Assembly (NCBI GenBank): GCA_934486965.1
Contig: CAKSQP010000001.1
Coordinates: 1-57,891 of the forward strand
Length of the DNA stretch: 57,891 nt
Direction: 5' to 3'
DNA from: an uncultured Eubacteriales bacterium
Lineage (GTDB): Bacteria > Bacillota > Clostridia > Oscillospirales > UBA644
Notes under the pieces: model-generated
The model's input: the letters and a program-made list of their open reading frames with translations, nothing else
What the model was told of the DNA's origin: nothing
Databases searched by the model: none
Part shown: piece by piece, positions 1-57,891 of the stretch
How the letters are laid out: each line of letters opens with the position of its first letter
How positions within the stretch are numbered: the stretch's first letter is position 1
Translations under genes and position numbers: made by a program

Positions 1-485
1 CAGGCTTTGCCGAATGCCCGCCAGTCAAAGCGCGGGCGGGTCAGACGCAGCGGCGTATCGTTTTCCCGCAGAAAGTCGCTTATAACGGAGGTCGCCACCG
101 CCAGAGCCTTATCCTTGGGATATCCGTAAATTCCCGACGAAATAAGCGGAAAGGCAACGGTTTCGCAGTTGTATTCCTTTGCAATCTGCAAAGATTTTTT
201 ATAGCAGGATTCAAGCAGCGCTTTTTCGTTTTTTCCGCCGCCGTACCAGACGGGACCTACGGTATGAATGACATATTTGCACGGCAGGTTATATGCGCCT
301 GTGATTTTCGCGTCCCCCGTCTCACACCCGCCGAGGGTCTTACATTCTTCAAGAAGCCCTTCCCCCGCAGCGCGGTGAATACAGCCGTCGACGCCTCCGC
401 CGCCGAGCAAAGACGGATTTGCGGCATTGACAATGGCGTCTGCCGTCATTTTCGTTATGTCGTTCCTTACAATTTTTAATGGCAT
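1..485 (-). CDS. Macro-domain protein (YmdB-like ADP-ribose / O-acetyl-ADP-ribose hydrolase); C-terminal end cut by the window edge
   Basis: My own translation of the minus strand from ATG 485..483 gives [41 protein letters not shown]...VIHTVGPVW...[14 protein letters not shown]. It contains the NAAN, GGGVDG and SGIYGYP macro-domain motifs. It is absent from the ORF track because the frame runs off position 1. Confidence 0.85.
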
Positions 486-520
486 TTGTTTCTCTCTTTT
501 CGTCATAATTTTCCGCTGTC

Positions 521-549
521 ATTATACTTTACTGTATAGGGAAAGTCAA
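521..549 (-). promoter_or_regulatory. Sigma-A-type promoter for the macro-domain gene
   Basis: The minus strand reads TTGACT (549..544), 17 nt, TATAAT (526..521), about 35 nt upstream of the ATG at 485. Confidence 0.6.
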
Positions 550-576
550 CTAAATAAATCTTCAAACGAGTCAGAT

Positions 577-1479
577 TTAATCCGTAATATTATACGATAT
601 CCTGAAATAATCCAGATACTTACGAAATTTATCCTGTGCTGCAAGGCAAGTGTCCGTAAGATAGCCTTTTTCGGTTCCCCATTCGTTCAGACCTCGGTAA
701 TAATACATTTTAATATCGTCTTCGATAATAAACGGAACTATATTATTTTTCAGGCACTCTTTGAACATAATGAGTCTACCGATACGCCCGTTACCGTCCT
801 GAAACGGGTGAATCTTTTCAAACCGCACATGAAATCCGATAATATCATCAAGAGTTATATTTTCCCTGCCGTTATAATCGGAAAGAAGTTTTTTAATTTC
901 CGCCGATACGTTTTCGGGCAGAGTCGTTTCTTTTCCGCCGACTTCGTTCGGCATTTTTTTATAGTTTCCTACGGCAAACCAATACATTTTTGCGTCGCTT
1001 GTTCCCGCTTTCAGGACAGAATGGAGCCTTTTTATATAATTTTCGCTCAACTTTGCCGCTGCGGTTTCGATAATCTCGTCAATGCAGGAAAAATGATTTG
1101 TGGTTTCTATAATATCATCTACCCGAGCCCCTTCTGCCGAGACCCCGACGGTATTTGTCTCAAAAATATAACGGGTTTGGTCGTGGGTAAGGCGGCTGCC
1201 CTCGATATGGTTTGAATTATAGGTCAGTTCGATCTGTATTTTATGATAAATCCCGCCCGAAACTCTGCTGCGTTTCTCTTCTTTCAGAACATCAAGCAGC
1301 GTCCGCGATGCGGTTTTGCTTTTATTACTCCTTTCGGGTTTCTCCGCATTTTCGGGAATATTCCATGTTTTTCCGGTCAGAAAAGCCCCGTCGACACGCC
1401 CTTCGGCACAGTAATTTCTCACGCTTCGTTCGGATATTTTCCAAAGCGTCGCTGTTTCTTTTACAGATAAATATTTCAT
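577..1479 (-). CDS. Fic family protein (AMPylase type) with an N-terminal HTH domain
   Basis: The 300-aa ORF carries the canonical Fic motif HPFQDGNGRIGR. An upstream inhibitory-helix-like motif SNHIEG fits (S/T)xxxE(G/N). The N-terminus MKYLSVKETATLWKISERSVRNYCAEGRV resembles an excisionase/MerR-type HTH. Confidence 0.9.
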   Translation of the reverse strand: MKYLSVKETATLWKISERSVRNYCAEGRVDGAFLTGKTWNIPENAEKPERSNKSKTASRTLLDVLKEEKRSRVSGGIYHKIQIELTYNSNHIEGSRLTHDQTRYIFETNTVGVSAEGARVDDIIETTNHFSCIDEIIETAAAKLSENYIKRLHSVLKAGTSDAKMYWFAVGNYKKMPNEVGGKETTLPENVSAEIKKLLSDYNGRENITLDDIIGFHVRFEKIHPFQDGNGRIGRLIMFKECLKNNIVPFIIEDDIKMYYYRGLNEWGTEKGYLTDTCLAAQDKFRKYLDYFRISYNITD

Positions 1480-1501
1480 TTCGCCGCCTCCTGTCTTTAT
1501 A

Positions 1502-1530
1502 AGTATATCATATTATCGGCAAAAAGTCAA
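1502..1530 (-). promoter_or_regulatory. Sigma-A-type promoter for the Fic gene
   Basis: The minus strand reads TTGACT (1530..1525), 17 nt, TATACT (1507..1502), followed by a GGAGG RBS before the ATG at 1479. Confidence 0.55.
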
Positions 1531-1587
1531 TTTTGAAATGTAAGATTTTCTCAGGTTTTTGCCGATAACGGCAAAAAAACCGTCCCT

Positions 1588-1624
1588 GAAAGGCGAAACC
1601 CTCTCCTCGCGTCGGAGGAGAGGG
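1588..1624 (-). terminator. Intrinsic terminator downstream of the DUF421 gene
   Basis: A 10-bp GC-rich stem pairs CCCTCTCCTC (1599-1608) with GAGGAGAGGG (1615-1624). On the minus strand it is followed by TTTCGCCTTTC. Confidence 0.6.
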
Positions 1625-1758
1625 AGAAATTGCAAATTGTTTCAAAACGGGGTTTCCGTTTACTCAAAACAGGTCGTTCCGCTTATTAAAGCACACGGAT
1701 CTTTGTCAAAGCGGTCGACCATCGTCAAAACAAGCCGTTCAACTTGTTTCGGCGCAGG

Positions 1759-2475
1759 CTATTCCAGAATTCTCACGGTGCGTTTTTCCTTTGAAAGCGG
1801 GTACAAAGCGAGGTTGCCGTCCCTGTCGCAGGTACCGAGAAATATTTCGTCGGCTTTTTTATAGCCTTGGGCGGAAATATTTTTCGCAAGCCATTTTTCG
1901 TCTTTTCCGACGGCTTTCAGGGCGTCTTTCATTATTTCGCCGTCGAAGATAACGTTCGCGACAAGTTCCTGCTGCGACGGTTCAAGCCCCAGATCCTCCG
2001 CCGACGGCGGCGCGTATTTCGCGGTCGGCAGGAAACTGACGGTGCCGTTATATTCGATGACCGCGGTCTTTATATCTTTCAAATCGAAATACCCCTGACT
2101 TCTGGCAAGAGTCAGAAAATCGCAGATATCGACCTTTGCCCGTTTCATATTTTCGCGGTAGAAAACGCCGTTGTCGAAAAGAATTACGGGGTATCCTACG
2201 AGAATTTTCCGTGCGGTCGGTTTCTTTGCCGAAAGGACCGTTATAAGCAGGGCGAGCGCGCCGTAAATTATCATCGCTTCGAGGCTGTATAAGAAATCCT
2301 CGTCGAGGTTTATGGCGGTCTCCGCCGCGATCGAACCTATCGTTATCCCGACGATATAATCGAAAAGATTAAGTTGAGATATCTGCTTGTTTCCCATTAT
2401 TTTCGTCAATATGAAAAGCACCGCCGCCGAAACAATGGACGTAAGAAATATAGTAAAAAATTCCGTAAATACCAC
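1759..2475 (-). CDS. DUF421 (YetF-like) membrane protein
   Basis: The 238-aa ORF has N-terminal transmembrane helices and the sequence TKIMGNKQISQLNLFDYIVGITIGSIAAE, typical of the YetF/DUF421 family. Confidence 0.75.
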   Translation of the reverse strand: MVFTEFFTIFLTSIVSAAVLFILTKIMGNKQISQLNLFDYIVGITIGSIAAETAINLDEDFLYSLEAMIIYGALALLITVLSAKKPTARKILVGYPVILFDNGVFYRENMKRAKVDICDFLTLARSQGYFDLKDIKTAVIEYNGTVSFLPTAKYAPPSAEDLGLEPSQQELVANVIFDGEIMKDALKAVGKDEKWLAKNISAQGYKKADEIFLGTCDRDGNLALYPLSKEKRTVRILE

Positions 2476-2510
2476 CTCTTTTGCAGTATTTACGGAAAAT
2501 TTCTTTTTAT

Positions 2511-4505
2511 TCAGTAAAGCCCCCGCGTTATTTCGCCGACGGGCGGTTTTTTGTTTATATAGGCGTTTATTACTTCTTCCGCAGTCTTTTTGTCCTCGTC
2601 GGTAAACAGAAGTTCCGAAAAGCCCGCAAAGGAGGTGTCCTTATCCGCAGTCCACAGGATATCGGCGTTCCACAGGGAATTCCGACAGGAAAGATCGCAG
2701 GTAAGAAGCATTTTTTTGCCGCGGCGGTCGACGAGCATTTCGGGCTTTTTGCACTGTTTTTTGACGCAGTTCCGCATTATCATGAAAGGCAGTCTGCCGT
2801 AGGCGATAATTCCGGTGTTTTCCCCCGAAAAGTCCTTTATCGCGGCGAACGGAAGTTCGAAAGACGCGACGGTCGACGAAAGCCCCCAAGAAAGAAGCAA
2901 GCGGTTCGTCACCGAATTGAAGACATTGAGTCCGAAATCGCCGTGGATATGAATTTCCTTTTCAGCCGAAAGCGAAAGGTCCTTAAGAAGACGAATCTGC
3001 CCGACGTTGCCGACGAGGAAATCCGAAATTCCGCAGTCGAGGGCTTCCCTTATAATAGGAAGCACCTTGCTTTTTTCGCTGTCGTGGAAAATTCTCGGCA
3101 GGAAAAAGCCGACTTTGTTTCCGTATTTCCGAACGGCGTTTTCGGTCGCCTTTTCGGAAAATTTCATGAGCGGCAACCATATTTTTTCGAGAAGGTCTGC
3201 GTTTTCGGGCAAATTTTCGGGATAAAGAAAATAGCCGCGGAGCCTTGTTTTTTCGGAGTGATACGCGCTTTTTTCGGACAGTAACGGAACGTCTTTTAAG
3301 TATCCGTTGCGAAACGCGCGCTGTTTTCCGAGACTTTCGCAAAGCCGCCGCCTTGCCCCGTTCATTTCGGACACGGGGATAAAAATTCCGTCGGGAATTT
3401 CCCCCGAAAAACTCTTCATATAATAAAAGGTGTTTCCGAATTTCGAAAGCGATCTTTCAAGTTGTTCTTTTGTCGTCGGGGCGTTTTCGGCGGGACTTGC
3501 GGCAATTTCGGTTTCGGCGGCAAACCCGTCGGACGACAGAAACGTAACGCGGACATTCCCGCCGCTTTCCGCGACCGAGATATCGACCCCGAACCGTTTT
3601 GTTTCCTTTTCTTCAAAGGTTATCTTTTCGGAACGCTCCGATTTTGTTCCGAACATCTCTTTGCCGATGCGGTTTTCGTAATACCCCTGCGTAAAGCCGT
3701 TCCGACTGAAAACAGACGCGAGTTTCTCTTCGTTTTCTTTCAAAAAAGGAATTCCCGACTTCGCGGAGGCATATTCTTCGGTGACGGCATAAACATATTC
3801 GGGGCTTTTCATTCTGCCCTCTATTTTAAGGGAGGTAACGCCGATATTTTCAAGTTCTTTTACATATTTAAGAAGAGAAAGGTCCTTGAGGCTCAGGGTA
3901 AAACCGTCCCTGTAAGGCAGTCTGCACGGCTGGGCGCAAAGACCTCGGTTGCCGCTTCTTCTGCCGATAACACTGCTCATATAGCACTGTCCGCTGTAAC
4001 ACATACATAAAGCCCCGTGAACGAAGACCTCCGTTTCGGCGCCGTCGGGAAGATTGCGGACGATATAGGAAATATCGTCTTTTGAAAGTTCCCTCGAAAG
4101 GACTATCCGCTTAAACCCGCGTTCGAAAAGCGCGGTCGCTCCGTCAAGACTGTGGACGGTAAGTTGAGTGCTTGCGTGAACGGGAATATTTGTGTTTTTT
4201 ATAAGGTAATCGGCAAGGGCGAGGTCCTGAACGATAAATGCGTCGACGCCCGCCCGAACAAACATTCCGACGACCTTTTCAACGTCCGCAAATTCTTTGT
4301 CTTTAATAAGGATATTGAGGACCGCATGGCACGCGACTCCCCGTTCCCTGCAAAACAAAACAGCCTCGCTTATCTCGCTTTCGGAGAAATTCGAGGCGTT
4401 TTCGCGCGCATTGAAAGTTTCGGCGCCGAAATATACAGCGTCGGCGCCCGCAAAGACCGCCGCCCGCAACGCGGCAGGCGAACCTGCAGGAGAGAGAATT
4501 TCCAT
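2511..4505 (-). CDS. Peptidase U32 family protein (collagenase-like, long form)
   Basis: The 664-aa ORF starts MEILSPAGSPAALRAAVFAGADAVYFG and contains SLKIEGRMKSPEYV. Both are hallmark U32 segments. Confidence 0.85.
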   Translation of the reverse strand: MEILSPAGSPAALRAAVFAGADAVYFGAETFNARENASNFSESEISEAVLFCRERGVACHAVLNILIKDKEFADVEKVVGMFVRAGVDAFIVQDLALADYLIKNTNIPVHASTQLTVHSLDGATALFERGFKRIVLSRELSKDDISYIVRNLPDGAETEVFVHGALCMCYSGQCYMSSVIGRRSGNRGLCAQPCRLPYRDGFTLSLKDLSLLKYVKELENIGVTSLKIEGRMKSPEYVYAVTEEYASAKSGIPFLKENEEKLASVFSRNGFTQGYYENRIGKEMFGTKSERSEKITFEEKETKRFGVDISVAESGGNVRVTFLSSDGFAAETEIAASPAENAPTTKEQLERSLSKFGNTFYYMKSFSGEIPDGIFIPVSEMNGARRRLCESLGKQRAFRNGYLKDVPLLSEKSAYHSEKTRLRGYFLYPENLPENADLLEKIWLPLMKFSEKATENAVRKYGNKVGFFLPRIFHDSEKSKVLPIIREALDCGISDFLVGNVGQIRLLKDLSLSAEKEIHIHGDFGLNVFNSVTNRLLLSWGLSSTVASFELPFAAIKDFSGENTGIIAYGRLPFMIMRNCVKKQCKKPEMLVDRRGKKMLLTCDLSCRNSLWNADILWTADKDTSFAGFSELLFTDEDKKTAEEVINAYINKKPPVGEITRGLY

Positions 4506-4519
4506 TTTTGAACCTTTCG

Positions 4520-5203
4520 TCAGTTTCCGAAATCAAGACCGAACGGATTTTCGATCTGACTGTCTTCGTCCCCGCCCTGATATTCGGGTTCGTCGAGGTA
4601 TCCCGGAATTATTATGTCCGAATCGTCTTCGTTTTCTTCGTTTTTTTCGTCGAAGTCTTCGTCGAAATCGAAATCGTCGTCTTCGATATCCGCAGAAAGT
4701 TCCGCTATCTTCGTTTCCGCTTTTTTAAGGGCGTCTTCGAGTTCGCCGTTTATTTTCAGAGCGGTCTCAAGTTCTTTTTCCTTTGCGGCAAGGTCGCGGC
4801 GATATTCTTCAAGGGACGCCAGATCTTCTTTCAAGAGCGCTATCTCGTCGTCTTTTGCTTTCGCCGTTTTTTCAGCCGCGGCAAGTTTTTCTTCAAGGGA
4901 GGTTATCTCTTCGATATAGTCCCCGTCGCCCGCGCCTTTCGAAAGTTTATCGAGTTCTTCGGTCGCTTTTTCGAGACGTTTTTTGAGTTTGGTCGCAATG
5001 CGGTGATATTTTATCTCCGATTCGCAGAAATCCATCGCCGCGATAAGCGCGACTTTCGTCGGGGGAGCGTACTGGTCTTCTCCCATGATCTCCCTTGTTT
5101 TCGCGTCTACCGCCGCCGCTATTCTTTTCGCGTGTTCTTCGCCCTCTTCGGTGTAGACCTTAAACTCCGTTCCCAAAATGCGGATCTTTACGATATTGTC
5201 CAT
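4520..5203 (-). CDS. zapA: Cell division protein ZapA with a long coiled-coil and acidic C-terminal extension
   Basis: I place the start at the internal Met (MDNIVKIRILGTEFKVYTEE...), which is preceded by a GGAGGG RBS. The N-terminal ~90 aa are ZapA-like; the rest is heptad-like and rich in E/K/L, ending in a poly-D/E tail. The ORF-track start at 5326 has no RBS. Confidence 0.75.
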   Translation of the reverse strand: MDNIVKIRILGTEFKVYTEEGEEHAKRIAAAVDAKTREIMGEDQYAPPTKVALIAAMDFCESEIKYHRIATKLKKRLEKATEELDKLSKGAGDGDYIEEITSLEEKLAAAEKTAKAKDDEIALLKEDLASLEEYRRDLAAKEKELETALKINGELEDALKKAETKIAELSADIEDDDFDFDEDFDEKNEENEDDSDIIIPGYLDEPEYQGGDEDSQIENPFGLDFGN

Positions 5204-5427
5204 AAAACGCCCTCCGAGCCAAGCCTTTCTATTGACTTTTTTACAAATATATGCTTTAATAATAATGTATGTAATGAATTGTCCGCGGATATTTCGACAA
5301 AATTCTCCGCTATATTTATTATACAATATAAATTCATTTTATTTCAACCGTCATTTTACCCAAAAGAGGGCGTTTTGCGACTTTGAAATTTATGCAAAAC
5401 CCACAATGACAAAGAAAGGAAGCCTTT

Positions 5428-6273
5428 ATGTCGTTTATCGAAGCAATAGTAATGGGAATCATTCAGGGAATCGCGGAATTTCTGCCGATATCCTCGTCGG
5501 GACATCTCGTCATCACCGAAAAACTCTTCAACTGGGGAGAAACACAGAGCGCCGACGTATTTTTCGATATGCTCCTGCACCTCGGAACTCTTATAGCGGT
5601 ATTTATAGTATTCCGCAAAACGATATGGGAACTCATAGTCTGTCTTTTCAAGACGATAGGTCAGATTTTCACGGGGAAATTTCATTTCAAAGATACGACC
5701 CCTATGCAGAAAATGATAGGCTTTCTTATCATTTCGATCCTGCCGCTTTTCGTAATATTCCCCTTTAAGGACGCGATAACCGACTTTTTCTATAATTCGC
5801 TCCTTGCCGTCGGCATTGCCCTTATAATAAACAGCGTCGTACTCTTTTTCTGCGACCGTTTCAAAGAAGGCAAAAAGACCGCGGGAAATATGAGAAAAAG
5901 AGACGCGCTCGTTATCGGTATCGCTCAGGCGATTGCCGTTATTCCGGGAATTTCGCGTTCCGGCTCGACGATAACCGCGGGGGTCGGAATGGGCGTACGC
6001 CGCAGCGAAGCCGCGGGATATTCCTTTATTCTTTCGATACCCACCATTCTCGCGGCGGTCCTTCTCGACATTCTCGACACCGTAAAGGCGGGAGAATTAA
6101 ACACCGCGCTTTTGCCGCAGTATCTCGTCGGATTTGTCGTCGCAGCAGTCGTAGGATTTTTGTCGATAAAACTTCTTCAGTATATTCTTAAATCGAAGAA
6201 ATTCGTTATATTCTCGGTATACTGCCTTATCGTCGGCGCAATAGTAACGGCTCTCGCAGTCGTAGGAATGTAA
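5428..6273 (+). CDS. uppP: Undecaprenyl-diphosphate phosphatase
   Basis: The 281-aa polytopic membrane ORF carries the N-terminal motif GIAEFLPISSSGHL and the later segment PGISRSGSTI. Confidence 0.92.
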   Translation: MSFIEAIVMGIIQGIAEFLPISSSGHLVITEKLFNWGETQSADVFFDMLLHLGTLIAVFIVFRKTIWELIVCLFKTIGQIFTGKFHFKDTTPMQKMIGFLIISILPLFVIFPFKDAITDFFYNSLLAVGIALIINSVVLFFCDRFKEGKKTAGNMRKRDALVIGIAQAIAVIPGISRSGSTITAGVGMGVRRSEAAGYSFILSIPTILAAVLLDILDTVKAGELNTALLPQYLVGFVVAAVVGFLSIKLLQYILKSKKFVIFSVYCLIVGAIVTALAVVGM

Positions 6274-6290
6274 CCCGAAAGGAAAGCAAA

Positions 6291-8747
6291 ATGGCACAGA
6301 CAAAAAAGAAAAAGGCGTCGCCGTCAACGGCAAAAAAGACCGACGTTAAAAACAAAAAACAAAGCAGGGTCAAGGACGACGTTTACGGCGTTCTTCTTCT
6401 GCTTGCGGCGGTCCTCGTAATTTTCAGCCTCACCACCGACCTTATCGGCGTTGTCGGAGGATTTTTGAGAAAAGTGTTCTTCGGGCTTCTCGGTCCGGGG
6501 GCTTTTCTGCTGCCCGTATTTTTTGTCTATATCGGCATAATGCTTATCGCGACCAACAAAAAACTCACCTCGCGCGGAGTTTTCGGTTCGGTCTTCATTC
6601 TTGTTTTTTCCTCGTTTTTCAATATTTTCCTCTTCACCGCGCCCCAGATGAACGAAACGCCTTTCCCCGAATATTTAAGCAGTCTTACCTCCTCCCTTTT
6701 TGAAACGGGAAGCGCTTCCCTTTCGTCGGGCGGAGTTCTCGGCGGATATATTTCAGTTCCGCTTTCGGCAGCGTTCGGAAAGGTCGGAGCGGGGATAATC
6801 CTTTTTGCGATAATGCTTGTTACGTTTATCGTCGCGACGGGTATCGACATCAAGGCGATGTTTGCCGCAATGAAGTCGGACGGACACCGCGATGAAGAAG
6901 AGCCGACGACCGAAGAGCGAATTGAAAAGCACCGCCTGAAAAAAGAAGAAAAAGAAAAGGCGAAAGAGGCGAAAGCCGCCGCTAAAAAAGAAAAGGCGGA
7001 AATTCCCGAACTCGACGAAAAAGCAGCCAAAGAAAGAAGAGACCGTTTCACCTTTGTCGGAGCGGCAAAAGAGGCGGAATCGGGCAAAAAACTCGAAGAA
7101 TATTTCGACGATATCGCCGCCCAGTATTCAAACGGAAACAAAACCGCCGAAATCCCCGTCGAAGAACCCGTTATCGAAGAGAAAAAGCCCGAAAGAGAAA
7201 AATTCGACCCCGAGATCGCAAAAGAGGTCGCCGAAGATATCGACAGAAACCTTGAAACGCCGACGGAGGGCGAATATATTTTCCCGCCCGTCGACCTTCT
7301 CAATTATATTCCGCAGAACGAGACCCTTTCGGGCCTTGAAGAATTAAAACAGAACGCCGAAAAACTTATCGACACCCTCCGCAGTTTCAACATTGAGGCA
7401 AGGGTAATAAACGTTTCGAGAGGACCGTCTGTCACGCGTTACGAACTTCAGCCGTCGACAGGCGTCAGAGTAAGCAAGATAACCAATCTTGCCGACGATA
7501 TCGCCCTGCAACTTGCGGCAACCGCCGTAAGAATAGAGGCGCCTATCCCCGGAAAAAGCGCGATAGGAATTGAAGTCCCGAATAAAGACACCGCGACGGT
7601 CCAACTCCGCGAACTTATCGACAGCGACGAATTCAGAGAGAGCAAGAGCAAACTTTCCGTCGCCCTCGGCAAAAACATTTCGGGCGAAAATATCGTTATC
7701 GACCTCGCGAAAATGCCCCACCTTATGATCGCGGGCGCTACGGGTTCGGGTAAATCGGTCTGCGTGAACTCAATGCTGATGTCCATTCTTTTCCACGCGC
7801 GTCCCGACGAAGTAAAACTCATTCTCGTCGACCCGAAAGTCGTCGAACTCAACGTATATAACGGTCTTCCGCACCTGCTTATTCCGGTCGTTACCGAGGC
7901 AAAGAAAGCCGCGGGCGCGCTCGGCTGGGCGGTAGGCGAAATGCTCAAACGCTACAATCTTTTCACTGAAAAAGGCGTAAGAGATTTCAGGGGCTATAAC
8001 GAAAGCCTTACGGAAGAAGAACAGGATAAAAAACTGCCGCAGATAGTAATAGTCATCGACGAAATGGCGGACCTTATGATGACAGCCCCGCACGAAGTCG
8101 AAGACGCGGTCTGCCGCCTTGCGCAGATGGCACGAGCCGCAGGAATGCACCTCGTTATCGCGACGCAGAGACCGTCGGCGGACGTTATCACGGGAACGAT
8201 AAAGGCAAACGTCCCGTCAAGAATAGCGTTTTCCGTTTCTTCGTCGATAAACAGCCGTATCATTCTCGACGAGAGCGGCGCGGAAAAACTTGTCGGAAAG
8301 GGCGATATGCTCTATATGCCGATAGGCAGTCAGAAGGCGCTCCGCGTTCAGGGCTGTTTCGTTTCGGATAAGGAAGTCGAAAAAGTAATCGCGTTTATAA
8401 AGGAACATTCCGAGGGCGCGACCTACGACGAATCGGTCGTAAAACAGATAGACGAAAACGCCGCAAATATGGACAACAAGGTAAAACGCAGCGCAATGCA
8501 GGACGAGGCGCTCGAAGAATCGGGCGACGAAGCGGTTATCCGCCGCGCAATAGAAGTCGTCGTCAACGAAGGCAGAGCCTCGACCTCGGTTTTGCAGAGA
8601 CGTTTAAGTCTCGGATATGCCCGCGCGGCAAGAATTATGGACGAACTTTACGAAAGAGGAATTATCGGCCCCTATCAGGGAAGCAAGCCGAGAGAAGTCC
8701 TTATGACAAAAGACCAGTATCTCGAAATGATAAACCGCGGAGAATAA
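6291..8747 (+). CDS. ftsK: DNA translocase FtsK/SpoIIIE
   Basis: The 818-aa ORF has N-terminal transmembrane helices, a charged E/K linker, a Walker A motif GATGSGKS, and a C-terminal gamma winged-helix (TSVLQRRLSLGYARAARIMDELYERGIIG). Confidence 0.93.
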   Translation: MAQTKKKKASPSTAKKTDVKNKKQSRVKDDVYGVLLLLAAVLVIFSLTTDLIGVVGGFLRKVFFGLLGPGAFLLPVFFVYIGIMLIATNKKLTSRGVFGSVFILVFSSFFNIFLFTAPQMNETPFPEYLSSLTSSLFETGSASLSSGGVLGGYISVPLSAAFGKVGAGIILFAIMLVTFIVATGIDIKAMFAAMKSDGHRDEEEPTTEERIEKHRLKKEEKEKAKEAKAAAKKEKAEIPELDEKAAKERRDRFTFVGAAKEAESGKKLEEYFDDIAAQYSNGNKTAEIPVEEPVIEEKKPEREKFDPEIAKEVAEDIDRNLETPTEGEYIFPPVDLLNYIPQNETLSGLEELKQNAEKLIDTLRSFNIEARVINVSRGPSVTRYELQPSTGVRVSKITNLADDIALQLAATAVRIEAPIPGKSAIGIEVPNKDTATVQLRELIDSDEFRESKSKLSVALGKNISGENIVIDLAKMPHLMIAGATGSGKSVCVNSMLMSILFHARPDEVKLILVDPKVVELNVYNGLPHLLIPVVTEAKKAAGALGWAVGEMLKRYNLFTEKGVRDFRGYNESLTEEEQDKKLPQIVIVIDEMADLMMTAPHEVEDAVCRLAQMARAAGMHLVIATQRPSADVITGTIKANVPSRIAFSVSSSINSRIILDESGAEKLVGKGDMLYMPIGSQKALRVQGCFVSDKEVEKVIAFIKEHSEGATYDESVVKQIDENAANMDNKVKRSAMQDEALEESGDEAVIRRAIEVVVNEGRASTSVLQRRLSLGYARAARIMDELYERGIIGPYQGSKPREVLMTKDQYLEMINRGE

Positions 8748-8748
8748 T

Positions 8749-10611
8749 ATGAAAAACAACTCTGACACAAATATGACCCCGAGCGCAGAAAACGACTGCG
8801 TTCGGGACTTTTCCTTTCTTCCCGTCTCAAAAGAGGATATGGCGGCGAGAGGGATAGACGAACTCGACTTCGTTTATGTCACGGGCGACGCTTATGTCGA
8901 TCACCCGTCTTTCGGCGCGGCGATAATCTGCCGCCTTATCGAAAGTCTCGGCTATACGATAGGGATTATCCCCCAGCCCGACTGGCACACGACCGAGGAT
9001 TTTTGCAGGCTCGGCCGCCCGCGTTACGGCTTTATGGTCTCGTCGGGGAATATCGACTCGATGGTCAATAACTACACCGTCGCGAAAAACCGCCGTTCCG
9101 AGGACAGTTATTCTCCGGGCGGGAAAAACGGAAAACGTCCCGACAGGGCGGTCATCGTCTACTGCAACAGAATAAGGGAGGCTTACGGGAAAATCCCCAT
9201 AGTTATCGGAGGTCTTGAGGCGTCCCTGCGGCGTTTTGCCCACTATGACTACTGGCAGAACGAAGTCAGGCGCTCTATCCTTTTCGACAGCGGCGCGGAT
9301 ATCCTTTCCTACGGAATGGGCGAACATCAGACCGCAGAGATCGTCACCCGTCTTGCCGCGGGCGAAGACGTTTCGACAATGACCGATATTGCGGGAACCT
9401 GCGTTATCGTTTCGGAAAAACCCGAAGACGGCGAGGAATGTCCGTCCTTTGAAAAAGTCAAAAAGGACAAGCGCGCTTATGCGGACGCGACGAGAATTCA
9501 GTTTAACGCTCAGGACCCTTACACCTCAAAACCGCTTTATCAGAAACATTCCTTGAAATACTTAAAGCAGAACCCGCCCGCCGAACCTCTCGACAGAAGA
9601 GAACTCGACGAAGTTTACGACCTGCCTTTTACCCGCCGCTATCACCCGATGTACGAAAAGGACGGCGGCGTTCCCGCAATTCTCGAAGTCGGGCAGTCGA
9701 TTGCCCATAACCGCGGCTGTTTCGGCGGCTGTAACTTCTGCGCGATAACCTTTCATCAGGGTCGGTACGTCACCTCCCGAAGCAAGGAATCGGTCGTAAA
9801 AGAGGCGAAAAAGATAACCGAAAGCCCCGATTTCAAGGGATATATCCACGACGTCGGCGGTCCTACCGCGAATTTCAGACAGTCGTCCTGCGGCAAAAAG
9901 TCGATGTGCAAAAACCGCAAATGCCTCGCTCCGACGCCCTGCCCCGCCCTCAAAGTCGATCACCGCGAATATTCCGACCTTCTGCGGACGCTCCGAAACC
10001 TGCCGAAAGTCAAAAAAGTTTTCGTCCGTTCGGGTATCCGCTTCGACTATCTTATCCTCGACAAAAACGACGAATTCTTCAACGACCTCGTGAAATACCA
10101 CATAAGCGGACAGTTAAAGGTCGCCCCCGAACATTGCTCCGATCGCGTTCTCAAATATATGGGCAAACCGCCTTTCCGCGTTTACGAAAAATTTTACGAC
10201 AAGTTCTATAAAATAAACAAACAACTCGATATGAAGCAGTATCTCGTGCCTTACCTGATGTCTTCGCACCCCGGTTCGACGCTTGAAGACGCGATAGCCC
10301 TCGCTCTTTATCTGCGGAAGATAAACTACCACCCCGAACAGGTTCAGGACTTCTACCCGACCCCCGGAACGCTTTCGACCGCGATGTTCTATACCGAACT
10401 CGACCCGATGACGATGGAACCCGTCTACGTTCCGAAAACGGCAAAGGAAAAGGCAATGCAGCGCGCCCTGCTCCAATATACGAATCCGAAAAACGAACCG
10501 CTCGTAAGGGAGGCGCTGACCCTCGCGGGGCGAAAAGATCTCATTCCGATATTCATTCGAAGAAAAAACTTTTCAAAAACTTCGAATTTAACAAAAAAGA
10601 AACATAAATGA
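8749..10611 (+). CDS. YgiQ-family radical SAM protein (UPF0313)
   Basis: The 620-aa ORF has the radical-SAM cluster motif CFGGCNFCAITFHQG and an N-terminal segment VYVTGDAYVDHPSFG typical of YgiQ. Confidence 0.85.
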   Translation: MKNNSDTNMTPSAENDCVRDFSFLPVSKEDMAARGIDELDFVYVTGDAYVDHPSFGAAIICRLIESLGYTIGIIPQPDWHTTEDFCRLGRPRYGFMVSSGNIDSMVNNYTVAKNRRSEDSYSPGGKNGKRPDRAVIVYCNRIREAYGKIPIVIGGLEASLRRFAHYDYWQNEVRRSILFDSGADILSYGMGEHQTAEIVTRLAAGEDVSTMTDIAGTCVIVSEKPEDGEECPSFEKVKKDKRAYADATRIQFNAQDPYTSKPLYQKHSLKYLKQNPPAEPLDRRELDEVYDLPFTRRYHPMYEKDGGVPAILEVGQSIAHNRGCFGGCNFCAITFHQGRYVTSRSKESVVKEAKKITESPDFKGYIHDVGGPTANFRQSSCGKKSMCKNRKCLAPTPCPALKVDHREYSDLLRTLRNLPKVKKVFVRSGIRFDYLILDKNDEFFNDLVKYHISGQLKVAPEHCSDRVLKYMGKPPFRVYEKFYDKFYKINKQLDMKQYLVPYLMSSHPGSTLEDAIALALYLRKINYHPEQVQDFYPTPGTLSTAMFYTELDPMTMEPVYVPKTAKEKAMQRALLQYTNPKNEPLVREALTLAGRKDLIPIFIRRKNFSKTSNLTKKKHK

Positions 10612-10703
10612 CAAATTTTTGTCTTATTATCGTTTTATAATTTTTATATAAATGTAAAAAACCTACATATTGGAAGAAAAAAAATTTCAGGAGGTCAAGC
10701 GAC

Positions 10704-11393
10704 ATGGAAAAAACAATCTTAATCGCCGACGACAACAAGGACATAGTTGATATATTGAAGATCTATGCCCAGAAGGAAGGCTACAAATATGTTTGTGCCT
10801 ACGACGGCGAACAGGCTCTCAAAATGTGGAAGGAGTACAATCCGTGTATCATTCTGCTCGACGTAATGATGCCGAAGATGAACGGATACGACGTCTGTAA
10901 ACAGATAAGACAGACCTCCAACGTTCCTATTATAATGGTCACCGCAAAGCAGGAAGAAGCGGACAAGATAATGGGTCTCGACTACGGCGCGGACGACTAT
11001 GTAATCAAACCGTTCAGCCCGAGAGAAGTCATGACCAGAGTCAAGGCGGTGCTCCGCAGAGTTACCGACGACGTCGTCGATGAGAAGAGCAAGAGAATAG
11101 AAATCGCGGGTCTCTGCATCGACATGAACAGTTACGAAGCGTCCGTCAACGGCAAACCCATCGTACTTACCAAAAAAGAAATTGAGATCCTCTGGCTCTT
11201 CGTCACGAACCCCGGCAGAGTTTTCACGAGAGACCATCTTCTCGAAAATATCTGGGGCTACGAATATTTCGGAGATACCCGTACCGTTGATACTCACATC
11301 AAGAGAATACGTACAAAACTCAACCTTGACAGCACCGTCGGTTTCGATATCAAGACCGTATGGGGCGTCGGCTATAAATTCGAGGTAAAATAA
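10704..11393 (+). CDS. OmpR-family response regulator
   Basis: The 229-aa ORF has a receiver domain (ILLDVMMPKMNG, TAK..., DDYVIKPF) and a winged-helix output domain (TVWGVGYKF). Confidence 0.9.
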   Translation: MEKTILIADDNKDIVDILKIYAQKEGYKYVCAYDGEQALKMWKEYNPCIILLDVMMPKMNGYDVCKQIRQTSNVPIIMVTAKQEEADKIMGLDYGADDYVIKPFSPREVMTRVKAVLRRVTDDVVDEKSKRIEIAGLCIDMNSYEASVNGKPIVLTKKEIEILWLFVTNPGRVFTRDHLLENIWGYEYFGDTRTVDTHIKRIRTKLNLDSTVGFDIKTVWGVGYKFEVK

Positions 11394-11396
11394 GAT

Positions 11397-13157
11397 ATGT
11401 TCAAGAGCATTACAGCCAAACTGACTTTGCTCTTTACCTGTCTTGCCGTTCTTATAGCCCTTATATCCGGACTTTCCTTTACCGCGCTTTACGGAAACCA
11501 CCTGCGCGAAGAGGAGAAAAAAGAAATGGAAAGCTGTGCGACGCAAGTTGCACAGCTTATTAAAAATGAGAACATGCTTGCGACCCTCGACCGCAAACTC
11601 CCGACGATAGGGTATATATCGCAGGCGACGGGCTATGATATATGGGTCTGCCATTCGACGGGTACGTTTTTCATAACGGGTTCGGCGACGAGCCCCTCAA
11701 GAACCGCGGACCTTTCGGGAAGCGCCGATTCCTTTGTAAAAGGAGTCCTTCAGGGATATTCCCGTATCGGCAACGATTTTTCGGACTATCTGAAGAGCGA
11801 CAGCCTTTCGGTCGGAGTTCCGATACTTTCACAGGCAAATTCCGACGGAAAGATCGCGGGTGCGGTGATCCTGCACGCGACCGAAAGCAGTTACGGCGCG
11901 TTTATCCGCACTTCGTGGCTGTATATCTTCGCAATGATAGTCGTTTCTCTGATTTTTTCGTTTGCAGTCGGTCTTATCTTCTCTTCGCAGTTTGTAAAAC
12001 CGCTTAAGGAAATTTCGACGGCGGCGGCGGAAATGTCGCACGGAAACTACGACGTCAGGGTCGGACACTTAAATCAGCCCGAACTCAATATGATAGGCGA
12101 CAGTATAAACAGCCTTGCCAGAACCACAAAAGACTCCGTTTCCGATATTTCGAACGAGACTGCGAAACTTTCGAACATAATCGAAAACATTTCGGACGGG
12201 CTCGCGGTCTACGACACAAACCTGAATCTCGTAAGATACAACGCCGCACTCCTGAATATCTGCGACGAAGACTATTTCCTGCGGGACGACGTAAGAAACG
12301 CGATGCTCGAAGTTATGGAGGACGGCAAAGCGCAGAACGTCACGATAGAGGTAAAGAACAAGATACTTTCTTTCACGATAACCCGGATAAAGAGCCTTGA
12401 AAAGGTCGAAGGAGTTATCGCCGTCGTAAGCGACATCACCGAAAGAGAAAGACTTGAACAGACAAGACGCGAATTCGTTTCGAACGTTTCGCACGAGTTC
12501 AGAACTCCGCTGACGATAATCAGAGGCGCGGTCGAACTCCTTATGGACGACGTTCTCGACAGCGAGGAAGCAAAAAAACAGTGCTATCAGAAGATAGACA
12601 CCGAATCGGCGGCGCTGACAAACCTTGTCAAAGACCTGCTCGACACCTCGCGTATGAAGTCGGGTAAAATAAAGATCGAACCGAGAGAAGTCGACCTCGA
12701 CGCTCTCGCGAAGACGATAACCGACAATATGCAGATGATCGCGTCAAACAAAAAGATAAGGATAAACTACGAGCCCGTAAGTATCCCGCCCGTCTGGGGC
12801 GACGAGGCAAGGCTCCGCCAACTTATGATAATCTTTATCGACAACGCGATAAAATTCACGCCCGAAAAAGGCACGATAACCGTTTCGATATATGCAAAAA
12901 ACAAAAAAGCGTATCTTTGCGTAAAGGATACCGGCTGCGGTATCCCGAAAGAAGATCAGCCGTATATTTTCGAAAGATTCTATAAGGTCGACAAAGCGCG
13001 CGGCGGCAGCGAAACGGGAACGGGCCTCGGACTTGCTATCGCATGGCAGATAGCGAAACTGCACAAGGGAACTATCCTTATCGAAAGCGAACCCGGTCAC
13101 GGCACGACTTTCAAAACGGTCCTTCCCCTCGCGGATAAAGAAGAGGACGAAGAATAA
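11397..13157 (+). CDS. Sensor histidine kinase (TM-HAMP-PAS-HisKA-HATPase)
   Basis: The 586-aa ORF has two transmembrane segments, the H-box SHEFRTPLT, and ATP-lid motifs DTGCGIP and GTGLGLAIA. It begins 3 nt after the response regulator gene. Confidence 0.9.
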   Translation: MFKSITAKLTLLFTCLAVLIALISGLSFTALYGNHLREEEKKEMESCATQVAQLIKNENMLATLDRKLPTIGYISQATGYDIWVCHSTGTFFITGSATSPSRTADLSGSADSFVKGVLQGYSRIGNDFSDYLKSDSLSVGVPILSQANSDGKIAGAVILHATESSYGAFIRTSWLYIFAMIVVSLIFSFAVGLIFSSQFVKPLKEISTAAAEMSHGNYDVRVGHLNQPELNMIGDSINSLARTTKDSVSDISNETAKLSNIIENISDGLAVYDTNLNLVRYNAALLNICDEDYFLRDDVRNAMLEVMEDGKAQNVTIEVKNKILSFTITRIKSLEKVEGVIAVVSDITERERLEQTRREFVSNVSHEFRTPLTIIRGAVELLMDDVLDSEEAKKQCYQKIDTESAALTNLVKDLLDTSRMKSGKIKIEPREVDLDALAKTITDNMQMIASNKKIRINYEPVSIPPVWGDEARLRQLMIIFIDNAIKFTPEKGTITVSIYAKNKKAYLCVKDTGCGIPKEDQPYIFERFYKVDKARGGSETGTGLGLAIAWQIAKLHKGTILIESEPGHGTTFKTVLPLADKEEDEE

Positions 13158-13249
13158 GGAGACCCGAAACGCAGATTTTGCGTTTTCCGGTGGAAACATT
13201 TGAAAAACCACCGTCCGAATGAAGTCGGTAGGTCTGATGAATAAAGTGT

Positions 13250-13285
13250 GAATGCGGAGTGTAATGCTCCGCATTCTTAATCTTG
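13250..13285 (+). terminator. Hairpin terminator after the histidine kinase gene
   Basis: A 10-bp stem pairs GAATGCGGAG (13250-13259) with CTCCGCATTC (13267-13276), followed by TTAATCTT. A weaker hairpin lies at 13167-13185. Confidence 0.5.
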
Positions 13286-13341
13286 ATGCAAAATAACTTC
13301 CTTTAAAATATACTCATTTTAATTTGTGGGGTGGGCAACAG

Positions 13342-14037
13342 ATGATATTATATTTTTCTGCGACAGGAAACTGTAAATACGTTGCAATGCGGCTCGTACA
13401 ATCCAAAGAACAGGAGATGCTTTCCATTGTGGATTGCATTCGAGAAAGCCGTTTTGCTTTTGAAGATGATATGATCGGCATTGTTTCTCCTACCTATGAT
13501 TGGGGACTGCCGAGCATTGTCCGAGAATTTTTGGAAAAGGCATCTTTTCGGACGGATTATCTGTATTTTGTTTCGACCTACGGAACAACCCCGGGTGCTA
13601 TCGGAGCGATGGCTGCAAAATCCGTTCACGGAAGAAAAATAGATGCTTCCACGCCTGAAAAGGTAGCGAAATTCACAAGAACAACAGAATCGGAAATCAA
13701 TGATTTGATTTGCGGTGTAAACGCCGGACGCATAAACCGGCACATGTCTCCCCGAACACCTGCATTCATCACAGAACTGATCGGAAAGCCTATTTACGAC
13801 AAGAAAGTTCGTCTTACTTCAAATTTTTATGTAGAGGACAGTTGTATCGGCTGCGGTCTGTGTGCGAAGAAATGCCCTGTATGTGCCATTGAAATACAAA
13901 ACAAGAAACCCAAATGGGTCAAAGACAAGTGCGTTATGTGCTTGGGGTGTTTGCATCGTTGTCCCGAATTTGCCATTCAATACGGCAAAAACACCAAGAA
14001 GCACGGACAGTACACAAATCCGAATGTTAAAATATAA
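13342..14037 (+). CDS. EFR1-type flavodoxin-like / 2x[4Fe-4S] ferredoxin fusion protein
   Basis: The start MILYFSATGNCKYVA is a flavodoxin-like N-terminus. The C-terminus has two ferredoxin motifs, CIGCGLCAKKCP and CVMCLGCLHRCP. The gene is visibly more AT-rich, with different codon choices from its neighbours. Confidence 0.8.
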   Translation: MILYFSATGNCKYVAMRLVQSKEQEMLSIVDCIRESRFAFEDDMIGIVSPTYDWGLPSIVREFLEKASFRTDYLYFVSTYGTTPGAIGAMAAKSVHGRKIDASTPEKVAKFTRTTESEINDLICGVNAGRINRHMSPRTPAFITELIGKPIYDKKVRLTSNFYVEDSCIGCGLCAKKCPVCAIEIQNKKPKWVKDKCVMCLGCLHRCPEFAIQYGKNTKKHGQYTNPNVKI

Positions 14038-14110
14038 ATTCCGGTTCTGCGGTATGATTATTTACTGAAATGCCGATTGATTATTGCCGATCGTGCTATA
14101 TACTATATTC

Positions 14111-14261
14111 TCATGGCAAAACTTTGGCAACAGAAAAGCAATAAACCAAAATAAAAACAGCGTAAAATAACGGCAGATTTCAACAAAACAGTTTAAGTTA
14201 AAGCAACAACTTTCCTATTTGGACAACTCAATAAGCGGCTGCGAAATTTGCAGCCGCTTAT
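14111..14261 (+). ncRNA. Candidate ~150-nt A/C-rich small RNA, or alternatively a long 3' UTR of the ferredoxin gene
   Basis: A possible promoter reads TTGATT (14077-14082), 16 nt, TATACT (14099-14104), with TG at 14094-14095. The downstream sequence is ORF-free, A/C-rich and ends in the 12-bp-stem hairpin at 14231-14261. No homology evidence is available. Confidence 0.25.
14231..14261. terminator. Strong hairpin at the left border of the C-rich tract
   Basis: ATAAGCGGCTGC (14231-14242) pairs with GCAGCCGCTTAT (14250-14261) around the loop GAAATTT. The T-tail is only modest on either strand. Confidence 0.5.
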
Positions 14262-14854
14262 CTCATTTCCGTTTCCCGCCCCCGCTCGACGACCCTCCTA
14301 TCCGTCCCCTGCAATCCCGCACTTTTCCCCTTATCCGCAATTGCCCCGCAACTCTACCCCACCTTTGGCTTTTTTATCCGTCGCCCGCAACACGCCCGCC
14401 TTTCATTTTTCCGCTTTGTTATCCCCCATATCCGCAATCGCCCCGCAGAACTCTCCTTATACACGGAAATCTCCCGCAGTGTTCCCCTTTCAGAGCGCCC
14501 CTCGCGGCCTCCTCTCCGCAGCCCACGCGTTCCCCTTTCCGCAGCCCTCGTCGGTCCTCTCTCCGCAGCCCGCATCGTTCCTCTCTCCGCAGCCCGCATT
14601 CCCGCACTCTTTATTCCCACCTGTTCGCCCTTTCCCCTACCCGCAGAAACGCCGCCTCGACACACACCTCTCCGCCCTCGCAGGAAAAACAGAGTTCGGC
14701 TTTTCCTCGCAATCCCGCACTTTTCCCGAGGTCGGGAACCATGCATTTTATCTCCCCGACACGCTCCGCACCACTCCGACACCCGCAATTTCGCGTTTTT
14801 TATTTCGCCGACACCCGAATTTCCGAATATCCCCCCCGATATCGGCAAAAAGTC
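14262..14854. other. Non-coding polypyrimidine, C-rich and G-poor tract with reiterated CCGCA motifs; function unknown
   Basis: In 14281-14340 I count 30 C against 7 G. CCGCA occurs 18 times between 14316 and 14790. Repeat details are in the findings. There is no RBS-preceded ORF. Confidence 0.6.
14555..14602. repeat. 24-nt tandem duplication inside the C-rich tract
   Basis: TCCTCTCTCCGCAGCCCGCATCGT (14555-14578) is followed by TCCTCTCTCCGCAGCCCGCATTCC (14579-14602). The first 21 nt are identical. A degenerate third copy lies at about 14505-14530. Confidence 0.85.
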
Positions 14855-14895
14855 AACCCGACAGGAAAAATTTCTCCTGTCGGGTTGTTGTTTTA
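14855..14895. terminator. Bidirectional intrinsic terminator (3' end of the surface-protein gene and right border of the C-rich tract)
   Basis: A 12-bp stem pairs AACCCGACAGGA (14855-14866) with TCCTGTCGGGTT (14875-14886). T-runs follow on both strands (GTTGTTTTATT on plus, GACTTTTTG on minus). Confidence 0.8.
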
Positions 14896-17172
14896 TTCTT
14901 TATTGTCGGAAGTCGGTTCTTCCTCGGTTATGTTTTCCGCCGTATTTTCTTCGCCCTTTATTTCAGGGGGGTCTTTCGGAGAAACGGGAACTTCGGGTTT
15001 GTCTTCCGCACTGCCCGCCGAGGTTTCTTCGGTTTTTTCTTCCGAAGAGGCGGGAACGGCGGGTTTTTCTTCCGCAACGCCCGCATTTACCGCGGGGTCT
15101 TCGGATTTTTCTTCCTCAATGCCCGTCTCTGCCGCGGTTTCTTCGGGTTTTTCGTTCACACAGCCCGTTTCTGTCCCGTGAGCCTCGGTTTTCGCCGCCT
15201 TATTTTTCTTTTTCATGCAGAGAAGAATTACAAGCGCGGAGATTCCGCCGCCGACAAGAAACGCCGCTGCGGGGATTATAATATAAAGGACGTTGAATCC
15301 GCCTTTGCCGTCCTTCGGGAAATCGCGACTGCCGTCCGGAGCAAAGGAAGAAGCCGTCTCGCCCGTCGATCCTGTCGCGGTAAGCGTTTCACTGCCGTTT
15401 ACAAGGAGCGAATATTCGCCGTTTTCCGCAATGTCGGAAGAGGAAAAGAAGACAAAACTTACATTGCAGGGCGCTTCCTCGGAAAACAGAGTGTTGCCCG
15501 AATAGTCGGTAACCGACATTGTTTCGCCCTTTGAAACGCCTGCGTTCTGTCCGCCGTTTCCTCCGGGGAAAGTCGGAGCGCCGCCGTCGGTCGCGCCGTC
15601 GGGAAGAGCGGGAGCATTTCCGTCAGACGAGCCGTCGGGAGGGGTCATATTGCCGTCGGAGGGCTTTTGCATTCCGCCGTTGCCGCCCTGTACGCCGTTA
15701 TTTCCGCCCTGTGTTCCGCTGTTGCCGCCTTTTGCGGTCTCGGCAAAGCCGCTGTCGGAAAGCGCCGCGCCCGTGTTGCTCTCACCCGAAGTATTATCCG
15801 AAGAATTTCCGTTCATATCGGGCGGGGTCGGTGTGCCGTTGCCGCCCTGTGTTCCGTTGTTGCCGTTCTGGGCGCCGTCGGGAGGAGTCATATTGCCGTC
15901 GGAGGGCTTTTGTATTCCGCCGTTGCCGCCCTGCACGCTGTTGTTGCTGCCCTGTGTTCCGCCGTTGCCGTTCTGAATGCTGTCAGAGGAATTTCCGCTC
16001 ATGTCGGGCGGAGTCGGCATATTTCCGCCGTTCGGCTGCATTCCGCCGCCGAAACCTCCCATGCCGCCCGAATTTCCGAAAATCAGATATCCCTGCGACG
16101 ACGAAAGGTTCATTCCCATGCCGCTGCTGCCGCCTGCAGCAAGGACAGTGCCGCCCGAAACGGTGATTTTCCCGTCCGAGTCAAGAGGCTGGTCGTCGGC
16201 GGTGTTCGCGGTCCAGACGGTGACGTTTCCGTCCGAAATATCAATGGTTCCGTTCGAATCAAAACCGTCGCCGCCCGAAGAATATGCCCAAATTTTTCCG
16301 CCCGAAATGTTTATCGCAAAGGAATAGTCGGAAAGTTCTTTATTTGCGGCGTTTATGCAATCGTCGGACGAATATACCGTGATATTTCCCGAATAAATGT
16401 TGACGGTCGCCGCCTCAAGTCCCTCTTCGCTTTCGGAAACTTTTATTGTCGGACCGTCGGTGTTTTCCGCGCCGACGTTCATTACATAATCGCAGTGAAT
16501 CCCTTTATCCTCGGCGGAAACGGTGATATTTCCGCTCAAAATGTTAAGTTCCTGTTCGGCGTTTATCGCGTCGTTTACGGTCGCCGAAACATTCAAGGTA
16601 AGGTCCTTTATTGTAAGAGACGCGTCGCCGTTGTCGTCAGAAAGTCCCGATTTTATGCCGTTTTTGCCGCTTGCGGCGACCGTAAGCGTGCCGCCGCCGC
16701 ACAAAACGACCTTTGAACCGTCCTTACATTTAATGACCGCGTTTTCGGCATTTTCGTTATCGGGATAGTTTTCGTCGTTGTTTTTTTCGGTGTCGGAAAG
16801 GAAGTTTTCGGTCCCCGCTGCCGCAATCACCGTAACTTCCGTGCCTTTTTTGCAGATTATTGCGGCGCTGTCTTCCGATTTAAGGGTGAGCCCCGACAGA
16901 ACTATCGTTACTCCCGTCGTTCCTTTATCGACGGTCACGCTGCCCGTTCCGCTGCCGGATAATATATAGGTACCCGACTTCGTTATTGTGATATTTGAGC
17001 CGTCAGACGAGCACCCGTCCCCCGAGACCGAAACGCCGTTTTCGGAAAATACGGCGGCCGTCGCCCCCTCTGCCGAATATTCCGCCGCAGAAAAAGAAAC
17101 GGGGAACAGTGTAAATAAGAATAGCGCCGCGACGATAAGTGCCGACAGGCGTAATTTTTTCGTTCTTTTCAT
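14893..17172 (-). CDS. Membrane-anchored surface protein with a Cthe_2159-like beta-helix carbohydrate-binding domain, a G/N/P-rich repeat linker, a C-terminal TM helix and an acidic tail
   Basis: The signal peptide is MKRTKKLRLSALIVAALFLFTLFPVSFSA. The segment ITITKSGTYILSGSGTGSVTVDKGTTGVTIVLSGLTL... is typical of the PF14262 'carbohydrate-binding domain-containing protein' family (my recollection). The TM helix is IIIPAAAFLVGGGISALVILLC. I chose the second ATG (17172) because of its spacing from the AAAGGA RBS. Confidence 0.8.
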   Translation of the reverse strand: MKRTKKLRLSALIVAALFLFTLFPVSFSAAEYSAEGATAAVFSENGVSVSGDGCSSDGSNITITKSGTYILSGSGTGSVTVDKGTTGVTIVLSGLTLKSEDSAAIICKKGTEVTVIAAAGTENFLSDTEKNNDENYPDNENAENAVIKCKDGSKVVLCGGGTLTVAASGKNGIKSGLSDDNGDASLTIKDLTLNVSATVNDAINAEQELNILSGNITVSAEDKGIHCDYVMNVGAENTDGPTIKVSESEEGLEAATVNIYSGNITVYSSDDCINAANKELSDYSFAINISGGKIWAYSSGGDGFDSNGTIDISDGNVTVWTANTADDQPLDSDGKITVSGGTVLAAGGSSGMGMNLSSSQGYLIFGNSGGMGGFGGGMQPNGGNMPTPPDMSGNSSDSIQNGNGGTQGSNNSVQGGNGGIQKPSDGNMTPPDGAQNGNNGTQGGNGTPTPPDMNGNSSDNTSGESNTGAALSDSGFAETAKGGNSGTQGGNNGVQGGNGGMQKPSDGNMTPPDGSSDGNAPALPDGATDGGAPTFPGGNGGQNAGVSKGETMSVTDYSGNTLFSEEAPCNVSFVFFSSSDIAENGEYSLLVNGSETLTATGSTGETASSFAPDGSRDFPKDGKGGFNVLYIIIPAAAFLVGGGISALVILLCMKKKNKAAKTEAHGTETGCVNEKPEETAAETGIEEEKSEDPAVNAGVAEEKPAVPASSEEKTEETSAGSAEDKPEVPVSPKDPPEIKGEENTAENITEEEPTSDNKE
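15631..15973 (-). repeat. In-frame ~100-bp direct repeat (period 243 bp, 81 codons) within the surface-protein gene
   Basis: Segments 15631-15730 and 15874-15973 are about 90% identical (GCCGTCGGGAGG(G/A)GTCATATTGCCGTCGGAGGGCTTTTG(C/T)ATTCCGCCGTTGCCGCCCTG...). They encode the repeated QGGNGG(I/M)QKPSDGNMTPPDG units. Confidence 0.85.
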
Positions 17173-17256
17173 AAATATCATTCCTTTCGCGTCGGTCTTT
17201 CCCGACTTCTGCGAAAAGTATAGCGCCCGAACCTTAAACGAACTTAAAGGAAAATC

Positions 17257-17276
17257 TTTAGGTTCGGTTTAGGTTC
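17257..17276 (+). promoter_or_regulatory. Direct repeat TTTAGGTTC-N2-TTTAGGTTC (11-bp period); candidate OmpR-family response-regulator binding site
   Basis: Exact 9-mers lie at 17257-17265 and 17268-17276, about 35 nt upstream of the VTC-like gene. An inverted, near-identical copy GAACCTTAAA lies at 17229-17238. Confidence 0.4.
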
Positions 17277-17310
17277 ACGGTTTATTATGTTTGCAGGAGG
17301 CGAGAGAAAA

Positions 17311-18033
17311 ATGATTCAGACTTCTTTCAAAAGATATGAAAAGAAATATAAAATCACCGCAAAGCAGAAAGAACTTTTGCTTGAAGAAATGAAAAAGTAT
17401 ATGCGCGAAGACGATTACGGAAAATATTCGCTCTGCAACATATATTACGACACCCCCGACATGAGACTTATAAGAACGTCCCTCGAAAAACCGATATATA
17501 AGGAAAAACTTCGGGTGAGAAGTTACGGAGTTCCGCGTCTCGGCGAAAAAGTTTTCGTTGAAATAAAGAAAAAATACGACGGGATAGTTTATAAAAGAAG
17601 AATTTCGGCAATGCCCGCGGAGGCGGCGGTCCTGCTTTCGGGGAACCTTTCGGGCGAACATTTCGGACAGATAGGAAAAGAAATTTCGGCGTTTCAGCAG
17701 TTTTACAGGACCGAACCGAAAGTATTTATAGGATACGACCGAGAGGCTTATGCAGGGATTTCCGACCCCGATTTGCGGATAACTTTCGACAGCAATATGC
17801 GTTACCGCACCGACAGGCTCGACCTGCGTTACGGAGATCACGGGAAATATTTTTTCGACGGCGACTACCTCTGCGAAATAAAATTTGCTGCCGCCTGTCC
17901 CCTGTGGCTTTCGGAATTCCTTTCCGAAAACGAAATTTTTCCGACGTCCTTTTCGAAATACGGAACGGTATACCGCGAAGAAATTTCGAAAGGCGAAAAC
18001 GAAACCGAAAAGGAGGGCATTTTCTGTGCTTGA
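17311..18033 (+). CDS. VTC-domain (triphosphate-tunnel, polyphosphate-polymerase-like) protein
   Basis: The start MIQTSFKRYEKKYKIT... is preceded by an AGGAGG RBS. The K/R/E-rich beta-strand pattern (RYEKKY, EKLRVRSYG, VFVEIKKKYDGIVYKRR, LCEIKF) is typical of bacterial PF09359 'polyphosphate polymerase domain-containing proteins'. Confidence 0.75.
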   Translation: MIQTSFKRYEKKYKITAKQKELLLEEMKKYMREDDYGKYSLCNIYYDTPDMRLIRTSLEKPIYKEKLRVRSYGVPRLGEKVFVEIKKKYDGIVYKRRISAMPAEAAVLLSGNLSGEHFGQIGKEISAFQQFYRTEPKVFIGYDREAYAGISDPDLRITFDSNMRYRTDRLDLRYGDHGKYFFDGDYLCEIKFAAACPLWLSEFLSENEIFPTSFSKYGTVYREEISKGENETEKEGIFCA

Positions 18034-18682
18034 TTCAATAATAGGAACGGAACTCACCGTTGAAACTTTTATAATCTGTACTTTGGTATCTCTCGTTTTG
18101 GGCGTGCTTATCTCGGTCGTCAGTATGTATAAAACGCGGTCGTCGCAGAGCTTTGCGATAACCCTTGCAATTTTACCCGCGGTCGTCCAGATAATCATAA
18201 TGCTCGTAAACGGAAACATCGGAGCGGGCGTTGCGGTCGCAGGGGCTTTCAGTCTTGTCCGCTTCCGTTCGGCTCCCGGCTCGGCAAAGGAAATCGGCTC
18301 GATTTTCCTTGCAATGGCTGTGGGACTTGCAACCGGGATGGGCTATGTTTTCCTTGCGGCGATAATGTTTTTGCTTGTTTCGGCGGTTATTATAATCCTT
18401 ACCGCGACGGGCTTCGGCGGAAGAAAAACCGAGAAGATGTTGAAGATAACAATTCCGGAAAATCTCGATTACGAAGGGCTTTTCGACGATCTTTTCGAAA
18501 AATATACCCTTTCGCACGAACTTGTAAAGGTCAAAACTTCGAATATGGGAACGCTTTACGAACTCGAATATATTATAACCCTCAAAGGCACCGTTCCGAA
18601 AAGTTTTATCGACGACATTCGCTGTCGGAACGGAAACCTTAATATCGTCTGCGGCAGAACGGGCGAAAAAGAGGCTTTATAG
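18026..18682 (+). CDS. DUF4956-family membrane protein (usual partner of bacterial VTC-domain proteins)
   Basis: A GTG start at 18026 follows an AAGGAGGG RBS and overlaps the VTC gene stop by 8 nt. The protein has four predicted TM helices (e.g. FAITLAILPAVVQIIIMLV, IFLAMAVGLATGMGYVFLAAIMF) and a soluble C-terminal domain. Confidence 0.7.
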   Translation: MLDSIIGTELTVETFIICTLVSLVLGVLISVVSMYKTRSSQSFAITLAILPAVVQIIIMLVNGNIGAGVAVAGAFSLVRFRSAPGSAKEIGSIFLAMAVGLATGMGYVFLAAIMFLLVSAVIIILTATGFGGRKTEKMLKITIPENLDYEGLFDDLFEKYTLSHELVKVKTSNMGTLYELEYIITLKGTVPKSFIDDIRCRNGNLNIVCGRTGEKEAL

Positions 18683-18683
18683 A

Positions 18684-18712
18684 TTGACTTTACCGCAAAT
18701 TTTAAGTATACT
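18684..18712 (+). promoter_or_regulatory. Sigma-A-type promoter for the second RR/HK pair
   Basis: TTGACT (18684-18689), 17 nt, TATACT (18707-18712). Confidence 0.55.
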
Positions 18713-18732
18713 GTTATCGGCAGGTGATAAAA

Positions 18733-19407
18733 ATGCGTTTGCTTATCGCAGAAGACGAAAAGGACCTTGCGGAGGCGCTTACCGTCTTTTTTGAAAAAAA
18801 CAATTTCTCGGCGGACGCCGTTTACGACGGGCAGGACGCCTACGACTACGCAATTTCGGGCGGCTATGACGCGATAATCCTCGACATTATGATGCCGAAG
18901 ATGAACGGACTTGAAGTCCTCGGGAAATTACGCCGCGAGGGGATAAAAACTCCCGTCATGATGCTGACGGCAAAGGGTCAGACTTATGACAGGATAGCGG
19001 GATTTGACGCGGGCGCGGACGACTATCTTCCGAAACCGTTCGAACCCGACGAACTCATAAGCCGCGTTCGGGCAATGCTCCGCCGGAGCGAAGATTACCG
19101 CCCGACAGTCCTTAATTTTGCGGATATCTCCCTTGATTCGGGGTCGGGTCTTCTTTCCTGCGGGAATAAGACCGTCCGTCTTTCGGGCAGGGAATTTCAA
19201 CTTGCCGAAATGTTTATCCGCTCCCCCGGTTTCGTTTTTTCCGCCGACAGGATAATGGAAAAGATATGGGGCTGGGAAAGCGACGCCGAGATAAACGTCG
19301 TTTGGGTCCACATCTCGAACCTGCGCAAAAAATTAAAACAGATAGGCTCAAAAGTCTCAATTCAGGCAAACAGAGGCCTCGGATATTATATGGAGGCTGA
19401 AAAATGA
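18733..19407 (+). CDS. OmpR-family response regulator
   Basis: MRLLIAEDEKDLAEAL..., receiver motifs ILDIMMPKMNG and DDYLPKPF, and a winged-helix C-terminus (ANRGLGYYM). Confidence 0.9.
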   Translation: MRLLIAEDEKDLAEALTVFFEKNNFSADAVYDGQDAYDYAISGGYDAIILDIMMPKMNGLEVLGKLRREGIKTPVMMLTAKGQTYDRIAGFDAGADDYLPKPFEPDELISRVRAMLRRSEDYRPTVLNFADISLDSGSGLLSCGNKTVRLSGREFQLAEMFIRSPGFVFSADRIMEKIWGWESDAEINVVWVHISNLRKKLKQIGSKVSIQANRGLGYYMEAEK

Positions 19408-20672
19408 TAAAAAAACTGCGCCTGCGCTTTATAAATATAGCGACTCTTTCGGTCGCGGCGGTAATGCTCCTGCTTGCCGTCGCGGTCAATGCCGCGTCCT
19501 TTTATTCCGCGAATTCCGACCTTGACAAAACGATAAACCTTATTTACGAAAACGACGGAACTGTTCCCGAAAACAAGGTCGTACCGCCGAAAGACGACAT
19601 CGGAACTCCGCCGCCCGACAAAAAAGATCCGCACGAAGAGAGAGGAAACGGTCCTTTCACCGCCGAAACGCCCTATTCGACGAGATTTTTCGTTCTGAAA
19701 TGCGACGAAAACGGAAACCTTGTTTCGTCAAATTTCGACAAGATAGCGTCGGTCACCGAAAACGACACCTCCGAATTTCTCGCGGCGGCATTGAAAAAAG
19801 GACACGGATACGGTTTTTACGGCAACTATAAATTTTTCGTTTCCGACCCCGAAAACGGCGAAAAAACGATAATCTTCCTTGACTGTTACCGCGAACTGCG
19901 CTCCGCAAAAACTTTGATTATATGGTCGGCGGTCGCGGTCGTGGGCTGTACGTTGCTCGTTTTCCTGCTTGTCGTTTTCTTCTCGAAAAAAGCGGTCGAA
20001 CCCGTCGCGGAAAGTTACGAAAAGCAAAAACGTTTCATCACCGACGCAAGCCATGAATTAAAGACGCCGATAACGGTCATCGCGACAAGTCTGCGCGTTC
20101 TCGAAATGGAAACGGGCAAACAGAAATGGATAGACAAAGCCAAAAGCCAGACCGAGAAACTTACCGAACTTGTAAATTCGCTCGTTTCGCTTTCGCGTCT
20201 CGACGAAGAAAAGTCGCCCCTTAAATTTTCGGGATTCAACATAAGCGACGCGGTAAACGAGACCGCCGAATCATTTTCCGATTTCGCCGCGTCAAACGGC
20301 AAAACGCTTGAAATTTCGGTCGAACCCGACATAACTTATAACGGAAACGAATACGCCGTCCGCCAACTCGTTTCAATACTTATCGACAACGCGGTAAAAT
20401 ATGCCGACCCGTCGTCGCCTATCCTTGTTTCTCTTAAAAAATCAAAGAAAAAGATAATAATAAAAACGGAAAACGCCTGCGCCGAACCGATAAAAGGCGA
20501 TCTTTCAAAACTTTTCGACAGGTTTTACCGCGCGGACGAAAGCCGAAATTCGGAAACGGGCGGTTTCGGGATAGGTCTTTCGCTCGCAAAAAGCATTGCG
20601 GAGGGACACGGCGGCAAAATTTCGGCGTCTTCCCCCGAAGCAAACAAAATAGAATTTACCGTCACTCTTTAA
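19404..20672 (+). CDS. Sensor histidine kinase (2 TM, extracytoplasmic loop, HisKA-HATPase)
   Basis: The 422-aa ORF has the H-box SHELKTPIT, the G-box GGFGIGLSLAKSIAEGHGG, and an ATGA overlap with the response regulator stop. Confidence 0.9.
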   Translation: MIKKLRLRFINIATLSVAAVMLLLAVAVNAASFYSANSDLDKTINLIYENDGTVPENKVVPPKDDIGTPPPDKKDPHEERGNGPFTAETPYSTRFFVLKCDENGNLVSSNFDKIASVTENDTSEFLAAALKKGHGYGFYGNYKFFVSDPENGEKTIIFLDCYRELRSAKTLIIWSAVAVVGCTLLVFLLVVFFSKKAVEPVAESYEKQKRFITDASHELKTPITVIATSLRVLEMETGKQKWIDKAKSQTEKLTELVNSLVSLSRLDEEKSPLKFSGFNISDAVNETAESFSDFAASNGKTLEISVEPDITYNGNEYAVRQLVSILIDNAVKYADPSSPILVSLKKSKKKIIIKTENACAEPIKGDLSKLFDRFYRADESRNSETGGFGIGLSLAKSIAEGHGGKISASSPEANKIEFTVTL

Positions 20673-20691
20673 GACTGCCTCAGGAGGCTAT

Positions 20692-21270
20692 ATGATTTTT
20701 AAGATATCCGCACTCATTCTTCTCGCCGCTTTTTATGCCTGCTACTTTATAAAGATGTTCGGGCAAAGAAAAAAAGGGATAAAAACCTCGCAGATAGGCA
20801 AAGGCAAAACTGGAAAAACCCGAACGGTAGAATATCTGATGTCCGTTTCGACGGTCCTTGCCGTCATAGCCGAAGTTGCAAGCATTATTGTCGGAACGAC
20901 CGTTTTTCCGCTCTTTTTGCGGATAATCGGGCTTGCTATCACGGCGGCGGGAGTTGCCGTCTTTATCGCGGCGGTCGTAACGATGAGGGACAGTTGGAGA
21001 GTCGGTGTTCCCGAAGAAAAGAAAACGGCTATTGTCACAACGGGAATTTTTTCCGTAAGCCGCAACCCCGCGTTTCTCGGTTTCGACCTCGTTTATCTCG
21101 GAATCCTTCTGATGTTTTTCAATCCGTTTCTCCTGCTCTTTTCTGTGTTTTCGGCGGTAATGCTTCATTTGCAGACCGTTGTTGTCGAAGAACCGTTTCT
21201 TCGCGAGGCGTTCGGAAAAGAGTATGAAAATTATACAAAAAATGTCTGCCGCTACCTCGGAAAAAAATAA
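20692..21270 (+). CDS. Isoprenylcysteine carboxyl methyltransferase (ICMT/PEMT)-family membrane methyltransferase
   Basis: The 192-aa polytopic ORF has an AGGAGG RBS. The segment TTGIFSVSRNPAFLGFDLVYLG...EEPFLREAFGKEYENY is typical of the ICMT family. Confidence 0.75.
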   Translation: MIFKISALILLAAFYACYFIKMFGQRKKGIKTSQIGKGKTGKTRTVEYLMSVSTVLAVIAEVASIIVGTTVFPLFLRIIGLAITAAGVAVFIAAVVTMRDSWRVGVPEEKKTAIVTTGIFSVSRNPAFLGFDLVYLGILLMFFNPFLLLFSVFSAVMLHLQTVVVEEPFLREAFGKEYENYTKNVCRYLGKK

Positions 21271-21298
21271 AAATACAAAAAAAGTTTTTATTTATGTA

Positions 21299-21327
21299 TT
21301 GACAAAGCGAAAAAAGAGGTATATAAT
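21299..21327 (+). promoter_or_regulatory. Consensus sigma-A promoter for the leader and ABC-importer operon
   Basis: TTGACA (21299-21304), exactly 17 nt, TATAAT (21322-21327). Confidence 0.7.
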
Positions 21328-21358
21328 TGTGTCATATTAAAACGAAAGGAAAACGAAG

Positions 21359-21442
21359 ATGAACCGCAATTTTTACTTTGCATACTTTTATTATTACTTT
21401 TATTTTAAGAAAAGTAATATAATTTGTGATGCACGTAAATAG
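21359..21442 (+). CDS. Putative Tyr/Phe-rich leader peptide (27 aa)
   Basis: My own translation gives MNRNFYFAYFYYYFYFKKSNIICDARK*. The RBS-like GAAAGGA ends 8 nt before the ATG. Codons 21371-21406 are 5 Phe, 6 Tyr and 1 Ala. The ORF is below the ORF-track length cutoff. Confidence 0.5.
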   Translation: MNRNFYFAYFYYYFYFKKSNIICDARK

Positions 21443-21476
21443 GTTTATCGGGTCTCTCCGTTTTATAAAGGCTATT

Positions 21477-21509
21477 ACACACGGTATCACAACCGTGTGT
21501 TTTTTATTT
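21477..21509 (+). terminator. Intrinsic terminator (attenuator) inside the 5' leader of the ABC-importer operon
   Basis: A 9-bp stem pairs ACACACGGT (21477-21485) with ACCGTGTGT (21492-21500), followed by TTTTTATTT. It lies 25 nt upstream of the substrate-binding-protein ATG. Confidence 0.75.
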
Positions 21510-21533
21510 GGCAAAAGAAAGGAAAGAAAAACA

Positions 21534-22496
21534 ATGAAAATCAAGAAAATCGTATCCATCGTTCTCGCCGCGGCGCTTCTTGTCGCCTGCGTGCTCTCCC
21601 TCTCCGCCTGCGGAGAAAAAAAGGTATATACCGTAGGTATCTGCCAGCTTGTCCGTCACGAAGCGCTTGACGCCGCGACCCAAGGCTTCAAGGACGCCCT
21701 CGTAAAGGCGCTCGGCGAAGAAAACGTAACATTTATCGAACAGAACGCCCAGAACGACACCAACGCCTGCTCGACGATAGTGACAGACTTCGTTTCCAAA
21801 AACGTCGACCTCATTCTTGCAAACGCCACCCCCGCTCTTCAGGCGGCGTTCAACGCGACCCAGACTATCCCCGTTCTCGGAACTTCCATAACCGAATACG
21901 GCGTTGCTCTCGGGATAAACGACTTTAACGGAACTGTCGGAGGCAACGTTTCGGGAACTTCCGACCTTGCTCCCCTTACCGAACAGGCGGACATGATCCT
22001 CGAACTCTTCCCCGAAGCCAAAAACGTCGGACTTATCTACTGTTCCGCAGAAGCAAACTCCGCATATCAGATAAAAGTTATCGAAGAATACCTCACCGCT
22101 AAAGGTCTTACCTGCACCCGCTACTCCTTCAGCGACTCGAACGACATTTCCGCCGTTACGACTACCGCGGCGTCCCAGAGCGATGTAATTTATATCCCGA
22201 CCGACAACACCGCCGCGTCCTGCACCGAAACGATAGGCAACATCGTAAGAGAAAAGAAAGTTCCCGTCGTCGCGGGCGAACAGGGAATTGCCGCAGGTTG
22301 CGGAGTCGCTACCCTTTCCATTTCATACTATGACCTCGGCGTAAAAACCGGCGAAATGGCGGCAAAAATACTCAAGGGAGAGGCAAACATCTCCGAAATG
22401 CCCATCGAATACGCAACCGCAACAAAAATGTATAACCCCGAGATCTGCAACGAACTCGGAATCACCATTCCCGACGGATACACCGCTATTCAGTAA
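21534..22496 (+). CDS. ABC transporter substrate-binding lipoprotein (COG2984 / ABC_sub_bind family)
   Basis: I place the start at MKIKKIVSIVLAAALLVACVLSLSACGEKK, which has a lipobox LSAC. The segment YTVGICQLVRHEALDAATQGF is typical of the family. The ORF-track upstream extension covers the leader and terminator. Confidence 0.85.
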   Translation: MKIKKIVSIVLAAALLVACVLSLSACGEKKVYTVGICQLVRHEALDAATQGFKDALVKALGEENVTFIEQNAQNDTNACSTIVTDFVSKNVDLILANATPALQAAFNATQTIPVLGTSITEYGVALGINDFNGTVGGNVSGTSDLAPLTEQADMILELFPEAKNVGLIYCSAEANSAYQIKVIEEYLTAKGLTCTRYSFSDSNDISAVTTTAASQSDVIYIPTDNTAASCTETIGNIVREKKVPVVAGEQGIAAGCGVATLSISYYDLGVKTGEMAAKILKGEANISEMPIEYATATKMYNPEICNELGITIPDGYTAIQ

Positions 22497-22525
22497 TTTC
22501 CTGAGGGCAGGGAAAGGAAAATAAT

Positions 22526-23428
22526 ATGGGACTTATCTCCGCTTTGCCGGGAGCCGTCGCCCAGGGACTTATCTGGGGCATTATGGCGATCGGCGTATAC
22601 ATCACTTACAAAATACTCGACATCGCCGATCTTACGGTTGACGGCTCTATCTGCACGGGAGCCATAGTCTGCGCAATGCTCATGGTAAACGGCACGCCCG
22701 TCTGGCTCGCGCTCATCGCCGCAACGGTCGCGGGAATTATTGCGGGCGCGATAACGGGGCTTTTGCATATACTTTTGGGAATTCCCGCTATTCTTTCGGG
22801 AATACTCACGCAACTTGTCCTGTGGTCGGTAAACCTCAAAATCATGGGAAAGGCAAACCAGCCGCTTTCCGCAAGAAACTATAAAGTTCTCATTTCGCAG
22901 ATGAACATTCCCTCGGCGCTTATCGTTCTTGCCGTTTTCGCGGTTCTTCTCGTCGCGGTTCTCTACCTCTTCTTCGGAACGGAACTCGGCGCAGGTATCC
23001 GCGCTACGGGCATAAACCCCGCAATGAGCCGCGCGCAGGGCATAAACACCGACATAACGAAACTCATAGGCCTTGCCCTTTCAAACGGAATAGTCGCCCT
23101 GTCGGGCGCTCTTCTCTGCCAGTATCAGGGATACGCCGACATAAATATGGGTAAGGGCGCCGTCGTTATCGGGCTTGCCGCCGTCGTTATCGGCGAAGCG
23201 ATAATCTCGAAACTGCCGCCGAATTTTGCGATCCGTCTTACGGGCGTTATTATCGGCGCGGTCATCTATTATATCGTATATCAGGTAATAATTTTCCTCG
23301 GTCTTGACACCGACCTTCTCAAAATGCTCTCGGCGGTCGTCGTTGCGATTTTCCTCGGTACGCCCTACGTCAAAGGAAAGATAGCCGCCCGCCGCGGAAT
23401 CAAAAAGGAGGGGAAAACAAATGCTTGA
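22526..23428 (+). CDS. ABC transporter permease (COG4120-type)
   Basis: The 300-aa ORF is highly hydrophobic and polytopic, and sits between the substrate-binding and ATPase genes. Confidence 0.85.
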   Translation: MGLISALPGAVAQGLIWGIMAIGVYITYKILDIADLTVDGSICTGAIVCAMLMVNGTPVWLALIAATVAGIIAGAITGLLHILLGIPAILSGILTQLVLWSVNLKIMGKANQPLSARNYKVLISQMNIPSALIVLAVFAVLLVAVLYLFFGTELGAGIRATGINPAMSRAQGINTDITKLIGLALSNGIVALSGALLCQYQGYADINMGKGAVVIGLAAVVIGEAIISKLPPNFAIRLTGVIIGAVIYYIVYQVIIFLGLDTDLLKMLSAVVVAIFLGTPYVKGKIAARRGIKKEGKTNA

Positions 23429-24218
23429 GTTGCAGAATATCACAAAAGTTTTTTACCCCGGTACAATAAACGAAAAGATAGCCCTCAACGATTTGAGCCT
23501 AACCCTGAACGACGGCGATTTCGTTACCGTCATCGGCGGAAACGGCGCGGGTAAAAGCACGATGCAGAATATCATTTCGGGCGTTTTCCGTCCCGAAAAA
23601 GGCAAAGTTTTAATCGACGAGACCGACGTCACGGCGCTCCCCGAATATAAACGCGCAAAATATCTCGGCAGAGTTTTTCAGGACCCCGCGATGGGCACTG
23701 CGGCGGATATGCAGATAGAAGAGAACCTCGCTCTCGCCTGCCGCAGAGGAAAACGCCGCACGCTCCGCTCCGGAATAACGAAAAGAGAGCGGGAGGAATA
23801 CAAAAGACTTCTTTCCGAACTCGACCTCGGACTTGAAAACCGAATGACCGCGAAAGTCGGTCTTCTTTCCGGCGGACAGAGACAGGCGCTGACCCTTCTC
23901 ATGGCGTCTCTCAACTGCCCGAAACTTCTGCTCCTCGACGAACACACCGCCGCCCTCGATCCGAAAACAGCGGCAAAAGTTCTCGACATAACGCAGAGAA
24001 TAGTCGAAAATAATCACCTCACGACCCTTATGATAACCCACAACATGAAAGACGCTATTGCCTACGGCAACCGCCTTATCATGCTTCACGAAGGACAGAT
24101 CATAATTGACGTTTCGGGTGAAGAAAAGAAAAACCTCACCGTCGAAGACCTCTTAACGCTGTTCAATAAGGCGAGCGGAACCGTCTTCGCAAACGACAGA
24201 GCAATTCTTTCGGACTGA
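23421..24218 (+). CDS. ABC transporter ATP-binding protein (COG1101-type)
   Basis: Walker A GGNGAGKST, signature LSGGQRQAL, Walker B LLLLDEHTAALD. The start overlaps the permease gene by 8 nt. Confidence 0.9.
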   Translation: MLELQNITKVFYPGTINEKIALNDLSLTLNDGDFVTVIGGNGAGKSTMQNIISGVFRPEKGKVLIDETDVTALPEYKRAKYLGRVFQDPAMGTAADMQIEENLALACRRGKRRTLRSGITKREREEYKRLLSELDLGLENRMTAKVGLLSGGQRQALTLLMASLNCPKLLLLDEHTAALDPKTAAKVLDITQRIVENNHLTTLMITHNMKDAIAYGNRLIMLHEGQIIIDVSGEEKKNLTVEDLLTLFNKASGTVFANDRAILSD

Positions 24219-24231
24219 TAATTTCAAAAGT

Positions 24232-24262
24232 AAAGCACTCGCTTTTCAGCGAGTGCTTTTTT
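24232..24262. terminator. Bidirectional intrinsic terminator between convergent operons
   Basis: GCACTCGC (24235-24242) pairs with GCGAGTGC (24249-24256). It is flanked by AAA on the 5' side and TTTTTT on the 3' side. Confidence 0.8.
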
Positions 24263-24709
24263 CTATTTAAGGGACGAATTCATTTTCTTTATTTTCCGTT
24301 TCCAGCAGAAATACTGTATAAGCCAGACCGCAACGAAAATCAAGACAAAAATTCCCGCATAAGAAAGCACGCCGACGACGGAATGTTCGATCCATTCGGA
24401 AATGTAAGCGATCGGCAGCATTACAAGCGACGCGATAAGAAAATATATTCCGCTCTGCTTTGCAAGGCTCCATGAATCAATTTCCCAGATAACGGACGCC
24501 ATGGCAAAGCCGCTCCCCATAATTCCGCAAAAAACGGTCTGCAACGAAACAGCCCCGAGTTCGCTCCCGACCGTTTCGATAAATTCGGGAGTTGCGGGAT
24601 AAAACGAGCCGTCGCCGATAAACGCCGAGATAATCAGCGTGATAACGAAACCTATCGCGATTCCGACGGGGAACCCGAACAGCCCGCGTTTTATAACTTC
24701 TTTTTTCAT
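24263..24709 (-). CDS. DUF3021-family membrane protein
   Basis: I place the start at MKKEVIKRGLFGFPVGIAIGFVITLII, preceded by a GAGGTGG RBS. The protein has four TM helices and sits in the usual position downstream of a LytTR regulator. Confidence 0.7.
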   Translation of the reverse strand: MKKEVIKRGLFGFPVGIAIGFVITLIISAFIGDGSFYPATPEFIETVGSELGAVSLQTVFCGIMGSGFAMASVIWEIDSWSLAKQSGIYFLIASLVMLPIAYISEWIEHSVVGVLSYAGIFVLIFVAVWLIQYFCWKRKIKKMNSSLK

Positions 24710-24719
24710 ATTTACCACC

Positions 24720-25160
24720 TCATAACCCCAAAAGTTTCTTGATTTTTGAAACATATCGCCGCGAAACGTAAGTGACCGTTCCGTTTGTCAAGGAAACGCG
24801 GATAGTCCCGACAAAACTCAGGTCAAAGCCCTTTACCTTTTTTATATTTATGATTTCGCCGTTCGAAATTCTCGCAAAAGAGCGGTTCAAAAGGTGTTGT
24901 TCCGCCTCATAAAGCCGCAGGCGGAGAAGATATTCCCCGTTTTCGGTTTCGGCATATACTTTTCCGCCCGAAGAATAAACGCGGTATATCGTTTCGGGGT
25001 CAAGGACCGTCGCCTGCCCGTCAGAAAACCCCGCGAGAACCGTCGCCCGAAAGCCCGAAACAGTTTTCACTATTTCGTTTATTTCGTCGGTCACTTTGTC
25101 CGTTACAACCACGATTTTCGGCTCGGTGCAGTCGCCGTCGATTTTGATTTCAACTTTCAT
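24720..25160 (-). CDS. LytTR-family DNA-binding protein (stand-alone)
   Basis: The 146-aa ORF ends with the LytTR segment ...FARISNGEIINIKKVKGFDLSFVGTIRVSLTNGTVTYVSRRYVSKIKKLL. Confidence 0.8.
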   Translation of the reverse strand: MKVEIKIDGDCTEPKIVVVTDKVTDEINEIVKTVSGFRATVLAGFSDGQATVLDPETIYRVYSSGGKVYAETENGEYLLRLRLYEAEQHLLNRSFARISNGEIINIKKVKGFDLSFVGTIRVSLTNGTVTYVSRRYVSKIKKLLGL

Positions 25161-25303
25161 GACAATCTCCTTTCAACGGCTTTATTATAAGGGACCGACG
25201 GCGGAATTTCAACAGTTTTTTGATAAACGGTCGTTTTTTGAATACGGACGGTTTTTAACGGGACAGAATTTCCCGCCCGCCAACGGTTTTTTTCGTTACC
25301 CTC

Positions 25304-25332
25304 TTGACAAAAAGAAAAAACGGCAGTATAAT
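25304..25332 (+). promoter_or_regulatory. Consensus sigma-A promoter for the XRE/DUF3169 pair
   Basis: TTGACA (25304-25309), 17 nt, TATAAT (25327-25332). Confidence 0.7.
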
Positions 25333-25336
25333 ACAT

Positions 25337-25376
25337 TTTGACAAGGATAGTTGTCAAACAGACAAATAAAATTGTC
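25337..25376 (+). promoter_or_regulatory. Two palindromic operators (GACAA-N6-TTGTC) just downstream of the -10 element
   Basis: TTTGACAAggatagTTGTCAAA lies at 25337-25358 and GACAAataaaaTTGTC at 25361-25376. Their centres are about 21 bp (two helical turns) apart, which suggests XRE autoregulation sites. Confidence 0.5.
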
Positions 25377-25391
25377 GAACGGAGGTTTTGT

Positions 25392-25613
25392 ATGGTACTG
25401 CGGAATCGTTTGAAAGAACGCAGAGCCGCGCTGAATGTCAATCAGCAGGAAATGGGACGCCTTTGCGGCGTATCACGGCAGACAATAAGCCTTATCGAAA
25501 GAGGCGATTATTCGCCGTCGGTGACCCTTGCCCTGACGATTGCAAAGGTATGCGGGGTTACGGTGGAAGAAGTGTTTTATTTACAGGAGGAAACCGAAAA
25601 TGGAAAACAATGA
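25392..25613 (+). CDS. Small XRE-family HTH transcriptional regulator
   Basis: MVLRNRLKERRAALNVNQQEMGRLCGVSRQTISLIERGDYSPSVTLALTIAKVCGV. A GGAGG RBS lies upstream. Confidence 0.85.
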   Translation: MVLRNRLKERRAALNVNQQEMGRLCGVSRQTISLIERGDYSPSVTLALTIAKVCGVTVEEVFYLQEETENGKQ

Positions 25614-26391
25614 AATCAAAAAAGCAAACCGCAAGGCTCTGCCGAAGTTTCTGCTTTTTTCCGTGCTGTGTATGGTCATCGGCGGAGTAACGGGCTATCT
25701 TGCGGCGAGATACGGACTTGACCGAATGGCGGGAACAATAGAGGCAGCGGGAGACTTCTTCGGAACTCAGATAGCCCCGTGGCTGATGGTCGCGACGGCT
25801 CTTGCCGTGCCCTCGGTATGCACCCCGATTTATCGGAAAGCAAAAAAACTGCTCGCTGCGTGGGACGGCGAAGACGAAGACGTCTCGGCGGAAACCGACC
25901 GAAAACTTTCTGCCGTAATCTGGATTACGGGTGTCACTCTTGTTCTTTCCTTTTTTCTGCTTGCCGCTTCTTATTCGGGAGGTTTTTCAACCTTTGACAA
26001 CAGCGAAAGAACCGTAATTCTTTTTATCGGAATTGCCGCATTTTTTATTATTTTTGCGGAAGTTATTATTTTCCAGCAGAAGTGCGTCGACGCCGCAAAG
26101 AAAACGAACCCCGAAAAGAAAGCGTCCGTTTACGATATGAAATTTCAGAAAAAGTGGATCGACGACTGCGACGAAGCCGAGAAAATCATGATAGGCAAAT
26201 GTGCGTTCAAAGCATATTCCGCAACAAATGCGGTCTGCGCGGCTTTATCCATAGTTCTTACCCTCTGCGCGCTCGTTTTCGGTATCGGATTTTTGCCCTC
26301 GCTTGCGGTATGCCTTATCTGGGTCATAAATATGTCGGTATATTTCAGGGAATCCCTGCGATATACAAGATCGGGAAACAAAATTTCCTGA
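25600..26391 (+). CDS. Polytopic membrane protein (DUF3169-like partner of small XRE regulators)
   Basis: The start MENNEIKKANRKALPKFLLFSVLCMVIGG follows a GGAGG RBS and overlaps the XRE gene by 14 nt. The protein has about six TM helices. The family assignment is from memory of the XRE+DUF3169 gene pair. Confidence 0.6.
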   Translation: MENNEIKKANRKALPKFLLFSVLCMVIGGVTGYLAARYGLDRMAGTIEAAGDFFGTQIAPWLMVATALAVPSVCTPIYRKAKKLLAAWDGEDEDVSAETDRKLSAVIWITGVTLVLSFFLLAASYSGGFSTFDNSERTVILFIGIAAFFIIFAEVIIFQQKCVDAAKKTNPEKKASVYDMKFQKKWIDDCDEAEKIMIGKCAFKAYSATNAVCAALSIVLTLCALVFGIGFLPSLAVCLIWVINMSVYFRESLRYTRSGNKIS

Positions 26392-26405
26392 CCGAGGGCG
26401 GATAA

Positions 26406-26759
26406 ATGAACTGTCTTTATCTCATATTTATTGCACTGCTGCTTATAATTATCCCGCAGATAATACGGAAAAGAAGACTTGCGGCAATAAGACATATTCT
26501 GAACAAAAAATTGCAGAAAAAGGAGAACGGCATTATGAAAGAACTTGCAGAACGGTTTATCGGAAAGGACTGTCTTATCTATACGATCATGTCAAACGAC
26601 GGAAGCATTGAAGGAATTATAAAAGAAGTTGCCGACGGCGGAATTGTCGTTGAGAGAAATTCGGGCGAACAGGAAATTATCAATCTGGATTTCGTCACCC
26701 GCATAAGAGAGTATCCGAGAAAGAAAAACGGTAAGAAAAAAAGCGTCGTTTTAGGCTGA
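26406..26759 (+). CDS. Hypothetical small protein (possible N-terminal TM anchor plus soluble domain)
   Basis: The ATG at 26406 is preceded by GAGGG. An alternative start at 26535 (MKELAERFIGKDCLIYT...) is preceded by AGGAGA. I recognise no family. Confidence 0.45.
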   Translation: MNCLYLIFIALLLIIIPQIIRKRRLAAIRHILNKKLQKKENGIMKELAERFIGKDCLIYTIMSNDGSIEGIIKEVADGGIVVERNSGEQEIINLDFVTRIREYPRKKNGKKKSVVLG

Positions 26760-26823
26760 TTCGCTGTTTGCGGGGAAGACTTTCCGCAAAAAACCTGCTA
26801 TACTTTTCTCGGAGGTATATAAA

Positions 26824-27366
26824 ATGGATCAGTTGAAAACAGGAAAATTCATAGCCGCCCTGCGAAAAGAGAAAAATATGACGCAGGAAAAACTCGGAGA
26901 AAAACTCGGCGTGACCAACAAAACCGTTTCCCGTTGGGAGAACGGCAACTATATGCCCGACATTGAAATGCTTTTGCTTCTTTCCAAAGAATTTGATGTG
27001 AGCATAAACGAAATTATAAGCGGAGAACGGCTTTTGGAGGAAAACTTCAAAAAAGCCGCGGACAATAACCTTGTTGCAGCCCTTGAAAACAGCACCTTTA
27101 CTCTGAAAGAAAAGATATCGTTTTTCAAGAAAAAATGGCTGCGTGAACATATCGGTGTTATCGCTTTGTGCGTTGCGGCGTGGATTGGGCTTATAATTTG
27201 GACGGCATTAAAACTGCAAGGTAATGACTTTTACCTTTTGGGGGCTGTCGGCGAACTTTCCGCGGTGCTTTTCTATCTTGTGTTATATAACCGCATGATG
27301 TCATACACCGAAAAGCACGCCTACGCACCCGACCCAAATGACACCCGACGCGAAAAAGGTAATTGA
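26824..27366 (+). CDS. XRE-family HTH protein with C-terminal transmembrane segments
   Basis: The HTH is MTQEKLGEKLGVTNKTVSRWENGNYMPDIEMLLLLSKEFDVSINEII. The C-terminal helices are IGVIALCVAAWIGLIIWTA and LLGAVGELSAVLFYLVLY. Confidence 0.8.
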   Translation: MDQLKTGKFIAALRKEKNMTQEKLGEKLGVTNKTVSRWENGNYMPDIEMLLLLSKEFDVSINEIISGERLLEENFKKAADNNLVAALENSTFTLKEKISFFKKKWLREHIGVIALCVAAWIGLIIWTALKLQGNDFYLLGAVGELSAVLFYLVLYNRMMSYTEKHAYAPDPNDTRREKGN

Positions 27367-27420
27367 GCTGAACGGTGTCAAGAGCGAACTTGTCATTTGC
27401 ACAAATAAATAAAACGATTG

Positions 27421-27449
27421 CGGCAGAGAATTAACTCTGCCGTTTTTTT
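27421..27449 (+). terminator. Intrinsic terminator
   Basis: CGGCAGAG (27421-27428) pairs with CTCTGCCG (27435-27442), followed by TTTTTTT. Confidence 0.8.
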
Positions 27450-27557
27450 CAGAAAATATTCGGAGTAAGGCGAAGACTTTTCCCGCCCGACGGCGGCTTT
27501 TTCAAGGCTTTCCCCTCTCTTTGCCGACACCGCAAAACGCACAACGGAAAAAGCCTC

Positions 27558-27586
27558 TTGCATTTTCCGATTTTTTATGTTATAAT
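27558..27586 (+). promoter_or_regulatory. Sigma-A promoter for the TetR/ABC operon
   Basis: TTGCAT (27558-27563), 17 nt, TATAAT (27581-27586). Confidence 0.6.
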
Positions 27587-27639
27587 AAAGTTACAGCCGT
27601 AACGCTACGACTGTATCCGTAAAGAAAAGGAGCAAGGTT

Positions 27640-28212
27640 ATGCCCAGAAACTATATGTTTACAAAAGAACAGGTGCTTGACGCCGCGATCGAACTGACGA
27701 GGGAAAAGGGGTTCGCCGCCGTTTCGGCACGGTCGCTCGGCGAAAAACTCGGCACGACTTCCCGCCCGATATTCAGTCATTTTGAGAATATGGCGGACGT
27801 ACAGAGAGGAATTATCTGCGCGGCGAACAGACTTTATCAGACTTTCCGCAAGGAAGAAACGGCAAGCGGAAAGTATGTTCCCTATAAAGCGAGCGGAATG
27901 GCGTATATCCGCTTTGCAAAAGAAGAAACGGAGCTTTTCAAGCTGCTTTTTATGCGTGACCGTTCGGGAGAAGACAAGGAAAACCCCGAAGAAATGGACG
28001 CTCTTATCGGACTTATCGCAAAACAAGTCGGTATAGACAAAGAAGAGGCGGAAGTTTTCTATCTTGAAATGTGGGCGTATACGCACGGCATTGCCTCGAT
28101 GATTGCGACGGGTTTTTACGAATGGGACGAAAATCTTGCGAGCAGAGCCCTTACCGATGTATACGAAGGATTAAAATATCGCTATAAAAACGGAGGCGGA
28201 CTAAATGATTGA
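27640..28212 (+). CDS. TetR/AcrR-family transcriptional regulator
   Basis: The 190-aa ORF has the N-terminal HTH AAIELTREKGFAAVSARSLGEKLGTTSRPIFSHFENM. Confidence 0.85.
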   Translation: MPRNYMFTKEQVLDAAIELTREKGFAAVSARSLGEKLGTTSRPIFSHFENMADVQRGIICAANRLYQTFRKEETASGKYVPYKASGMAYIRFAKEETELFKLLFMRDRSGEDKENPEEMDALIGLIAKQVGIDKEEAEVFYLEMWAYTHGIASMIATGFYEWDENLASRALTDVYEGLKYRYKNGGGLND

Positions 28213-28897
28213 AACGGAAAAAATCACAAAATCATACGGCACGGGCGAAAGCCTGACCGAGGTGTTAAAGGGAATCGACCTTAAAATTGCGGACGGCGAT
28301 TTTGTCGTGATATTAGGGGCGTCGGGGTCGGGAAAATCAACGCTTCTGAACTGTCTTTCGGGGCTTGAAAAAGTCGACGGCGGAAGTATAGAATACGACG
28401 GCGAAGACATTACGGCGCTTTCCGACAAAGCGCTGACGAAATTTCGCAGGGACAATATCGGCTTTATCTTTCAGCAGTATTATCTGCTTCCCGACATGAC
28501 GGTTGACAAAAACGTCCGAATGGGCGCCGATCTTGCGGGAAATGCGGACTATAAAGAGATCATCAAGGCGGTCGGTCTTGAAGAAAAAACCGCGAAATAT
28601 CCGTCCGAACTTTCGGGCGGCGAACAGCAGAGAGTATCGGTCGCCCGTGCGCTTGCCAAAAAGCCGAAAGTTCTGTTTCTCGACGAACCGACGGGCGCGC
28701 TCGACGAAAAGACGGGGCGGCAGGTGCTTGATTATATCTGCAGACTGCATACCGAATACGGCTTTACGGTCGTAATGGTAACGCACAACGCCAACATTGC
28801 GGAAACGGCAAACACCGTTATCAGAATGAACAGCGGCGAAATTGCCGAAATATATAAAAACGCGGCGCAGAAAACCGCTTATGAGATAGGGTGGTGA
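28205..28897 (+). CDS. ABC transporter ATP-binding protein (MacB/FtsE-like)
   Basis: Walker [10 protein letters not shown], signature [15 protein letters not shown], Walker [13 protein letters not shown]. Confidence 0.9.
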
Positions 28898-28900
28898 CCT

Positions 28901-30031
28901 ATGGTCATAAGATTAAAAGATACCGTTAAACTGTTCGGAATAACCGTTATTGCGTGCTGTGCCGTTTTTGCCTGTACGCTGTTTTTAAGTTACAATATCG
29001 ACCTTGCGGCAATAAAAGACGGGATATCGGCAGAAGCCGCCGCGATTTATAACGCGCAGGTACTTATGGGCAGGGTAATAGCCGCCGTTTCGGGCGGCTG
29101 TCTTATTGCGACCTCGGTCGTCATGCTGTTATTCTATGTAAAAAACTATATAAGCACGCACGGAAAGGAACTCGGAATTCTGAAAGCGCTCGGCTACTCC
29201 GATATAAAAATCGCAAAACATTTTTGGATATTCGGGCTTTCGGTATTTGTCGGCTGTGCCTTGGGATTCGCTGCGGGTTATCTTTATCTTCCGACGTTTT
29301 ATCAGAAACAGGCGCAGGGGCTGCAATCGCTGACCCCCGTATTTCATTCGCCGCTGGCTTTCGCCTTAGTCGTAATTCCGCCGATCGCTTTTGCCGCGAT
29401 ATCGGTGTTCTTTGCGTACCTTAAACTGAAAAGCCCCGTGCTTGATTTACTCCGCGAGAAACAGAATGTCAGAGTCGGAACGGGCAGAGACGGAAAAGAG
29501 GACGTGCCGTTCTTAAAAGACCTGCGGCATATAACGCTCAAAAGCAGAAAATCGCTTGTTTTCTTTGTCGCATTTTCGGCGTTCTGCTTTTCGGCAATGG
29601 TTCAGATGTCTTTTTCGATGACCGACCTTGCAAGCGAAACTTTCGCGTATATGGTTCTGTCAATAGGGCTTATTCTTGCGTTTGTAACTCTGTTTCTTTC
29701 GCTTTCGAGCGTCGTCAGAGGCAACACGAAGACGATTGCGATGATGAGAGTCTTCGGCTATGACGACAAAACCTGCAGCCGCCATATTCTCGGCGCTTAC
29801 CGCCCCGTTTCATATATCGGTTTTGCGATAGGCACGGTATATCAATACGGACTTTTGCGGCTTACGGTGTCGGTCGTGTTTGCGGATATTGAAAATGTTC
29901 CGGAATATAATTTCGATTTTAAGGCACTTACCGTCACTCTGGTGCTTTTCGTTGCCGTCTACGAACTTGCGATGTATATGTATTCCCGCAGTATAAAAAG
30001 GCTTTCGCTCAAAAGCATAATGTCAGAATAA
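28901..30031 (+). CDS. FtsX-like ABC transporter permease
   Basis: The 376-aa membrane ORF contains GILKALGYSD and MMRVFGYDD, which are FtsX-domain-like segments. It lies immediately after the ATPase gene. Confidence 0.8.
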   Translation: MVIRLKDTVKLFGITVIACCAVFACTLFLSYNIDLAAIKDGISAEAAAIYNAQVLMGRVIAAVSGGCLIATSVVMLLFYVKNYISTHGKELGILKALGYSDIKIAKHFWIFGLSVFVGCALGFAAGYLYLPTFYQKQAQGLQSLTPVFHSPLAFALVVIPPIAFAAISVFFAYLKLKSPVLDLLREKQNVRVGTGRDGKEDVPFLKDLRHITLKSRKSLVFFVAFSAFCFSAMVQMSFSMTDLASETFAYMVLSIGLILAFVTLFLSLSSVVRGNTKTIAMMRVFGYDDKTCSRHILGAYRPVSYIGFAIGTVYQYGLLRLTVSVVFADIENVPEYNFDFKALTVTLVLFVAVYELAMYMYSRSIKRLSLKSIMSE

Positions 30032-30267
30032 GCGCTATTTTCACAAAAAGCAACGAACGGTTGACAGATTGACAGGCGTCAAGTGGTTGTCGGCAACCTC
30101 GGAAAATGATAAAATAGAGAAAAACAAAACAAAAGGAGGATAGGCAGAGAAGGATTGAACTTTTATCGCCCGACCGCATCTCAAAAAAAACTCTCGAAAA
30201 TTTTTCTGCGGCGGGTGCACGCAGTTTTCACGGTGCGGATGTTCGGCATAACGACAAAGGAACCGCA

Positions 30268-31326
30268 GTGAATACTTTGTGTATTTACAAGGTTTCTGCG
30301 GAAGTTAGGACGGAAATCAGCCCGTCAAAACCGATACAAGTTCGATTCTTCTCTGCCCAAAAAAATATGATTTTTGCCGATAAACTTATTTTACTGCGGA
30401 AAAAAGCAGGGTGGTCGCAGGAGGAACTCGCCGAACAGATGGACGTGACGCGGCAGTCCGTTTCAAAATGGGAGGGCGCGCAGTCGGTCCCCGACCTTGA
30501 CAAAATGATACGCCTTTCCGAACTGTTCGGAGTAAGTACGGATTATCTGCTGAAAGACGAAATAGAAGAGGTCGAAAATTGCGGTCCGTCCGAAGATACG
30601 CCGTCATTAAGGCGCGTATCCATGGAAGAGGCGAACGCTTTCCTTTCGGTGAAAGCAAAAACCGCCAAAACCGTTGCATACTCCGTTTTTCTGTGTATCA
30701 TATCCCCGATAGCGCTTCTGCTTTCGGCGGCGATAAGCGAAAGCACGGCGGGCGCTTTGAACGAAAATCTTGCCGTCGGAATCGGGCTTACGGTTCTCGT
30801 GCTTATCGTGGCGGCAGCCGTCATGATGTTTATATCGAGCGGCGGGAAAACCGCACCTTTTGCCTTTCTTGAAAAAGAAAAGTTTGAAACCGCATACGGC
30901 GTTGACGGAATGGTAAAAGAACGCAGGGCGCAATATAAAGATATGCACACAAAATATAATATCGCGGGAGCCTGTTTATGTATTATCGCCGCAATTCCGC
31001 TTTTTGTCGCCTTGACCTTTGACGGCGACCTGTTTTCCGTGTTTATGCTTTCTCTTTCGTTTCTTATTGCGGGGGTCGGCGTTGTCTTCTTTATAAAAAC
31101 GGGAATTGTATGGGCAAGTTTCGAAAAACTTCTGCATGAAAACAAAAAGTCGTCCGTCGCGGACGCCGTATACACCGCATATTGGCTTACCGCAACGGCA
31201 ATTTATCTGGGATACAGCCTGCTGTCGGATAATTGGGACAGAAGTTTTGTTATATGGGTCGTCGCGGCGGTGATATTCCCCGCAGTCGTCGCAATAACGA
31301 ACGCCTTTAAGAAAAAAGCAAAATGA
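30268..31326 (+). CDS. XRE-family HTH protein fused to a polytopic membrane domain
   Basis: The HTH is WSQEELAEQMDVTRQSVSKWEGAQSVPDLDKMIRLSELFGVSTDYLL, followed by about six TM helices. The GTG at 30268 has an AAAGGA RBS. The ATG at 30367 (MIFADKLILLRKK) fits typical XRE N-termini but has no visible RBS, so the start is uncertain. Confidence 0.75.
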   Translation: MNTLCIYKVSAEVRTEISPSKPIQVRFFSAQKNMIFADKLILLRKKAGWSQEELAEQMDVTRQSVSKWEGAQSVPDLDKMIRLSELFGVSTDYLLKDEIEEVENCGPSEDTPSLRRVSMEEANAFLSVKAKTAKTVAYSVFLCIISPIALLLSAAISESTAGALNENLAVGIGLTVLVLIVAAAVMMFISSGGKTAPFAFLEKEKFETAYGVDGMVKERRAQYKDMHTKYNIAGACLCIIAAIPLFVALTFDGDLFSVFMLSLSFLIAGVGVVFFIKTGIVWASFEKLLHENKKSSVADAVYTAYWLTATAIYLGYSLLSDNWDRSFVIWVVAAVIFPAVVAITNAFKKKAK

Positions 31327-31372
31327 TCGGTCAAAACCGCGTCTGTCGCGGAATTTCATGAAAAACAAGGTT

Positions 31373-31410
31373 AAAAAAATGCACCTGCCGAAAAGCAGGT
31401 GCATTTTTTA
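31373..31410. terminator. Bidirectional intrinsic terminator
   Basis: ATGCACCTGC (31379-31388) pairs with GCAGGTGCAT (31395-31404). It is flanked by A7 on the 5' side and T5 on the 3' side. Confidence 0.85.
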
Positions 31411-32172
31411 TCTCTTCTTATAAATCACAAGTTCGGGGTCTTTGCAGTCTTCGCCGTAAGTACATACAAGAATGAAATCCGCGTTCGCGACAACGCCGAA
31501 ACACCTGTCGCCGCCGAATTCACATTCAAGTTGGTTTCCGAGATAGGTCGTATCGTCGTCCAAGAACCTCACAACGTTTCCGTTCGGAAGTCTGAAATCA
31601 AGATTGATATATTTCCCGACAAGGGCATTTAATTTTTCGACTTTCGGCATTCCGTCAATATTCAGGGCGTTTATTTCGCCGATAAGTTTTTCCTTGAATT
31701 CGTCGAAAGCCCTGTTTCCGCCGAGTTCGTCATATCTTTTCCAATAGTCGAGTTTCGGCAGGGTCGAATAAAGATACGCCCTTATTTCCTCTTCGGAATG
31801 TTCGCCGTTCGCCATATTTTTAACGCAGACGTCGATAAGGTCGTCCATGTTGCTGTACATATATTCGCCGTCGGCATAGCACCATTTGCAATAGTCCTCG
31901 TTAAGAAAACCGTCCTTTTCCCTGCTTATTATACCGTCTTCAAGCGGCATTCCGCAGCACTGGCAGATAAGTTTGTGCGGAGACCCTAAAAGCGTGTTTA
32001 TCGAAACGCCGAAAAATTTCGACAGCAGTTTCAAGGTGTCGGTATTAGGCACCGTCTCTCCGTTTTCCCAACGCGAGACCGCCTGACGCGTGACGAATAT
32101 CTTTTCGGCAAGTTCCTCCTGCGAAAGTCCTTTCTGCGTTCTCAGATTGAATAATACTTCTCTTGTTTCCAT
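31408..32172 (-). CDS. XRE-family HTH protein with a putative zinc-ribbon domain and an uncharacterised C-terminal domain
   Basis: The HTH is LSQEELAEKIFVTRQAVSRWENGETVPNTDTLKLLSKFFGVSINTLL. The zinc ribbon is CQCCGMPL...DYCKWCYADGEY. Confidence 0.8.
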   Translation of the reverse strand: METREVLFNLRTQKGLSQEELAEKIFVTRQAVSRWENGETVPNTDTLKLLSKFFGVSINTLLGSPHKLICQCCGMPLEDGIISREKDGFLNEDYCKWCYADGEYMYSNMDDLIDVCVKNMANGEHSEEEIRAYLYSTLPKLDYWKRYDELGGNRAFDEFKEKLIGEINALNIDGMPKVEKLNALVGKYINLDFRLPNGNVVRFLDDDTTYLGNQLECEFGGDRCFGVVANADFILVCTYGEDCKDPELVIYKKR

Positions 32173-32289
32173 GAAATCAACTCCTCGAAAATATTATACA
32201 TTATTTTCCGCGAAAAGCAAGCAACTGTCCGTTTCCCCGCGTTTATTTTCCGCGTTTTCGGGCAAAATACGCAAAAAAGGAGAGAGTTT

Positions 32290-32958
32290 ATGTCAGAAGA
32301 AAACGTAAAGGAAAGCGGGCTTCCGACGGAGGAAATGCCTATCCACTGCCTTACCGTCATCGGTCAGGTCGAAGGACACTATATCCTGCCCGCGGAAACG
32401 AAAACAACAAAATACGAACACGTTCTTCCCGCGCTTGTCGCTATTGAAGAATCGGAAAAAGTCAAAGGTCTTCTTATTCTCTTAAACACCGTCGGGGGCG
32501 ACGTCGAAGCGGGGCTTGCGATTGCCGAAATGATAGCGGGAATGGATACGCCGACAGTTTCCCTCGTTCTCGGCGGCGGACATTCGATAGGAGTGCCTCT
32601 TGCGGTCTCCGCCGACTATTCCTTCATCGCGCCGACCGCGACCATGACCGTCCACCCCGTAAGAATGAACGGGCTTATCGTCGGAGTTCCGCAGACGTTT
32701 TCGTATTTTGACAAAATGCAGGACAGAATTATAAATTTCGTTTCGGAAAATTCCGACATTTCGGCAAACCGTTTCAGAGAACTAATGACTGCGACGGGCG
32801 GAATGGTGACAGACGTCGGAACGCTTCTCGACGGCGCGGAGGCGGTAAAGGAGGGCGTTATAAACGAGGTCGGCGGACTTCGCGACGCCATGAAAAAACT
32901 GCGCGGTATTATAAAGGAAAGGGAGAATAAAAATGTTCATATACTCGATAATGTGTGA
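32290..32958 (+). CDS. tepA: ClpP-like protease family protein (translocation-enhancing protein TepA type)
   Basis: IHCLTVIGQVEGHYILP...ILLNTVGGDVEAGLAIAEMI...HSIGVPLAV matches the ClpP/TepA fold pattern. The TepA label comes from my recollection of similarly annotated proteins. Confidence 0.7.
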   Translation: MSEENVKESGLPTEEMPIHCLTVIGQVEGHYILPAETKTTKYEHVLPALVAIEESEKVKGLLILLNTVGGDVEAGLAIAEMIAGMDTPTVSLVLGGGHSIGVPLAVSADYSFIAPTATMTVHPVRMNGLIVGVPQTFSYFDKMQDRIINFVSENSDISANRFRELMTATGGMVTDVGTLLDGAEAVKEGVINEVGGLRDAMKKLRGIIKERENKNVHILDNV

Positions 32959-33033
32959 AAACGCCGTTCTGCCGCCGAAAAAAGAGCGAAAAAAAGCCGC
33001 CGAAGTCTTTTCGACCGATCCGGCGACATTTCT

Positions 33034-33708
33034 TTATTCTTCGGAAAGCGCTTCTTTGGCGAGCAAATCGGCATATTCATTGAGTGGCACTCCGCTGTGG
33101 CCCTCGACCTTGACGAACTTTATATCCATATAAGGGCGGAATTTATCCATGAATTCAAGATAGTGCCTTGCACAGAAACTCTGCGCTTTCCATTTATGCT
33201 CATACCATTTTGAAATTCCGTAATAGTCGTGATATATCGTTATATCCCTTATTCCGTCCGCGGCTGTCGTCTTGACGGCAAACATCGCCGCCTGCAGTTC
33301 CCCTGCGACGTTTCTTGCCTCCGCCGCCTCCGGTCTCATGCCCCACGCGCGGTGAGTCGTGACGTTTCCGCTTTTTATAAGGATACAGCCGTAGGAATAT
33401 CTGCGGCGTTCGGCGTCGTAACTTCCGTCGATATACGCTATCATCTTCCCCTGCGGGATTTCGTTTGAAAGATTTTCCGCAACGGTATTGTAATCCGCAA
33501 TTTTTTCCGCTTTCGACCTGCGTTTTTTCGCGGGTCTTTCTTTTTCGGTAAAAGTCTGCGCCAGATAGTCTTCGGCGTCTTTCATATTGTCGAAACTTTT
33601 ATATTCCGCGTCCTTAAAGCCGACGACCTGATCCTTGCACTCTTCCCAATGCCTGAATATTCCTGTTTTTCTGCCGTTTCTAACGGCGTAATACCGCAAT
33701 TTTGCCAT
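33034..33708 (-). CDS. rnhA: Ribonuclease HI with an N-terminal RNA-DNA hybrid-binding (caulimovirus-VI-like) domain
   Basis: The N-terminus YYAVRNGRKTGIFRHWEECKDQVVGFKDAEYKSF is the hybrid-binding domain. The RNase H core has candidate DEDD residues (AYIDGSY, AGELQA, IYHDYYG, NEYADLLAK). Confidence 0.85.
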   Translation of the reverse strand: MAKLRYYAVRNGRKTGIFRHWEECKDQVVGFKDAEYKSFDNMKDAEDYLAQTFTEKERPAKKRRSKAEKIADYNTVAENLSNEIPQGKMIAYIDGSYDAERRRYSYGCILIKSGNVTTHRAWGMRPEAAEARNVAGELQAAMFAVKTTAADGIRDITIYHDYYGISKWYEHKWKAQSFCARHYLEFMDKFRPYMDIKFVKVEGHSGVPLNEYADLLAKEALSEE

Positions 33709-33805
33709 TTCATTCTCCGTTTTTTATTCTTCTGTAATGATACCATTATTTTCGGGCAAAGTCAAGACGGAAAGCATATACTGTGTTATAAAGACTCTCG
33801 GAGTG

Positions 33806-34663
33806 ATGATTTTGAAAACTCAAATATTCGCCGTCCTCGGAGGAGACCTGCGCTCCGCCGCGGCGGAAAAGATACTGTCGGGCTTTTTTGCGACCCGTCT
33901 TTTCGGCTTTGAAAAACTCGGAAAAAATCCCGAAATTCTCACAAAAACGCTTGAAAACGCGGACTTCGTGCTTCTTCCCCTGCCGTTAAGCGCCGACGGG
34001 AAGACCTTAAACGCGCCTTTTTCCGAAAAGGAGACTTTTCTTTCGGAAATTCTGCCCGCTATCCCCGAAAAAGCCGTGATATTCGGGGCGAATATCCCCG
34101 AAAATTTCAAGGACGAAAAGCACGTCTTTATCGACCTTTTTGCCCGCGACGACATACAGATACTCAACGCCGTTCCGACAGCCGAGGGAGCAATCGCCGA
34201 GGCGATAAACGAAACCGAGAAAACACTCTGGCGCTCGAAATGCCTCGTCGTCGGTTTCGGCAGGATAGGAAAAGCCCTCGCGTTCCGCTTAAAGGCGCTC
34301 GGCGCCGACGTGACGGTCTCCGCAAGAAAAGACAAGGACTTTGCGGAAATTTCGGCGTTCGGCTTTACGCCCGCAAGAAGCGATCGGCTTTGCGCCGTCA
34401 TAAAGGATTCGGACATCGTTTTCAACACCGTCCCGATACGGCTGATAGGCGAAAAAGAACTTCTCGCGGCGCAAAAAGAAACGCTCTTTATCGACCTTGC
34501 CTCAAAACCCGGCGGAATAGATTTTTCCGTCGCCGAAAACTCAGGGCTTAAGGTTCTGTGGCTGCTGTCGCTTCCGGGGAAGACCGCGCCGAAGACCGCA
34601 GGCGAAATTATCGCCGAAACCGTACTTCATATCCTGAAAGGAGGAGAAACAAATGGAGAATGA
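33806..34663 (+). CDS. dpaA: Dipicolinate synthase subunit A
   Basis: MILKTQIFAVLGGDLRSAAAE..., the Rossmann motif VVGFGRIGKALA, and the following dpaB gene support the call. The start was chosen after a GGAG RBS. Confidence 0.85.
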   Translation: MILKTQIFAVLGGDLRSAAAEKILSGFFATRLFGFEKLGKNPEILTKTLENADFVLLPLPLSADGKTLNAPFSEKETFLSEILPAIPEKAVIFGANIPENFKDEKHVFIDLFARDDIQILNAVPTAEGAIAEAINETEKTLWRSKCLVVGFGRIGKALAFRLKALGADVTVSARKDKDFAEISAFGFTPARSDRLCAVIKDSDIVFNTVPIRLIGEKELLAAQKETLFIDLASKPGGIDFSVAENSGLKVLWLLSLPGKTAPKTAGEIIAETVLHILKGGETNGE

Positions 34664-35228
34664 AAAGCCGCGCATAGGGTTTGCGCTCTGCGGCTCTTTC
34701 TGCACTTTCACACGGACGGTCGCCGTTCTCGAAAAACTCGCCCGTGATTACGATATATACCCGATAATGTCGGAGGTCGCCTTTTCGACCGACACACGTT
34801 TCGGCAAAAGCGAAGACTTCCGCACTCAGATAAAAAATATCTGCCGAAAGGAAATAATTCATACCGTAAAAGAAGCGGAGCCTATCGGGCCGAAAAAGAT
34901 GTTTGACGCGCTGGTCGTCGCGCCCTGCACCGGAAACACCCTCGCGAAACTTTCGTCGGGAATAGCCGACAGCAGCGTTTCCCTCGCCGTCAAAGCGCAT
35001 CTTCGGAACGGCAGACCCGTCGTCGTCGCCGTTTCTTCAAACGACGCTCTCGCGGCAAACGCCGAGAATATCGGCAGGCTGTTAAACCGCGAAAACTTTT
35101 ATTTCGTCCCGTTCGGGCAGGACGACGCGGAGACAAAACCGCGTTCGCTCGTCGCCGAAATGGAAAAAATCCCGCAGACGCTCTCATCGGCGCTTAACGG
35201 AATTCAGATACAACCGATGCTTATATGA
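34653..35228 (+). CDS. dpaB: Dipicolinate synthase subunit B (flavoprotein)
   Basis: RIGFALCGSFCTF...APCTGNTLAKL is a flavoprotein (CoaBC-like) signature typical of SpoVFB. The gene overlaps dpaA by 11 nt. Confidence 0.88.
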   Translation: MENEKPRIGFALCGSFCTFTRTVAVLEKLARDYDIYPIMSEVAFSTDTRFGKSEDFRTQIKNICRKEIIHTVKEAEPIGPKKMFDALVVAPCTGNTLAKLSSGIADSSVSLAVKAHLRNGRPVVVAVSSNDALAANAENIGRLLNRENFYFVPFGQDDAETKPRSLVAEMEKIPQTLSSALNGIQIQPMLI

Positions 35229-35233
35229 CATAC

Positions 35234-35275
35234 GGCGGACCGACAGACGGTCCGCCTCTCTTTACTTTATTTTGC
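35234..35275 (+). terminator. Intrinsic terminator after dpaB
   Basis: GGCGGACCG (35234-35242) pairs with CGGTCCGCC (35248-35256), followed by a T-rich tail TCTCTTTACTTTATTTT. Confidence 0.75.
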
Positions 35276-35544
35276 TTTTGTGCTATAATAAATATACAAA
35301 TACATACAGGGGAGAAAATATATGTCCGACCCGTTACTCAGTTGAAAATATCTTTCAAAGCACCTGAAAGCGTAATAGGACATATAAAAATCTTGAGATC
35401 CTCTGTTCGGAAACCTACTCAAAAGCCCCGAAATAACTGTCGGTAAAGGAAATGCCGCTTCACCTGAAGGTGTGTGCAAAAATGAAATTTACGGGAGGCA
35501 TTTATATGCCTTCTGCGGTATACGGAAAAAGGCGAGGAAATGAA

Positions 35545-36450
35545 ATGAACGGAAAAGTTTCGATAATAATACCCGTTTACAACGGCGAAAACTATATGCG
35601 CGAGGCAATTGACAGCGCGCTTGCCCAGACATACAAAAATATTGAAATAATCGTCGTAAACGACGGTTCGACCGACAGGACGGAAGAGATCGCAAAAAGT
35701 TACGGCGACAAAATAGTTTACGTTTCGAAAGAAAACGGAGGCTCTTCGTCGGCGCTTAACGCAGGCATTAAAAAGATGACGGGCGACTTCTTTTCGTGGC
35801 TCTCGCACGACGACCTTTACCTTCCCGAAAGGACCGAAGAACTTATGAAGGCGTGGTCGGGCGACGAAAACGAAGCGGTGATTTGCTACGAAAAACTGAT
35901 CGACGGCGACGGAAACCCGCTCTTTTACGCAAAAAAAAGCCCCGTCGGACATTTTTCCGCGGAAGAGATGATGACTTCTTTCAGCAGGAGAAAAAGAATC
36001 AACGGGTGCTGTATACTTATCCCGAAAAAACTCATTGATAAGACGGGATTTTTCGACGAAACCTTTGTTTTTATCAACGATGTTGACTACTGGCTCCGTC
36101 TCTGTTGCGAGGGAGCGTCCTTCGAACGGATAGACAAACCCTTAGTAAAATCAAGAATTCACGGCGGACAGGTCACCGTCAAAAAAGCGAATCTTTACAA
36201 AACAGAGACGGAAAGACTCGAAAAAAAGATGCTTTCGCACATTACCGAGAACAGGGAAAGTCTCAGCGGGTTTACCGTCCCGTTTCTTCTGATATGCGCA
36301 AACGGCAATCAGAAGGAAACGATAAAAGAAGCCTTTGAAAAACTCGATCTTTCAGCGGGACAAAAAGCAAAGATACGTTTCAGAGTCTTTACCGGAAGAA
36401 TTTACTCGTTCTTAAAGGGAATTTATAAAAAAATATTTTTCGGAAGATAA
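35545..36450 (+). CDS. Family 2 glycosyltransferase
   Basis: MNGKVSIIIPVYNGENYMREAIDSALAQTYKNIEIIVVNDGSTD...SHDDL is a GT-A fold with a DxD-type motif. The start was chosen after a GAGGAA RBS. Confidence 0.85.
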   Translation: MNGKVSIIIPVYNGENYMREAIDSALAQTYKNIEIIVVNDGSTDRTEEIAKSYGDKIVYVSKENGGSSSALNAGIKKMTGDFFSWLSHDDLYLPERTEELMKAWSGDENEAVICYEKLIDGDGNPLFYAKKSPVGHFSAEEMMTSFSRRKRINGCCILIPKKLIDKTGFFDETFVFINDVDYWLRLCCEGASFERIDKPLVKSRIHGGQVTVKKANLYKTETERLEKKMLSHITENRESLSGFTVPFLLICANGNQKETIKEAFEKLDLSAGQKAKIRFRVFTGRIYSFLKGIYKKIFFGR

Positions 36451-36454
36451 AAAG

Positions 36455-36482
36455 ACCGCCTCAAACTGAGGCGGTTCTTTTG
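36455..36482 (+). terminator. Intrinsic terminator after the GT2 gene (overlaps the 3' end of the convergent EamA gene)
   Basis: ACCGCCTCA (36455-36463) pairs with TGAGGCGGT (36467-36475), followed by TCTTTTG. Confidence 0.65.
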
Positions 36483-37309
36483 TTATCAATTATGCACCAG
36501 ACGGTTACCGTTACTATAACAACAGCGCCGCCGACAAGCGACAGGACGGACGGATATTCCTTTGCGAAGATCGCGACCCAGACGGGATTCAGTAGCGGTT
36601 CGGCGGCGGAAAGCAGTGAACACGCGAGCGGCGGACAGTTTTCGGACGCCAATGCAAGCAGGATATACGGAATTCCGAGTTGAACAACGCCTAAAATCAC
36701 AACGCCGGTGATCGCCGAAACGGAAATCGGCGTCGGAAAAACAAACATAAACGGAATTCCGACGGCGGCGGTGAGCAGATGTCCGAGGAAAAGACCGCTC
36801 GTCTTCTCCTCGCCCTTGCAGTCGCCGACGGAAATGAACATTCCCGCCATGAAAAGCCCCGCGCAAAGCCCCAAAAGATTGCCCAAGGTGTGTCCGCTTT
36901 CAAGACCGTCTATTGCAAAAAGCGAAATTCCGCCAAGAGTGACGATGACGGTGACGATATCGACCGCGGAAAATTTCTGATGTCTGAAAATCGCGGAAAA
37001 GAGCATTATAAAAATCGGCGCGGTGAATTGCAGGACTATCGCGTTTGCCGAAGTCGTAAGTTTGCTTGCCCCGACAAAGCAAAGGAAAGTTGCCGCAAGA
37101 AAAAACATACTTTTCGCGACGTTTTTATTGAAAAATATTTTCTGCTTTGTTATCAAAGCGAAAACAAGCACCGTAAGAGCCGAAAAAAGACTGCGGAATC
37201 CTGCTATTACAAGCGGATTCCAGTCTATCATTTTTATGAAAATGCCCGCAATACTCCAAAGAACGGAGCAGCAGAGCATTTGAAGAATAGCAATGTTTTT
37301 CTTTTTCAT
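36461..37309 (-). CDS. EamA/DMT-family transporter
   Basis: The start MKKKNIAILQMLCCSVLWSIAGIFIKMI leads into a ten-TM-like hydrophobic profile. The ATG (37309..37307) overlaps the upstream PFK stop in an ATGA arrangement. Confidence 0.8.
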   Translation of the reverse strand: MKKKNIAILQMLCCSVLWSIAGIFIKMIDWNPLVIAGFRSLFSALTVLVFALITKQKIFFNKNVAKSMFFLAATFLCFVGASKLTTSANAIVLQFTAPIFIMLFSAIFRHQKFSAVDIVTVIVTLGGISLFAIDGLESGHTLGNLLGLCAGLFMAGMFISVGDCKGEEKTSGLFLGHLLTAAVGIPFMFVFPTPISVSAITGVVILGVVQLGIPYILLALASENCPPLACSLLSAAEPLLNPVWVAIFAKEYPSVLSLVGGAVVIVTVTVWCIIDNKRTASV

Positions 37310-38538
37310 TTTCCGAATTTGAAATGTTTCGGCAGACCTCTTTCGGTCGGAACTGTGATTTCGCCCTCGATAAGCGGCAGGATCTGCCAAAGAAGTTCGT
37401 CCTTTATGTTATTTTTTTCGTCGGTTATCATTTCAACGGGAACGGTCTTCGTTTTGTTCGCGATATCTTCGGCGTGAACGCAGTCATATTCGATTTTATA
37501 ACCGTCGCCCTCTCTGCGGCGAAGAACGGTGACGTATCCGTTATTCGTTTCGGATCTCGTCGAAAACGCGACCGAGGTTTTTCCCGTCTCGAAAGACTCT
37601 TCGATATCGGTTTTCGAGAGGATATGCGACGCACAGCGCTGCGGAAGATTGAGTTCGACCGAACGGACCTTACAGCCTATCTTTTCCTTGACAAGTCCCT
37701 CAAGATATTTCGCGGTGCCCGCAAGATAGCGGTGTCCGAAAATATCGACGGCGCCGCTCTGTTTTTTCTCGCCGACATATTCTCCGCTCTCGGTTTTTAT
37801 CCCTTCGGAGACTGCGACGACGACGTTCGGCTTTATTTCAAGTTGTTTTTTGAGGTCGGCAATAAATTTTTCTTCGTCGAACGCAACTTCGGGAAGATAA
37901 ATAAGGTCGGCGGTGTTTTCGCCCAAAATTCTCGGAAGACCCGCGGCGGCGGTGAGCCACCCCGCGTCTCTGCCCATGACCTCGACAATCGTCACGGCTT
38001 TAGTCGTATAGACCGAGCAGTCGCAGGCAATTTCCTGCATTACCGTCGCGACGTATTTTGCCGCAGAGCCGAAACCGGGGGTATGGTCGGTTCCCATAAG
38101 GTCGTTGTCTATCGTCTTCGGAACGCCCATAAATACCATTTCGTAATTTTGCTTTTTCGAATATTCCGAAAGTTTTACGACGGTATCCATCGAATCGTTT
38201 CCGCCGATATAGAAAAAGTAGCGGATATCGTATCTTTTGAAAAAAGAAAACAGTTTTTCGTATTCGGAAAGGTCGTCTCCGTGCGGATCGGCAAGTTTTT
38301 TGCGGCAGGAGCCGAGAGCCGCGGCGGGAGTGCAGACAAGCGAATATTTTTCCTCTTCATTAAGGGGTTTTATTTTGAAAACGTCTTCACGCAGAAGCCC
38401 CTCTATTCCGTTTTTCATTCCGAAAATCTCGTTTATATGCGACGATTTTTCGGCGGCGTGCAAAATTCCGGCAAGCGTTGCGTTGATAGCGCTCGTAGGA
38501 CCGCCGGACTGTCCTACAACCGCGTTTCCCTTTATCAT
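37306..38538 (-). CDS. pfp: 6-phosphofructokinase, probably pyrophosphate-dependent (PPi-PFK)
   Basis: GQSGGPTSAINA and YIGGNDSMDT and GVPKTIDNDL. Asp in GGxDS and Lys in PKTIDND are the residues classically associated with PPi rather than ATP as the phosphoryl donor. Confidence 0.8.
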   Translation of the reverse strand: MIKGNAVVGQSGGPTSAINATLAGILHAAEKSSHINEIFGMKNGIEGLLREDVFKIKPLNEEEKYSLVCTPAAALGSCRKKLADPHGDDLSEYEKLFSFFKRYDIRYFFYIGGNDSMDTVVKLSEYSKKQNYEMVFMGVPKTIDNDLMGTDHTPGFGSAAKYVATVMQEIACDCSVYTTKAVTIVEVMGRDAGWLTAAAGLPRILGENTADLIYLPEVAFDEEKFIADLKKQLEIKPNVVVAVSEGIKTESGEYVGEKKQSGAVDIFGHRYLAGTAKYLEGLVKEKIGCKVRSVELNLPQRCASHILSKTDIEESFETGKTSVAFSTRSETNNGYVTVLRRREGDGYKIEYDCVHAEDIANKTKTVPVEMITDEKNNIKDELLWQILPLIEGEITVPTERGLPKHFKFGK

Positions 38539-38548
38539 AATATCTCCT

Positions 38549-39166
38549 TTATTTCCCGTCGGGGGTCGCCTTTAAGTGGTAAATATTCATTCCCTGCTCC
38601 GAAAAACGGGTCTCATATTCGGTCATGACCTCGTTTTCGATATCGGTCGAATGGAGGTCGGTCGTGACTTCCGAAAGGATAAAACCCGCGTCGGTAAATT
38701 CTTCAAGCGAAAAATTGAAAAGCCCCTCGTTGTCGGTCTTCATCTTTATAAAACCGCCCGATTTAAGCAGTTTTTTATAAATTTCAAGAAAACTTCTGTA
38801 TGTAAGTCTGCGCGACGTATGTCTCTTTTTCGGCCATGGGTCGGAAAAATTGAGATAAATAACATCAAGGCTGTGTTCCTTGCATATCTCAGGCAGTTTC
38901 GTTGCGTCTTCAAGCAGAAATCTGACGTTTTCAAGACCTTTTTCCTTGCATTTTTCGGCTGCCATCACCATTACGTCGGGAACTTTTTCCATTGCGAAAT
39001 AAGCGGTTTCGGGGTGAAGTTCGGCAAGTCCCGCAATGAATTTTCCTTTTCCGCAGCCTATCTCAAGACACGCTTTTTTGCCGTCGGGTACGGTTATTTC
39101 ACTTACAAACATTTCTCCGCATCTTTCAAGACGCGGAACGGTGTTTTTCTTCTTTCTCGCTCTCAT
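38549..39166 (-). CDS. trmB: tRNA (guanine46-N7)-methyltransferase
   Basis: The 205-aa ORF has the SAM motif LEIGCGKGKF and the segment YLNFSDPWPKKRH typical of TrmB. Confidence 0.9.
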   Translation of the reverse strand: MRARKKKNTVPRLERCGEMFVSEITVPDGKKACLEIGCGKGKFIAGLAELHPETAYFAMEKVPDVMVMAAEKCKEKGLENVRFLLEDATKLPEICKEHSLDVIYLNFSDPWPKKRHTSRRLTYRSFLEIYKKLLKSGGFIKMKTDNEGLFNFSLEEFTDAGFILSEVTTDLHSTDIENEVMTEYETRFSEQGMNIYHLKATPDGK

Positions 39167-39222
39167 TTTATCCTCTTTCGTCTGTATATTTTATCACAAA
39201 CATAAGTCAAATTCAAGTGTTT

Positions 39223-41091
39223 TCAGACCATTTTGAAATAAATTAAAAGGACCGAAACGTCCGCGGGACTGACTCCCGAAATACGGCTTGCCTGCCCGAC
39301 GTTCTGCGGTTTTACTTTATTTAGTTTCTGCCTTGCTTCAAGCCGCAGACCCGCTATCTGCGAATAGTCGAAGTCTTCGGGCAGTTTTTTTGTTTCGAGT
39401 TTTTTGAACTGCTCGACCTGCAGGAGTTGTCTTTTTATATATCCGTCGTAGCGGATATCGACCTCGGCGGCTTCGGTTATATAGTCGGGAAGATCGGGAC
39501 GGTCTTTATCGACGGGGGCGAGCATTTCATACGAAAGTTCGGGGCGTTTCACAAGGTCGGAAAGCGAAATTCCCGTAACTATCGGCGTGCTTTCCGCCTT
39601 TTCGAAAATTTCCGAAAGGACGGGAGAAGGCGGAATGAAAGTTTTCTTCATTCTTTCTTTTTCCGCTTCGATTTTTGCCTGTTTTTCAAGGAATTTTTGA
39701 TATCTTTCCTCCGAAATAAGCCCTATTTCATGACCTGTCGGAGTAAGTCTGCGGTCGGCGTTATCCTGCCTTAAAATAAGGCGGTATTCGCTCCGCGACG
39801 TCATCATTCTGTACGGTTCGCGCGTTCCCTTTACGACCAGATCGTCGATAAGCGTTCCGATGTAGGAAGTTGAACGGTCGAGAACGAGCATTTCGCGGTT
39901 TTTGCAAAGCATTGCGGCGTTTATTCCCGCGATAAGCCCCTGAGCGGCGGCTTCTTCGTAGCCCGAAGTGCCGTTGAACTGACCCGCGCCGAAAAGTCCC
40001 GAAACTTTTTTCGTTTCAAGGGTCGGGCGCAGTTCGAGAGGGTCTATGCAGTCGTATTCGATAGCGTAGGCGTTTCGCATGACCTCGGCATGCTCGAACC
40101 CGACAAGAGAGCGTATCATCTTTATCTGAACGTCTTCGGGAAGAGACGAACTCATTCCCTGCAAATACATTTCTTCGGTTTTTTCGCCCATCGGCTCAAG
40201 GAAAAGTTGATGTCTTTCCTTATCGGCAAAGCGGACGACCTTATCTTCGATACTCGGGCAGTACCGCGGACCTATCCCGTGGATATTTCCCGAATACAAC
40301 GGCGAACGGTGGAGATTTTCGCGTATTATGCGGTGCGTTTCGGCATTCGTATAGACAAGATAGCACGGCAGTTTGTTTTTGCCGATGAATTTTCCCTCGT
40401 TTTCAAAGGAAAACGGCACTATTTTGTCGTCGCCCTCCTGAACCGACAGTTTTTCGAGGTCGACAGAACTTTTTCTTATTCTTGCGGGCGTTCCCGTCTT
40501 GAAACGCATGAATTCAAGCCCGAAAGCCTGCAAACTTTCCGAAAGCCCCTTTGACGCGAACATTCCGTCGGGACCCGAAGAATAAGAGACGTCCCCGACG
40601 AAAATTTTACCCTCAAGATATGTTCCCGTGGCGATAACGACGGCGTTTGCCGAAAAAACCGCACCGAGGTGGGTCGTCAACAGGAATTTTCCGTCTTTTT
40701 TCTCTATTTTCTTTATCTCCGCCTGTTTCATAAACAGGTTTTTTTCGTGTTCGAGAGTGACTTTCATCACTTCCTGATATTTACGTCTGTCCGCCTGAAT
40801 ACGGAGCGAATGGACGGCGGGACCTTTGCCGCGGTTCAACATTCTGCTCTGCAAAAAGATTTTATCGGCGGCTTTTCCCATTTCGCCGCCCAAAGCGTCA
40901 AGCTCGCGGACAAGATGCCCCTTTGCCGTTCCGCCTATCGACGGATTGCAGGGCATATTTCCGACGGCGTCAAGGCTAATAGTGAAAAGAGCCGTACGAC
41001 AGCCGAGACGGGCGGCGGCAAGCGACGCTTCAACTCCCGCGTGTCCCGCACCTATGACAGCAACTTCGAAATCCTCCGCAAAATATTCCAT
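39223..41091 (-). CDS. mnmG: tRNA uridine 5-carboxymethylaminomethyl modification enzyme MnmG (GidA)
   Basis: The 622-aa ORF has the FAD motif [12 protein letters not shown] and the segments [11 protein letters not shown] and [15 protein letters not shown]-like [19 protein letters not shown]. Confidence 0.95.
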
Positions 41092-41100
41092 AATATCCCC

Positions 41101-42441
41101 CTATTTTCCTACGCAGAAACGCGAAAAAATGTTTTCTATAATTTCTTCGCTTACCGTTTTTCCCGTCATTACCGAAAGGCTTTCTATCGCCTCTTCAACG
41201 TCGCACAGCAAAACGTCGGGCGTAAGATCTATATTTTCAACAGCGTTTTGAAGAGCGGTAAGCGCCGACCGAATGCAGGAATACTGTCTTGCGTTCATGA
41301 CGGTCTCGTCCGCCGCCGTCTTACCCGAAACGGTGTCGGTAATGATTTTTTCAAGTTCTGAAATTCCGATATCGTTTTCCGCGCTTATCGTCACTTCGCC
41401 GTCAAAGCCCGTAAGTTTTCTGTCAAAAACCTTTTCTTTATCGCATTTATTATATACGGCGATTTTTTCGGCATTTGAATTTTTAATGAGCGAAAGCGTT
41501 TTTTCGTCGTCTTTGTCAAAAGGACGCGCAAGGTCGAAAAGGCAGAGAATGAGGTCCGCCGTCTCTGCTTTTTCCGCGGCGCGCTCAACGCCTATCTTTT
41601 CGACGGCGTCTTTGCTTTCCCTTATTCCCGCTGTGTCGAAAAGCCTGAGTTTAAGACCTCCGACCGTTACGGTTTCTTCGATAACGTCGCGGGTCGTGCC
41701 CTCAATATCGGTGACAATGCTTTTATCGTAACCCGAAAGACGGTTCATAAGACTGCTTTTTCCGACGTTCGGTTTTCCCGTTATACAAACGCGCAGTCCG
41801 TCTTTGATTATCTTTCCGCTTCCGTAACTTTTTTCCCATTTTTCGAGTTTTTTGCAGTATTCGGTTATCTTTTTGCGAAGTTCGGCGGCGGGAACGTCGA
41901 TAATTTCGTCGTCGGGATAGTCGACATACGCAAGAATATCGGCGGAAAGGGAGATGAGCCCTTGTCTGAGTTCTTCGGTCTTTGCCGAAAAGCCGCCTTT
42001 TATCTGTAAAAGGGCTATTTCCGCCTCTTTTTCGCTTTCCGACTCAATGAGGTCGATGACAGCCTCCGCCTGAACGATATCCATTTTTCCGTTTACGAAG
42101 GCTCTTTTCGAAAATTCGCCCGGCAGGGCAAGTCTCGCGCCCTTTTTTATAAGAAGCCGCTGAATTTCGGCGGAAACAAAAGGACTTCCGTGGCAGGAAA
42201 TCTCGGCGACGTCTTCGCCCGTATAACTTTTCGGCGCGCGGTAGACCGTGACGATAACGTCGTCTTTTGTTTTGTCTCCGTCGACAATATATCCGTGATG
42301 AGCGGTATAGCCCTCGGCGCTATCTATGGGTTTTGAAAAAATTTCGCCGAGGATTTCAAAAGTCCTGCTTCCCGAAATGCGGATAAGCGCCGCCGCGGAT
42401 ACCCCGACGGGGGTCATCGGCGCGAAAATCGTATCTTCCAT
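41101..42441 (-). CDS. mnmE: tRNA modification GTPase MnmE (TrmE)
   Basis: G1 motif GKPNVGKSSLMN, motif DTAGIR, motif NKCD, and the C-terminal CVGK motif. Confidence 0.95.
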   Translation of the reverse strand: MEDTIFAPMTPVGVSAAALIRISGSRTFEILGEIFSKPIDSAEGYTAHHGYIVDGDKTKDDVIVTVYRAPKSYTGEDVAEISCHGSPFVSAEIQRLLIKKGARLALPGEFSKRAFVNGKMDIVQAEAVIDLIESESEKEAEIALLQIKGGFSAKTEELRQGLISLSADILAYVDYPDDEIIDVPAAELRKKITEYCKKLEKWEKSYGSGKIIKDGLRVCITGKPNVGKSSLMNRLSGYDKSIVTDIEGTTRDVIEETVTVGGLKLRLFDTAGIRESKDAVEKIGVERAAEKAETADLILCLFDLARPFDKDDEKTLSLIKNSNAEKIAVYNKCDKEKVFDRKLTGFDGEVTISAENDIGISELEKIITDTVSGKTAADETVMNARQYSCIRSALTALQNAVENIDLTPDVLLCDVEEAIESLSVMTGKTVSEEIIENIFSRFCVGK

Positions 42442-42488
42442 AATGTCACCTAAAAACGAAGGTCAGGTCCAATGACCTGACCTTTGTA

Positions 42489-43361
42489 TTACTCTGCAAA
42501 ATTAGATTTGTTTTCTTCGTTTTCAACGATATGTCCGGGGAAGAGGACCTTTACCTTTTCGACGGGCTTCGGTGCCGCCGGAGTTCTTCCGCGGTTGTCG
42601 TTTCTTCTTCTCGGGCGTCCCGAGTCGAGAGCCGAGGAATTGAACGGTCTGCCGCCGCCTCTTCTGTCGGAGTTTCTTTCGTTTCTTCTTTCGGAAGATC
42701 TTCCGCCGTCTTCTTTTTTGACAAACGGTTTATCGGGTCCGTCGTAAGCAATGACGACTTTTCTGTTGGGTTCGGTTCCGACCGAGAAAGTCGTTATATT
42801 TTCAAAATCGTGAAGTCTCGAATGAACAATTCTTCTCTGATAAGGAGTCATCGCCTTGAGCGTTACTTTTCTCTTTGTTCTCTGAACCTGTTTTGCGGTC
42901 TTTACCGCGAGGGCTTCGAGGCGCGCGGTCGATTTTTCCTTATAATCGTTGATGTTGAGAGTTATTTTGTAATTTCCGTCAAGAACTTTGTTGACGGTGA
43001 CTGCCAGTATAAACTGGAGCGATTCGACAATATCCGTATTTCTCTTGGTATAGCAGTCTATTTCGTCGCCGTTAAGTTGTATATTAACGACGTTTTCGTT
43101 CACTTCGATATTTTCTTCGTAACGGGAAACTCCCATTTTAAGAAAGAGGTCTTTAAGATAACTGCTTATAAAACCTTCGGGTCCGCTCTGTTCGGTGACC
43201 TTTATGGAAGCGAGTTTTTTTATTCTTCCGAAAAGGCCCTTTGTTTCCATTTCGACGACCTCGTAAGAAAGGTTGTCTTTGGAAACGCCGAGTTCTTCGC
43301 AGGCGTTGAGTACGGCATCGTCAATGGTTTTTCCTGTGAAAATCTTTTCCATTTTTGCCAT
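42489..43361 (-). CDS. jag: Jag/KhpB RNA-binding protein (Jag_N-KH-R3H) with an R/G-rich tail
   Basis: It sits downstream of yidC and has an R3H segment MTPYQRRIVHSRL. The C-terminal tail is RRNERNSDRRGGGRP... Confidence 0.85.
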   Translation of the reverse strand: MAKMEKIFTGKTIDDAVLNACEELGVSKDNLSYEVVEMETKGLFGRIKKLASIKVTEQSGPEGFISSYLKDLFLKMGVSRYEENIEVNENVVNIQLNGDEIDCYTKRNTDIVESLQFILAVTVNKVLDGNYKITLNINDYKEKSTARLEALAVKTAKQVQRTKRKVTLKAMTPYQRRIVHSRLHDFENITTFSVGTEPNRKVVIAYDGPDKPFVKKEDGGRSSERRNERNSDRRGGGRPFNSSALDSGRPRRRNDNRGRTPAAPKPVEKVKVLFPGHIVENEENKSNFAE

Positions 43362-43378
43362 ATCCTTCTTTATTTGAA

Positions 43379-44344
43379 TTATTTGTTTTCTTCGTTTAAG
43401 TCTTCTCCGTTGAGTTTCGCGGAGGTTTCTTCCTTTTTGAGTCTTTCCATTTTCTGGATCTGGTTATAGTTCAGTTTCTTTTCTTTTACCGGCTTTTCTG
43501 GAACTTTTTCTTTAATAAGTTTTGCAAGAAGCACGGTCTGGAGTATTGTGAGAAGGTTGGTGAATATCCAGTAAATACAAATACCTATCTGGAACGAATA
43601 GCCGAGAAAAAGGGTGATGACCGGCATAATATAGAGCATTGCGTTCATGCCGGGGTTTTTCGCCGCCGAATCCGTCTGATTTATTTTCTGGGAAACTATC
43701 GTTACGGCAAGAGAAGAAAGCGCCGCGAGTATCGGCAGGATAACGGTTATCGTCCATGCAAACTGCGGGGTATCGCCGAGGTTGAGTCCGAGAAAATTAA
43801 GGTTTATTCCCTTATATCCGGTTTCCGCGATAACACCCGACAAAGCGTCGGAATTTGCGTTTATATCCTTTATAAGGGTAAGTTGGTTTACGGTCTGATA
43901 GGTTATCTTGTCGCCGTAGGATATTCCGAGATTTGTTACGGCGTTGAAGAGTTTTTCGATGTTTGCCGCCGACATATCGAGAAGATAGGTAAGGGGCTGG
44001 CGGATATTTGTCCAGAGAGAAAGGATAAGGGGAAGCTGGATAAGCTGCGGAAGACAGCCTGAAGTCGGGCTGTAACCCTCTTCGGTATATATCCTCTGCA
44101 TTTCTTCCTGATATTTCGGATCTCTGGTGTTGTTTTTGTATTTCTGCTGAAGTTGCTGGATCCGCGGCTGAGCCTTCATCATCTTTCTTCTGCCCTTTTC
44201 GGCTTTTATTCCGAGCGGCAAAAGACAGATTTTCGTGACAAGCGCGAAAAGCAGGATAGCCACGCCGTAGTTCTGCACCAAAGCGTAGCAAAGTCTCAGT
44301 ATCATACCGATAGGTACGTTTATAATATCGAAAATACCGTTCAT
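43379..44344 (-). CDS. yidC: Membrane protein insertase YidC/SpoIIIJ
   Basis: The 321-aa polytopic ORF has the segments MMKAQPRIQQLQQKYK and GCLPQLIQLPL, and sits in the conserved rnpA-yidD-yidC-jag order. Confidence 0.9.
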   Translation of the reverse strand: MNGIFDIINVPIGMILRLCYALVQNYGVAILLFALVTKICLLPLGIKAEKGRRKMMKAQPRIQQLQQKYKNNTRDPKYQEEMQRIYTEEGYSPTSGCLPQLIQLPLILSLWTNIRQPLTYLLDMSAANIEKLFNAVTNLGISYGDKITYQTVNQLTLIKDINANSDALSGVIAETGYKGINLNFLGLNLGDTPQFAWTITVILPILAALSSLAVTIVSQKINQTDSAAKNPGMNAMLYIMPVITLFLGYSFQIGICIYWIFTNLLTILQTVLLAKLIKEKVPEKPVKEKKLNYNQIQKMERLKKEETSAKLNGEDLNEENK

Positions 44345-44354
44345 TTCTTTTCCT

Positions 44355-44564
44355 TTACTTTAACGGATCGTATCCGCCCTTACTGAAAGGGTTGCATCTT
44401 AAAATCCGCCAAACGGCAAGACGCGTGCCTTTGAAAAATCCGTATTTTTCGTATGCCTCAAGGGCATATTCGGAGCAGGTGGGAACATATTTACAGCAGG
44501 GTCTTCTGTACGGAGAAATGTGTTTTCTGTAAAAACGAATAAGCCATATCGCGACTTTTTTCAT
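44355..44564 (-). CDS. yidD: Membrane protein insertion efficiency factor YidD
   Basis: The 69-aa ORF contains [14 protein letters not shown]. Confidence 0.92.
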
Positions 44565-44567
44565 TTT

Positions 44568-44912
44568 TCAATCCTCTTTTATAAGATCTTCCCTGCCGAA
44601 AGCATACTTCATATCCCTGACGATATCCTCTGTTTTGAGAAAAGGCGTTTTCGATTTCGACGCAATGACGAAATCATATCCCGTTTTCAAAGCAGGCTCG
44701 CACAGTCTGTACGCTTCCCTGATTATTCTTTTTGCCCGATTTCTTTTTACCGCGTTTCCCACCGATTTTTTTCCGACGGTAATCCCGAGCCTGTTTTCTT
44801 CCGACTTATTCGGTTTATAATACAGCACAAAAGAGCCGGTCACCCGACAATTTCCTTTTCTGTAAAGCTGTAAAAACCTTCTGTTGTCGCAAAGTGAAAC
44901 AGTCTTTCTCAT
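44568..44912 (-). CDS. rnpA: Ribonuclease P protein component
   Basis: The 114-aa basic ORF contains KSVGNAVKRNRAKRIIREAYR and lies downstream of rpmH. Confidence 0.92.
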   Translation of the reverse strand: MRKTVSLCDNRRFLQLYRKGNCRVTGSFVLYYKPNKSEENRLGITVGKKSVGNAVKRNRAKRIIREAYRLCEPALKTGYDFVIASKSKTPFLKTEDIVRDMKYAFGREDLIKED

Positions 44913-44918
44913 ATTGAA

Positions 44919-45053
44919 TTACAGAGAAAGCTGTTTTCTTCCTTTAGCGCGTCTTCTCGCAAGAACCTTTCTTCCGTTAGCGGTCTTCATTCTCTTTCTG
45001 AAGCCGTGTTCCTTGCTGCGCTGTCTTTTTTTAGGCTGATAAGTTCTGAGCAT
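44919..45053 (-). CDS. rpmH: 50S ribosomal protein L34
   Basis: The last 44 aa of the 349-aa track ORF read [44 protein letters not shown], preceded by a GGAGGGA RBS. The rest of that ORF is antisense to dnaA. Confidence 0.95.
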
Positions 45054-45158
45054 TTTATTCCCTCCTTTACAGAGAACAGTCCTTTTTACATTATACATTC
45101 TTAAAATGCCCGTGTCAAGTGAAAAAATCAAATTTTTTTCAAACTTTGAAAGCCGTAC

Positions 45159-45187
45159 TTGCCTAAATTTCGTTTTTATGCTATAAT
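45159..45187 (+). promoter_or_regulatory. dnaA promoter (extended -10)
   Basis: TTGCCT (45159-45164), 17 nt ending in TGC, TATAAT (45182-45187). Confidence 0.6.
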
Positions 45188-45227
45188 ACATTAGATATAT
45201 ATAATATATAAGTGAAAGGAAATTAAA

Positions 45228-46550
45228 ATGTCGGGCCAGATTGATATAATATGGAAAGCGGCGGCGGCTGAAATAAAAGCGAAAGTTTCTTCGACTTCCT
45301 ACGAGATATTCTTCAGAGACTTGAAACCCCTGCGCATAGACGAAAACATGAAACTTGTCCTGCAGGCTCAGAATACCGTTCAGAAAAACTTTCTCGAACT
45401 GAAATTCAGAAACGAAATAAAAGAGGCTCTTTCCGACGTATACGGCTTTGACGCGGATTTCGTCATAGTCTGCGAAGACGAAAACAAGACGGAAACGGAA
45501 ATAAAGAAAGAACCCGTTTTCAAGAAAACGTCCGATTCGGATTTTTATACTTTCGAAAACTTTATGGTCGGCGAAAGCAATAAATACGCCTATACGGTCT
45601 GTCGCGCGGTCGCCGAAAACCCCGGAACCGCATACAACCCGCTGTTTCTTCACGGAAGCACGGGTCTCGGTAAAACACATCTTCTGAAAGCGATAAAAAA
45701 TCAGATAGAAAAAGACCACCCGGATTATACCTGCTACTATCTGAGCAGTGAAAGTTATACGACCGAATTCATCGAAAGTCTGCGTACAAAGACAACTCAC
45801 GAATTCAAAAACAAATACAGGAACGCCGACGTCCTTCTTTTGGACGACGTTCAGTTCTTTGCGGGAAAAGAATCGACGCAGGAGGAGTTTTTCCACACAT
45901 ATAACTACCTCAAAGAGGGAAACAAGCAGATAATCTTGGCGTCGGACAGACCCCCGAAAGACATTCACCCTCTTGAAGAAAGACTTTGCGGAAGATTTGA
46001 GTCGGGCGCACTGATGTCAATTGAGTCTCCCGAACTCGAACTGAGAGTCGCAATAGTAAAAAACAAGGCGAAATACTATAACGTCAACATTTCCGACGAA
46101 GTGGCATACTTCATTGCGGAGACCATAAAAAACAACATAAGAAAAATAGAAGGCGTTATAAACAAAACAAAAGCCGATCAGTTTATAAAAGGGACCGCTC
46201 CGACCGTTTCTTCGGTAAAAAGCATTATAAGGGATATTTCGGAAGAAAACGAACCTCTTCCCGTTCTTGTCGACAAGATAGTGACCGAAGTCGCCCGTAT
46301 CTATAACGTCAAACCCGAAGACATAAAAAGCAAAAAGCGGCAGATGAACATTAAAAACGCCCGCCATGTCTCGATTTACATAATAAGGGAAATGACTTCC
46401 ATTTCTCTCAAGGATATAGGAACTTACTTTTCGAATCTCGACCATTCGTCGGTTCACCACGCATATAACACCGTCGCCGAAAAAACGGACACCGATTCGA
46501 CTTTCAGAGTTCATATCGAAGAGATAATGAGAAATATAAGGGAACAGTAA
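45228..46550 (+). CDS. dnaA: Chromosomal replication initiator protein DnaA
   Basis: The 440-aa ORF has Walker [12 protein letters not shown], the segment [13 protein letters not shown], and the C-terminal DNA-binding helix [10 protein letters not shown]. Confidence 0.97.
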
Positions 46551-46817
46551 GTTTTCCGAAAGTTATCAAAACGGTTTCCACAGTTTTCAACGCGGAACAC
46601 TGAATTTTTTCAACAAAGTTTTCAAAAAGCGGCGGTTGAAAAAATGTTGAAAAGATTTTCTCGGTTTTCAAAAAATTTTCAACAGGTTTTCCAATTTCAG
46701 AAAAATACGTTTTTTACCTTACCGAAAGGATAAAAACGGGTTTTCAAAAGTTTTTACACTCCCTATTACTTCTATAAAAATAATATATATTATATATACA
46801 CAGAAAGGTGAACTGTC
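46551..46817. other. oriC (dnaA-dnaN intergenic): cluster of DnaA-box-like repeats plus an AT-rich unwinding element
   Basis: At least 9 copies of (G)TTTTCAA(C/A)A occur in both orientations (e.g. 46583-46591, 46607-46615, 46618-46627, 46635-46644 rc, 46645-46654 rc). There is also TTATCAAAA (46563-46571) and GTTTCCACA (46574-46582). The AT-rich stretch ATAAAAATAATATATATTATATATA lies at about 46773-46798. Gene strand switches at rpmH/dnaA. Confidence 0.8.
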
Positions 46818-47924
46818 ATGATACTGTCCTGTGATAAAAACGTAATATCCGAAGGCGTAAATATAGTAAGCAAGGTAATTTTGGCGAAATCCCCCGTACC
46901 TGCGCTCGAGGGTATTCTTTTCGAAGCGTATAACGGCGGAAAACTCAAACTTACGGGTTCGGATATAGACGTCGGCATAGAAACGTATATCGACGTTGAC
47001 GTCGAAAAAGAAGGAAGCATTATAGTAAACTGTAAACTGTTTTCCGAAATTCTGAGAAACTTAACTAACGACATAGTTAAAATAGAAGTCGACGATAAAT
47101 TCAATATGCATATTTCCTGCGGAGTCGTCAAATACACCATTCCGTGCATGAACCCGAAGATGTATCCGACAATTCCTATTTTCGATAAAGAAAAGAGCAT
47201 TAAAATAAAAAGAGGTCCTCTTTTCAGCATGATAAGACAGACTCTTTTCTCCGTTTCGATTTTTGACGCGAAACCCGTCCTCAAAGGTATACTTTTCGAA
47301 GTCGAAAAAGAAAGGATACGTCTGATAAGCAGTGATAACTACCGTCTTTCGATAAGAAAAGAAGATTTTGCGAGCAATTACGACGAGGCGTTCAAATTTG
47401 TCGTTCCGGGAAAAACGCTTACCGAAATAATAAAGATGAACGGCGAAGACGACGATGAAGTTTCTATCGGGATTTCGCACAATTACGCTTCTTTCGATTT
47501 CAGCGGAATAAGAGTAGTTACAAAACTTCTGAAAGGCGAATTCATAAACTATCAGAGCATAATTCCCGCGTCTTTCAAGACGGTCTGTAAGGTAAAGACG
47601 CAGGATCTCAAAAAAGCGGTCGAAAGAGCAAGTCTTCTTGTCGACGAGAAAGTCAGATTCCCCGTTAAATTCAGTATTGAATTCGATTCGATGATAATTT
47701 CTTACAGAAAGACCGAGGGACACTCTTTCAGCGACGAAATAGGAATGGAAAAGCAGGGCGACAGCCTTGAGATAGGTTTCAACAACAAATACGTCCTGAG
47801 TATCCTTTCGGTTATAGAAGACGAGGAAATTCTGATAAAACTCAATAATCCGCTTGCTTCGATGTGTATAACTCCCGTCGACGACGAAAGATTTTTCTAT
47901 CTCGTTTCGCCGATGAGACTGTGA
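46818..47924 (+). CDS. dnaN: DNA polymerase III beta sliding clamp
   Basis: The 368-aa ORF sits in the conserved position after dnaA. The segments PVPALEGILFEA and RLISSDNYRLS are typical of DnaN. Confidence 0.95.
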   Translation: MILSCDKNVISEGVNIVSKVILAKSPVPALEGILFEAYNGGKLKLTGSDIDVGIETYIDVDVEKEGSIIVNCKLFSEILRNLTNDIVKIEVDDKFNMHISCGVVKYTIPCMNPKMYPTIPIFDKEKSIKIKRGPLFSMIRQTLFSVSIFDAKPVLKGILFEVEKERIRLISSDNYRLSIRKEDFASNYDEAFKFVVPGKTLTEIIKMNGEDDDEVSIGISHNYASFDFSGIRVVTKLLKGEFINYQSIIPASFKTVCKVKTQDLKKAVERASLLVDEKVRFPVKFSIEFDSMIISYRKTEGHSFSDEIGMEKQGDSLEIGFNNKYVLSILSVIEDEEILIKLNNPLASMCITPVDDERFFYLVSPMRL

Positions 47925-47925
47925 T

Positions 47926-49011
47926 ATGTACTTAAAAGAACTTTCACTCGAAAATTTCAGAAATATAAAAAGCGAAAAACTCGAATTTTCCGACGGAGTA
48001 AATATTCTTCACGGAGACAACGCTCAGGGAAAAACAAATATCATCGAAAGTATATGGCTTTTTTCCTCGATGAAGAGTTTCAGGGGTGCAAAAGATTCCG
48101 ATTTCATAAAACAGGGCGAACTTTTCACCGATATAAAATGCGTTTTTGAAAAGAGAGACAGAGAAGTAAGAGGCGAAATAAGAATTGCCGACGGCAAACG
48201 CAAAGAGATAATAAAAGACGGAGTAAAAGTGCGGTCCGCCGAAATGGTCGGACAGATAAACACCGTTCTTTTCTATCCCGAACATCTGTCTCTTATAAAA
48301 AGCGGGCCCGAGATAAGAAGAAGATTTTTAGACGCCGCGATATGTCAGATAAAACCCGGTTTTTTCAGAATTTTAAGCGAATATTCGAAAGTGCTCGCCC
48401 AGCGCAATTTTCTTCTGAAATCGCAGAGAAAAGATATGCTTGAAACTCTCGACAGTTGGGATATGAAACTTTCGAAACTCGGCGGAATAATAACGAACAC
48501 AAGAAAAACATATCTTGAAAAACTTCTTGTTTTCGCCGAAAAAACCGTTGATGAAATTTCTTCGGGAAAAGAAAAAATGACAGCGGAATATCAGTCGTAT
48601 TCGGGAAAAGAAACGACTTCTGCCGAAGAAGAGGAAAAAGCGCTTTATAAAAAACTTAAGGAAAGTTTTTCGGAGGACGAAAGACTTTTCTGTACGACAG
48701 AGGGCTGTCACAGGGACGATTTTACGCTTTTTATAAACGGAAATACCGCAAAGATATACGGTTCGCAGGGACAGCAGAGGTCGCTTGTAATGGCGCTTAA
48801 ACTCGCCGAAGCGGATATCTGTTACGAATATAACGACGAATATCCCGTTATGCTTTTCGACGACGTTTTTTCCGAACTCGATTCTTTGCGTAAGGCTTAT
48901 ATAACCGAAAACATAAAGAACAGACAGGTAATAGTCACGACCTGCGAAAAAACGGAGTTTTTCGAAAACGCGAAATATTTCGGAGTTTCACAGGGAAAGG
49001 TCAGTGTGTAA
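47926..49011 (+). CDS. recF: DNA replication/repair protein RecF
   Basis: Walker A GDNAQGKTNIIE, SMC-like signature GSQGQQRSLVMALKLAE, Walker B MLFDDVFSELD. Confidence 0.95.
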   Translation: MYLKELSLENFRNIKSEKLEFSDGVNILHGDNAQGKTNIIESIWLFSSMKSFRGAKDSDFIKQGELFTDIKCVFEKRDREVRGEIRIADGKRKEIIKDGVKVRSAEMVGQINTVLFYPEHLSLIKSGPEIRRRFLDAAICQIKPGFFRILSEYSKVLAQRNFLLKSQRKDMLETLDSWDMKLSKLGGIITNTRKTYLEKLLVFAEKTVDEISSGKEKMTAEYQSYSGKETTSAEEEEKALYKKLKESFSEDERLFCTTEGCHRDDFTLFINGNTAKIYGSQGQQRSLVMALKLAEADICYEYNDEYPVMLFDDVFSELDSLRKAYITENIKNRQVIVTTCEKTEFFENAKYFGVSQGKVSV

Positions 49012-49277
49012 TGTATCTTCATATCGGTCTTAACTACATGATAAAAAAGAGCGACATTGTCGGAATATTCGATATAGAAACGACGACGGGTTCTACTATA
49101 ACGAAGCAGTTTCTGATGAAAGCGCAGAAGAAAAACAGAGTAATAACCGTAACTCCCGACCTGCCGAGATCTTATATCGTCTGTCGGGACGGCGAAAAAG
49201 AGTATGTTTATCTTACTTCTCTTTCGACGGCGACTTTGATAAAAAGAAACGAATCAAAAGAAAACATATTCATATAG
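49011..49277 (+). CDS. DUF370 protein (RemB/YaaB-like)
   Basis: The 88-aa ORF starts MYLHIGLNYMIKKSDIVGIFDIE and lies between recF and gyrB, as in other Firmicutes. It has a TAATG overlap with recF. Confidence 0.8.
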   Translation: MYLHIGLNYMIKKSDIVGIFDIETTTGSTITKQFLMKAQKKNRVITVTPDLPRSYIVCRDGEKEYVYLTSLSTATLIKRNESKENIFI

Positions 49278-51251
<1,974 letters not shown>

Positions 51252-51263
51252 GGAGGTAACATT

Positions 51264-53849
51264 ATGGCTAAAAAACAAAACGTCGATTACAAACCCGAAG
51301 ACATAATGTTCCCCGATCAGCATATTACGACTTCGGAACTTGTCCATGAAATGAAGACAAGTTATATCGAATACGCGATGTCGGTCATCGTCGGAAGAGC
51401 ATTGCCCGACGTCCGCGACGGCTTAAAACCCGTTCACAGAAGAATTCTATACGCGATGTACGAGGACGGACTCACCTCCGACAAGCCTTTCAGAAAATGC
51501 GCGACGGCAGTCGGCGACGTTCTCGGCAGATACCACCCGCACGGCGACGCTTCGGTTTACGACGCACTCGTAAGACTTGCGCAGGACTTTTCGATGAGAT
51601 ATCCTCTTCTCGAAGGTCACGGAAACTTCGGTTCGGTCGACGGAGACCCTGCCGCGGCTTACCGTTACACGGAAGCGAGAATGTCGAAAATTGCGAACGA
51701 AATGCTCCGCGATATCGAAAAAGATACCGTTGACTGGGATCCGAACTTCGACGAAACGCGCAAAGAACCGAGAGTTCTTCCGAGCCGTTTCCCGAATCTT
51801 CTGGTAAACGGTTCTTCGGGTATTGCCGTCGGTATGGCGACAAATATCCCGCCGCACAACCTTTCGGAAGTCATCGACGCGACGATAACCGTCCTCGATA
51901 ATCCCGAAGCGACCCTTGACGACTTACTCGAGCACGTCCACGGACCCGACTTCCCGACAAAAGGCATAATAATGGGAAGAAGAGGGATAAGAGCCGCGTA
52001 TGCGACGGGCAGAGGACACATAACCGTAAGGGCGCGCACCGAATTCGAAGATTTCGGCAGAGACAGAACGAGAATAATCGTCACCGAACTTCCCTATCAG
52101 GTAAACAAACGCCAACTTATCGCGAATATCGCGACGCAGGTAAGAGAAAAACGCCTTGAAGGAATTTCCGATCTGCGCGACGAATCGGACAGAAACGGTA
52201 TGCGTATCGTCATCGAGATAAAGAAAGACGCGAACGCACAGGTAGTTCTCAATAAACTTTATACACAGTCGGCAATGCAGACGACTTTTGCGGTCAATAT
52301 GCTTGCCCTTGTAAATAACCAGTCTCAGCCGAAAATTCTTTCTCTCCGCAATATTCTCGACGAATATATCGCGTTTCAGGAAGAAATAATCATAAGAAGG
52401 ACCCGTTACGACCTCAAAAAGGCGATGGAAAGGTCTCACCTTCTGGAAGGTCTTCTTATCGCGCAGGCAAATATCGACGAAGTTATAAAGATAATCAGAA
52501 ATTCCTACGACGACGCGAAAGAAAACCTTATGGCGCGCTTTTCGCTTTCCGAAATTCAGGCGTCCGCGATCCTCGAAATGAGACTTAAAGCGTTGCAGGG
52601 CCTCGAAGAAGAAAAACTCCGCGCCGAATACGACGCTTTGCAGGAAAAAATCAAGTATTACAACGAACTTCTTTCTTCCGAAAGTATGCTCCGCGGCGTT
52701 CTCCGCGACGAACTTTCGGAAATTAAGAAGAAGTTCGGCAGTGACAGACTTACCGAGATTCAGGACGTCGAAGACGAAATCGATATCGAAGACCTTATCG
52801 AGGAAAAAACCTGCGTTTATACCGTAACTCATTTCGGATACGTAAAGAGAATTCCCGAAGACGCATATAAAGTCCAGAACCGAGGCGGAAAGGGCATTTC
52901 CGCAATGAAGACCCGCGAAGAGGACTTCGCCGAACAGGTAATTATCGGGTCGACCCACGATATGTTCCTTTTCTTCACTTCCAAAGGAAGAGTTCATAAG
53001 ATAAAGGGCTATGAAATTCCCGAAAGTTCGCGTTCCGCAAGAGGAATGAACCTTGTCAATCTCCTGCAACTTGCCGAGGGCGAAAAAGTAACAGCCGTAA
53101 TTCCTCTTAAAGATTTCGACGAAGGGCTTTACCTCAATATGGTAACTCTCCGCGGAATTTCGAAGAGGACCGAACTTTCCGCTTTCAAAAACATAAGAAA
53201 ATCGGGACTTAACGCCGTCGATCTCGACGAGGGCGACGAACTTATCGCCGTAAGACTTACCGACGGCAGCCAGACCATGATGGTCGCTACCCATAACGGT
53301 ATGGTTATCCGCTATAAGGAGACCGACGTAAGAAGCATGGGCAGAAACGCCCGCGGCGTCCGAGTAATAAGACTTTCCGAAGACGATTTCGTTATCGGAA
53401 TGATCCCGATGACCGACGACAAAACGGTTCTTACCGTCACCGAAGGCGGCTACGGAAAACGCACACCCGTTTCCGATTATAACGTTCAGAAACGCGGCGG
53501 AAAGGGCGTCCGCGGACATAAGATTTCCGAAAAAACAGGAAAACTCTGCTCGCTCCGCATTGTTTCGGAAGACGAAGACCTTATCGTCATTTCGTCCGAC
53601 GGAATCATTATCCGCGTCCGCATAGGCAGCGTTCCCGTTTACGGAAGAACTTCGGGCGGCGTAAGAATTATGAGATTCAAGGAAAACGGTGCGTTTGTCG
53701 TAAATACCGCGACCTTGCTTTCAAGCCCCGACGAAGAAGTCGAGGAACTTGAAATTTCCGAAGAGGACAAAGCGGCGGCGGAAGCGGAAGCAAAAGAAGC
53801 CGTAAACGAACCCGAAACGGAAGAAGAAACAGAATCCGATGCAGAATAA
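51264..53849 (+). CDS. gyrA: DNA gyrase subunit A
   Basis: The 861-aa ORF contains [23 protein letters not shown] and the active-site region [11 protein letters not shown]. It has beta-pinwheel repeats and an acidic C-terminal tail. Confidence 0.97.
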
Positions 53850-53882
53850 TATATAAACCAACAAAAAAAGGAATGACAAAAG

Positions 53883-55268
53883 ATGAAAAACACCGACAAA
53901 ACAATGGAAAAAATCGTTTCTTTCTGTAAAAACAGAGGATTTGTCTATCAGGGCTCCGAAATTTACGGCGGTCTTGCAAACACATGGGACTACGGTCCCC
54001 TCGGCGTTGAATATAAAAACAACGTCAAAAAGGCATGGTGGAAAAAGTTCGTTCAGGAAAGCCCCTACAACGTAGGTCTCGACTGCGCTATTCTCATGAA
54101 CCCGCAGGTCTGGGTAGCTTCCGGCCACGTCGGCGGATTTTCCGACCCCCTTATGGACTGCAAAGTCTGCAAAACAAGACACAGAGCCGATAAACTTATC
54201 GAAGACACCGGCGTTATGTGCGCGGGCTGGACAAACGAGCAGATGAGCGACTATATCAAAGAACATCACATCACCTGTCCCGACTGCGGCGCGTCCGACT
54301 TTACCGACATAAGAAAATTCAACCTTATGTTCAAGACTTTCCAAGGGGTTACCGAAGACGCAAAGAACGAAATTTATCTCCGTCCCGAAACCGCACAGGG
54401 AATTTTCGTAAACTTCAAGAACGTTCAGAGAACAACGAGAAGAAAGATTCCGTTCGGCATCGGTCAGATCGGTAAATCTTTCAGAAACGAGATAACTCCG
54501 GGCAACTTCACTTTCAGAACAAGAGAGTTCGAACAGATGGAACTTGAATTCTTCTGCAAGCCCGGAACCGACCTCGAATGGTTCAAATTCTGGAAAGAAT
54601 ACTGCAAAAACTTCCTTCTTTCTCTCGGTATGAGTGAAGAAAATATGAGACTGCGTGACCACGAAAAGGAAGAACTTTCCCACTATTCCAACGCAACCAC
54701 CGATATCGAATTTATGTTCCCGTTCGGCTGGGGTGAACTCTGGGGCATTGCGGACAGAACCGACTTCGACCTCACCCAGCATATAAAGACTTCGGGTCAG
54801 AACCTCGAATATTTCGATCAGGAAAACAACGAAAAATACGTTCCTTACGTTATCGAACCGTCGCTCGGCGCCGACAGAGTTGCTCTTGCGTTCCTTATTG
54901 AAGCGTACGACGAAGAAAACCTCGCAAAAGAAGGCGAAAAAGAAGACATAAGAACCGTTCTTCACCTCCACCCCGCTCTCGCTCCCGTCAAGGCGGCGAT
55001 TCTTCCGCTCTCCAAAAAACTTGCAGACGGCGCGGGCAAAGTCTTTGCCGAACTTTCAAAACATTTCTACTGCGAATATGACGACGCAGGCTCTATCGGT
55101 AAGAGATACCGCCGTCAGGACGAGATAGGAACTCCGTTCTGCATTTGCTACGACTTTGATTCCGAAAACGACGGCTGCGTAACGATAAGAGACAGAGACA
55201 CCATGGAACAGGTCCGTTTGCCGATAGCAGATCTTAAAGATTACATCGAAGACAGACTTGAATTCTGA
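53883..55268 (+). CDS. glyQS: Glycine--tRNA ligase (alpha2 type)
   Basis: The 461-aa ORF contains [33 protein letters not shown] and [14 protein letters not shown]. Confidence 0.95.
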
Positions 55269-55283
55269 GGAAGGTTTTTTTAA

Positions 55284-56393
55284 GTGATAATTTTAGACGA
55301 ATACAAGGTAAAAATCGCAAATCTTAAAAAAGATATCGAAGAACTCGGCAGGGCTCTCGGTATCTCTTCTCTCCGCGACCGCATTGCCGAAATCGAAAAG
55401 ATAACGGCGGAATCGGGTTTCTGGGACGATATGGAAAACAGCCAGAAAATTCTTGTCGAGCAAAAACAGATAAAAGACAAGATAGAAAAATACGAAAAAC
55501 TGATTTCCGATGCGGACGACGCCGCGACCATGGTCGAAATGGCAATGGAGGAAAACGACGACAGTTTTGACGAAGAGATAGTCGAGGCTGTAAGAAAAAT
55601 CGAGGCGGAAATAGAAAAACAGCGGCTCGACACCCTGCTTGACGGAGAATACGACAAAAACAACGCGATTCTCACTTTCCATGCAGGCGCGGGCGGCACC
55701 GAGGCTCAGGACTGGGCTTTGATGCTTTACAGAATGTATGTCCGCTTTGCCGAGAAAAACGATTTCAAAGTCAAAGTCATGGATATTCTCGACGGAGACG
55801 AGGCGGGAATCAAGAGTGCGACAATTCTTATAGAGGGGATCAACGCTTACGGATACTTAAAAAGCGAATCGGGCGTTCACCGTCTTGTCCGCGTGTCTCC
55901 CTTTGACGCGTCGGGAAGAAGACATACTTCCTTTGCGTCGGTCGAAGTCATGCCGGAAATTTCCGACGACGTTTCAATCGAGATAAGAGACGAAGATATC
56001 AAAGTCGAGGCTCACCGTGCGTCGGGCGCGGGCGGACAGCACGTCAACAAGACCGACTCCGCTATAAGAATAACGCATATCCCGACAGGAATTGTCGTCG
56101 GCTGTCAGAACGAAAGAAGCCAGAAACAGAACCGCGAAATGGCGATGAAGATGTTAAAGTCAAAACTCCTTGAGATAAAGGAAAGAGAACATCTTGAAAA
56201 AATCGACGATATCAAGGGCGACCAAAAAGAAATTGCGTTCGGTTCGCAGATACGTTCCTACGTCTTTATGCCCTACACCATGGTAAACGACCACCGCACG
56301 GGCTGTAAAGTCGGAAACGTCAACGCAGTTCTCGACGGAGACCTCGGAGAGTTTATCAACGAATATCTCAAATATATAAAGGGCGTAAAATGA
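55284..56393 (+). CDS. prfB: Peptide chain release factor 2 (single uninterrupted frame)
   Basis: SPF tripeptide (RVSPFDASGRRHTSF), GGQ motif (SGAGGQHVNKTDSA). GTG start after GAGGAAGG. I find no in-frame TGA or +1 shift site. Confidence 0.9.
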   Translation: MIILDEYKVKIANLKKDIEELGRALGISSLRDRIAEIEKITAESGFWDDMENSQKILVEQKQIKDKIEKYEKLISDADDAATMVEMAMEENDDSFDEEIVEAVRKIEAEIEKQRLDTLLDGEYDKNNAILTFHAGAGGTEAQDWALMLYRMYVRFAEKNDFKVKVMDILDGDEAGIKSATILIEGINAYGYLKSESGVHRLVRVSPFDASGRRHTSFASVEVMPEISDDVSIEIRDEDIKVEAHRASGAGGQHVNKTDSAIRITHIPTGIVVGCQNERSQKQNREMAMKMLKSKLLEIKEREHLEKIDDIKGDQKEIAFGSQIRSYVFMPYTMVNDHRTGCKVGNVNAVLDGDLGEFINEYLKYIKGVK

Positions 56394-57235
56394 ACCTTAC
56401 AAGCATGAAGGAAGTCCGCCCGATAATGGAAAGGCACGGCTTTTCCTTTTCGAAAGGACTCGGGCAGAACTTTCTTATAAACGCCGCAATTCCCGAAAAA
56501 ATCGCCGAAATTTCGCCTTGTTCAAAGGAAAGTCTGGCAATCGAGATAGGAACGGGCGTCGGCTGTCTTACAAAGGAACTTGCTCTCCGCTGTAAAAAGG
56601 TCGTCGCCGTCGAAATCGACAGCCGCCTTTTGCCAGTGCTTGCCGAAACGCTCGCGGAATTCGACAATATCGAAATTATAAACGGCGATATCTTAAAAAC
56701 CGACCTGAAAAAGGTCATCGGCGACGAAAAAGATGTCTTTATCTGCGGCAATCTTCCTTATTATATAACGACTCCGATAATAATGAAACTGCTTGAAGAC
56801 AGGCTTCCCGTCAAAAGTATAACCGTAATGGTCCAGAAAGAAGTCGCCGACCGCTTTGCGGCAAAGGCGGGAACGAAAAATTACGGAGCGATAACCGCGG
56901 CAATTTCATATTACGCGAAAATTACCGATTCTTTTCCCGTTTCAAGAGGAAATTTCTTCCCCGCGCCGAACGTCGACTCGGCGGTTATCCGCCTTGACTT
57001 AATTCCGCCGCCCGTAACGCCGAAGGACGAAAAACTGTTTTTCAGAGTTCTGCGCTCGGCGTTCGCAATGCGAAGAAAAACGCTTGTAAACAACCTGCAA
57101 AGCGAATTTCATATTCCGAAAGACCGCCTTTCCGAACTCCTCGCGGCTTGCGGAATAACGCCTTCCGTCAGGGGCGAAACGCTGGGACTTGAAGAATTCT
57201 CAAAAATCGCCGACGGAATTTCAGAAATGCAATAA
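56390..57235 (+). CDS. rsmA: 16S rRNA (adenine1518/1519-N6)-dimethyltransferase
   Basis: GQNFLIN, the SAM motif EIGTGVGCLT, and NLPYYITTPI. It has an ATGA overlap with prfB. Confidence 0.95.
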   Translation: MNLTSMKEVRPIMERHGFSFSKGLGQNFLINAAIPEKIAEISPCSKESLAIEIGTGVGCLTKELALRCKKVVAVEIDSRLLPVLAETLAEFDNIEIINGDILKTDLKKVIGDEKDVFICGNLPYYITTPIIMKLLEDRLPVKSITVMVQKEVADRFAAKAGTKNYGAITAAISYYAKITDSFPVSRGNFFPAPNVDSAVIRLDLIPPPVTPKDEKLFFRVLRSAFAMRRKTLVNNLQSEFHIPKDRLSELLAACGITPSVRGETLGLEEFSKIADGISEMQ

Positions 57236-57240
57236 TAAAA

Positions 57241-57271
57241 AGACAGTCACTGCGGTGACTGTCTTTTTTTG
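57241..57271 (+). terminator. Intrinsic terminator after rsmA
   Basis: AGACAGTCAC (57241-57250) pairs with GTGACTGTCT (57255-57264), followed by TTTTTTT. Confidence 0.85.
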
Positions 57272-57477
57272 CGAGAACGCAAATCCCGATGTCATATATA
57301 ACATAATCTGTTTCAGATTAAATATCGATAGAAAATGCGAGATAATTTATAATTAAATTACAAATTATTCCAAAACAGCAGTTTGAGAAAATCAGGGCGC
57401 GGCAGATACTTTTTGGGGACGCGCTCCGCTGAAATCGATTTTCTGTCATTCTCTGCCTATAGGGAAAGGAAAAGATT

Positions 57478-57690
57478 ATGTGTAACAGATTAAGAGATTT
57501 GCGGGAGGACATGGATCTTACCCAGACGCAGGTGGCGAAATATCTCGGAATGAGCCAGACGGGCTATTCAAAATATGAAACGGGGGAAAACGATATCCCG
57601 ACCGCTATTCTTATAAAACTTTCGGATTTTTACAATACGAGTATCGACTATCTGCTCGGGCAGACCAATAACAAAAAGAGAAACAGATAA
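57478..57690 (+). CDS. Small XRE-family HTH regulator (Cro/CI-like)
   Basis: The 70-aa ORF contains LTQTQVAKYLGMSQTGYSKYETGENDIPTAILIKLSDFYNTSIDYLLG and has a GGAAAGGAAAAG RBS region. Confidence 0.8.
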   Translation: MCNRLRDLREDMDLTQTQVAKYLGMSQTGYSKYETGENDIPTAILIKLSDFYNTSIDYLLGQTNNKKRNR

Positions 57691-57836
57691 CAGGGTCGGA
57701 GGGCTCTCCGTATTTTCCGACTGCGGCTCTTTACGGAGTTTTTTCTCTGCGGCGGCATAACGGCAGGGAAACCGCGGTTCTGCGAAAGGCGGAAAGCCGT
57801 CGGTCGGAACCGATAAGAGTTCGGCTCTCCCGACAG

Positions 57837-57868
57837 AAAAAAGGGACTGAAAATTACAGTCCCTTTTC
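57837..57868. terminator. Hairpin with flanking A- and T-runs (bidirectional terminator-like) near the window edge
   Basis: AAGGGACTG (57841-57849) pairs with CAGTCCCTT (57857-57865). A-run on the 5' side, TTTTCG on the 3' side. Confidence 0.55.
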
Positions 57869-57891
57869 GTGCGTTTTCGCCGATTTTTACC

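Follow-up and report, generated by a model that had tools for sequence, protein, structure and literature searches.

A length-variable, C-rich tract between two convergent genes of uncultured gut Oscillospiraceae

Results and discussion

The tract and its neighboring genes

The window, that is, the whole 57.9-kb stretch of DNA analyzed here, carries a strongly strand-asymmetric tract between two convergent genes. To the right of the tract lies a gene for a Cthe_2159-domain surface protein (14893..17181, minus strand; Pfam PF14262, E 9e-43), whose product combines a low-complexity region with a transmembrane segment and an acidic tail. To its left lies a histidine-kinase operon, from which it is separated by an insertion (13158..14230, plus strand) that lies after the kinase stop codon and before the left border hairpin of the tract. 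This insertion is specific to the lineage of the window, is absent from all syntenic relatives, and carries an EFR1-type flavodoxin/ferredoxin gene (13324-14037, plus strand). Homologues of the ferredoxin gene found elsewhere reside in unrelated, non-syntenic contexts, and the tract is absent beside all of them; following synteny through this gene was a dead end, as it is a lineage-specific insertion. Two two-component systems flank the locus. Judged by the list of open reading frames alone, the gap at 14038-14892 is the largest non-coding one in the window, in agreement with the sequence-only reading of this DNA that we followed up here.

Composition and strand asymmetry

Over its 589 nt (14262-14850), the plus strand of the tract contains 258 C (44%), 147 T, 94 A and 90 G (15%). 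GC skew ranges from -0.31 to -0.56 in every 100-nt window between 14200 and 14850, and the median excess of C over G per 78-nt window of the tract is 22, a value attained by only 7e-5 of the windows elsewhere in the 57.9 kb, on either strand. YC dimers occupy 177 of the 588 positions. Sliding-window skew and base counts thus bear out the description of the region as C-rich and G-poor, and the count of 30 C against 7 G given for 14281-14340 is exact. Two of the terms used at that stage were overstated: there is an excess of pyrimidines, but 'polypyrimidine' is too strong for a pyrimidine content of 69%, and 'almost devoid of G' is likewise too strong for a strand that is G-poor, with 15% G.

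Border hairpins and promoter-like sequences

The tract had been described as bounded by two hairpins, and both are present. The left one (14231..14261), with 15-nt arms at 14231-14245 and 14247-14261, corresponds by orthology to the terminator located after the histidine-kinase operon in the relatives. Its T-run in the window is too poor for the terminator scan, whereas its orthologue is terminator-like on both strands in relative L048 and, in L133, on the counterpart of the window plus strand. The right one (14854..14887) is a predicted bidirectional intrinsic terminator, terminator-like on both strands, that would serve the Cthe_2159 gene on the minus strand as well as any plus-strand read-through. 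Its stem is kept in seven relatives, with one compensatory GC-to-AU pair, and it separates the tract from the Cthe_2159 gene in every relative. The idea that the units of the tract are decayed half-terminators was discarded, as in four genomes no match scored higher than the 99th percentile of shuffles; the exception is a 13-nt duplicate of the 3' half of the left terminator in L048.

A promoter-like sequence, TTGACT-N19-GATATT (14823..14856, minus strand), would read into the tract on the G-rich strand, and it is not conserved. In L133, the site has a TG extension and a spacer of 18 nt, and scores 9/12; similar sites exist in the window, L047 and L137, but L131, L132 and L050 have lost the -35 or the -10 element, and the -35 element coincides with the end of the terminator stem. 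Scans of the window, L048 and L133 gave no promoter-like site on the plus strand inside the tract, and no conserved promoter on either strand. In the alignment of the relatives, no RNA structure is conserved beyond the terminator, and covariation is absent from the rest of the tract.

Coding potential and known RNA families

Long stop-free frames exist on both strands of the tract, and had been dismissed as artefacts of composition. Our results uphold this view: the tract is non-coding. Searches of the long ORFs with Pfam and NCBIfam identified no family, the single sub-threshold NCBIfam match (E 0.047, 13.6 bits against a cut-off of 196 bits) lying outside the tract, and a phmmer search with the translation of one plus frame returned 0 matches among 1.84 billion protein representatives. 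The best-looking candidate, a minus-strand ORF preceded by an RBS-like GGGGAG-N5-ATG, is interrupted by a stop at codon 25 in L047, the closest relative, and the indels that distinguish L047 from the window are not multiples of three.

The same data bear on whether the tract is a decayed gene, either for a Pro-rich or Arg/Gly-rich repeat protein or for an older and longer Cthe_2159 tail. Besides the stop-free frames, what speaks for such an origin is the density of CCGCA in the repeats coding for the Cthe_2159 tail, 8 per kb compared with 2 per kb for the remainder of the window. We nevertheless consider it largely refuted, given the lack of family and protein matches, the frameshifting indels and premature stop in the closest relative, and the terminator that lies between the tract and the gene in every relative. 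An origin from the tail repeats was also rejected on the basis of local alignment, in which the similarity of tract and tail is at the level of shuffles (z 0.9); the comparison with the low-complexity part of the Cthe_2159 gene is marginal (z 3.2, with a score of 31 against a shuffle maximum of 32).

Known RNA families were not recovered either. Rfam gave nothing at gathering score in the whole window, and no tract-like family at E<=10 in 13900-15100, where the best matches were miRNA and snoRNA models and terminator-only matches. The suggestion of a giant small RNA of the RsaE/RoxS type can point to real likenesses, namely several CCC/CCCC motifs on one strand and an intrinsic terminator at the end, but did not hold. 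The tract has no match to the RsaE/RoxS covariance model or to any other in Rfam, no C-motifs in conserved loops and no hairpins presenting C-runs, only the terminator hairpin being conserved; it has no conserved promoter, let alone one of its own at a fixed distance from the terminator; and its length varies three-fold, from 204 to 596 nt. The tract is not a member of this family. Nor is it a CRISPR array: its repeats are irregularly spaced and 66-92% identical, and a Pfam scan of the first 34 kb of the window revealed no cas genes.

Repeats, modules and the CCGCA motif

Several direct-repeat families, of two to four copies each, are found in the tract; they are irregularly spaced, with 66-92% identity, and most of their units are degenerate. 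Distances between CCC runs cluster at 13-17 and 29-33 nt and point to a period of about 31 nt. Inverted repeats in the region are limited to the two border hairpins and one weak, distant pair. Both of the repeats singled out in the sequence-only reading are real: the 24-nt unit CGTTCCTCTCTCCGCAGCCCGCAT forms a plus-strand tandem array of about four copies (14499..14602), and the 19-mer GCAATCCCGCACTTTTCCC occurs in two exact plus-strand copies (14311-14329 and 14709..14727).

On a larger scale, the tract can be divided into blocks, all given here on the plus strand. The leftmost (14262..14398) is an expansion specific to the lineage of the window, composed of CCGCA-bearing modules and including one copy of the 19-mer and one of CCCCWTATCCGCAATYGCCCCGCA; repeat families D1, D4, D5 and D9 tie it to copies further downstream. 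It is missing from the 205-nt version of L133/L137, as a 142-nt gap event after the left terminator. The adjacent block (14399..14447), with a T-run, TTGTTATMCCCC and TCCGCAATC, resembles by eye the start of this short version, a pairing that alignment A2 does not reproduce: A2 puts the L133/L137 start further right, at about 14611-14660 of the window, and leaves the position of the 142-nt gap unsettled. At the other end, a right core (14739..14853; alignments A2 and A3), containing two CCGACACCCG(C)AATTT direct repeats and an A-run preceding the right terminator, is the only part of the tract that can be aligned across all three lineages. Identity in this core of about 110 nt is 0.80-0.88 between species, while the 4-fold sites of the neighboring genes reach 0.67-0.78; among strains of one species, the core is no more conserved than these sites.

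The motif CCGCA occurs 18 times in the tract (14317-14783), as had been counted, and the shuffling check proposed at the time confirms its enrichment: dinucleotide-preserving shuffles of the tract contain 2.3±1.45 copies, with a maximum of seven, so that the excess is about eight-fold. Orientation is strict, 18 to 0, as TGCGG is absent from the tract; outside it, CCGCA and TGCGG occur 116 and 109 times, without strand skew. The copies have no dominant spacing and are flanked by many different contexts, with two pairs placed 11 nt apart as CCGCA-N6-CCGCA (14335/14346 and 14432/14443). Most of them, 14 of the 18, belong to recent duplicate families, that is, recognizable duplicated modules, and the 24-nt tandem array alone accounts for seven. 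By our own count from the repeat families, CCGCA is still several-fold enriched once recent duplicates are collapsed. Possible resemblances to the DnaA box (TTATCCGCA against TTATCCACA; no replication genes lie nearby), the Spo0A box (TGTCGAA), the CodY box, the Haemophilus uptake sequence (AAGTGCGGT) and the B. subtilis Chi site (AGCGG) were set aside; a 5-mer as common as CCGCA is outside the tract needs no array to account for it.

Distribution and length variation among relatives

Syntenic relatives that carry the tract (L047/L138, L048-L050, L131, L132 and L133-L137) form a narrow clade of three species-level lineages of related uncultured gut Oscillospiraceae. In all of them its location is the same, between the 3' ends of the histidine-kinase operon and the Cthe_2159 gene. 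About 80 more distant Cthe_2159 homologues have no such tract downstream, and no second copy was found in the window or in about 1 Mb of loci searched. Its modules have no match in plasmid or phage records, and a single 21-nt exact pattern taken from it found nothing in viral contigs.

The distance between the two terminators differs greatly among variants, being 596, 561, 495, 344, 299, 205 and 204 nt, with 18, 9, 8, 8, 5, 2 and 3 copies of CCGCA, respectively. Tracts of 561, 495, 344 and 299 nt belong to strains whose kinase genes are 97.7-99.5% identical in nucleotide sequence, and whose 122-nt non-coding left flank, counted without four loop bases of the left terminator, shows one to three differences; length variation begins directly after the stem of the left hairpin. 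Within species, indels of the tract measure 13 to 220 nt, and a gap-tolerant alignment gives 86-94% identity for the aligned segments. This pattern of few large indels replaces our first estimate of 15-25% within-species point divergence, an artefact that arose because MAFFT aligned non-orthologous modules. Identical variants were recovered in independent assemblies (L048 and L049; L133 and L135).

The indels among strains sit at direct repeats of 3 to 13 nt. The largest, of 220 nt between L048 and L050, has a 13-nt junction microhomology (ACAGCCGCTTTTC); the microhomology is TCCCC for an indel of 109 nt, CTCC for one of about 130 nt (gap events of 129 and 6 nt), and CCT for one of 13 nt. The tract thus shows the features that define intergenic variable-number tandem repeats (VNTRs): head-to-tail units, and length polymorphism between close strains with conserved flanks.

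A minisatellite-like spacer as the probable origin

From these comparisons, the tract is probably a non-coding, minisatellite-like spacer between terminators, one that changes by slippage or illegitimate recombination. It would occupy the interval that separates the intrinsic terminators of two transcription units running toward each other, the response-regulator/histidine-kinase operon, extended here by the inserted ferredoxin gene, and the Cthe_2159 surface-protein gene. It would be built from degenerate units punctuated by C-runs, with the period of about 31 nt, and from larger modules, and short direct repeats, CCGC(A), CTCC, TCCCC or ACAGCCGCTTTTC for example, would be the places where modules are duplicated or deleted. 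Restriction to one clade, variability in length, microhomology at junctions and lack of a conserved promoter or structure are observed; slippage as the mechanism, and the absence of a sequence-specific function, are what we infer. The C-rich composition and CCGCA were probably amplified along with the modules, and the 18-copy 'array' is therefore mainly a by-product of expansion in the lineage of the window rather than a set of conserved binding sites; that the count falls to two or three in the shortest version likewise points to a product of amplification. CCGCA could be both substrate and product of slippage, two roles that the data do not separate. Nothing here shows the tract to be an RNA gene or a conserved protein-binding array, and any effect of the tract would be expected from its composition rather than from its sequence: a plus-strand RNA escaping the left terminator would be an ideal substrate for Rho before it runs antisense into the surface-protein gene. 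Some observations count against a mere spacer. Three lineages that are about 30% diverged at 4-fold sites have all kept a tract of 205 nt or more whose strands are asymmetric in the same sense, which hints at selection on length or composition. The between-species conservation of the right core and the enrichment of CCGCA that survives the collapsing of duplicates also belong on this side.

The closest likeness is to intergenic VNTRs and minisatellites such as the mycobacterial MIRU (review PMC3184786), which are also non-coding and intergenic, consist of degenerate units, each tens of nucleotides long, joined head to tail, and differ in copy number or length between close strains through slippage or unequal recombination. 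The tract departs from them in its far more degenerate units, which belong to several module types arranged as a mosaic, in its extreme strand composition (C/G about 3), and in being known at one locus, placed exactly between two terminators, with no small ORFs over its units.

Alternative explanations

The hint of selection leads to a reading in which composition alone is selected to keep the tract C-rich, G-poor and unstructured, so that Rho loads on plus-strand read-through and releases transcripts before they enter the surface-protein gene in antisense, sequence and length being free to change provided that the C>G bubble persists. We regard such a role, the only plausible one that we see for the tract, as rather unlikely. 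The tract is the most extreme C>G region of the window, and its C/G ratio is 2.6-3.4 in all seven variants, whatever their length and despite the turnover of modules. Bacterial genomes tend to delete useless DNA, and the spacer persists despite this general bias. Its predicted plus-strand RNA is C-rich, G-poor and YC-rich, as a rut region should be, and its folds are weak in absolute terms (MFE of -0.06 to -0.18 kcal/mol per nt in the seven variants). In the window, the fold is weaker than in 100 of 100 shuffles, but the relatives show no such deficit of structure compared with shuffles (z -0.4 to +0.6 for five of the seven): stable structure is scarce without being consistently scarcer than in shuffles. 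The sequence-only proposal of a rut region thus stands as to composition and weak structure. Rut sites mapped in B. subtilis have a similar profile, being pyrimidine-rich, G-poor, unstructured and, for about 80% of them, antisense to genes (PMC12350095), as read-through of the tract would be; these sites, however, are about 100 nt long and non-repeat, whereas the tract is two to six times longer (204-596 nt), repetitive and enclosed by intrinsic terminators. Rho has also been reported to act as a back-up for leaky intrinsic terminators (bioRxiv 10.1101/2022.07.21.500918), a role that the poor T-run of the left hairpin in the window would suit, but the same hairpin is a canonical terminator in L048 and L133, and as a second terminator working on the plus strand closes the tract, it is not evident why a third safeguard would be needed. 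Inherited composition, moreover, explains the skew without selection. No rho gene is present among the approximately 30 window ORFs, up to about 34 kb, that were scanned with Pfam.

Attention may equally be turned to the G-rich minus strand, which could be transcribed by read-through from the Cthe_2159 gene or from the TTGACT-N18/19-GATATT site; R-loops or G-quadruplexes would then stall polymerases and destabilize the locus, or the RNA would serve as a G-rich sponge. We hold this to be improbable. The complement of 14616-14642 does read G3-N2-G4-N3-G3-N9-G3, as had been pointed out, and G4Hunter, which scores propensity only, reaches an absolute value of at least 1.2 in 115 of the 565 25-nt windows of the tract, and of at least 1.5 in 18, the corresponding shares for the window as a whole being 0.37% and 0.05%. 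In every relative, the minus strand folds a little more stably than its shuffles do (z -1.2 to -4.9), and instability in length would fit a structure-prone region. The canonical motif of four runs of at least three G with loops of 1-7 nt is absent from the tract, only two motifs being found with loops of up to 12 nt. The promoter-like site is present in some relatives and lost in others, and overlaps the terminator stem; the minus-strand T-run of the left hairpin is weak in the window; no structure shows covariation; and the microhomology at indel junctions is plain, requiring no special structure. A still more speculative variant, to which we assign a very low probability and of which the Rho-loading role would be the milder form, is a functional element defined by its strand composition and kept G-rich on the strand of the surface-protein gene. 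Low-level transcription, by read-through or from the terminator-overlapping site, would produce a G-rich RNA and leave a C-rich template, and the resulting R-loops or quadruplexes would block converging polymerases and make the locus generate its own length variation, loosely like an immunoglobulin switch region.

Sequence-specific readings fare no better. The tract had been proposed to be an array of binding sites for a protein. In this reading, YCCGCA (TGCGGR) would be recognized by a protein that binds DNA or RNA, for which an OmpR-type response regulator from the neighboring genes and a nucleoid-associated protein are candidates, and the array would act in titration or as an organizing site. 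Enrichment, strict co-orientation and varied flanking contexts of CCGCA argue for it, as do the two-component systems on either side and the pairs placed 11 nt apart, a spacing used by winged-helix dimers. The data nevertheless disfavor such an array, and we give it little credence: the number of copies tracks the length of the tract, down to the two or three of L133/L137, most copies lie in duplicated modules, no spacing dominates, and both genes turn their 3' ends to the tract, near which no conserved promoter lies. In addition, the Cthe_2159/VTC promoter has an evident regulator site of a different kind, TTAGGTTC-N3-TTAGGTTC, a motif unrelated to CCGCA. An analogy can also be drawn with the neisserial intergenic mosaic elements (NIME), whose units are bounded by 20-bp inverted repeats. 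These dRS3/RS arrays are non-coding, lie beside variable surface-protein genes, and differ in repeat number and length between strains at syntenic positions amid conserved genes (PMC1797815); by comparison, the repeats of the tract might favor allele exchange of the adjoining gene. The Cthe_2159 protein is indeed more variable among relatives (69-86% identity) than the kinase (92-99.8%), and L050 carries a divergent N-terminal allele (4-fold identity of 0.78, against 0.92-0.98 around it). In this one clear allele replacement, however, the 3' breakpoint lies inside the gene, outside the tract, and the tail on the tract side is 0.98-1.00 identical at 4-fold sites. The tract flanks only one side of the gene; unlike for NIME, which are dispersed in arrays throughout the chromosome (PMC1797815), no dispersed copies were found in about 1 Mb of sequence, including 58 kb of the same genome; and its units are neither palindromic nor bounded by inverted repeats, as those of NIME, BIME/REP and BOX are. 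We consider a recombination-promoting array very unlikely.

Implications of the tract

At present, the tract is a curiosity: a single-locus, strongly strand-asymmetric and length-hypervariable spacer in uncultured gut Oscillospiraceae. Its hypervariability in length within species and its restriction to one small clade lie beyond a sequence-only view of a single genome. If its composition is under selection, the tract would offer a clean natural case of a non-coding function that tolerates complete sequence turnover, with Rho loading or R-loop formation as candidate functions, and it would be useful for studying the evolution of Rho substrates in Firmicutes. If it is not, the tract would illustrate that a designed-looking motif 'array', with 18 co-oriented copies of CCGCA, can arise from the amplification of modules alone. 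In either case, it could mark strains of the clade in metagenomes. Short-read contigs break inside the tract, which makes it a practical nuisance as well.

Length variation of the C-rich spacer

The C-rich tract at 14262-14850 is a lineage-restricted, non-coding, strand-asymmetric spacer of hypervariable length between two terminators, and is best described as a minisatellite-like locus. It belongs to a known class, the variable intergenic repeat loci, within which it is unusual for its C/G ratio of approximately 3 and for being known from a single locus. Its evolution would have proceeded by slippage or by illegitimate recombination at short direct repeats; if it has a function, this probably depends on composition and not on sequence.

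The distance between the two terminators was 596 nt in the window, with 18 copies of CCGCA. Among homologous loci fetched from related genomes (designated by L numbers), it was 561 nt in L048 (9 copies), 495 nt in L131 (8), 344 nt in L132 (8), 299 nt in L050 (5), 205 nt in L133 (2) and 204 nt in L137 (3); C/G lay between 2.6 and 3.4 in all seven length variants. An alignment of the spacer region within the L048 species (A1) showed that a 122-nt stretch, running from the kinase stop codon to the end of the left terminator, is nearly invariant and that the right terminator is kept, the whole interval between them being rearranged. When gaps were tolerated, the aligned tract segments were 86-94% identical, approximately the same divergence as at the 4-fold sites of neighboring genes (identity 0.89-0.99); an earlier value of 15-25% point divergence within species was inflated by misaligned modules and is withdrawn. 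The main differences between tracts are a few indels of 13-220 nt. The 220-nt indel separating L048 from L050 has as junction repeat ACAGCCGCTTTTC, a copy of the 3' half of the left terminator, and those of 109, approximately 130 and 13 nt have TCCCC, CTCC and CCT, respectively. A module of approximately 85 nt is present in two copies in L131, one of which is found in L048 and the other in L050; its 'moved' position is thus accounted for by the loss of different copies from an ancestor that had both.

This length variation is unlikely to be an assembly artefact, because the repeats at the junctions are probably shorter than the k-mers that assemblers commonly use and because identical variants recur in independent assemblies (L048 and L049; L133 and L135). 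Two independent contigs end inside the tract (L047 at 3617 and L138 at 3982, equivalent to window positions 14636 and 14752), which suggests that its repeats or composition break short-read assemblies. Between identical stems, the left terminator has the loop AAAA in L048 (8736-8739) and TTTT in L050, L131 and L132, three strains of the same species (A1 columns 105-108), and this suggests a hairpin-loop flip that may have arisen by template switching within the hairpin.

Distribution and genomic setting

The window comes from an ENA metagenome scaffold and is ordinary chromosomal sequence from an uncultured gut bacterium that resembles Oscillospiraceae; among named relatives, Dysosmobacter and 'Eubacteriales' MAGs come closest. 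Genes for FtsK, a radical-SAM protein, an OmpR-type regulator, a PAS/HAMP histidine kinase (ending at 13157) and an EFR1-type flavodoxin/ferredoxin (13324-14037) lie upstream of the tract on the plus strand. The adjoining downstream gene, on the minus strand, encodes a Cthe_2159-domain surface protein of 762 aa with a low-complexity region, a transmembrane segment and an acidic tail, so that the tract is placed between the 3' ends of convergent genes. Genes for VTC, DUF4956 and a second two-component system follow on the plus strand.

Syntenic loci were obtained through homologues of the surface protein. Their order is the kinase stop codon, approximately 70-120 nt, the left terminator, the C-rich tract, the right terminator and the surface-protein gene. 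Three lineages carry the tract: the window with L047 and L138; L048, L049, L050, L131 and L132, whose kinase genes share 97.7-99.5% identity among themselves and 93-94% with that of the window; and L133-L137, with kinase genes 87-88% identical to that of the window. No skewed region was found downstream of approximately 80 more distant metagenome homologues (at most 65% identity in the N-terminal domain), and at the single distant locus inspected, L058, the neighboring genes differ. On the evidence available, a dispersed repeat is unlikely: neither the window, nor approximately 1 Mb of fetched loci, nor plasmid and phage records contained another copy, and one exact 21-nt tract pattern had no match in viral contigs.

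Homologues of the ferredoxin gene (at most 84% identity) occur in unrelated contexts with no tract, and the gene is a lineage-specific insertion. The insert (13158-14230) comprises this gene, two upstream hairpins and an AT-rich tail, and is flanked on both sides by the string TTTCC; in all syntenic relatives, which lack it, the left terminator follows the kinase stop codon almost directly.

Composition and CCGCA content

The plus strand of the tract contains 258 C, 147 T, 94 A and 90 G, and its GC skew ranges from -0.31 to -0.56 in all 100-nt windows. In 78-nt windows, the median of C minus G is 22 inside the tract, a value reached or exceeded in only 7e-5 of the other windows of the 57.9-kb sequence, both strands considered. 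The C-rich, G-poor character noticed in the sequence-only reading is thus borne out, but 'almost devoid of G' and 'polypyrimidine' were too strong, as G makes up 15% and pyrimidines 69%. The structural elements of that reading were all recovered: the left hairpin (14231-14261), the bidirectional terminator (14854-14887), the 24-nt tandem array (approximately four copies, 14499-14602) and the exact 19-nt repeat at 14311 and 14709.

The excess of CCGCA also withstood testing, with 18 copies between 14317 and 14783 against 2.3±1.45 (maximum 7) in 2000 dinucleotide-preserving shuffles; the tract contains no TGCGG. Across relatives, no 5-mer is more over-represented than CCGCA; GACAC, CGCAG and ATATC come next. 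The contexts flanking YCCGCA(R) are varied. An array of protein-binding sites, as had been proposed, is unlikely. We read CCGCA as probably both fuel for and product of slippage, rather than as a conserved set of binding sites, because its number is not kept among relatives (2-3 in the shortest version of the tract), 14 of the 18 window copies lie within recognizable recent duplicates (the 24-nt array, the CCCCWTATCCGCAATYGCCCCGCA pair and the 19-mer family), no spacing dominates, and CCGC-type strings are microhomologies at some indel sites.

The Cthe_2159 gene and the VTC/DUF4956 genes diverge from a 105-nt promoter region, in which a different direct repeat, TTAGGTTC-N3-TTAGGTTC (17258-17276, 11-bp spacing), has an inverted GAACCTTAA on its upstream side. 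This repeat differs in sequence from CCGCA and is probably a site of the adjacent OmpR-family regulator.

Coding potential, RNA and promoters

The tract had been taken as non-coding, and this view holds. Its ORFs belong to no Pfam or NCBIfam family, a plus-frame translation matched none of 1.84 billion representative proteins, and the window and L047 differ by frame-shifting indels. The sole minus-strand ORF with a plausible ribosome-binding site (GGGGAG-N5-ATG, 14744-14757) begins a frame of 130 codons, rich in Arg and Gly, on the G-rich strand; it meets a stop at codon 25 in L047 and is therefore a composition artefact, not a gene. Similarity to the repeats encoding the Cthe_2159 tail was no better than in shuffles (z 0.9).

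A known RNA was rejected, as Rfam gave no match even at E<=10, and so was a structured RNA, since conserved base pairing, whichever strand is considered, is confined to the right terminator, which shows a single compensatory pair. To judge from its sequence, the tract is not an independent transcription unit either, no promoter-like site being conserved: TTGACT-N18/19-GATATT is directed into the G-rich strand in the window, L047, L133 and L137 and is lost in L131, L132 and L050, and its -35 element coincides with the end of the terminator stem.

Candidate functions

The conserved property of the tract is its composition. Across approximately 30% synonymous divergence, a spacer has been retained that measures at least 205 nt and keeps its strand asymmetry, and the right-hand 110 nt or so, a core that includes the A-run required by the terminator, are 0.80-0.88 identical between species versus 0.67-0.78 at 4-fold sites; together these argue for some constraint on the tract. 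The predicted plus-strand RNA is C-rich, G-poor and nearly unstructured, the very profile of the Rut sites mapped in Bacillus subtilis, which measure approximately 100 nt and for the most part lie antisense to genes (PMC12350095). The tract could thus be a putative 'landing zone' for Rho, where read-through would be halted before it runs antisense into the surface-protein gene. We consider this unlikely, because the L048 and L133 tracts are already bounded by canonical terminators, because its length is several times what such a role requires, and because inheritance of a C-rich founder unit accounts for the skew without selection; doubtful as it is, it would be the most plausible of the functions considered.

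R-loops or G-quadruplexes on the G-rich strand have little support: the quadruplex-prone minus strand of the sequence-only reading does score high with G4Hunter, but contains no canonical quadruplex motif. An RNase HI gene with an N-terminal hybrid-binding domain (33034-33708, minus strand; PF01693 and PF00075) is mentioned solely because R-loop processing would matter to this alternative. A NIME-like role in recombination (PMC1797815) would be attractive, given that the adjacent surface protein is highly variable and that its N-terminal allele was replaced in L050; this replacement, however, ends inside the gene and not in the tract.

The divergent allele of the Cthe_2159 N-terminal domain in L050 emerges from a comparison of L050 6001-8160 with L048 6001-8127. 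Identity at 4-fold sites between the two is 0.78 in this domain and 0.92-0.98 in the gene tail and all flanking genes, which indicates that recombination replaced the allele, one breakpoint lying close to the start of the gene and the other in its low-complexity repeats. The segment encoding the acidic cytoplasmic tail contains a 42-nt tandem repeat of approximately 2.5 copies (15060-15173), and the length of the protein ranges from 668 to 762 aa among close relatives.

Follow-up and report, generated by a model that had tools for sequence, protein, structure and literature searches.

A five-gene core consisting of a Cthe_2159 beta-helix protein, a VTC protein, a DUF4956 membrane protein, a response regulator and a histidine kinase is conserved on a gut Clostridia chromosome, in the 57,891-nucleotide stretch analysed here (the window). 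We are confident that these genes constitute a conserved, co-regulated module, and the reading that we prefer, with a probability of roughly 0.45, is that a two-component system induces polyphosphate (polyP) synthesis and delivery of the polymer to the envelope. A first-pass annotation had listed six genes; all six are present at the coordinates and with the Pfam families that it gave (Table 1), its gene set is confirmed by Pfam search, coordinates and neighbourhoods, and identical metagenome contigs carry the same gene calls as the window. The recovered families are VTC (PF09359, ORF 17287-18033(+), E 5e-39), DUF4956 (PF16316, ORF containing 18026-18682(+), E 4e-16), Cthe_2159 (PF14262, ORF 14893-17181(-), E 9e-43) and, for the sixth gene, PEMT (E 2e-12) and ICMT (E 1.4e-7). 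The annotation's interpretation is supported for the domains, the co-conservation of Cthe_2159, VTC, DUF4956 and the two-component system, and the tunnel residues; its inclusion of the ICMT-like gene in the module is not. That gene does follow the kinase after a gap of 19 nt, as had been noted. Among 91 loci, however, a homolog is found only on same-species contigs (L001 and L002), being absent from L003, L006 and L009, and we rejected it as a lineage-specific passenger of the window's own species.

Table 1. Coordinates of the features of the module and its surroundings in the window
Feature	Position	Strand	Basis
Bidirectional terminator-like hairpin	14854..14887	.	13-15 bp stem, T-runs on both strands
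Surface-tethered Cthe_2159-family beta-helix protein, 759 aa	14893..17172	-	PF14262, PDB 4PEU match, sequence anatomy
Left tandem box pair (GAACCTTAAAC GAACTTAAAG)	17229..17249	-	Minus strand TTTAAG-N4-TTTAAG; pattern match 17233-17248, minus strand; conserved in other species
Right tandem box pair (CTTTAGGTTCGGTTTAGGTTC)	17256..17276	+	Pattern match 17257-17273, plus strand
Vtc4-like triphosphate-tunnel enzyme	17311..18033	+	Pfam VTC, AF2, Foldseek; 240 aa, soluble
DUF4956 membrane protein, 218 aa	18026..18682	+	Pfam DUF4956, AF2 secondary structure, conservation
Promoter-like site TTGACT-17-TATACT	18684..18712	+	Consensus match only
OmpR/PhoB-family response regulator	18733..19407	+	Pfam Response_reg + Trans_reg_C (ORF 18724-19407)
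Sensor histidine kinase	19404..20672	+	Pfam HisKA + HATPase_c
ICMT/PEMT-family membrane methyltransferase	20692..21270	+	Pfam PEMT / ICMT / DUF1295

Conservation of the neighbourhood was followed in sets of 91 loci, 80 species loci and 40 species loci with full flanks, with 43 loci serving for gene overlap. VTC is followed by DUF4956 in 39 of the 40 full-flank loci, with Cthe_2159 nearby in 32, the kinase in 24 and the response regulator in 24; in the 80 species loci the counts are 74–75, 58, 46 and 40, respectively. Gene order is shuffled from locus to locus, and several orders occur among the 80 species loci. The arrangement of Cthe_2159 divergent from VTC-DUF4956-regulator-kinase is kept in three unrelated genomic contexts at ~60% VTC identity, and the same five genes are found in Paenibacillus at 40% identity. 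Recurrence of the grouping across dozens of species and unrelated contexts indicates more than chance. Adjacency devoid of functional meaning, with chance neighbours or shared ancestry in a single lineage, does describe the ICMT-like gene; the five-gene set, however, spans Oscillospiraceae, Lachnospiraceae, Peptostreptococcales and Paenibacillus, outlasting rearrangements and unrelated flanks, and a shared operator precedes module genes, so that the statistics of neighbourhoods and operators in effect refute this explanation. Cthe_2159 is missing from 8/40 full-flank loci and the two-component system from 16/40, which we count against the preferred reading. Next to some loci lies a gene for an MgtE Mg2+ channel or for a P-type cation ATPase.

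The divergent promoter carries four TTTARG boxes, organized as two inverted tandem pairs. The left pair is oriented toward the beta-helix gene, with a TATACT -10-like hexamer ~7 nt further on, and the right pair points at the VTC operon, where a TATTAT -10-like hexamer, a GGAGG ribosome-binding site at 17299 and ATG 17311 follow. This ATG is the likely VTC start, as GGAGG lies just upstream of it and the alternative ATG at 17287 falls within the -10 region. Only two box-pair matches occur in the 57.9-kb window, both at this promoter (0.18 expected). The 80 species loci (1.16 Mb) contain 54 matches versus ~3.6 expected, 49 of them facing the start of a module gene. Both box orientations are present in 18/18 loci of divergent layout, loci of the other layouts, and Paenibacillus, show related tandem boxes, and the same boxes with a -10 element precede an unlinked Cthe_2159 paralog (L097).

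The response regulator, which probably starts at ATG 18733 (224 aa) rather than at 18724, presumably binds the four boxes. Its gene is overlapped by 4 nt by that of the kinase, a protein with two TM segments around a ~140-aa extracytoplasmic domain, followed by HisKA-HATPase. Searches of NCBIfam returned no equivalog at cut-off for the regulator (PhoB 176 bits versus 296) and generic matches only for the kinase. The layout resembles class II activation by OmpR-family regulators of the PhoB/pho-box type in its tandem direct repeats of 10–11 bp period, which replace the -35 element upstream of a -10, and in the placement of the regulator genes within the controlled operon; it differs in the box itself (TTTARG-N4-5-TTTARG) and in having two inverted pairs at divergent promoters.

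The VTC protein, which lacks SPX and TM domains, is predicted to fold like yeast Vtc4 (AF2 pLDDT 80.8). Its best Foldseek matches are Vtc4 structures (E 4e-13, TM 0.68–0.72), with Vtc4 catalytic domains outranking Vtc2/3 and CYTH-type enzymes (E 1e-8). K12, R68, R70, K86, Y142, R144, E189, S215 and K216 correspond to Vtc4 K200, R264, R266, K281, Y359, R361, E426, S457 and K458, residues needed for polyP synthesis according to mutagenesis (preprint 10.1101/2023.01.27.525886); all nine are intact here, and their equivalents are conserved in 77–80 of the 80 species. K216 is invariant, and the Lys458 position that it occupies distinguishes active Vtc4 from inactive Vtc2/Vtc3, which lack it. We therefore consider the protein probably an active polyP polymerase.

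It is improbable, by comparison, that the VTC label reflects fold ancestry only and that the tunnel carries out hydrolysis of, or transfer from, a triphosphate (tripolyphosphate, NTP, or a triphosphorylated lipid or glycan), or makes a small signalling product acting on the ACT-like domain of DUF4956. Tunnel metalloenzymes with near-identical centres do have very different activities, and AtTTM3 shares the tunnel arrangement of Vtc4 yet is a tripolyphosphatase (PMC4641920). The CYTH-type structural matches are also significant, and Glu10, where Vtc4 has Thr198, is invariant and sits at the acidic-patch position where tunnel hydrolases have a Glu that binds metal (PMC4641920), which keeps hydrolase chemistry conceivable. 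Against this, sequence profile and structure both give Vtc4 as the clear best match, the polymerase-specific lysine is invariant, and, of the other AtTTM3 acidic-patch positions, the two that were mapped (Glu2 and Glu171) are basic (R8 and K191), as in Vtc4 (R196 and K428); the R8 pairing is by motif inspection only. A further point against the preferred reading comes from Streptococcus intermedius, in which an aggregation phenotype followed from deleting the homologs of DUF4956 and CotH but not from deleting that of VTC (PMC12345266).

The 8-nt overlap of DUF4956 with VTC reported earlier is real (GTG at 18026, VTC stop at 18031-18033) and is exactly 8 nt in 38/43 loci; DUF4956 is thus translationally coupled to VTC. 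Described at first as a 4-TM protein, DUF4956 is indeed a membrane protein, with 4–5 predicted helices and a C-terminal beta-alpha-beta-beta-alpha-beta domain (AF2) that is predicted to be cytosolic and ferredoxin-like/ACT-like. Homologs are 70–75% identical, a conservation exceeding even that of VTC, with N62, N64, R79, R81 and S82 (LVRFRS motif) and an RCRNGNLN motif invariant. Structural search with the AF2 model, itself of low confidence (pLDDT 64), yielded no significant match, the VTC membrane domain included, and likeness to the Vtc1/Vtc4 membrane channel is not detectable; given that confidence, a channel role for DUF4956 is pure inference. The only resemblances, all weak, are to MgtC-type proteins (Pfam E 0.85, 10 bits versus a 31-bit cut-off) and, through the ACT-like domain, to the MgtC C-terminal domain 2LQJ (E 0.08), and in the model the protein looks MgtC/ACT-like rather than Vtc1-like. 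It shares with MgtC/SapB/YhiD a similar size and N-terminal TM helices preceding a cytosolic ACT-like domain, whereas the Pfam match is far below threshold and MgtC is not known as a polymerase partner. MgtC is known to regulate ATP synthase and phosphate signalling, not to form a channel. In one database source a DUF4956 homolog is named YhiD, and a streptococcal homolog has been described with an MgtC TM domain (PMC12345266).

The beta-helix protein is secreted and membrane-anchored, as first annotated. Numbered from MKRTKK, it comprises a signal peptide (1-29), a beta-helix domain (~55-350; PDB 4PEU, E 4e-12), a Gly/Asn/Ser/Pro-rich linker (356-560), a small conserved domain (~550-615), a TM anchor (627-652) and an acidic Glu/Pro tail. 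Beta-helix domains of orthologs are 60–65% identical. The domain bears a strong negative charge (net -29 in the window, with a median of -34 over 57 partners), which speaks against a polyanion binding to it directly; bridging cations would be needed. The founding member of the family, Cthe_2159 of Clostridium thermocellum (PDB 4PEU), is described in the summary of PMC6712302 as binding cellulose and the polyanion polygalacturonate; unlike it, the window's domain is tethered to the membrane or wall, is strongly acidic and shares its regulation with an operon for a polyP-polymerase-like enzyme. In other species the Cthe_2159 partners are lipoproteins (lipobox) or SLH- or TM-anchored. Every one of the recurrent third partners (Cthe_2159, CotH with a signal peptide, MBL-fold lipoproteins) carries an export signal, which we count in favour of an outward direction of the module. 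The suggested link to CotH kinases is real at other loci (PMC7112168, PMC2879425, PMC12345266), but CotH occurs in just 1/80 species loci (L064) and not in the window.

In the preferred reading, the kinase would sense an extracytoplasmic signal and, with the OmpR/PhoB-type regulator, switch on both divergent promoters, the inverted TTTARG pairs standing in for -35 elements. One promoter would yield the very acidic surface-tethered beta-helix protein and the other the Vtc4-type enzyme, its coupled DUF4956 and the two-component system itself, in positive feedback. The enzyme would polymerise the gamma-phosphate of NTP into polyP at the membrane, where DUF4956 would dock it and pass or hand the chain to the outer face, and the beta-helix protein would engage the polymer outside, probably via bridging divalent cations; in other lineages that role would fall to CotH, a secreted kinase, or to a lipoprotein of MBL fold. 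Export to the surface is the more tentative part, and we hold it to be somewhat doubtful. Since polyP in the cytosol is tolerated by bacteria, there is no a priori need for translocation.

Rather unlikely, in our estimate, is that polyP stays in the cytoplasm as a phosphate, cation or energy buffer, with DUF4956 as an MgtC-like anchor or allosteric regulator that senses a metabolite through its ACT-like domain or modulates ATP/phosphate flux, and with the beta-helix protein as a fellow member of a stress regulon (e.g., a cation, phosphate or cell-wall response). The intact catalytic residues suit this too, what DUF4956 looks like is MgtC with an ACT domain and not any known channel (also PMC12345266), and cation transporters adjoin some loci as noted. 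In at least one case (L097) a close Cthe_2159 paralog has no VTC gene nearby, which counts against the preferred reading; that such unlinked paralogs can keep the boxes is what a regulon would lead one to expect, more than a machine would. A cytoplasmic location for polyP was also suggested by the authors of the S. intermedius preprint. Cytoplasmic retention leaves unexplained, however, why VTC-DUF4956 is repeatedly joined to exported proteins of three unrelated folds, and why a soluble polymerase has an obligate, translationally coupled membrane partner in 39/40 loci.

Like the yeast/protist VTC complex, the module that we favour as a polyP synthesis and delivery system pairs a triphosphate-tunnel fold, with the nine triphosphate/Mn2+-binding residues kept, with an obligate integral membrane partner. 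The bacterial enzyme is instead a free 240-aa domain without an SPX sensor or a fused 3-TM domain, has an invariant Glu for Vtc4 Thr198, and is partnered by DUF4956 (4–5 TM plus ACT-like) with no detectable Vtc1-type similarity. A two-component system would exert the control that falls to inositol pyrophosphate and SPX in the yeast/protist complex, and the target would be the cell exterior rather than the vacuole. PPK1 and PPK2, the polyphosphate kinases established in bacteria, give the product that is proposed here, polyP from NTP, but their folds and mechanisms are unrelated, and they have no dedicated membrane protein or exported partners.

Gram-positive pel loci carry cotH, polyP-polymerase, DUF4956 (and DUF4832) accessory genes, as does Clostridium perfringens NELoc-2 (PMC7112168, PMC12345266, PMC2879425), and deletion of DUF4956 or CotH in S. 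intermedius alters a surface-polymer phenotype (PMC12345266). There too the VTC-DUF4956 pair, biochemically uncharacterised, adjoins an exported third protein; here that protein is a Cthe_2159 beta-helix rather than CotH, pel and glycosyltransferase genes are absent, and the set includes a regulator/kinase pair of its own and a conserved operator of four boxes. The searchable literature holds no description of this combination and, in line with the first-pass annotation, no study that characterises a VTC/DUF4956 pair from bacteria biochemically, nor a biochemical or genetic report of one making or exporting polyP. Within the window, the promoter-like site between the DUF4956 and regulator genes may provide basal expression of the two-component system, and the terminator-like hairpin, 6 nt 3' of the beta-helix gene, marks the left edge of the module.

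The six genes proposed by the first-pass annotation are all present with the families it claimed, as judged from the ORF map and a Pfam scan, and the same genes are called on identical metagenome contigs. Automated calls begin the VTC gene at ATG 17287 (248 aa), a less likely start because this codon falls within the -10/leader region; ATG 17311 (240 aa) is favored by a GGAGG at 17299 and by the N-termini of homologs. The window also contains the chromosomal origin region, with rnpA, yidD, yidC, jag, and mnmE on one side and dnaA, dnaN, recF, a remA-like gene, gyrB, and gyrA on the other, where dnaA to gyrA span ~45-54 kb, and the extended source contig carries a SpoIIID gene as well, together pointing to the chromosome of a spore-forming member of the Clostridia and not to a mobile element. 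A plasmid-collection search gave four matches. Three lie on records of megabase size; all four were unannotated beneath the match, and their ORFs were called in this analysis. Neither an Rfam family nor a tRNA was found in the window. Membership in an anti-phage defense system was considered and rejected, as the four non-regulatory proteins matched no PADLOC model at E <= 0.01.

Coordinates of the module, its control elements, and related features in the window and in other loci
Feature	Location	Strand	Detail
Second OmpR-type two-component system	window, 10704-13157		4 kb upstream of module
Tract without plausible ORF	window, 14240-14850		~600 nt
Four tandem 24-nt units	window, 14505-14599
Cthe_2159 beta-helix protein	window, 14893-17172	-	759 aa; Pfam E 9e-43
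Operator, two box pairs	window, 17229-17249 and 17256-17276
VTC-domain protein	window, 17311-18033	+	240 aa; Pfam E 5e-39
DUF4956 protein	window, 18026-18682	+	218 aa; Pfam E 4e-16; VTC stop overlapped by 8 nt
Promoter-like site	window, 18684-18712
OmpR-type response regulator (RR)	window, 18733-19407	+
Histidine kinase (HK)	window, 19404-20672	+
PEMT/ICMT-family membrane methyltransferase	window, 20692-21270	+	19-nt gap after kinase
Sigma-70 consensus promoter	window, 21299-21327
Chromosomal origin region	window, 43379-54000
dnaA	window, 45228-46550
MBL-fold lipoprotein gene	L036, 3663-4553
MBL-fold lipoprotein gene	L040, 11351-12283
MBL-fold lipoprotein gene	L054, 11383-12222
MBL-fold lipoprotein gene	L056, 4458-5312
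CotH-type partner gene	L064, 7609-9957
Acetoanaerobium module region with cation and lipid genes	L093, 8495-12891
Boxes before unlinked Cthe_2159 paralog	L097, 5945-6001
Module region with two Cthe_2159 paralogs and MgtE gene	L098, 4214-9417

A gene set that is kept despite rearrangement is a classical mark of functional linkage. Three VTC homologs of ~60% identity, with entirely different flanks, all have a Cthe_2159 gene divergent from VTC-DUF4956-RR-HK (3/3). With one genome scanned per species, relatives turned up in at least 543 species; the best 80 loci were retained, and their ORFs were called and clustered into families. These 80 loci belong to Oscillospiraceae, Lachnospiraceae, Ruminococcus, and other Clostridia, and most are of gut or rumen origin. 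VTC is present in all 80, with DUF4956 immediately 3' of it in 74-75 (most exceptions lie at contig ends), a member of the Cthe_2159 cluster in 58, the kinase in 46, and the regulator in 40. When only the 40 loci with full flanks are considered, DUF4956 is present in 39, Cthe_2159 in 32, and the kinase in 24. Placement varies: the beta-helix gene may lie upstream in divergent orientation or downstream on the same strand, the two-component system may lie downstream or be upstream and divergent, and in Paenibacillus cellulosilyticus (40% identity) HK-RR is divergent from VTC-DUF4956-Cthe_2159. That the set persists through this reshuffling argues for functional linkage. Two close Cthe_2159 homologs were sampled, one far from any VTC gene (locus L097) and one among paralogs beside a module (locus L098); the link between VTC and Cthe_2159 is strong from the VTC side and non-exclusive. 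The Vtc4-like family is large: at E <= 0.001 it has 8,042 clusters, and at E <= 1e-10 it has 4,479 (50% identity). Cation and lipid genes adjoin some modules. In Acetoanaerobium (L093), RR-HK-VTC-DUF4956 is followed by a cardiolipin-synthase-like PLD protein and a P-type cation ATPase, and in L098 two Cthe_2159 paralogs are followed by an unannotated 584-aa protein and then by an MgtE Mg2+ channel.

The co-conservation suggested earlier thus extends to VTC, DUF4956, Cthe_2159, and the two-component system, but not to the ICMT-like gene. The latter is absent from all three loci with a ~60% identical VTC (3/3) and was found in same-species contigs only, and we reject it as a module member because its conservation is confined to the window's species. 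Its Pfam scores are 47.9 bits for PEMT (cut-off 25) and 32.3 bits for ICMT (cut-off 24). Even within the species the gene is uneven: in one contig (L002) the stop TAA is changed to TTA, giving a 238-aa read-through, and in another (L001) the copy is called at 117 aa only. A weak, sub-threshold NCBIfam match (E 5e-10) is to LmtA, the lipid A 1-phosphate O-methyltransferase, a resemblance implying that the family is able to methylate phosphate groups.

The VTC protein matches PF09359 at 134.6 bits (cut-off 23) over profile positions 1-230 of 235. Single-sequence phmmer gave no match in the PDB, and neither did short N- and C-terminal profiles retrieve Vtc4; a profile of 30 homologs matched yeast Vtc4 at E 5e-7. 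In a Foldseek search with the AF2 model (pLDDT 80.8, pTM 0.79), the top matches were the Vtc4 chains 3G3R, 5IIQ, 8I6V, and 7YTJ (E 4e-13 to 2e-11, TM 0.64-0.72), with Vtc3/Vtc2 next and CYTH-type enzymes after them. The protein is accordingly modeled as a closed beta-tunnel fold, most like the Vtc4 catalytic domain. In the cryo-EM structure of yeast VTC, triphosphate is held by K200, R264, R266, K281, Y359, R361, S457, and K458, and E426 holds Mn2+; mutating the triphosphate-binding residues showed them to be needed for polyP synthesis, and K458 is the sole one that differs in the inactive Vtc2/Vtc3, where it is Ile/Leu (preprint, 10.1101/2023.01.27.525886). We verified the Vtc4 sequence and numbering against 3G3Q/8I6V and aligned it to the window protein by hhalign. 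HMM and hhalign alignments equate R264, R266, K281, Y359, R361, E426, and S457 with R68, R70, K86, Y142, R144, E189, and S215, and hhalign equates K458 with K216. The match of K200 to K12 comes from motif inspection (FxRxExKY versus FVRQTTKYW), this segment being left unaligned by the alignment tools. All nine equivalents are kept in 77-80 of 80 species, so the catalytic tunnel residues, whose loss would have counted against the first-pass annotation, are intact, and K216 is Lys in 80/80. Two positions of the hydrolase-type acidic patch (ExExK and partners) are basic, namely R8, paired by the same motif inspection, and K191, like R196 and K428 of Vtc4. Glu10, the one systematic difference, is invariant at the place of Vtc4 Thr198, where hydrolytic tunnel enzymes have a metal-binding Glu (PMC4641920). 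On these residues, the protein is a putative Vtc4-type polyP polymerase with a polymerase-like active site. Unlike the eukaryotic VTC complex, it lacks an SPX domain and a C-terminal 3-TM domain; beyond the VTC domain, its 240 aa contain no other domain and no hydrophobic segment.

Its membrane partner scores 59.7-60.6 bits against PF16316 (cut-off 30.6) and is more conserved than VTC (70-75% versus ~60% identity). In 38 of the 43 loci where the DUF4956 start could be fixed, the gene shares exactly 8 nt with the end of VTC, which implies translational coupling of the two genes. A poor AF2 model (pLDDT 64) has helices at 12-37, 41-62, 65-76, 87-104, and 108-127, followed by a C-terminal beta-alpha-beta-beta-alpha-beta domain. 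N62, N64, R79, R81, and S82 are the invariant polar residues of the membrane part, and an RCRNGNLN motif is invariant in the soluble domain. Foldseek with this low-confidence model found nothing in the PDB (7YTJ and 8I6V included) at E <= 0.001, and a DUF4956 profile matched no PDB sequence. A homology to Vtc1 was dropped, since neither Foldseek (model pLDDT 64) nor profiles matched the VTC channel; where eukaryotic VTC has a Vtc1-type channel with rings of basic residues, the bacterial system has PF16316 DUF4956.

The main competing explanation holds that polyP is made in the cytoplasm, that DUF4956 is an MgtC-like regulator, and that the surface protein is merely co-regulated. The Streptococcus intermedius DUF4956 homolog has been described as an MgtC-TM plus ACT protein (PMC12345266), and the only Foldseek matches of the window protein are weak, ferredoxin-like/ACT ones, including the MgtC C-terminal domain 2LQJ (E 0.08). 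The likeness to MgtC/SapB/YhiD is confined to topology and the ACT-like C-terminal domain; against Pfam MgtC (PF02308) the protein reaches E 0.85 and 10.4 bits, below the 31.4-bit cut-off. We consider this explanation rather unlikely, though deserving of weight. In our preferred reading, polyP would be delivered to the envelope. The structural results speak neither for nor against the channel role that the first-pass annotation proposed for DUF4956.

The beta-helix protein scores 146.8 bits against PF14262 (cut-off 25.8) and E 4.4e-12 against 4PEU, the founding member; in an Acetivibrio MAG locus (L076) the module is present with a beta-helix that is only a distant relative of 4PEU. In the window its signal peptide is followed by an acidic beta-helix (net -29), an extended linker rich in Gly/Asn/Ser/Pro, a small conserved domain, and a TM anchor, and the protein ends in an acidic cytoplasmic tail. 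Elsewhere the Cthe_2159 partners are usually lipoproteins, sometimes SLH-anchored or TM-anchored, and acidic throughout (median net charge -34, n=57 proteins). In four of the best 80 loci, from four species, a gene for an MBL-fold (Lactamase_B) lipoprotein lies directly 3' of DUF4956. The MBL fold includes phosphodiesterases, so this lipoprotein could be an enzyme that trims the product. Its gene occupies the slot often held by the beta-helix gene. The sole CotH-type partner in the best 80 loci is on the same strand directly upstream of VTC (L064), and has a signal peptide with lamin-tail, CHB_HEX_C, and CotH domains. That these three unrelated recurrent partner folds are all extracytoplasmic is the main indirect argument that the product of the VTC-DUF4956 pair acts outside the membrane.

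L064 links this clade to published CotH-VTC-DUF4956 clusters, that of C. perfringens NELoc-2 (PMC2879425) and those next to the pel operons of Gram-positive bacteria (PMC7112168). The CotH association mentioned in the first-pass annotation is thus real for the published clusters and exceptional here (1/80 loci): the window, unlike the pel loci and NELoc-2, has no adjacent CotH kinase gene, and no CotH-like ORF occurs anywhere in it. In S. intermedius, deletion of the DUF4956 homolog or of CotH altered Pel levels and aggregation, while deletion of the VTC homolog left aggregation unchanged, in a study without biochemistry (PMC12345266). We found no account of the variant with Cthe_2159 and a two-component system, or of its operator, in the searchable literature. 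The Pfam domains of both CotH and Cthe_2159 occur in anaerobic gut fungi and are missing from other chytrid fungi, and for Cthe_2159 there is support for its transfer from Clostridiales. This hints loosely that both families travel in one niche.

The 138-bp divergent region contains two inverted pairs of tandem boxes, GAACCTTAAAC-GAACTTAAAG and CTTTAGGTTCGG-TTTAGGTTC, with a -10-like hexamer (TATACT, TATTAT) ~7-8 nt outward of each pair. TTTARG-N4-5-TTTARG occurs in the window at these two sites only, against 0.18 expected. Across 1.16 Mb from the loci of 80 species there are 54 matches against ~3.6 expected, and 49 of the 54 point at the start of a VTC, Cthe_2159, or regulator gene. Both box orientations are present in all loci of divergent layout (18/18); related tandem boxes also lie ahead of VTC in Paenibacillus and in the other layouts, one clade having a TTTCGT variant. 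With boxes in common, the beta-helix gene and the VTC operon would belong to a single regulon. The L097 paralog, an unlinked gene adjoining GH94/GH18 genes and encoding a 62% identical beta-helix, has tandem TTTAAG/TTTAGG boxes, a TATACT -10 element, and an SD sequence before its start, which suggests that the regulon reaches past the linked genes.

The encoded receiver plus winged-helix regulator and HisKA-HATPase kinase (Pfam), the latter with an extracytoplasmic domain of ~140 aa, form an OmpR/PhoB-type two-component system, and the box design resembles pho-box activation by PhoB-type regulators. We did not adopt a PhoPR identity because every equivalog score is below its cut-off: 176 bits for NCBIfam PhoB (cut-off 296.2) and 137 for PhoR (cut-off 334.2), the best matches, RppA and RppB, also falling short. 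Since the regulator and kinase genes lie inside the operon they would control, positive feedback is implied, and the promoter-like site just after DUF4956 may provide basal expression. Just past the ICMT-like gene, a perfect sigma-70 consensus promoter (TTGACA-17-TATAAT) precedes an ABC_sub_bind/BPD_transp_2/ABC_tran transporter operon and marks the right-hand edge of the module transcription unit.

The best explanation of these data, to which we assign a probability of about 0.45, is a module for two-component-induced polyP synthesis and envelope delivery. The first-pass interpretation is partly supported: the polymerase-like active site and the co-conservation withstood the checks that it had named as refuting, the ICMT gene falls out, and a channel role for DUF4956 and polyP export are inferences. 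Bacterial polyP is attributed to PPK1 and PPK2, and reviews regard Vtc4-type polymerases as eukaryotic (PMC12526157, PMC10657179). The novelty is apparent Vtc4-type chemistry in a bacterial system that is built and regulated differently from eukaryotic VTC.

In its widest and more speculative form, which we would not expect to hold in full, a third route to polyP, independent of PPK, would exist in Clostridia of gut and rumen, in some Bacilli, and in other Firmicutes. A Vtc4-type polymerase would dock on DUF4956, which would conduct the chain over the cytoplasmic membrane, a synthase-translocase analogous to the eukaryotic VTC complex but of another build, with the dedicated two-component system as its switch. 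Surface proteins that can stand in for one another (Cthe_2159 beta-helix, secreted CotH kinase, or MBL hydrolase) would receive the chain and bind it, trim it, or draw phosphoryl groups or energy from it outside the cell. A working Vtc4-like enzyme would be a new class of polyP synthase for bacteria, and its coupling to DUF4956, if it serves export, would make it the first polyP translocase from bacteria. Exported polyP would supply high-energy phosphate to the cell exterior, which could account for the action of secreted CotH kinases where ATP is absent, and would move the Cthe_2159 proteins away from the label "carbohydrate-binding" to an envelope role linked to phosphate or cations. Extracellular polyP has been reported, according to the title of a reference in PMC12345266, as a signal aiding bacterial survival in eukaryotic cells. 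Having a conserved operator and a sensor of its own, the system is amenable to experiment, and the size of its completely uncharacterized family adds to its appeal.

Two other features lie near the module. The second two-component system, whose kinase has weak HAMP and faint PAS_4 Pfam matches, is parted from the module by a flavodoxin/4Fe-4S gene and showed no link to it. Between that gene and the beta-helix terminator is the tract without a plausible ORF, which has no Rfam match; its plus strand is strongly C-rich, with ~20 CCGCA(G/A/C) motifs, the four tandem units, and scattered copies of TCCCGCACTTTTCCCC.

Follow-up and report, generated by a model that had tools for sequence, protein, structure and literature searches.

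The classical transcription attenuators of Escherichia coli (pheL-pheA, trpL, and hisL) share a layout: a promoter, a short translated open reading frame (ORF) in which codons for the cognate amino acid form a run, RNA segments that can pair as 1:2, 2:3, or 3:4, and a terminator before the structural genes. Phe codons abound in the run of pheL. We know of no leader peptide that senses tyrosine.

In the Firmicutes, leader peptides for histidine have been predicted before hisS and hisZ in the Bacillus cereus group and before the his operons of Peptostreptococcaceae and Erysipelotrichales (PMC2965389, PMC9413887). T-boxes, which bind uncharged tRNA directly and without translation, also control transport in this phylum; for the tryptophan importer TrpXYZ, T-box control has been shown experimentally in Streptococcus suis (PMC9382623). 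Finally, the antibiotic-response genes bmrCD and vmlR of Bacillus subtilis are experimentally established cases in which a leader ORF and its ribosome control a terminator (PMC4191407, PMC9226507). In these cases, the stalling is caused by antibiotics rather than by a shortage of a specific aminoacyl-tRNA, and there is no run of codons for a single amino acid.

Here, we describe a leader from an uncultured gut Clostridium, which lies within a stretch of 57,891 nucleotides (the window). It has the layout of the E. coli leaders, and in relatives the same type of leader also precedes pheA, as pheL does. Unlike the proteobacterial leaders, its codon run mixes Tyr and Phe, and its main target is an ABC importer instead of a biosynthetic operon. 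Its antiterminator strand pairs with the loop and the upper 5' arm of the terminator, and another segment mimics that loop, which is also unlike pheL, trpL, or hisL; no homology to these leaders in sequence or structure was found with Rfam at E ≤ 10. Like the His leaders of Firmicutes, it is predicted to sense an amino acid, takes the place of T-boxes in some lineages, and is known by comparative genomics only, but the amino acid, the genes, the RNA sequence, and the bacterial families all differ, and neither of the two papers on those leaders (PMC2965389, PMC9413887) contains an aromatic one. It matches the Tyr and Phe T-boxes of its orthologues and the Trp T-box of TrpXYZ in position, in its antitermination output, and in the signal (aminoacylation of an aromatic tRNA), except that it would read tRNA charging through a translating ribosome. 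With bmrCD and vmlR, it shares control of an intrinsic terminator by a leader ORF and its ribosome in a Firmicute, which is predicted in this case.

A reading of the sequence alone (hereafter, the sequence-only reading) had considered such a leader unusual for the Firmicutes. Amino-acid leader peptides are not unprecedented there, given the predicted His leaders (PMC2965389, PMC9413887). The literature that we covered, which does not include Lopatovskaya et al. 2010 (Mol Biol 44:128), contains no Tyr/Phe leader peptide from Clostridia or other Firmicutes. The family appears to be a new, previously undescribed member of the classical class of leader-peptide attenuators.

Anatomy of the leader

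All of the features that follow are on the forward (+) strand. A sigma-70-type promoter at 21299–21327 (TTGACA-17-TATAAT; 12/12 in the promoter scan) consists of a -35 box, TTGACA, at 21299–21304, a 17-nt spacer, and a -10 box, TATAAT, at 21322–21327, and transcripts probably start near 21334. The Shine-Dalgarno sequence of the leader ORF, GAAAGGA (21344–21350), ends 8 nt 5' of an ATG at 21359, which is 32 nt 3' of the -10 box. From there, an ORF of 27 codons plus TAG (MNRNFYFAYFYYYFYFKKSNIICDARK) extends to 21442. Its codons at 21371–21406, which are the proposed sites of ribosome stalling, include six for Tyr (TAC or TAT) and five for Phe (TTT) in a run of 12. If we consider every 12-codon window in all six frames of the 57.9-kb window, then 11 of 12 is the unique maximum (the runner-up elsewhere has 8 of 12), and the share of Phe plus Tyr in the window's genes is 7.3%.

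An intrinsic terminator follows at 21477–21508 (ACACACGGU-AUCACA-ACCGUGUGU, then U5AU3). Its stem has 9 bp (21477–21485 with 21492–21500), and it ends 25 nt 5' of the ATG of the first importer gene (21534). The sequence-only reading had named the perfect promoter, the ribosome-binding site, the 27-codon ORF, the run with 11 Phe/Tyr codons in 12, the terminator, and the ABC operon, and all of these were borne out, positions included. We saw no second copy of the leader in the window or among the orthologous loci examined.

In the minimum-free-energy fold, the codon run is itself part of a hairpin. Hairpin P1 (21392–21419) pairs UAUUACUUUU, which is made of Tyr/Phe codons, with AAAAGUAAUA across an 8-nt loop (21392–21401 with 21410–21419), so the complementarity of 21410–21419 to the run that had been noticed by eye is realized. 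Just upstream, box A (region 1; UGCAUAC, 21379–21385) pairs with the 3' half (21426–21433) of box B when the ribosome is absent. Box B (region 2; 21422–21436, AUUUGUGAUGCACGU) has the family-invariant core TTTGTG.T and forms the 5' strand of the antiterminator. Its partner, 21481–21492, runs from the 3' part of the terminator's 5' arm through the loop to the first base of the 3' arm; the antiterminator proper pairs 21424–21436 with 21481–21492, and the duplex of 21422–21436 with 21481–21492 has a predicted energy of -14.8 to -15.2 kcal/mol in the window.

The sequence-only reading had paired the segment after the run with both the loop and the 5' shoulder of the terminator. The loop half is real: UUGUGAU (21424–21430) is complementary to AUCACAA (21486–21492), and this pairing is conserved. 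The shoulder half, GUAAUA (21414–21419) with UAUUAC (21473–21478), fails because it cannot share one antiparallel helix with UUGUGAU:AUCACAA and because even the closest relatives do not retain UAUUAC; this shoulder has no role in the antiterminator.

We also compared the window with the covariance models of Rfam. No family reached its gathering score anywhere in the window, and at E ≤ 10 the region 21200–21600 gave only unrelated chance matches to small RNAs and small nucleolar RNAs and no leader family (such as Phe_leader, Trp_leader, His_leader, or Leu/phe leader). The same search found no T-box (RF00230) in the window, and Stem I, the specifier loop, and the T-box sequence are all absent from the leader.

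Conservation of the leader among relatives

A homologous leader is present at 30 of 80 species-level orthologous loci. These 30 leaders have in common the Shine-Dalgarno sequence, the ATG, an ORF of 18–41 codons with its Phe/Tyr run, box A, P1, an invariant box B, and the terminator (30/30). When we scanned metagenomes with a DNA pattern, we obtained at least 120 further stretches. Ten of the 120 matches listed were chance matches within coding DNA and were discarded; the same leader is found at about 90 metagenome loci besides the 30 orthologous ones. At three other orthologous loci, the leader is built differently and there is still a Phe/Tyr-rich mini-ORF 5' of a terminator.

Among 40 non-redundant homologous leaders, 35 have the Shine-Dalgarno sequence and 38 have an ATG start; in 20, a comparably strong promoter lies within 90 nt 5' of this ATG. 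In each of the 30 orthologous leaders, the ORF frame contains 6–11 Phe/Tyr codons, versus 0–5 in the other frames, and the aromatic frame survives many codon-sized indels and changes of frame downstream. The leader peptides consist of 15.8% Tyr and 12.7% Phe, with just 0.2% Trp. Little else about them is stable: their length varies from 17 to 41 amino acids, and the N-terminus, the C-terminus, and the C-terminal frame drift while the Phe/Tyr run stays. The invariant box B (UUUGUGAUGC) is read in frame 0, 1, or 2, depending on the lineage, and the position of the stop codon relative to box B ranges from -5 to +50 nt. In these comparisons, constraint on the peptide is confined to its aromatic run.

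This pattern bears on whether the peptide has a function of its own. A small hydrophobic protein (a membrane or signalling peptide) that is co-expressed with the transporter would account for a conserved ORF with a Shine-Dalgarno sequence and an ATG. However, the length and both ends of the peptide vary and only its Phe/Tyr content is retained, an intrinsic terminator lies between the ORF and the operon, and the same type of ORF precedes unrelated genes of aromatic pathways, so we find this explanation barely credible. An arrest peptide would require translation of the ORF as well. TnaC is an arrest peptide that responds to Trp, and aromatic-rich nascent chains can interact with the exit tunnel of the ribosome; by analogy, the nascent chain would sense free Tyr or Phe in the tunnel, not tRNA charging. 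Our evidence is silent on the direction of the response, and to that extent it suits a TnaC-like leader too. But the C-terminus shows no conserved motif for arrest (past the run, residues are encoded in three frames, and the stop codon moves by the distances given above), the targets are uptake and biosynthesis genes that are expected to be induced by shortage rather than by excess, and the T-boxes found before orthologues are responsive to uncharged tRNA. We consider an arrest peptide to be very unlikely.

Genes other than the importer also lie behind the same leader: DAHP synthase-prephenate dehydrogenase (tyrA)-aroB; chorismate mutase-prephenate dehydratase (pheA), in two cases; and a sodium:solute symporter. 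(Another seven loci with an intact leader and no binding-protein gene appear to be deletions or misassemblies, and we left them out of the count of new targets.) Overall, the leader accompanies transporter or aro genes at about 120 loci, whatever the upstream gene may be. This argues against another account of the hairpin and U-run in the window, namely that they terminate the upstream methyltransferase-like gene (20692–21270), that the ORF is a chance frame, and that there is no switch. The intergenic DNA is indeed A+T-rich (29% G+C versus 47% window-wide), and short ORFs are common in such DNA, but a perfect promoter separates the upstream gene from the terminator, and the conserved alternative pairings would be left unexplained. 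We give this account next to no weight.

Some orthologues that lack the leader have a T-box instead: in the Rfam search, T-boxes precede orthologous transporters at nine other loci (59.7–113 bits). The specifier is UAC (Tyr) at six of these loci and is probably UUC (Phe) at two, although it would be GUU if the register were shifted by one base.

Mutually exclusive pairings and ribosome position

The whole leader folds more stably than shuffled sequences do (z = -4.8), and conservation extends to three pairings that exclude one another, namely that between boxes A and B, that of box B to the 5' arm and loop of the terminator, and the terminator itself. RNAalifold found no pairs when the full leaders were used as aligned by MAFFT (A1), because the variable linker left this alignment too gappy. 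We then worked with an alignment that omits the linker (A2) and with explicit structures. In A2, 78% of cells are paired in the box A:box B helix, and changes on both sides are seen at five of nine pairs in the P1 helix and at nine of 11 pairs in the terminator stem. For the OFF structure as a whole, 79.7% of cells are paired, versus 36–48% in slid controls, and the covariation score is 0.312, versus 0.07–0.16. The ON helix is paired in 81% of cells (31–42% in slid controls). For OFF and ON alike, none of 500 shuffles matched the observed score.

In the helix between box B and the terminator apex, 94.6% of cells are paired across 28 sequences. Changes on both sides occur at only two of its eight pairs, and by eye we spotted compensatory changes in one leader (L047) and in a further pair of leaders (L053/L074). 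True compensatory changes are few here because box B is almost invariant. Across homologues, the antiterminator duplex has energies of -11.5 to -23.8 kcal/mol, with a mean z of -2.7 relative to shuffled leader segments.

To model the ribosome, we masked the RNA from the Shine-Dalgarno sequence onward, not over the ribosome's footprint alone. (With a footprint-only mask, the Shine-Dalgarno region paired across the ribosome with the region after the stop codon and locked the terminator in place, which we judged unrealistic for queued ribosomes.) In full-length equilibrium folding of the leaders from the window's own clade, the probability of the terminator is 0.98 if the RNA is free or if the ribosome is at the stop codon. 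With the ribosome at codons 11–14, it falls to 0.33–0.44 in the window and as low as 0.00–0.06 in relatives from that clade. Other relatives have long, G+C-rich terminators (-20 to -27 kcal/mol) that persist at every ribosome position, so any switch in those leaders would have to be kinetic. Since full-length folding discriminates only within the window's clade, we added truncated nascent transcripts: the RNA was cut just past the terminator loop, and the ribosome was placed on the Phe/Tyr codons or was absent. In this model, pairing of box B with the terminator region is seen in 29 of 30 species if the ribosome is stalled, versus three of 30 if the transcript is free; in 22 of 30 free transcripts, box B is paired upstream.

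Strong structure would also suit a riboswitch that binds a metabolite, or an attenuator that is bound by a protein, as with TRAP or PyrR. The mini-ORF would then have arisen incidentally from a U/A-rich hairpin. The conservation of box B is seen in its nucleotides rather than in the peptide, the 5' arm of P1 has to be rich in U, A, and C to match the AAGUAAUA arm, and this U/A-rich arm is itself made of Phe/Tyr codons, so that structure could account for some of the aromatic bias. But the Phe/Tyr codons reach past the hairpin arm, and the aromatic frame is held in all 30 leaders despite the indels and frame changes. A by-product would also not be expected to have a correctly spaced Shine-Dalgarno sequence and ATG at the frequencies we observed. 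Furthermore, the three complementary boxes explain every conserved nucleotide, so that no candidate ligand pocket remains; structurally unlike leaders before the same gene retain a Phe/Tyr run; and there is no Rfam match. We therefore regard a riboswitch or a protein-binding attenuator as improbable.

The importer and the proposed switch

The operon behind the leader encodes an ABC transporter: a COG2984-type substrate-binding lipoprotein (21534–22496, +; PF04392, Pfam 1.3e-57), a permease (BPD_transp_2, 22526–23428, +), and an ATPase (ABC_tran, 23421–24218, +), followed by a terminator at 24232–24259 (+, from the terminator scan). The best solved homologue of the binding protein is 6HNI (CD0873; E = 6e-54). 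In CD0873, Glu263 confers specificity for the hydroxyl of Tyr, and Tyr279, in place of a Gln, excludes Trp (PMC6816091). Glu249 and Tyr265 of the window's protein align with these two positions and give it a tyrosine-type pocket, and the Glu/Tyr pair is kept in 79 of 79 orthologous binding proteins. The protein has the features of the aromatic amino-acid importers of the PF04392/COG2984 type (CD0873 for Tyr, VC_1101 for Phe, and SP1069/TrpX for Trp), a class predicted here from sequence.

Three independent lines concur on the physiological role of the transporter: the leader codons, the specifiers of the orthologues' T-boxes, and the residues of the binding pocket. On these grounds, we assign the importer the uptake of tyrosine, and probably of phenylalanine, with predicted induction by starvation. 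The sequence-only reading had suggested a Tyr/Phe substrate from the leader alone, and both the CD0873-like Glu/Tyr pair and the Tyr or Phe T-boxes before orthologues agree with it.

The comparative tests that had been proposed for a ribosome-mediated attenuator all support one: the mini-ORF and its aromatic run are kept in orthologous leaders while the other codons, the length, and the C-terminal frame drift; a conserved structure competes with the terminator; and the leader matches no covariance model of a known riboswitch. As in the classical attenuators, there is a leader ORF that has a ribosome-binding site and a start codon of its own, a cluster of cognate codons, a terminator before the structural gene, conserved regulatory codons in a drifting peptide, and, computationally, exclusive 1:2, 2:3, and 3:4 pairings. 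Given the comparative and modelling results, the leader very probably attenuates transcription in the classical leader-peptide manner, with charged tRNA-Tyr and tRNA-Phe as the signals that it senses and a tyrosine-type aromatic ABC importer as its target.

We infer that the leader ORF is translated, that ribosomes stall on it, and that read-through changes, as follows. Transcription would begin near 21334, and a ribosome would load on the 27-codon ORF. If Tyr and Phe are ample, the ribosome would reach the TAG at 21440 and cover box B (21422–21436), the terminator at 21477–21508 would form, and transcription would end 25 nt short of the importer gene. If the leader is not translated, box A (21379–21385) and the 5' arm of P1 would sequester box B, and the terminator would form again. 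If Tyr-tRNA or Phe-tRNA is scarce, the ribosome would stall within 21371–21406 and hold box A and the 5' arm of P1. Box B, left free, would pair with the emerging 5' arm and loop of the terminator (21481–21492), which would block the terminator and let RNA polymerase continue into the operon.

We lean towards a broader conclusion as well: that this is the first recognised family of Tyr/Phe-sensing attenuators, that it occurs widely among uncultured Oscillospiraceae of the gut and related Clostridia, that its regulon comprises the Tyr-type ABC importer, DAHP synthase-tyrA-aroB, pheA, and the sodium:solute symporter, and that it fills the niche of the T-boxes of sister lineages. Tyrosine would then join the amino acids that leader peptides are known or predicted to sense, and leader-peptide attenuation of amino-acid genes in the Firmicutes would extend beyond a few predicted His cases and would swap with T-boxes before the same gene. 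A covariance model built on the motif AGTRNNRGYGATTTGTGATGC and the Phe/Tyr mini-ORF could be used to annotate the aromatic amino-acid regulons of metagenomes.

In work by Johnson et al. from 2020, Bacillus subtilis reportedly uncouples transcription from translation, and such uncoupling, if it applied to this organism, would weigh against a coupling-dependent switch. Conversely, the proposed switch, if real, would imply functional coupling of RNA polymerase to the leading ribosome, on this leader at least, in a phylum with a model organism that reportedly uncouples the two, and a coupling-dependent clostridial switch would be a testable handle on transcription-translation coupling outside the Proteobacteria. 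The analysis also offers a role for a very common and poorly characterised family of ABC transporters in the abundant, mostly uncultured Clostridia of the human gut.

The leader and operon in the window

Within 21000–21700, we found in place each element that the sequence-only reading had claimed, all on the forward strand: a promoter (TTGACA-17 nt-TATAAT; 21299–21304 and 21322–21327), which the promoter scan recovered as one of only two 12/12 matches in 19000–26000; a Shine-Dalgarno sequence (GAAAGGA; 21344–21350); a leader ORF encoding MNRNFYFAYFYYYFYFKKSNIICDARK (21359–21442; ORF search); an intrinsic terminator (ACACACGGU-AUCACA-ACCGUGUGU followed by U5AU3; 21477–21508; terminator scan); and an operon encoding, according to Pfam, a PF04392 substrate-binding protein (ATG at 21534), a BPD_transp_2 permease, and an ABC ATPase. 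That the hairpin is instead the terminator of the upstream gene is scarcely credible, as the promoter sits between that gene and the terminator.

Phe or Tyr codons fill 11 of the 12 positions in 21371–21406. No other 12-codon stretch in any of the six frames of the 57.9-kb window scores as high (the runner-up elsewhere has 8 of 12); Phe and Tyr together account for 7.3% in the window's genes. The leader folds at -46.2 kcal/mol (z = -4.8 versus shuffles) into a single long hairpin with interruptions, and the terminator comes after it. The leader matched no known riboswitch: nowhere in the 57.9-kb window did an Rfam family reach its gathering score (tRNAs, riboswitches, and T-boxes were likewise absent), and none matched the leader at E ≤ 10 over 21200–21600.

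When the leader is free, the region spanning the Shine-Dalgarno sequence and start codon (21338–21365) pairs with the segment just past the stop codon (21442–21465), via UAAAACG/CGUUUUA and AUGAACC/GGUUUAU. This basal helix is incompatible with the antiterminator in nested folds, and from the modeled structure it could limit re-initiation on completed transcripts. Separately, the intergenic region at 25160–25540, between a LytTR regulator plus DUF3021 gene (- strand) and an ORF at 25540–26391 (+ strand), contains overlapping divergent near-perfect sigma-70 promoters (25304–25332, +, 12/12; 25357–25328, -, 11/12; 25212–25184, -, 11/12).

Homologous leaders and their coding signal

We scanned for orthologs of the binding protein, with one genome per species, and kept the best 80 loci (60–96% identity). 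Nearly all lie in MAGs assigned to Oscillospiraceae, Ruminococcaceae, or "Eubacteriales", and gut or rumen is the source of many. In 30 of these 80 loci, a recognizably homologous leader lies upstream, and the mini-ORF and its Phe/Tyr run are kept, as the proposed attenuator predicts. The order is a Shine-Dalgarno sequence and ATG; an ORF of 18–41 codons with the Phe/Tyr run; box A (for example, AUUGCAAAU or UUUGCAUAC); the hairpin P1 (CUAUUACUU / AAGUAAUAG), whose 5' arm is made up of Tyr/Phe codons; an invariant box B, (GA)UUUGUGAUGC, 3' of P1; a variable linker; and an intrinsic terminator with an apex, gGAUCACAAgUCc, complementary to box B. A DNA-pattern scan of metagenome contigs, with the P1 3' arm and box B as the query, gave at least 120 additional stretches; 10 of the 120 listed were chance matches in coding DNA and were rejected. 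In a non-redundant set of 40 leaders, a Shine-Dalgarno sequence occurs 3–13 nt away in 35, the start codon is ATG in 38, and a strong promoter (TTGAC[AT]-16..18-TAYRVT) lies at most 90 nt upstream in 20.

At seven loci (L121, L129, L131, L136, L156, L192, and L195), a leader of the L012 type is intact, but the gene for the binding protein is missing together with most of that for the permease, and gene remnants and the ATPase gene lie within ~90 nt of the leader. These may be strain-level deletions or assembly artefacts.

In all 30 leaders, the ORF frame has 6–11 Phe/Tyr codons and the two alternative frames have 0–5. Pooling the peptides gives a composition of 15.8% Tyr, 12.7% Phe, and 0.2% Trp. 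The reading frame of box B varies by lineage (0, 1, or 2), and the stop codon lies -5 to +50 nt from the start of box B (mostly +20 to +32), so box B is kept as RNA and the peptide is free to vary in its C-terminal part. With the Phe/Tyr run always in frame and the frame of box B free, the aromatic run is the sole codon-level constraint. A riboswitch or a protein-binding RNA whose ORF is incidental is unlikely, since the frame is kept for the Phe/Tyr run alone. Less likely still is a TnaC-like arrest peptide: there is no conserved C-terminal motif, and T-boxes serve as equivalents at orthologs. We give almost no credence to the mini-ORF encoding a functional micro-protein.

Competing structures and the attenuation model

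A structure competing with the terminator was found. The best duplex in the window between the leader and the terminator region joins 21424–21436 (UUGUGAUGC-A-CGU) to 21481–21492 (ACG-GUAUCACAA), with 12 bp, one bulge, and about -15 kcal/mol. It consumes five of the nine nucleotides of the terminator's 5' arm, the entire loop, and the first base of the 3' arm, so the two structures are mutually exclusive. One claimed pairing, GUAAUA:UAUUAC (21414–21419/21473–21478), is not conserved and is incompatible with one helix containing UUGUGAU:AUCACAA, and we discarded it. In relatives, a conserved GC.CA.AAACGG past box B lengthens the helix to CCGU at the base of the 5' arm, and duplex energies range from -11.5 to -23.8 kcal/mol (mean z = -2.7 versus shuffled leader segments).

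Both states are conserved in a linker-free alignment of 28 leaders, with slid partners and 500 shuffles as controls. For the OFF structure (box A:box B, P1, and terminator), 79.7% of cells are paired (36–48% for slid partners), and the covariation score is 0.312 versus 0.07–0.16, with 0 of 500 shuffles as high. For the ON helix (the antiterminator), the values are 81.0% versus 31–42% and 0.225 versus 0.07–0.14; pairing reaches 94.6% in the box B:apex segment. Box B hardly varies, so its helix shows few real compensatory changes; examples are GUGCU/AGCGC in L047 and GUGCUGC/GCAGACAA in L053 and L074.

In the window's free leader, box B is sequestered by box A (21379–21385/21426–21433) and by P1. 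We modeled nascent transcripts from 30 species, ending four bases past the terminator loop, with a stalled ribosome masking the RNA from the Shine-Dalgarno sequence through 12 nt beyond whichever Phe/Tyr codon occupied the A site. When no ribosome was present, box B had an upstream partner in 22 of the 30 species and paired with the terminator region in 3; placing a ribosome on a Phe/Tyr codon raised the latter number to 29. Box B is covered by a ribosome that has reached the stop codon. In full-length equilibrium folding, the expected switch appeared in the window's clade: the terminator probability was 0.98 when the leader was free or the ribosome was at the stop codon, and 0.33–0.44 in the window with the ribosome at codons 11–14. 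The same folding gave no switch in relatives whose terminators reach -20 to -27 kcal/mol; any control there would need to be kinetic.

Overall, the leader is very probably a classical leader-peptide attenuator that reads the charging of tRNA-Tyr and tRNA-Phe. We infer that it is translated, that ribosomes stall, and that the kinetics permit a regulatory response. The terminator would form if the leader carried no ribosome or one at the stop codon; a ribosome stalled in 21371–21406 would leave box B free to form the antiterminator and allow read-through.

Predicted amino acid specificity and relation to known systems

The closest solved homolog of the binding protein is CD0873 from C. difficile (6HNI, E = 6e-54), which binds tyrosine according to a crystal structure and thermal-shift data; the related 3LKV binds Phe and 3LFT binds Trp (PMC6816091). 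The specificity of CD0873 was ascribed to two residues: Glu263 forms a bond with the hydroxyl of Tyr, and Tyr279 is replaced by Gln in the protein that binds Trp (PMC6816091). Glu249 and Tyr265 of the window protein align with these and are common to all 79 orthologs examined. Orthologs without the leader peptide frequently have T-boxes upstream (Rfam search). From alignments, we read the specifier as UAC (Tyr) in L018, L027, L037, L056, L071, and L079, and as UUC (Phe) in L040 and L043, where we placed it by homology of position to L018 (GUU if shifted by one base); none of these eight has UGG. The Glu/Tyr pair and the specifiers thus agree with the proposed Tyr/Phe substrate, which is predicted from sequence. 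Two other observations concern these loci. Downstream of its Tyr-T-box transporter operon, L071 has a tandem T-box pair (5244–5691), the second of which appears to have an AUC (Ile) specifier. Fluoride riboswitches (L057, 1800–1870; L060, 1320–1392) lie ~1–1.7 kb upstream of more distant transporter orthologs that have neither leader peptide nor T-box.

The regulon is functionally coherent. Complete leaders also occur away from the ABC importer in metagenomes: before DAHP synthase, prephenate dehydrogenase, and a putative 3-dehydroquinate synthase (aroB) ORF (L090); before chorismate mutase-prephenate dehydratase (L093 and L102), with a putative aroB ORF next in L102 (both aroB ORFs were recognized by eye); and before a sodium:solute symporter (L151). 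The pheA leader of L093 (MYVSAMFAFLFTFTGLQ) is rich in Phe codons with almost no Tyr, and several transporter leaders are Tyr-dominated.

Three orthologous loci (L028, L052, and L061) have unrelated leader sequences, yet each has a Phe/Tyr-rich mini-ORF with a Shine-Dalgarno sequence and then a terminator. They form two additional aromatic leader classes, one with ...SFYYYFSCPHYFV and ...SYFYFYFRSPHQYA and the other with MRTYAHTYGFRFYVRYYYSGIVSAA; the L052 leader occupies roughly positions -152 to -30 relative to the ATG of the binding-protein gene. In L052 and L061, the surroundings of the stop codon (CGUCUGAG) are complementary to the terminator apex (CUCAGACG). Judged by sequence, these leaders seem to share the design principle of the window leader and differ in sequence.

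The window leader would work like Proteobacterial pheL, trpL, and hisL, and has no homology to any Rfam leader family. In Firmicutes, predictions of amino acid leader peptides have to date concerned only histidine (PMC2965389; PMC9413887), and T-box control of TrpXYZ was demonstrated in S. suis (PMC9382623). In B. subtilis, experiments have established ribosome-mediated attenuation that senses antibiotics (PMC4191407; PMC9226507). Our literature searches, which did not extend to one relevant Russian-language survey (Lopatovskaya et al. 2010), turned up no Tyr/Phe leader peptide described from Clostridia. This leader family occurs widely among abundant gut bacteria, extends the repertoire of leader peptides to Tyr, alternates with the T-box in front of one and the same gene, and has bearing on transcription-translation coupling in Firmicutes.
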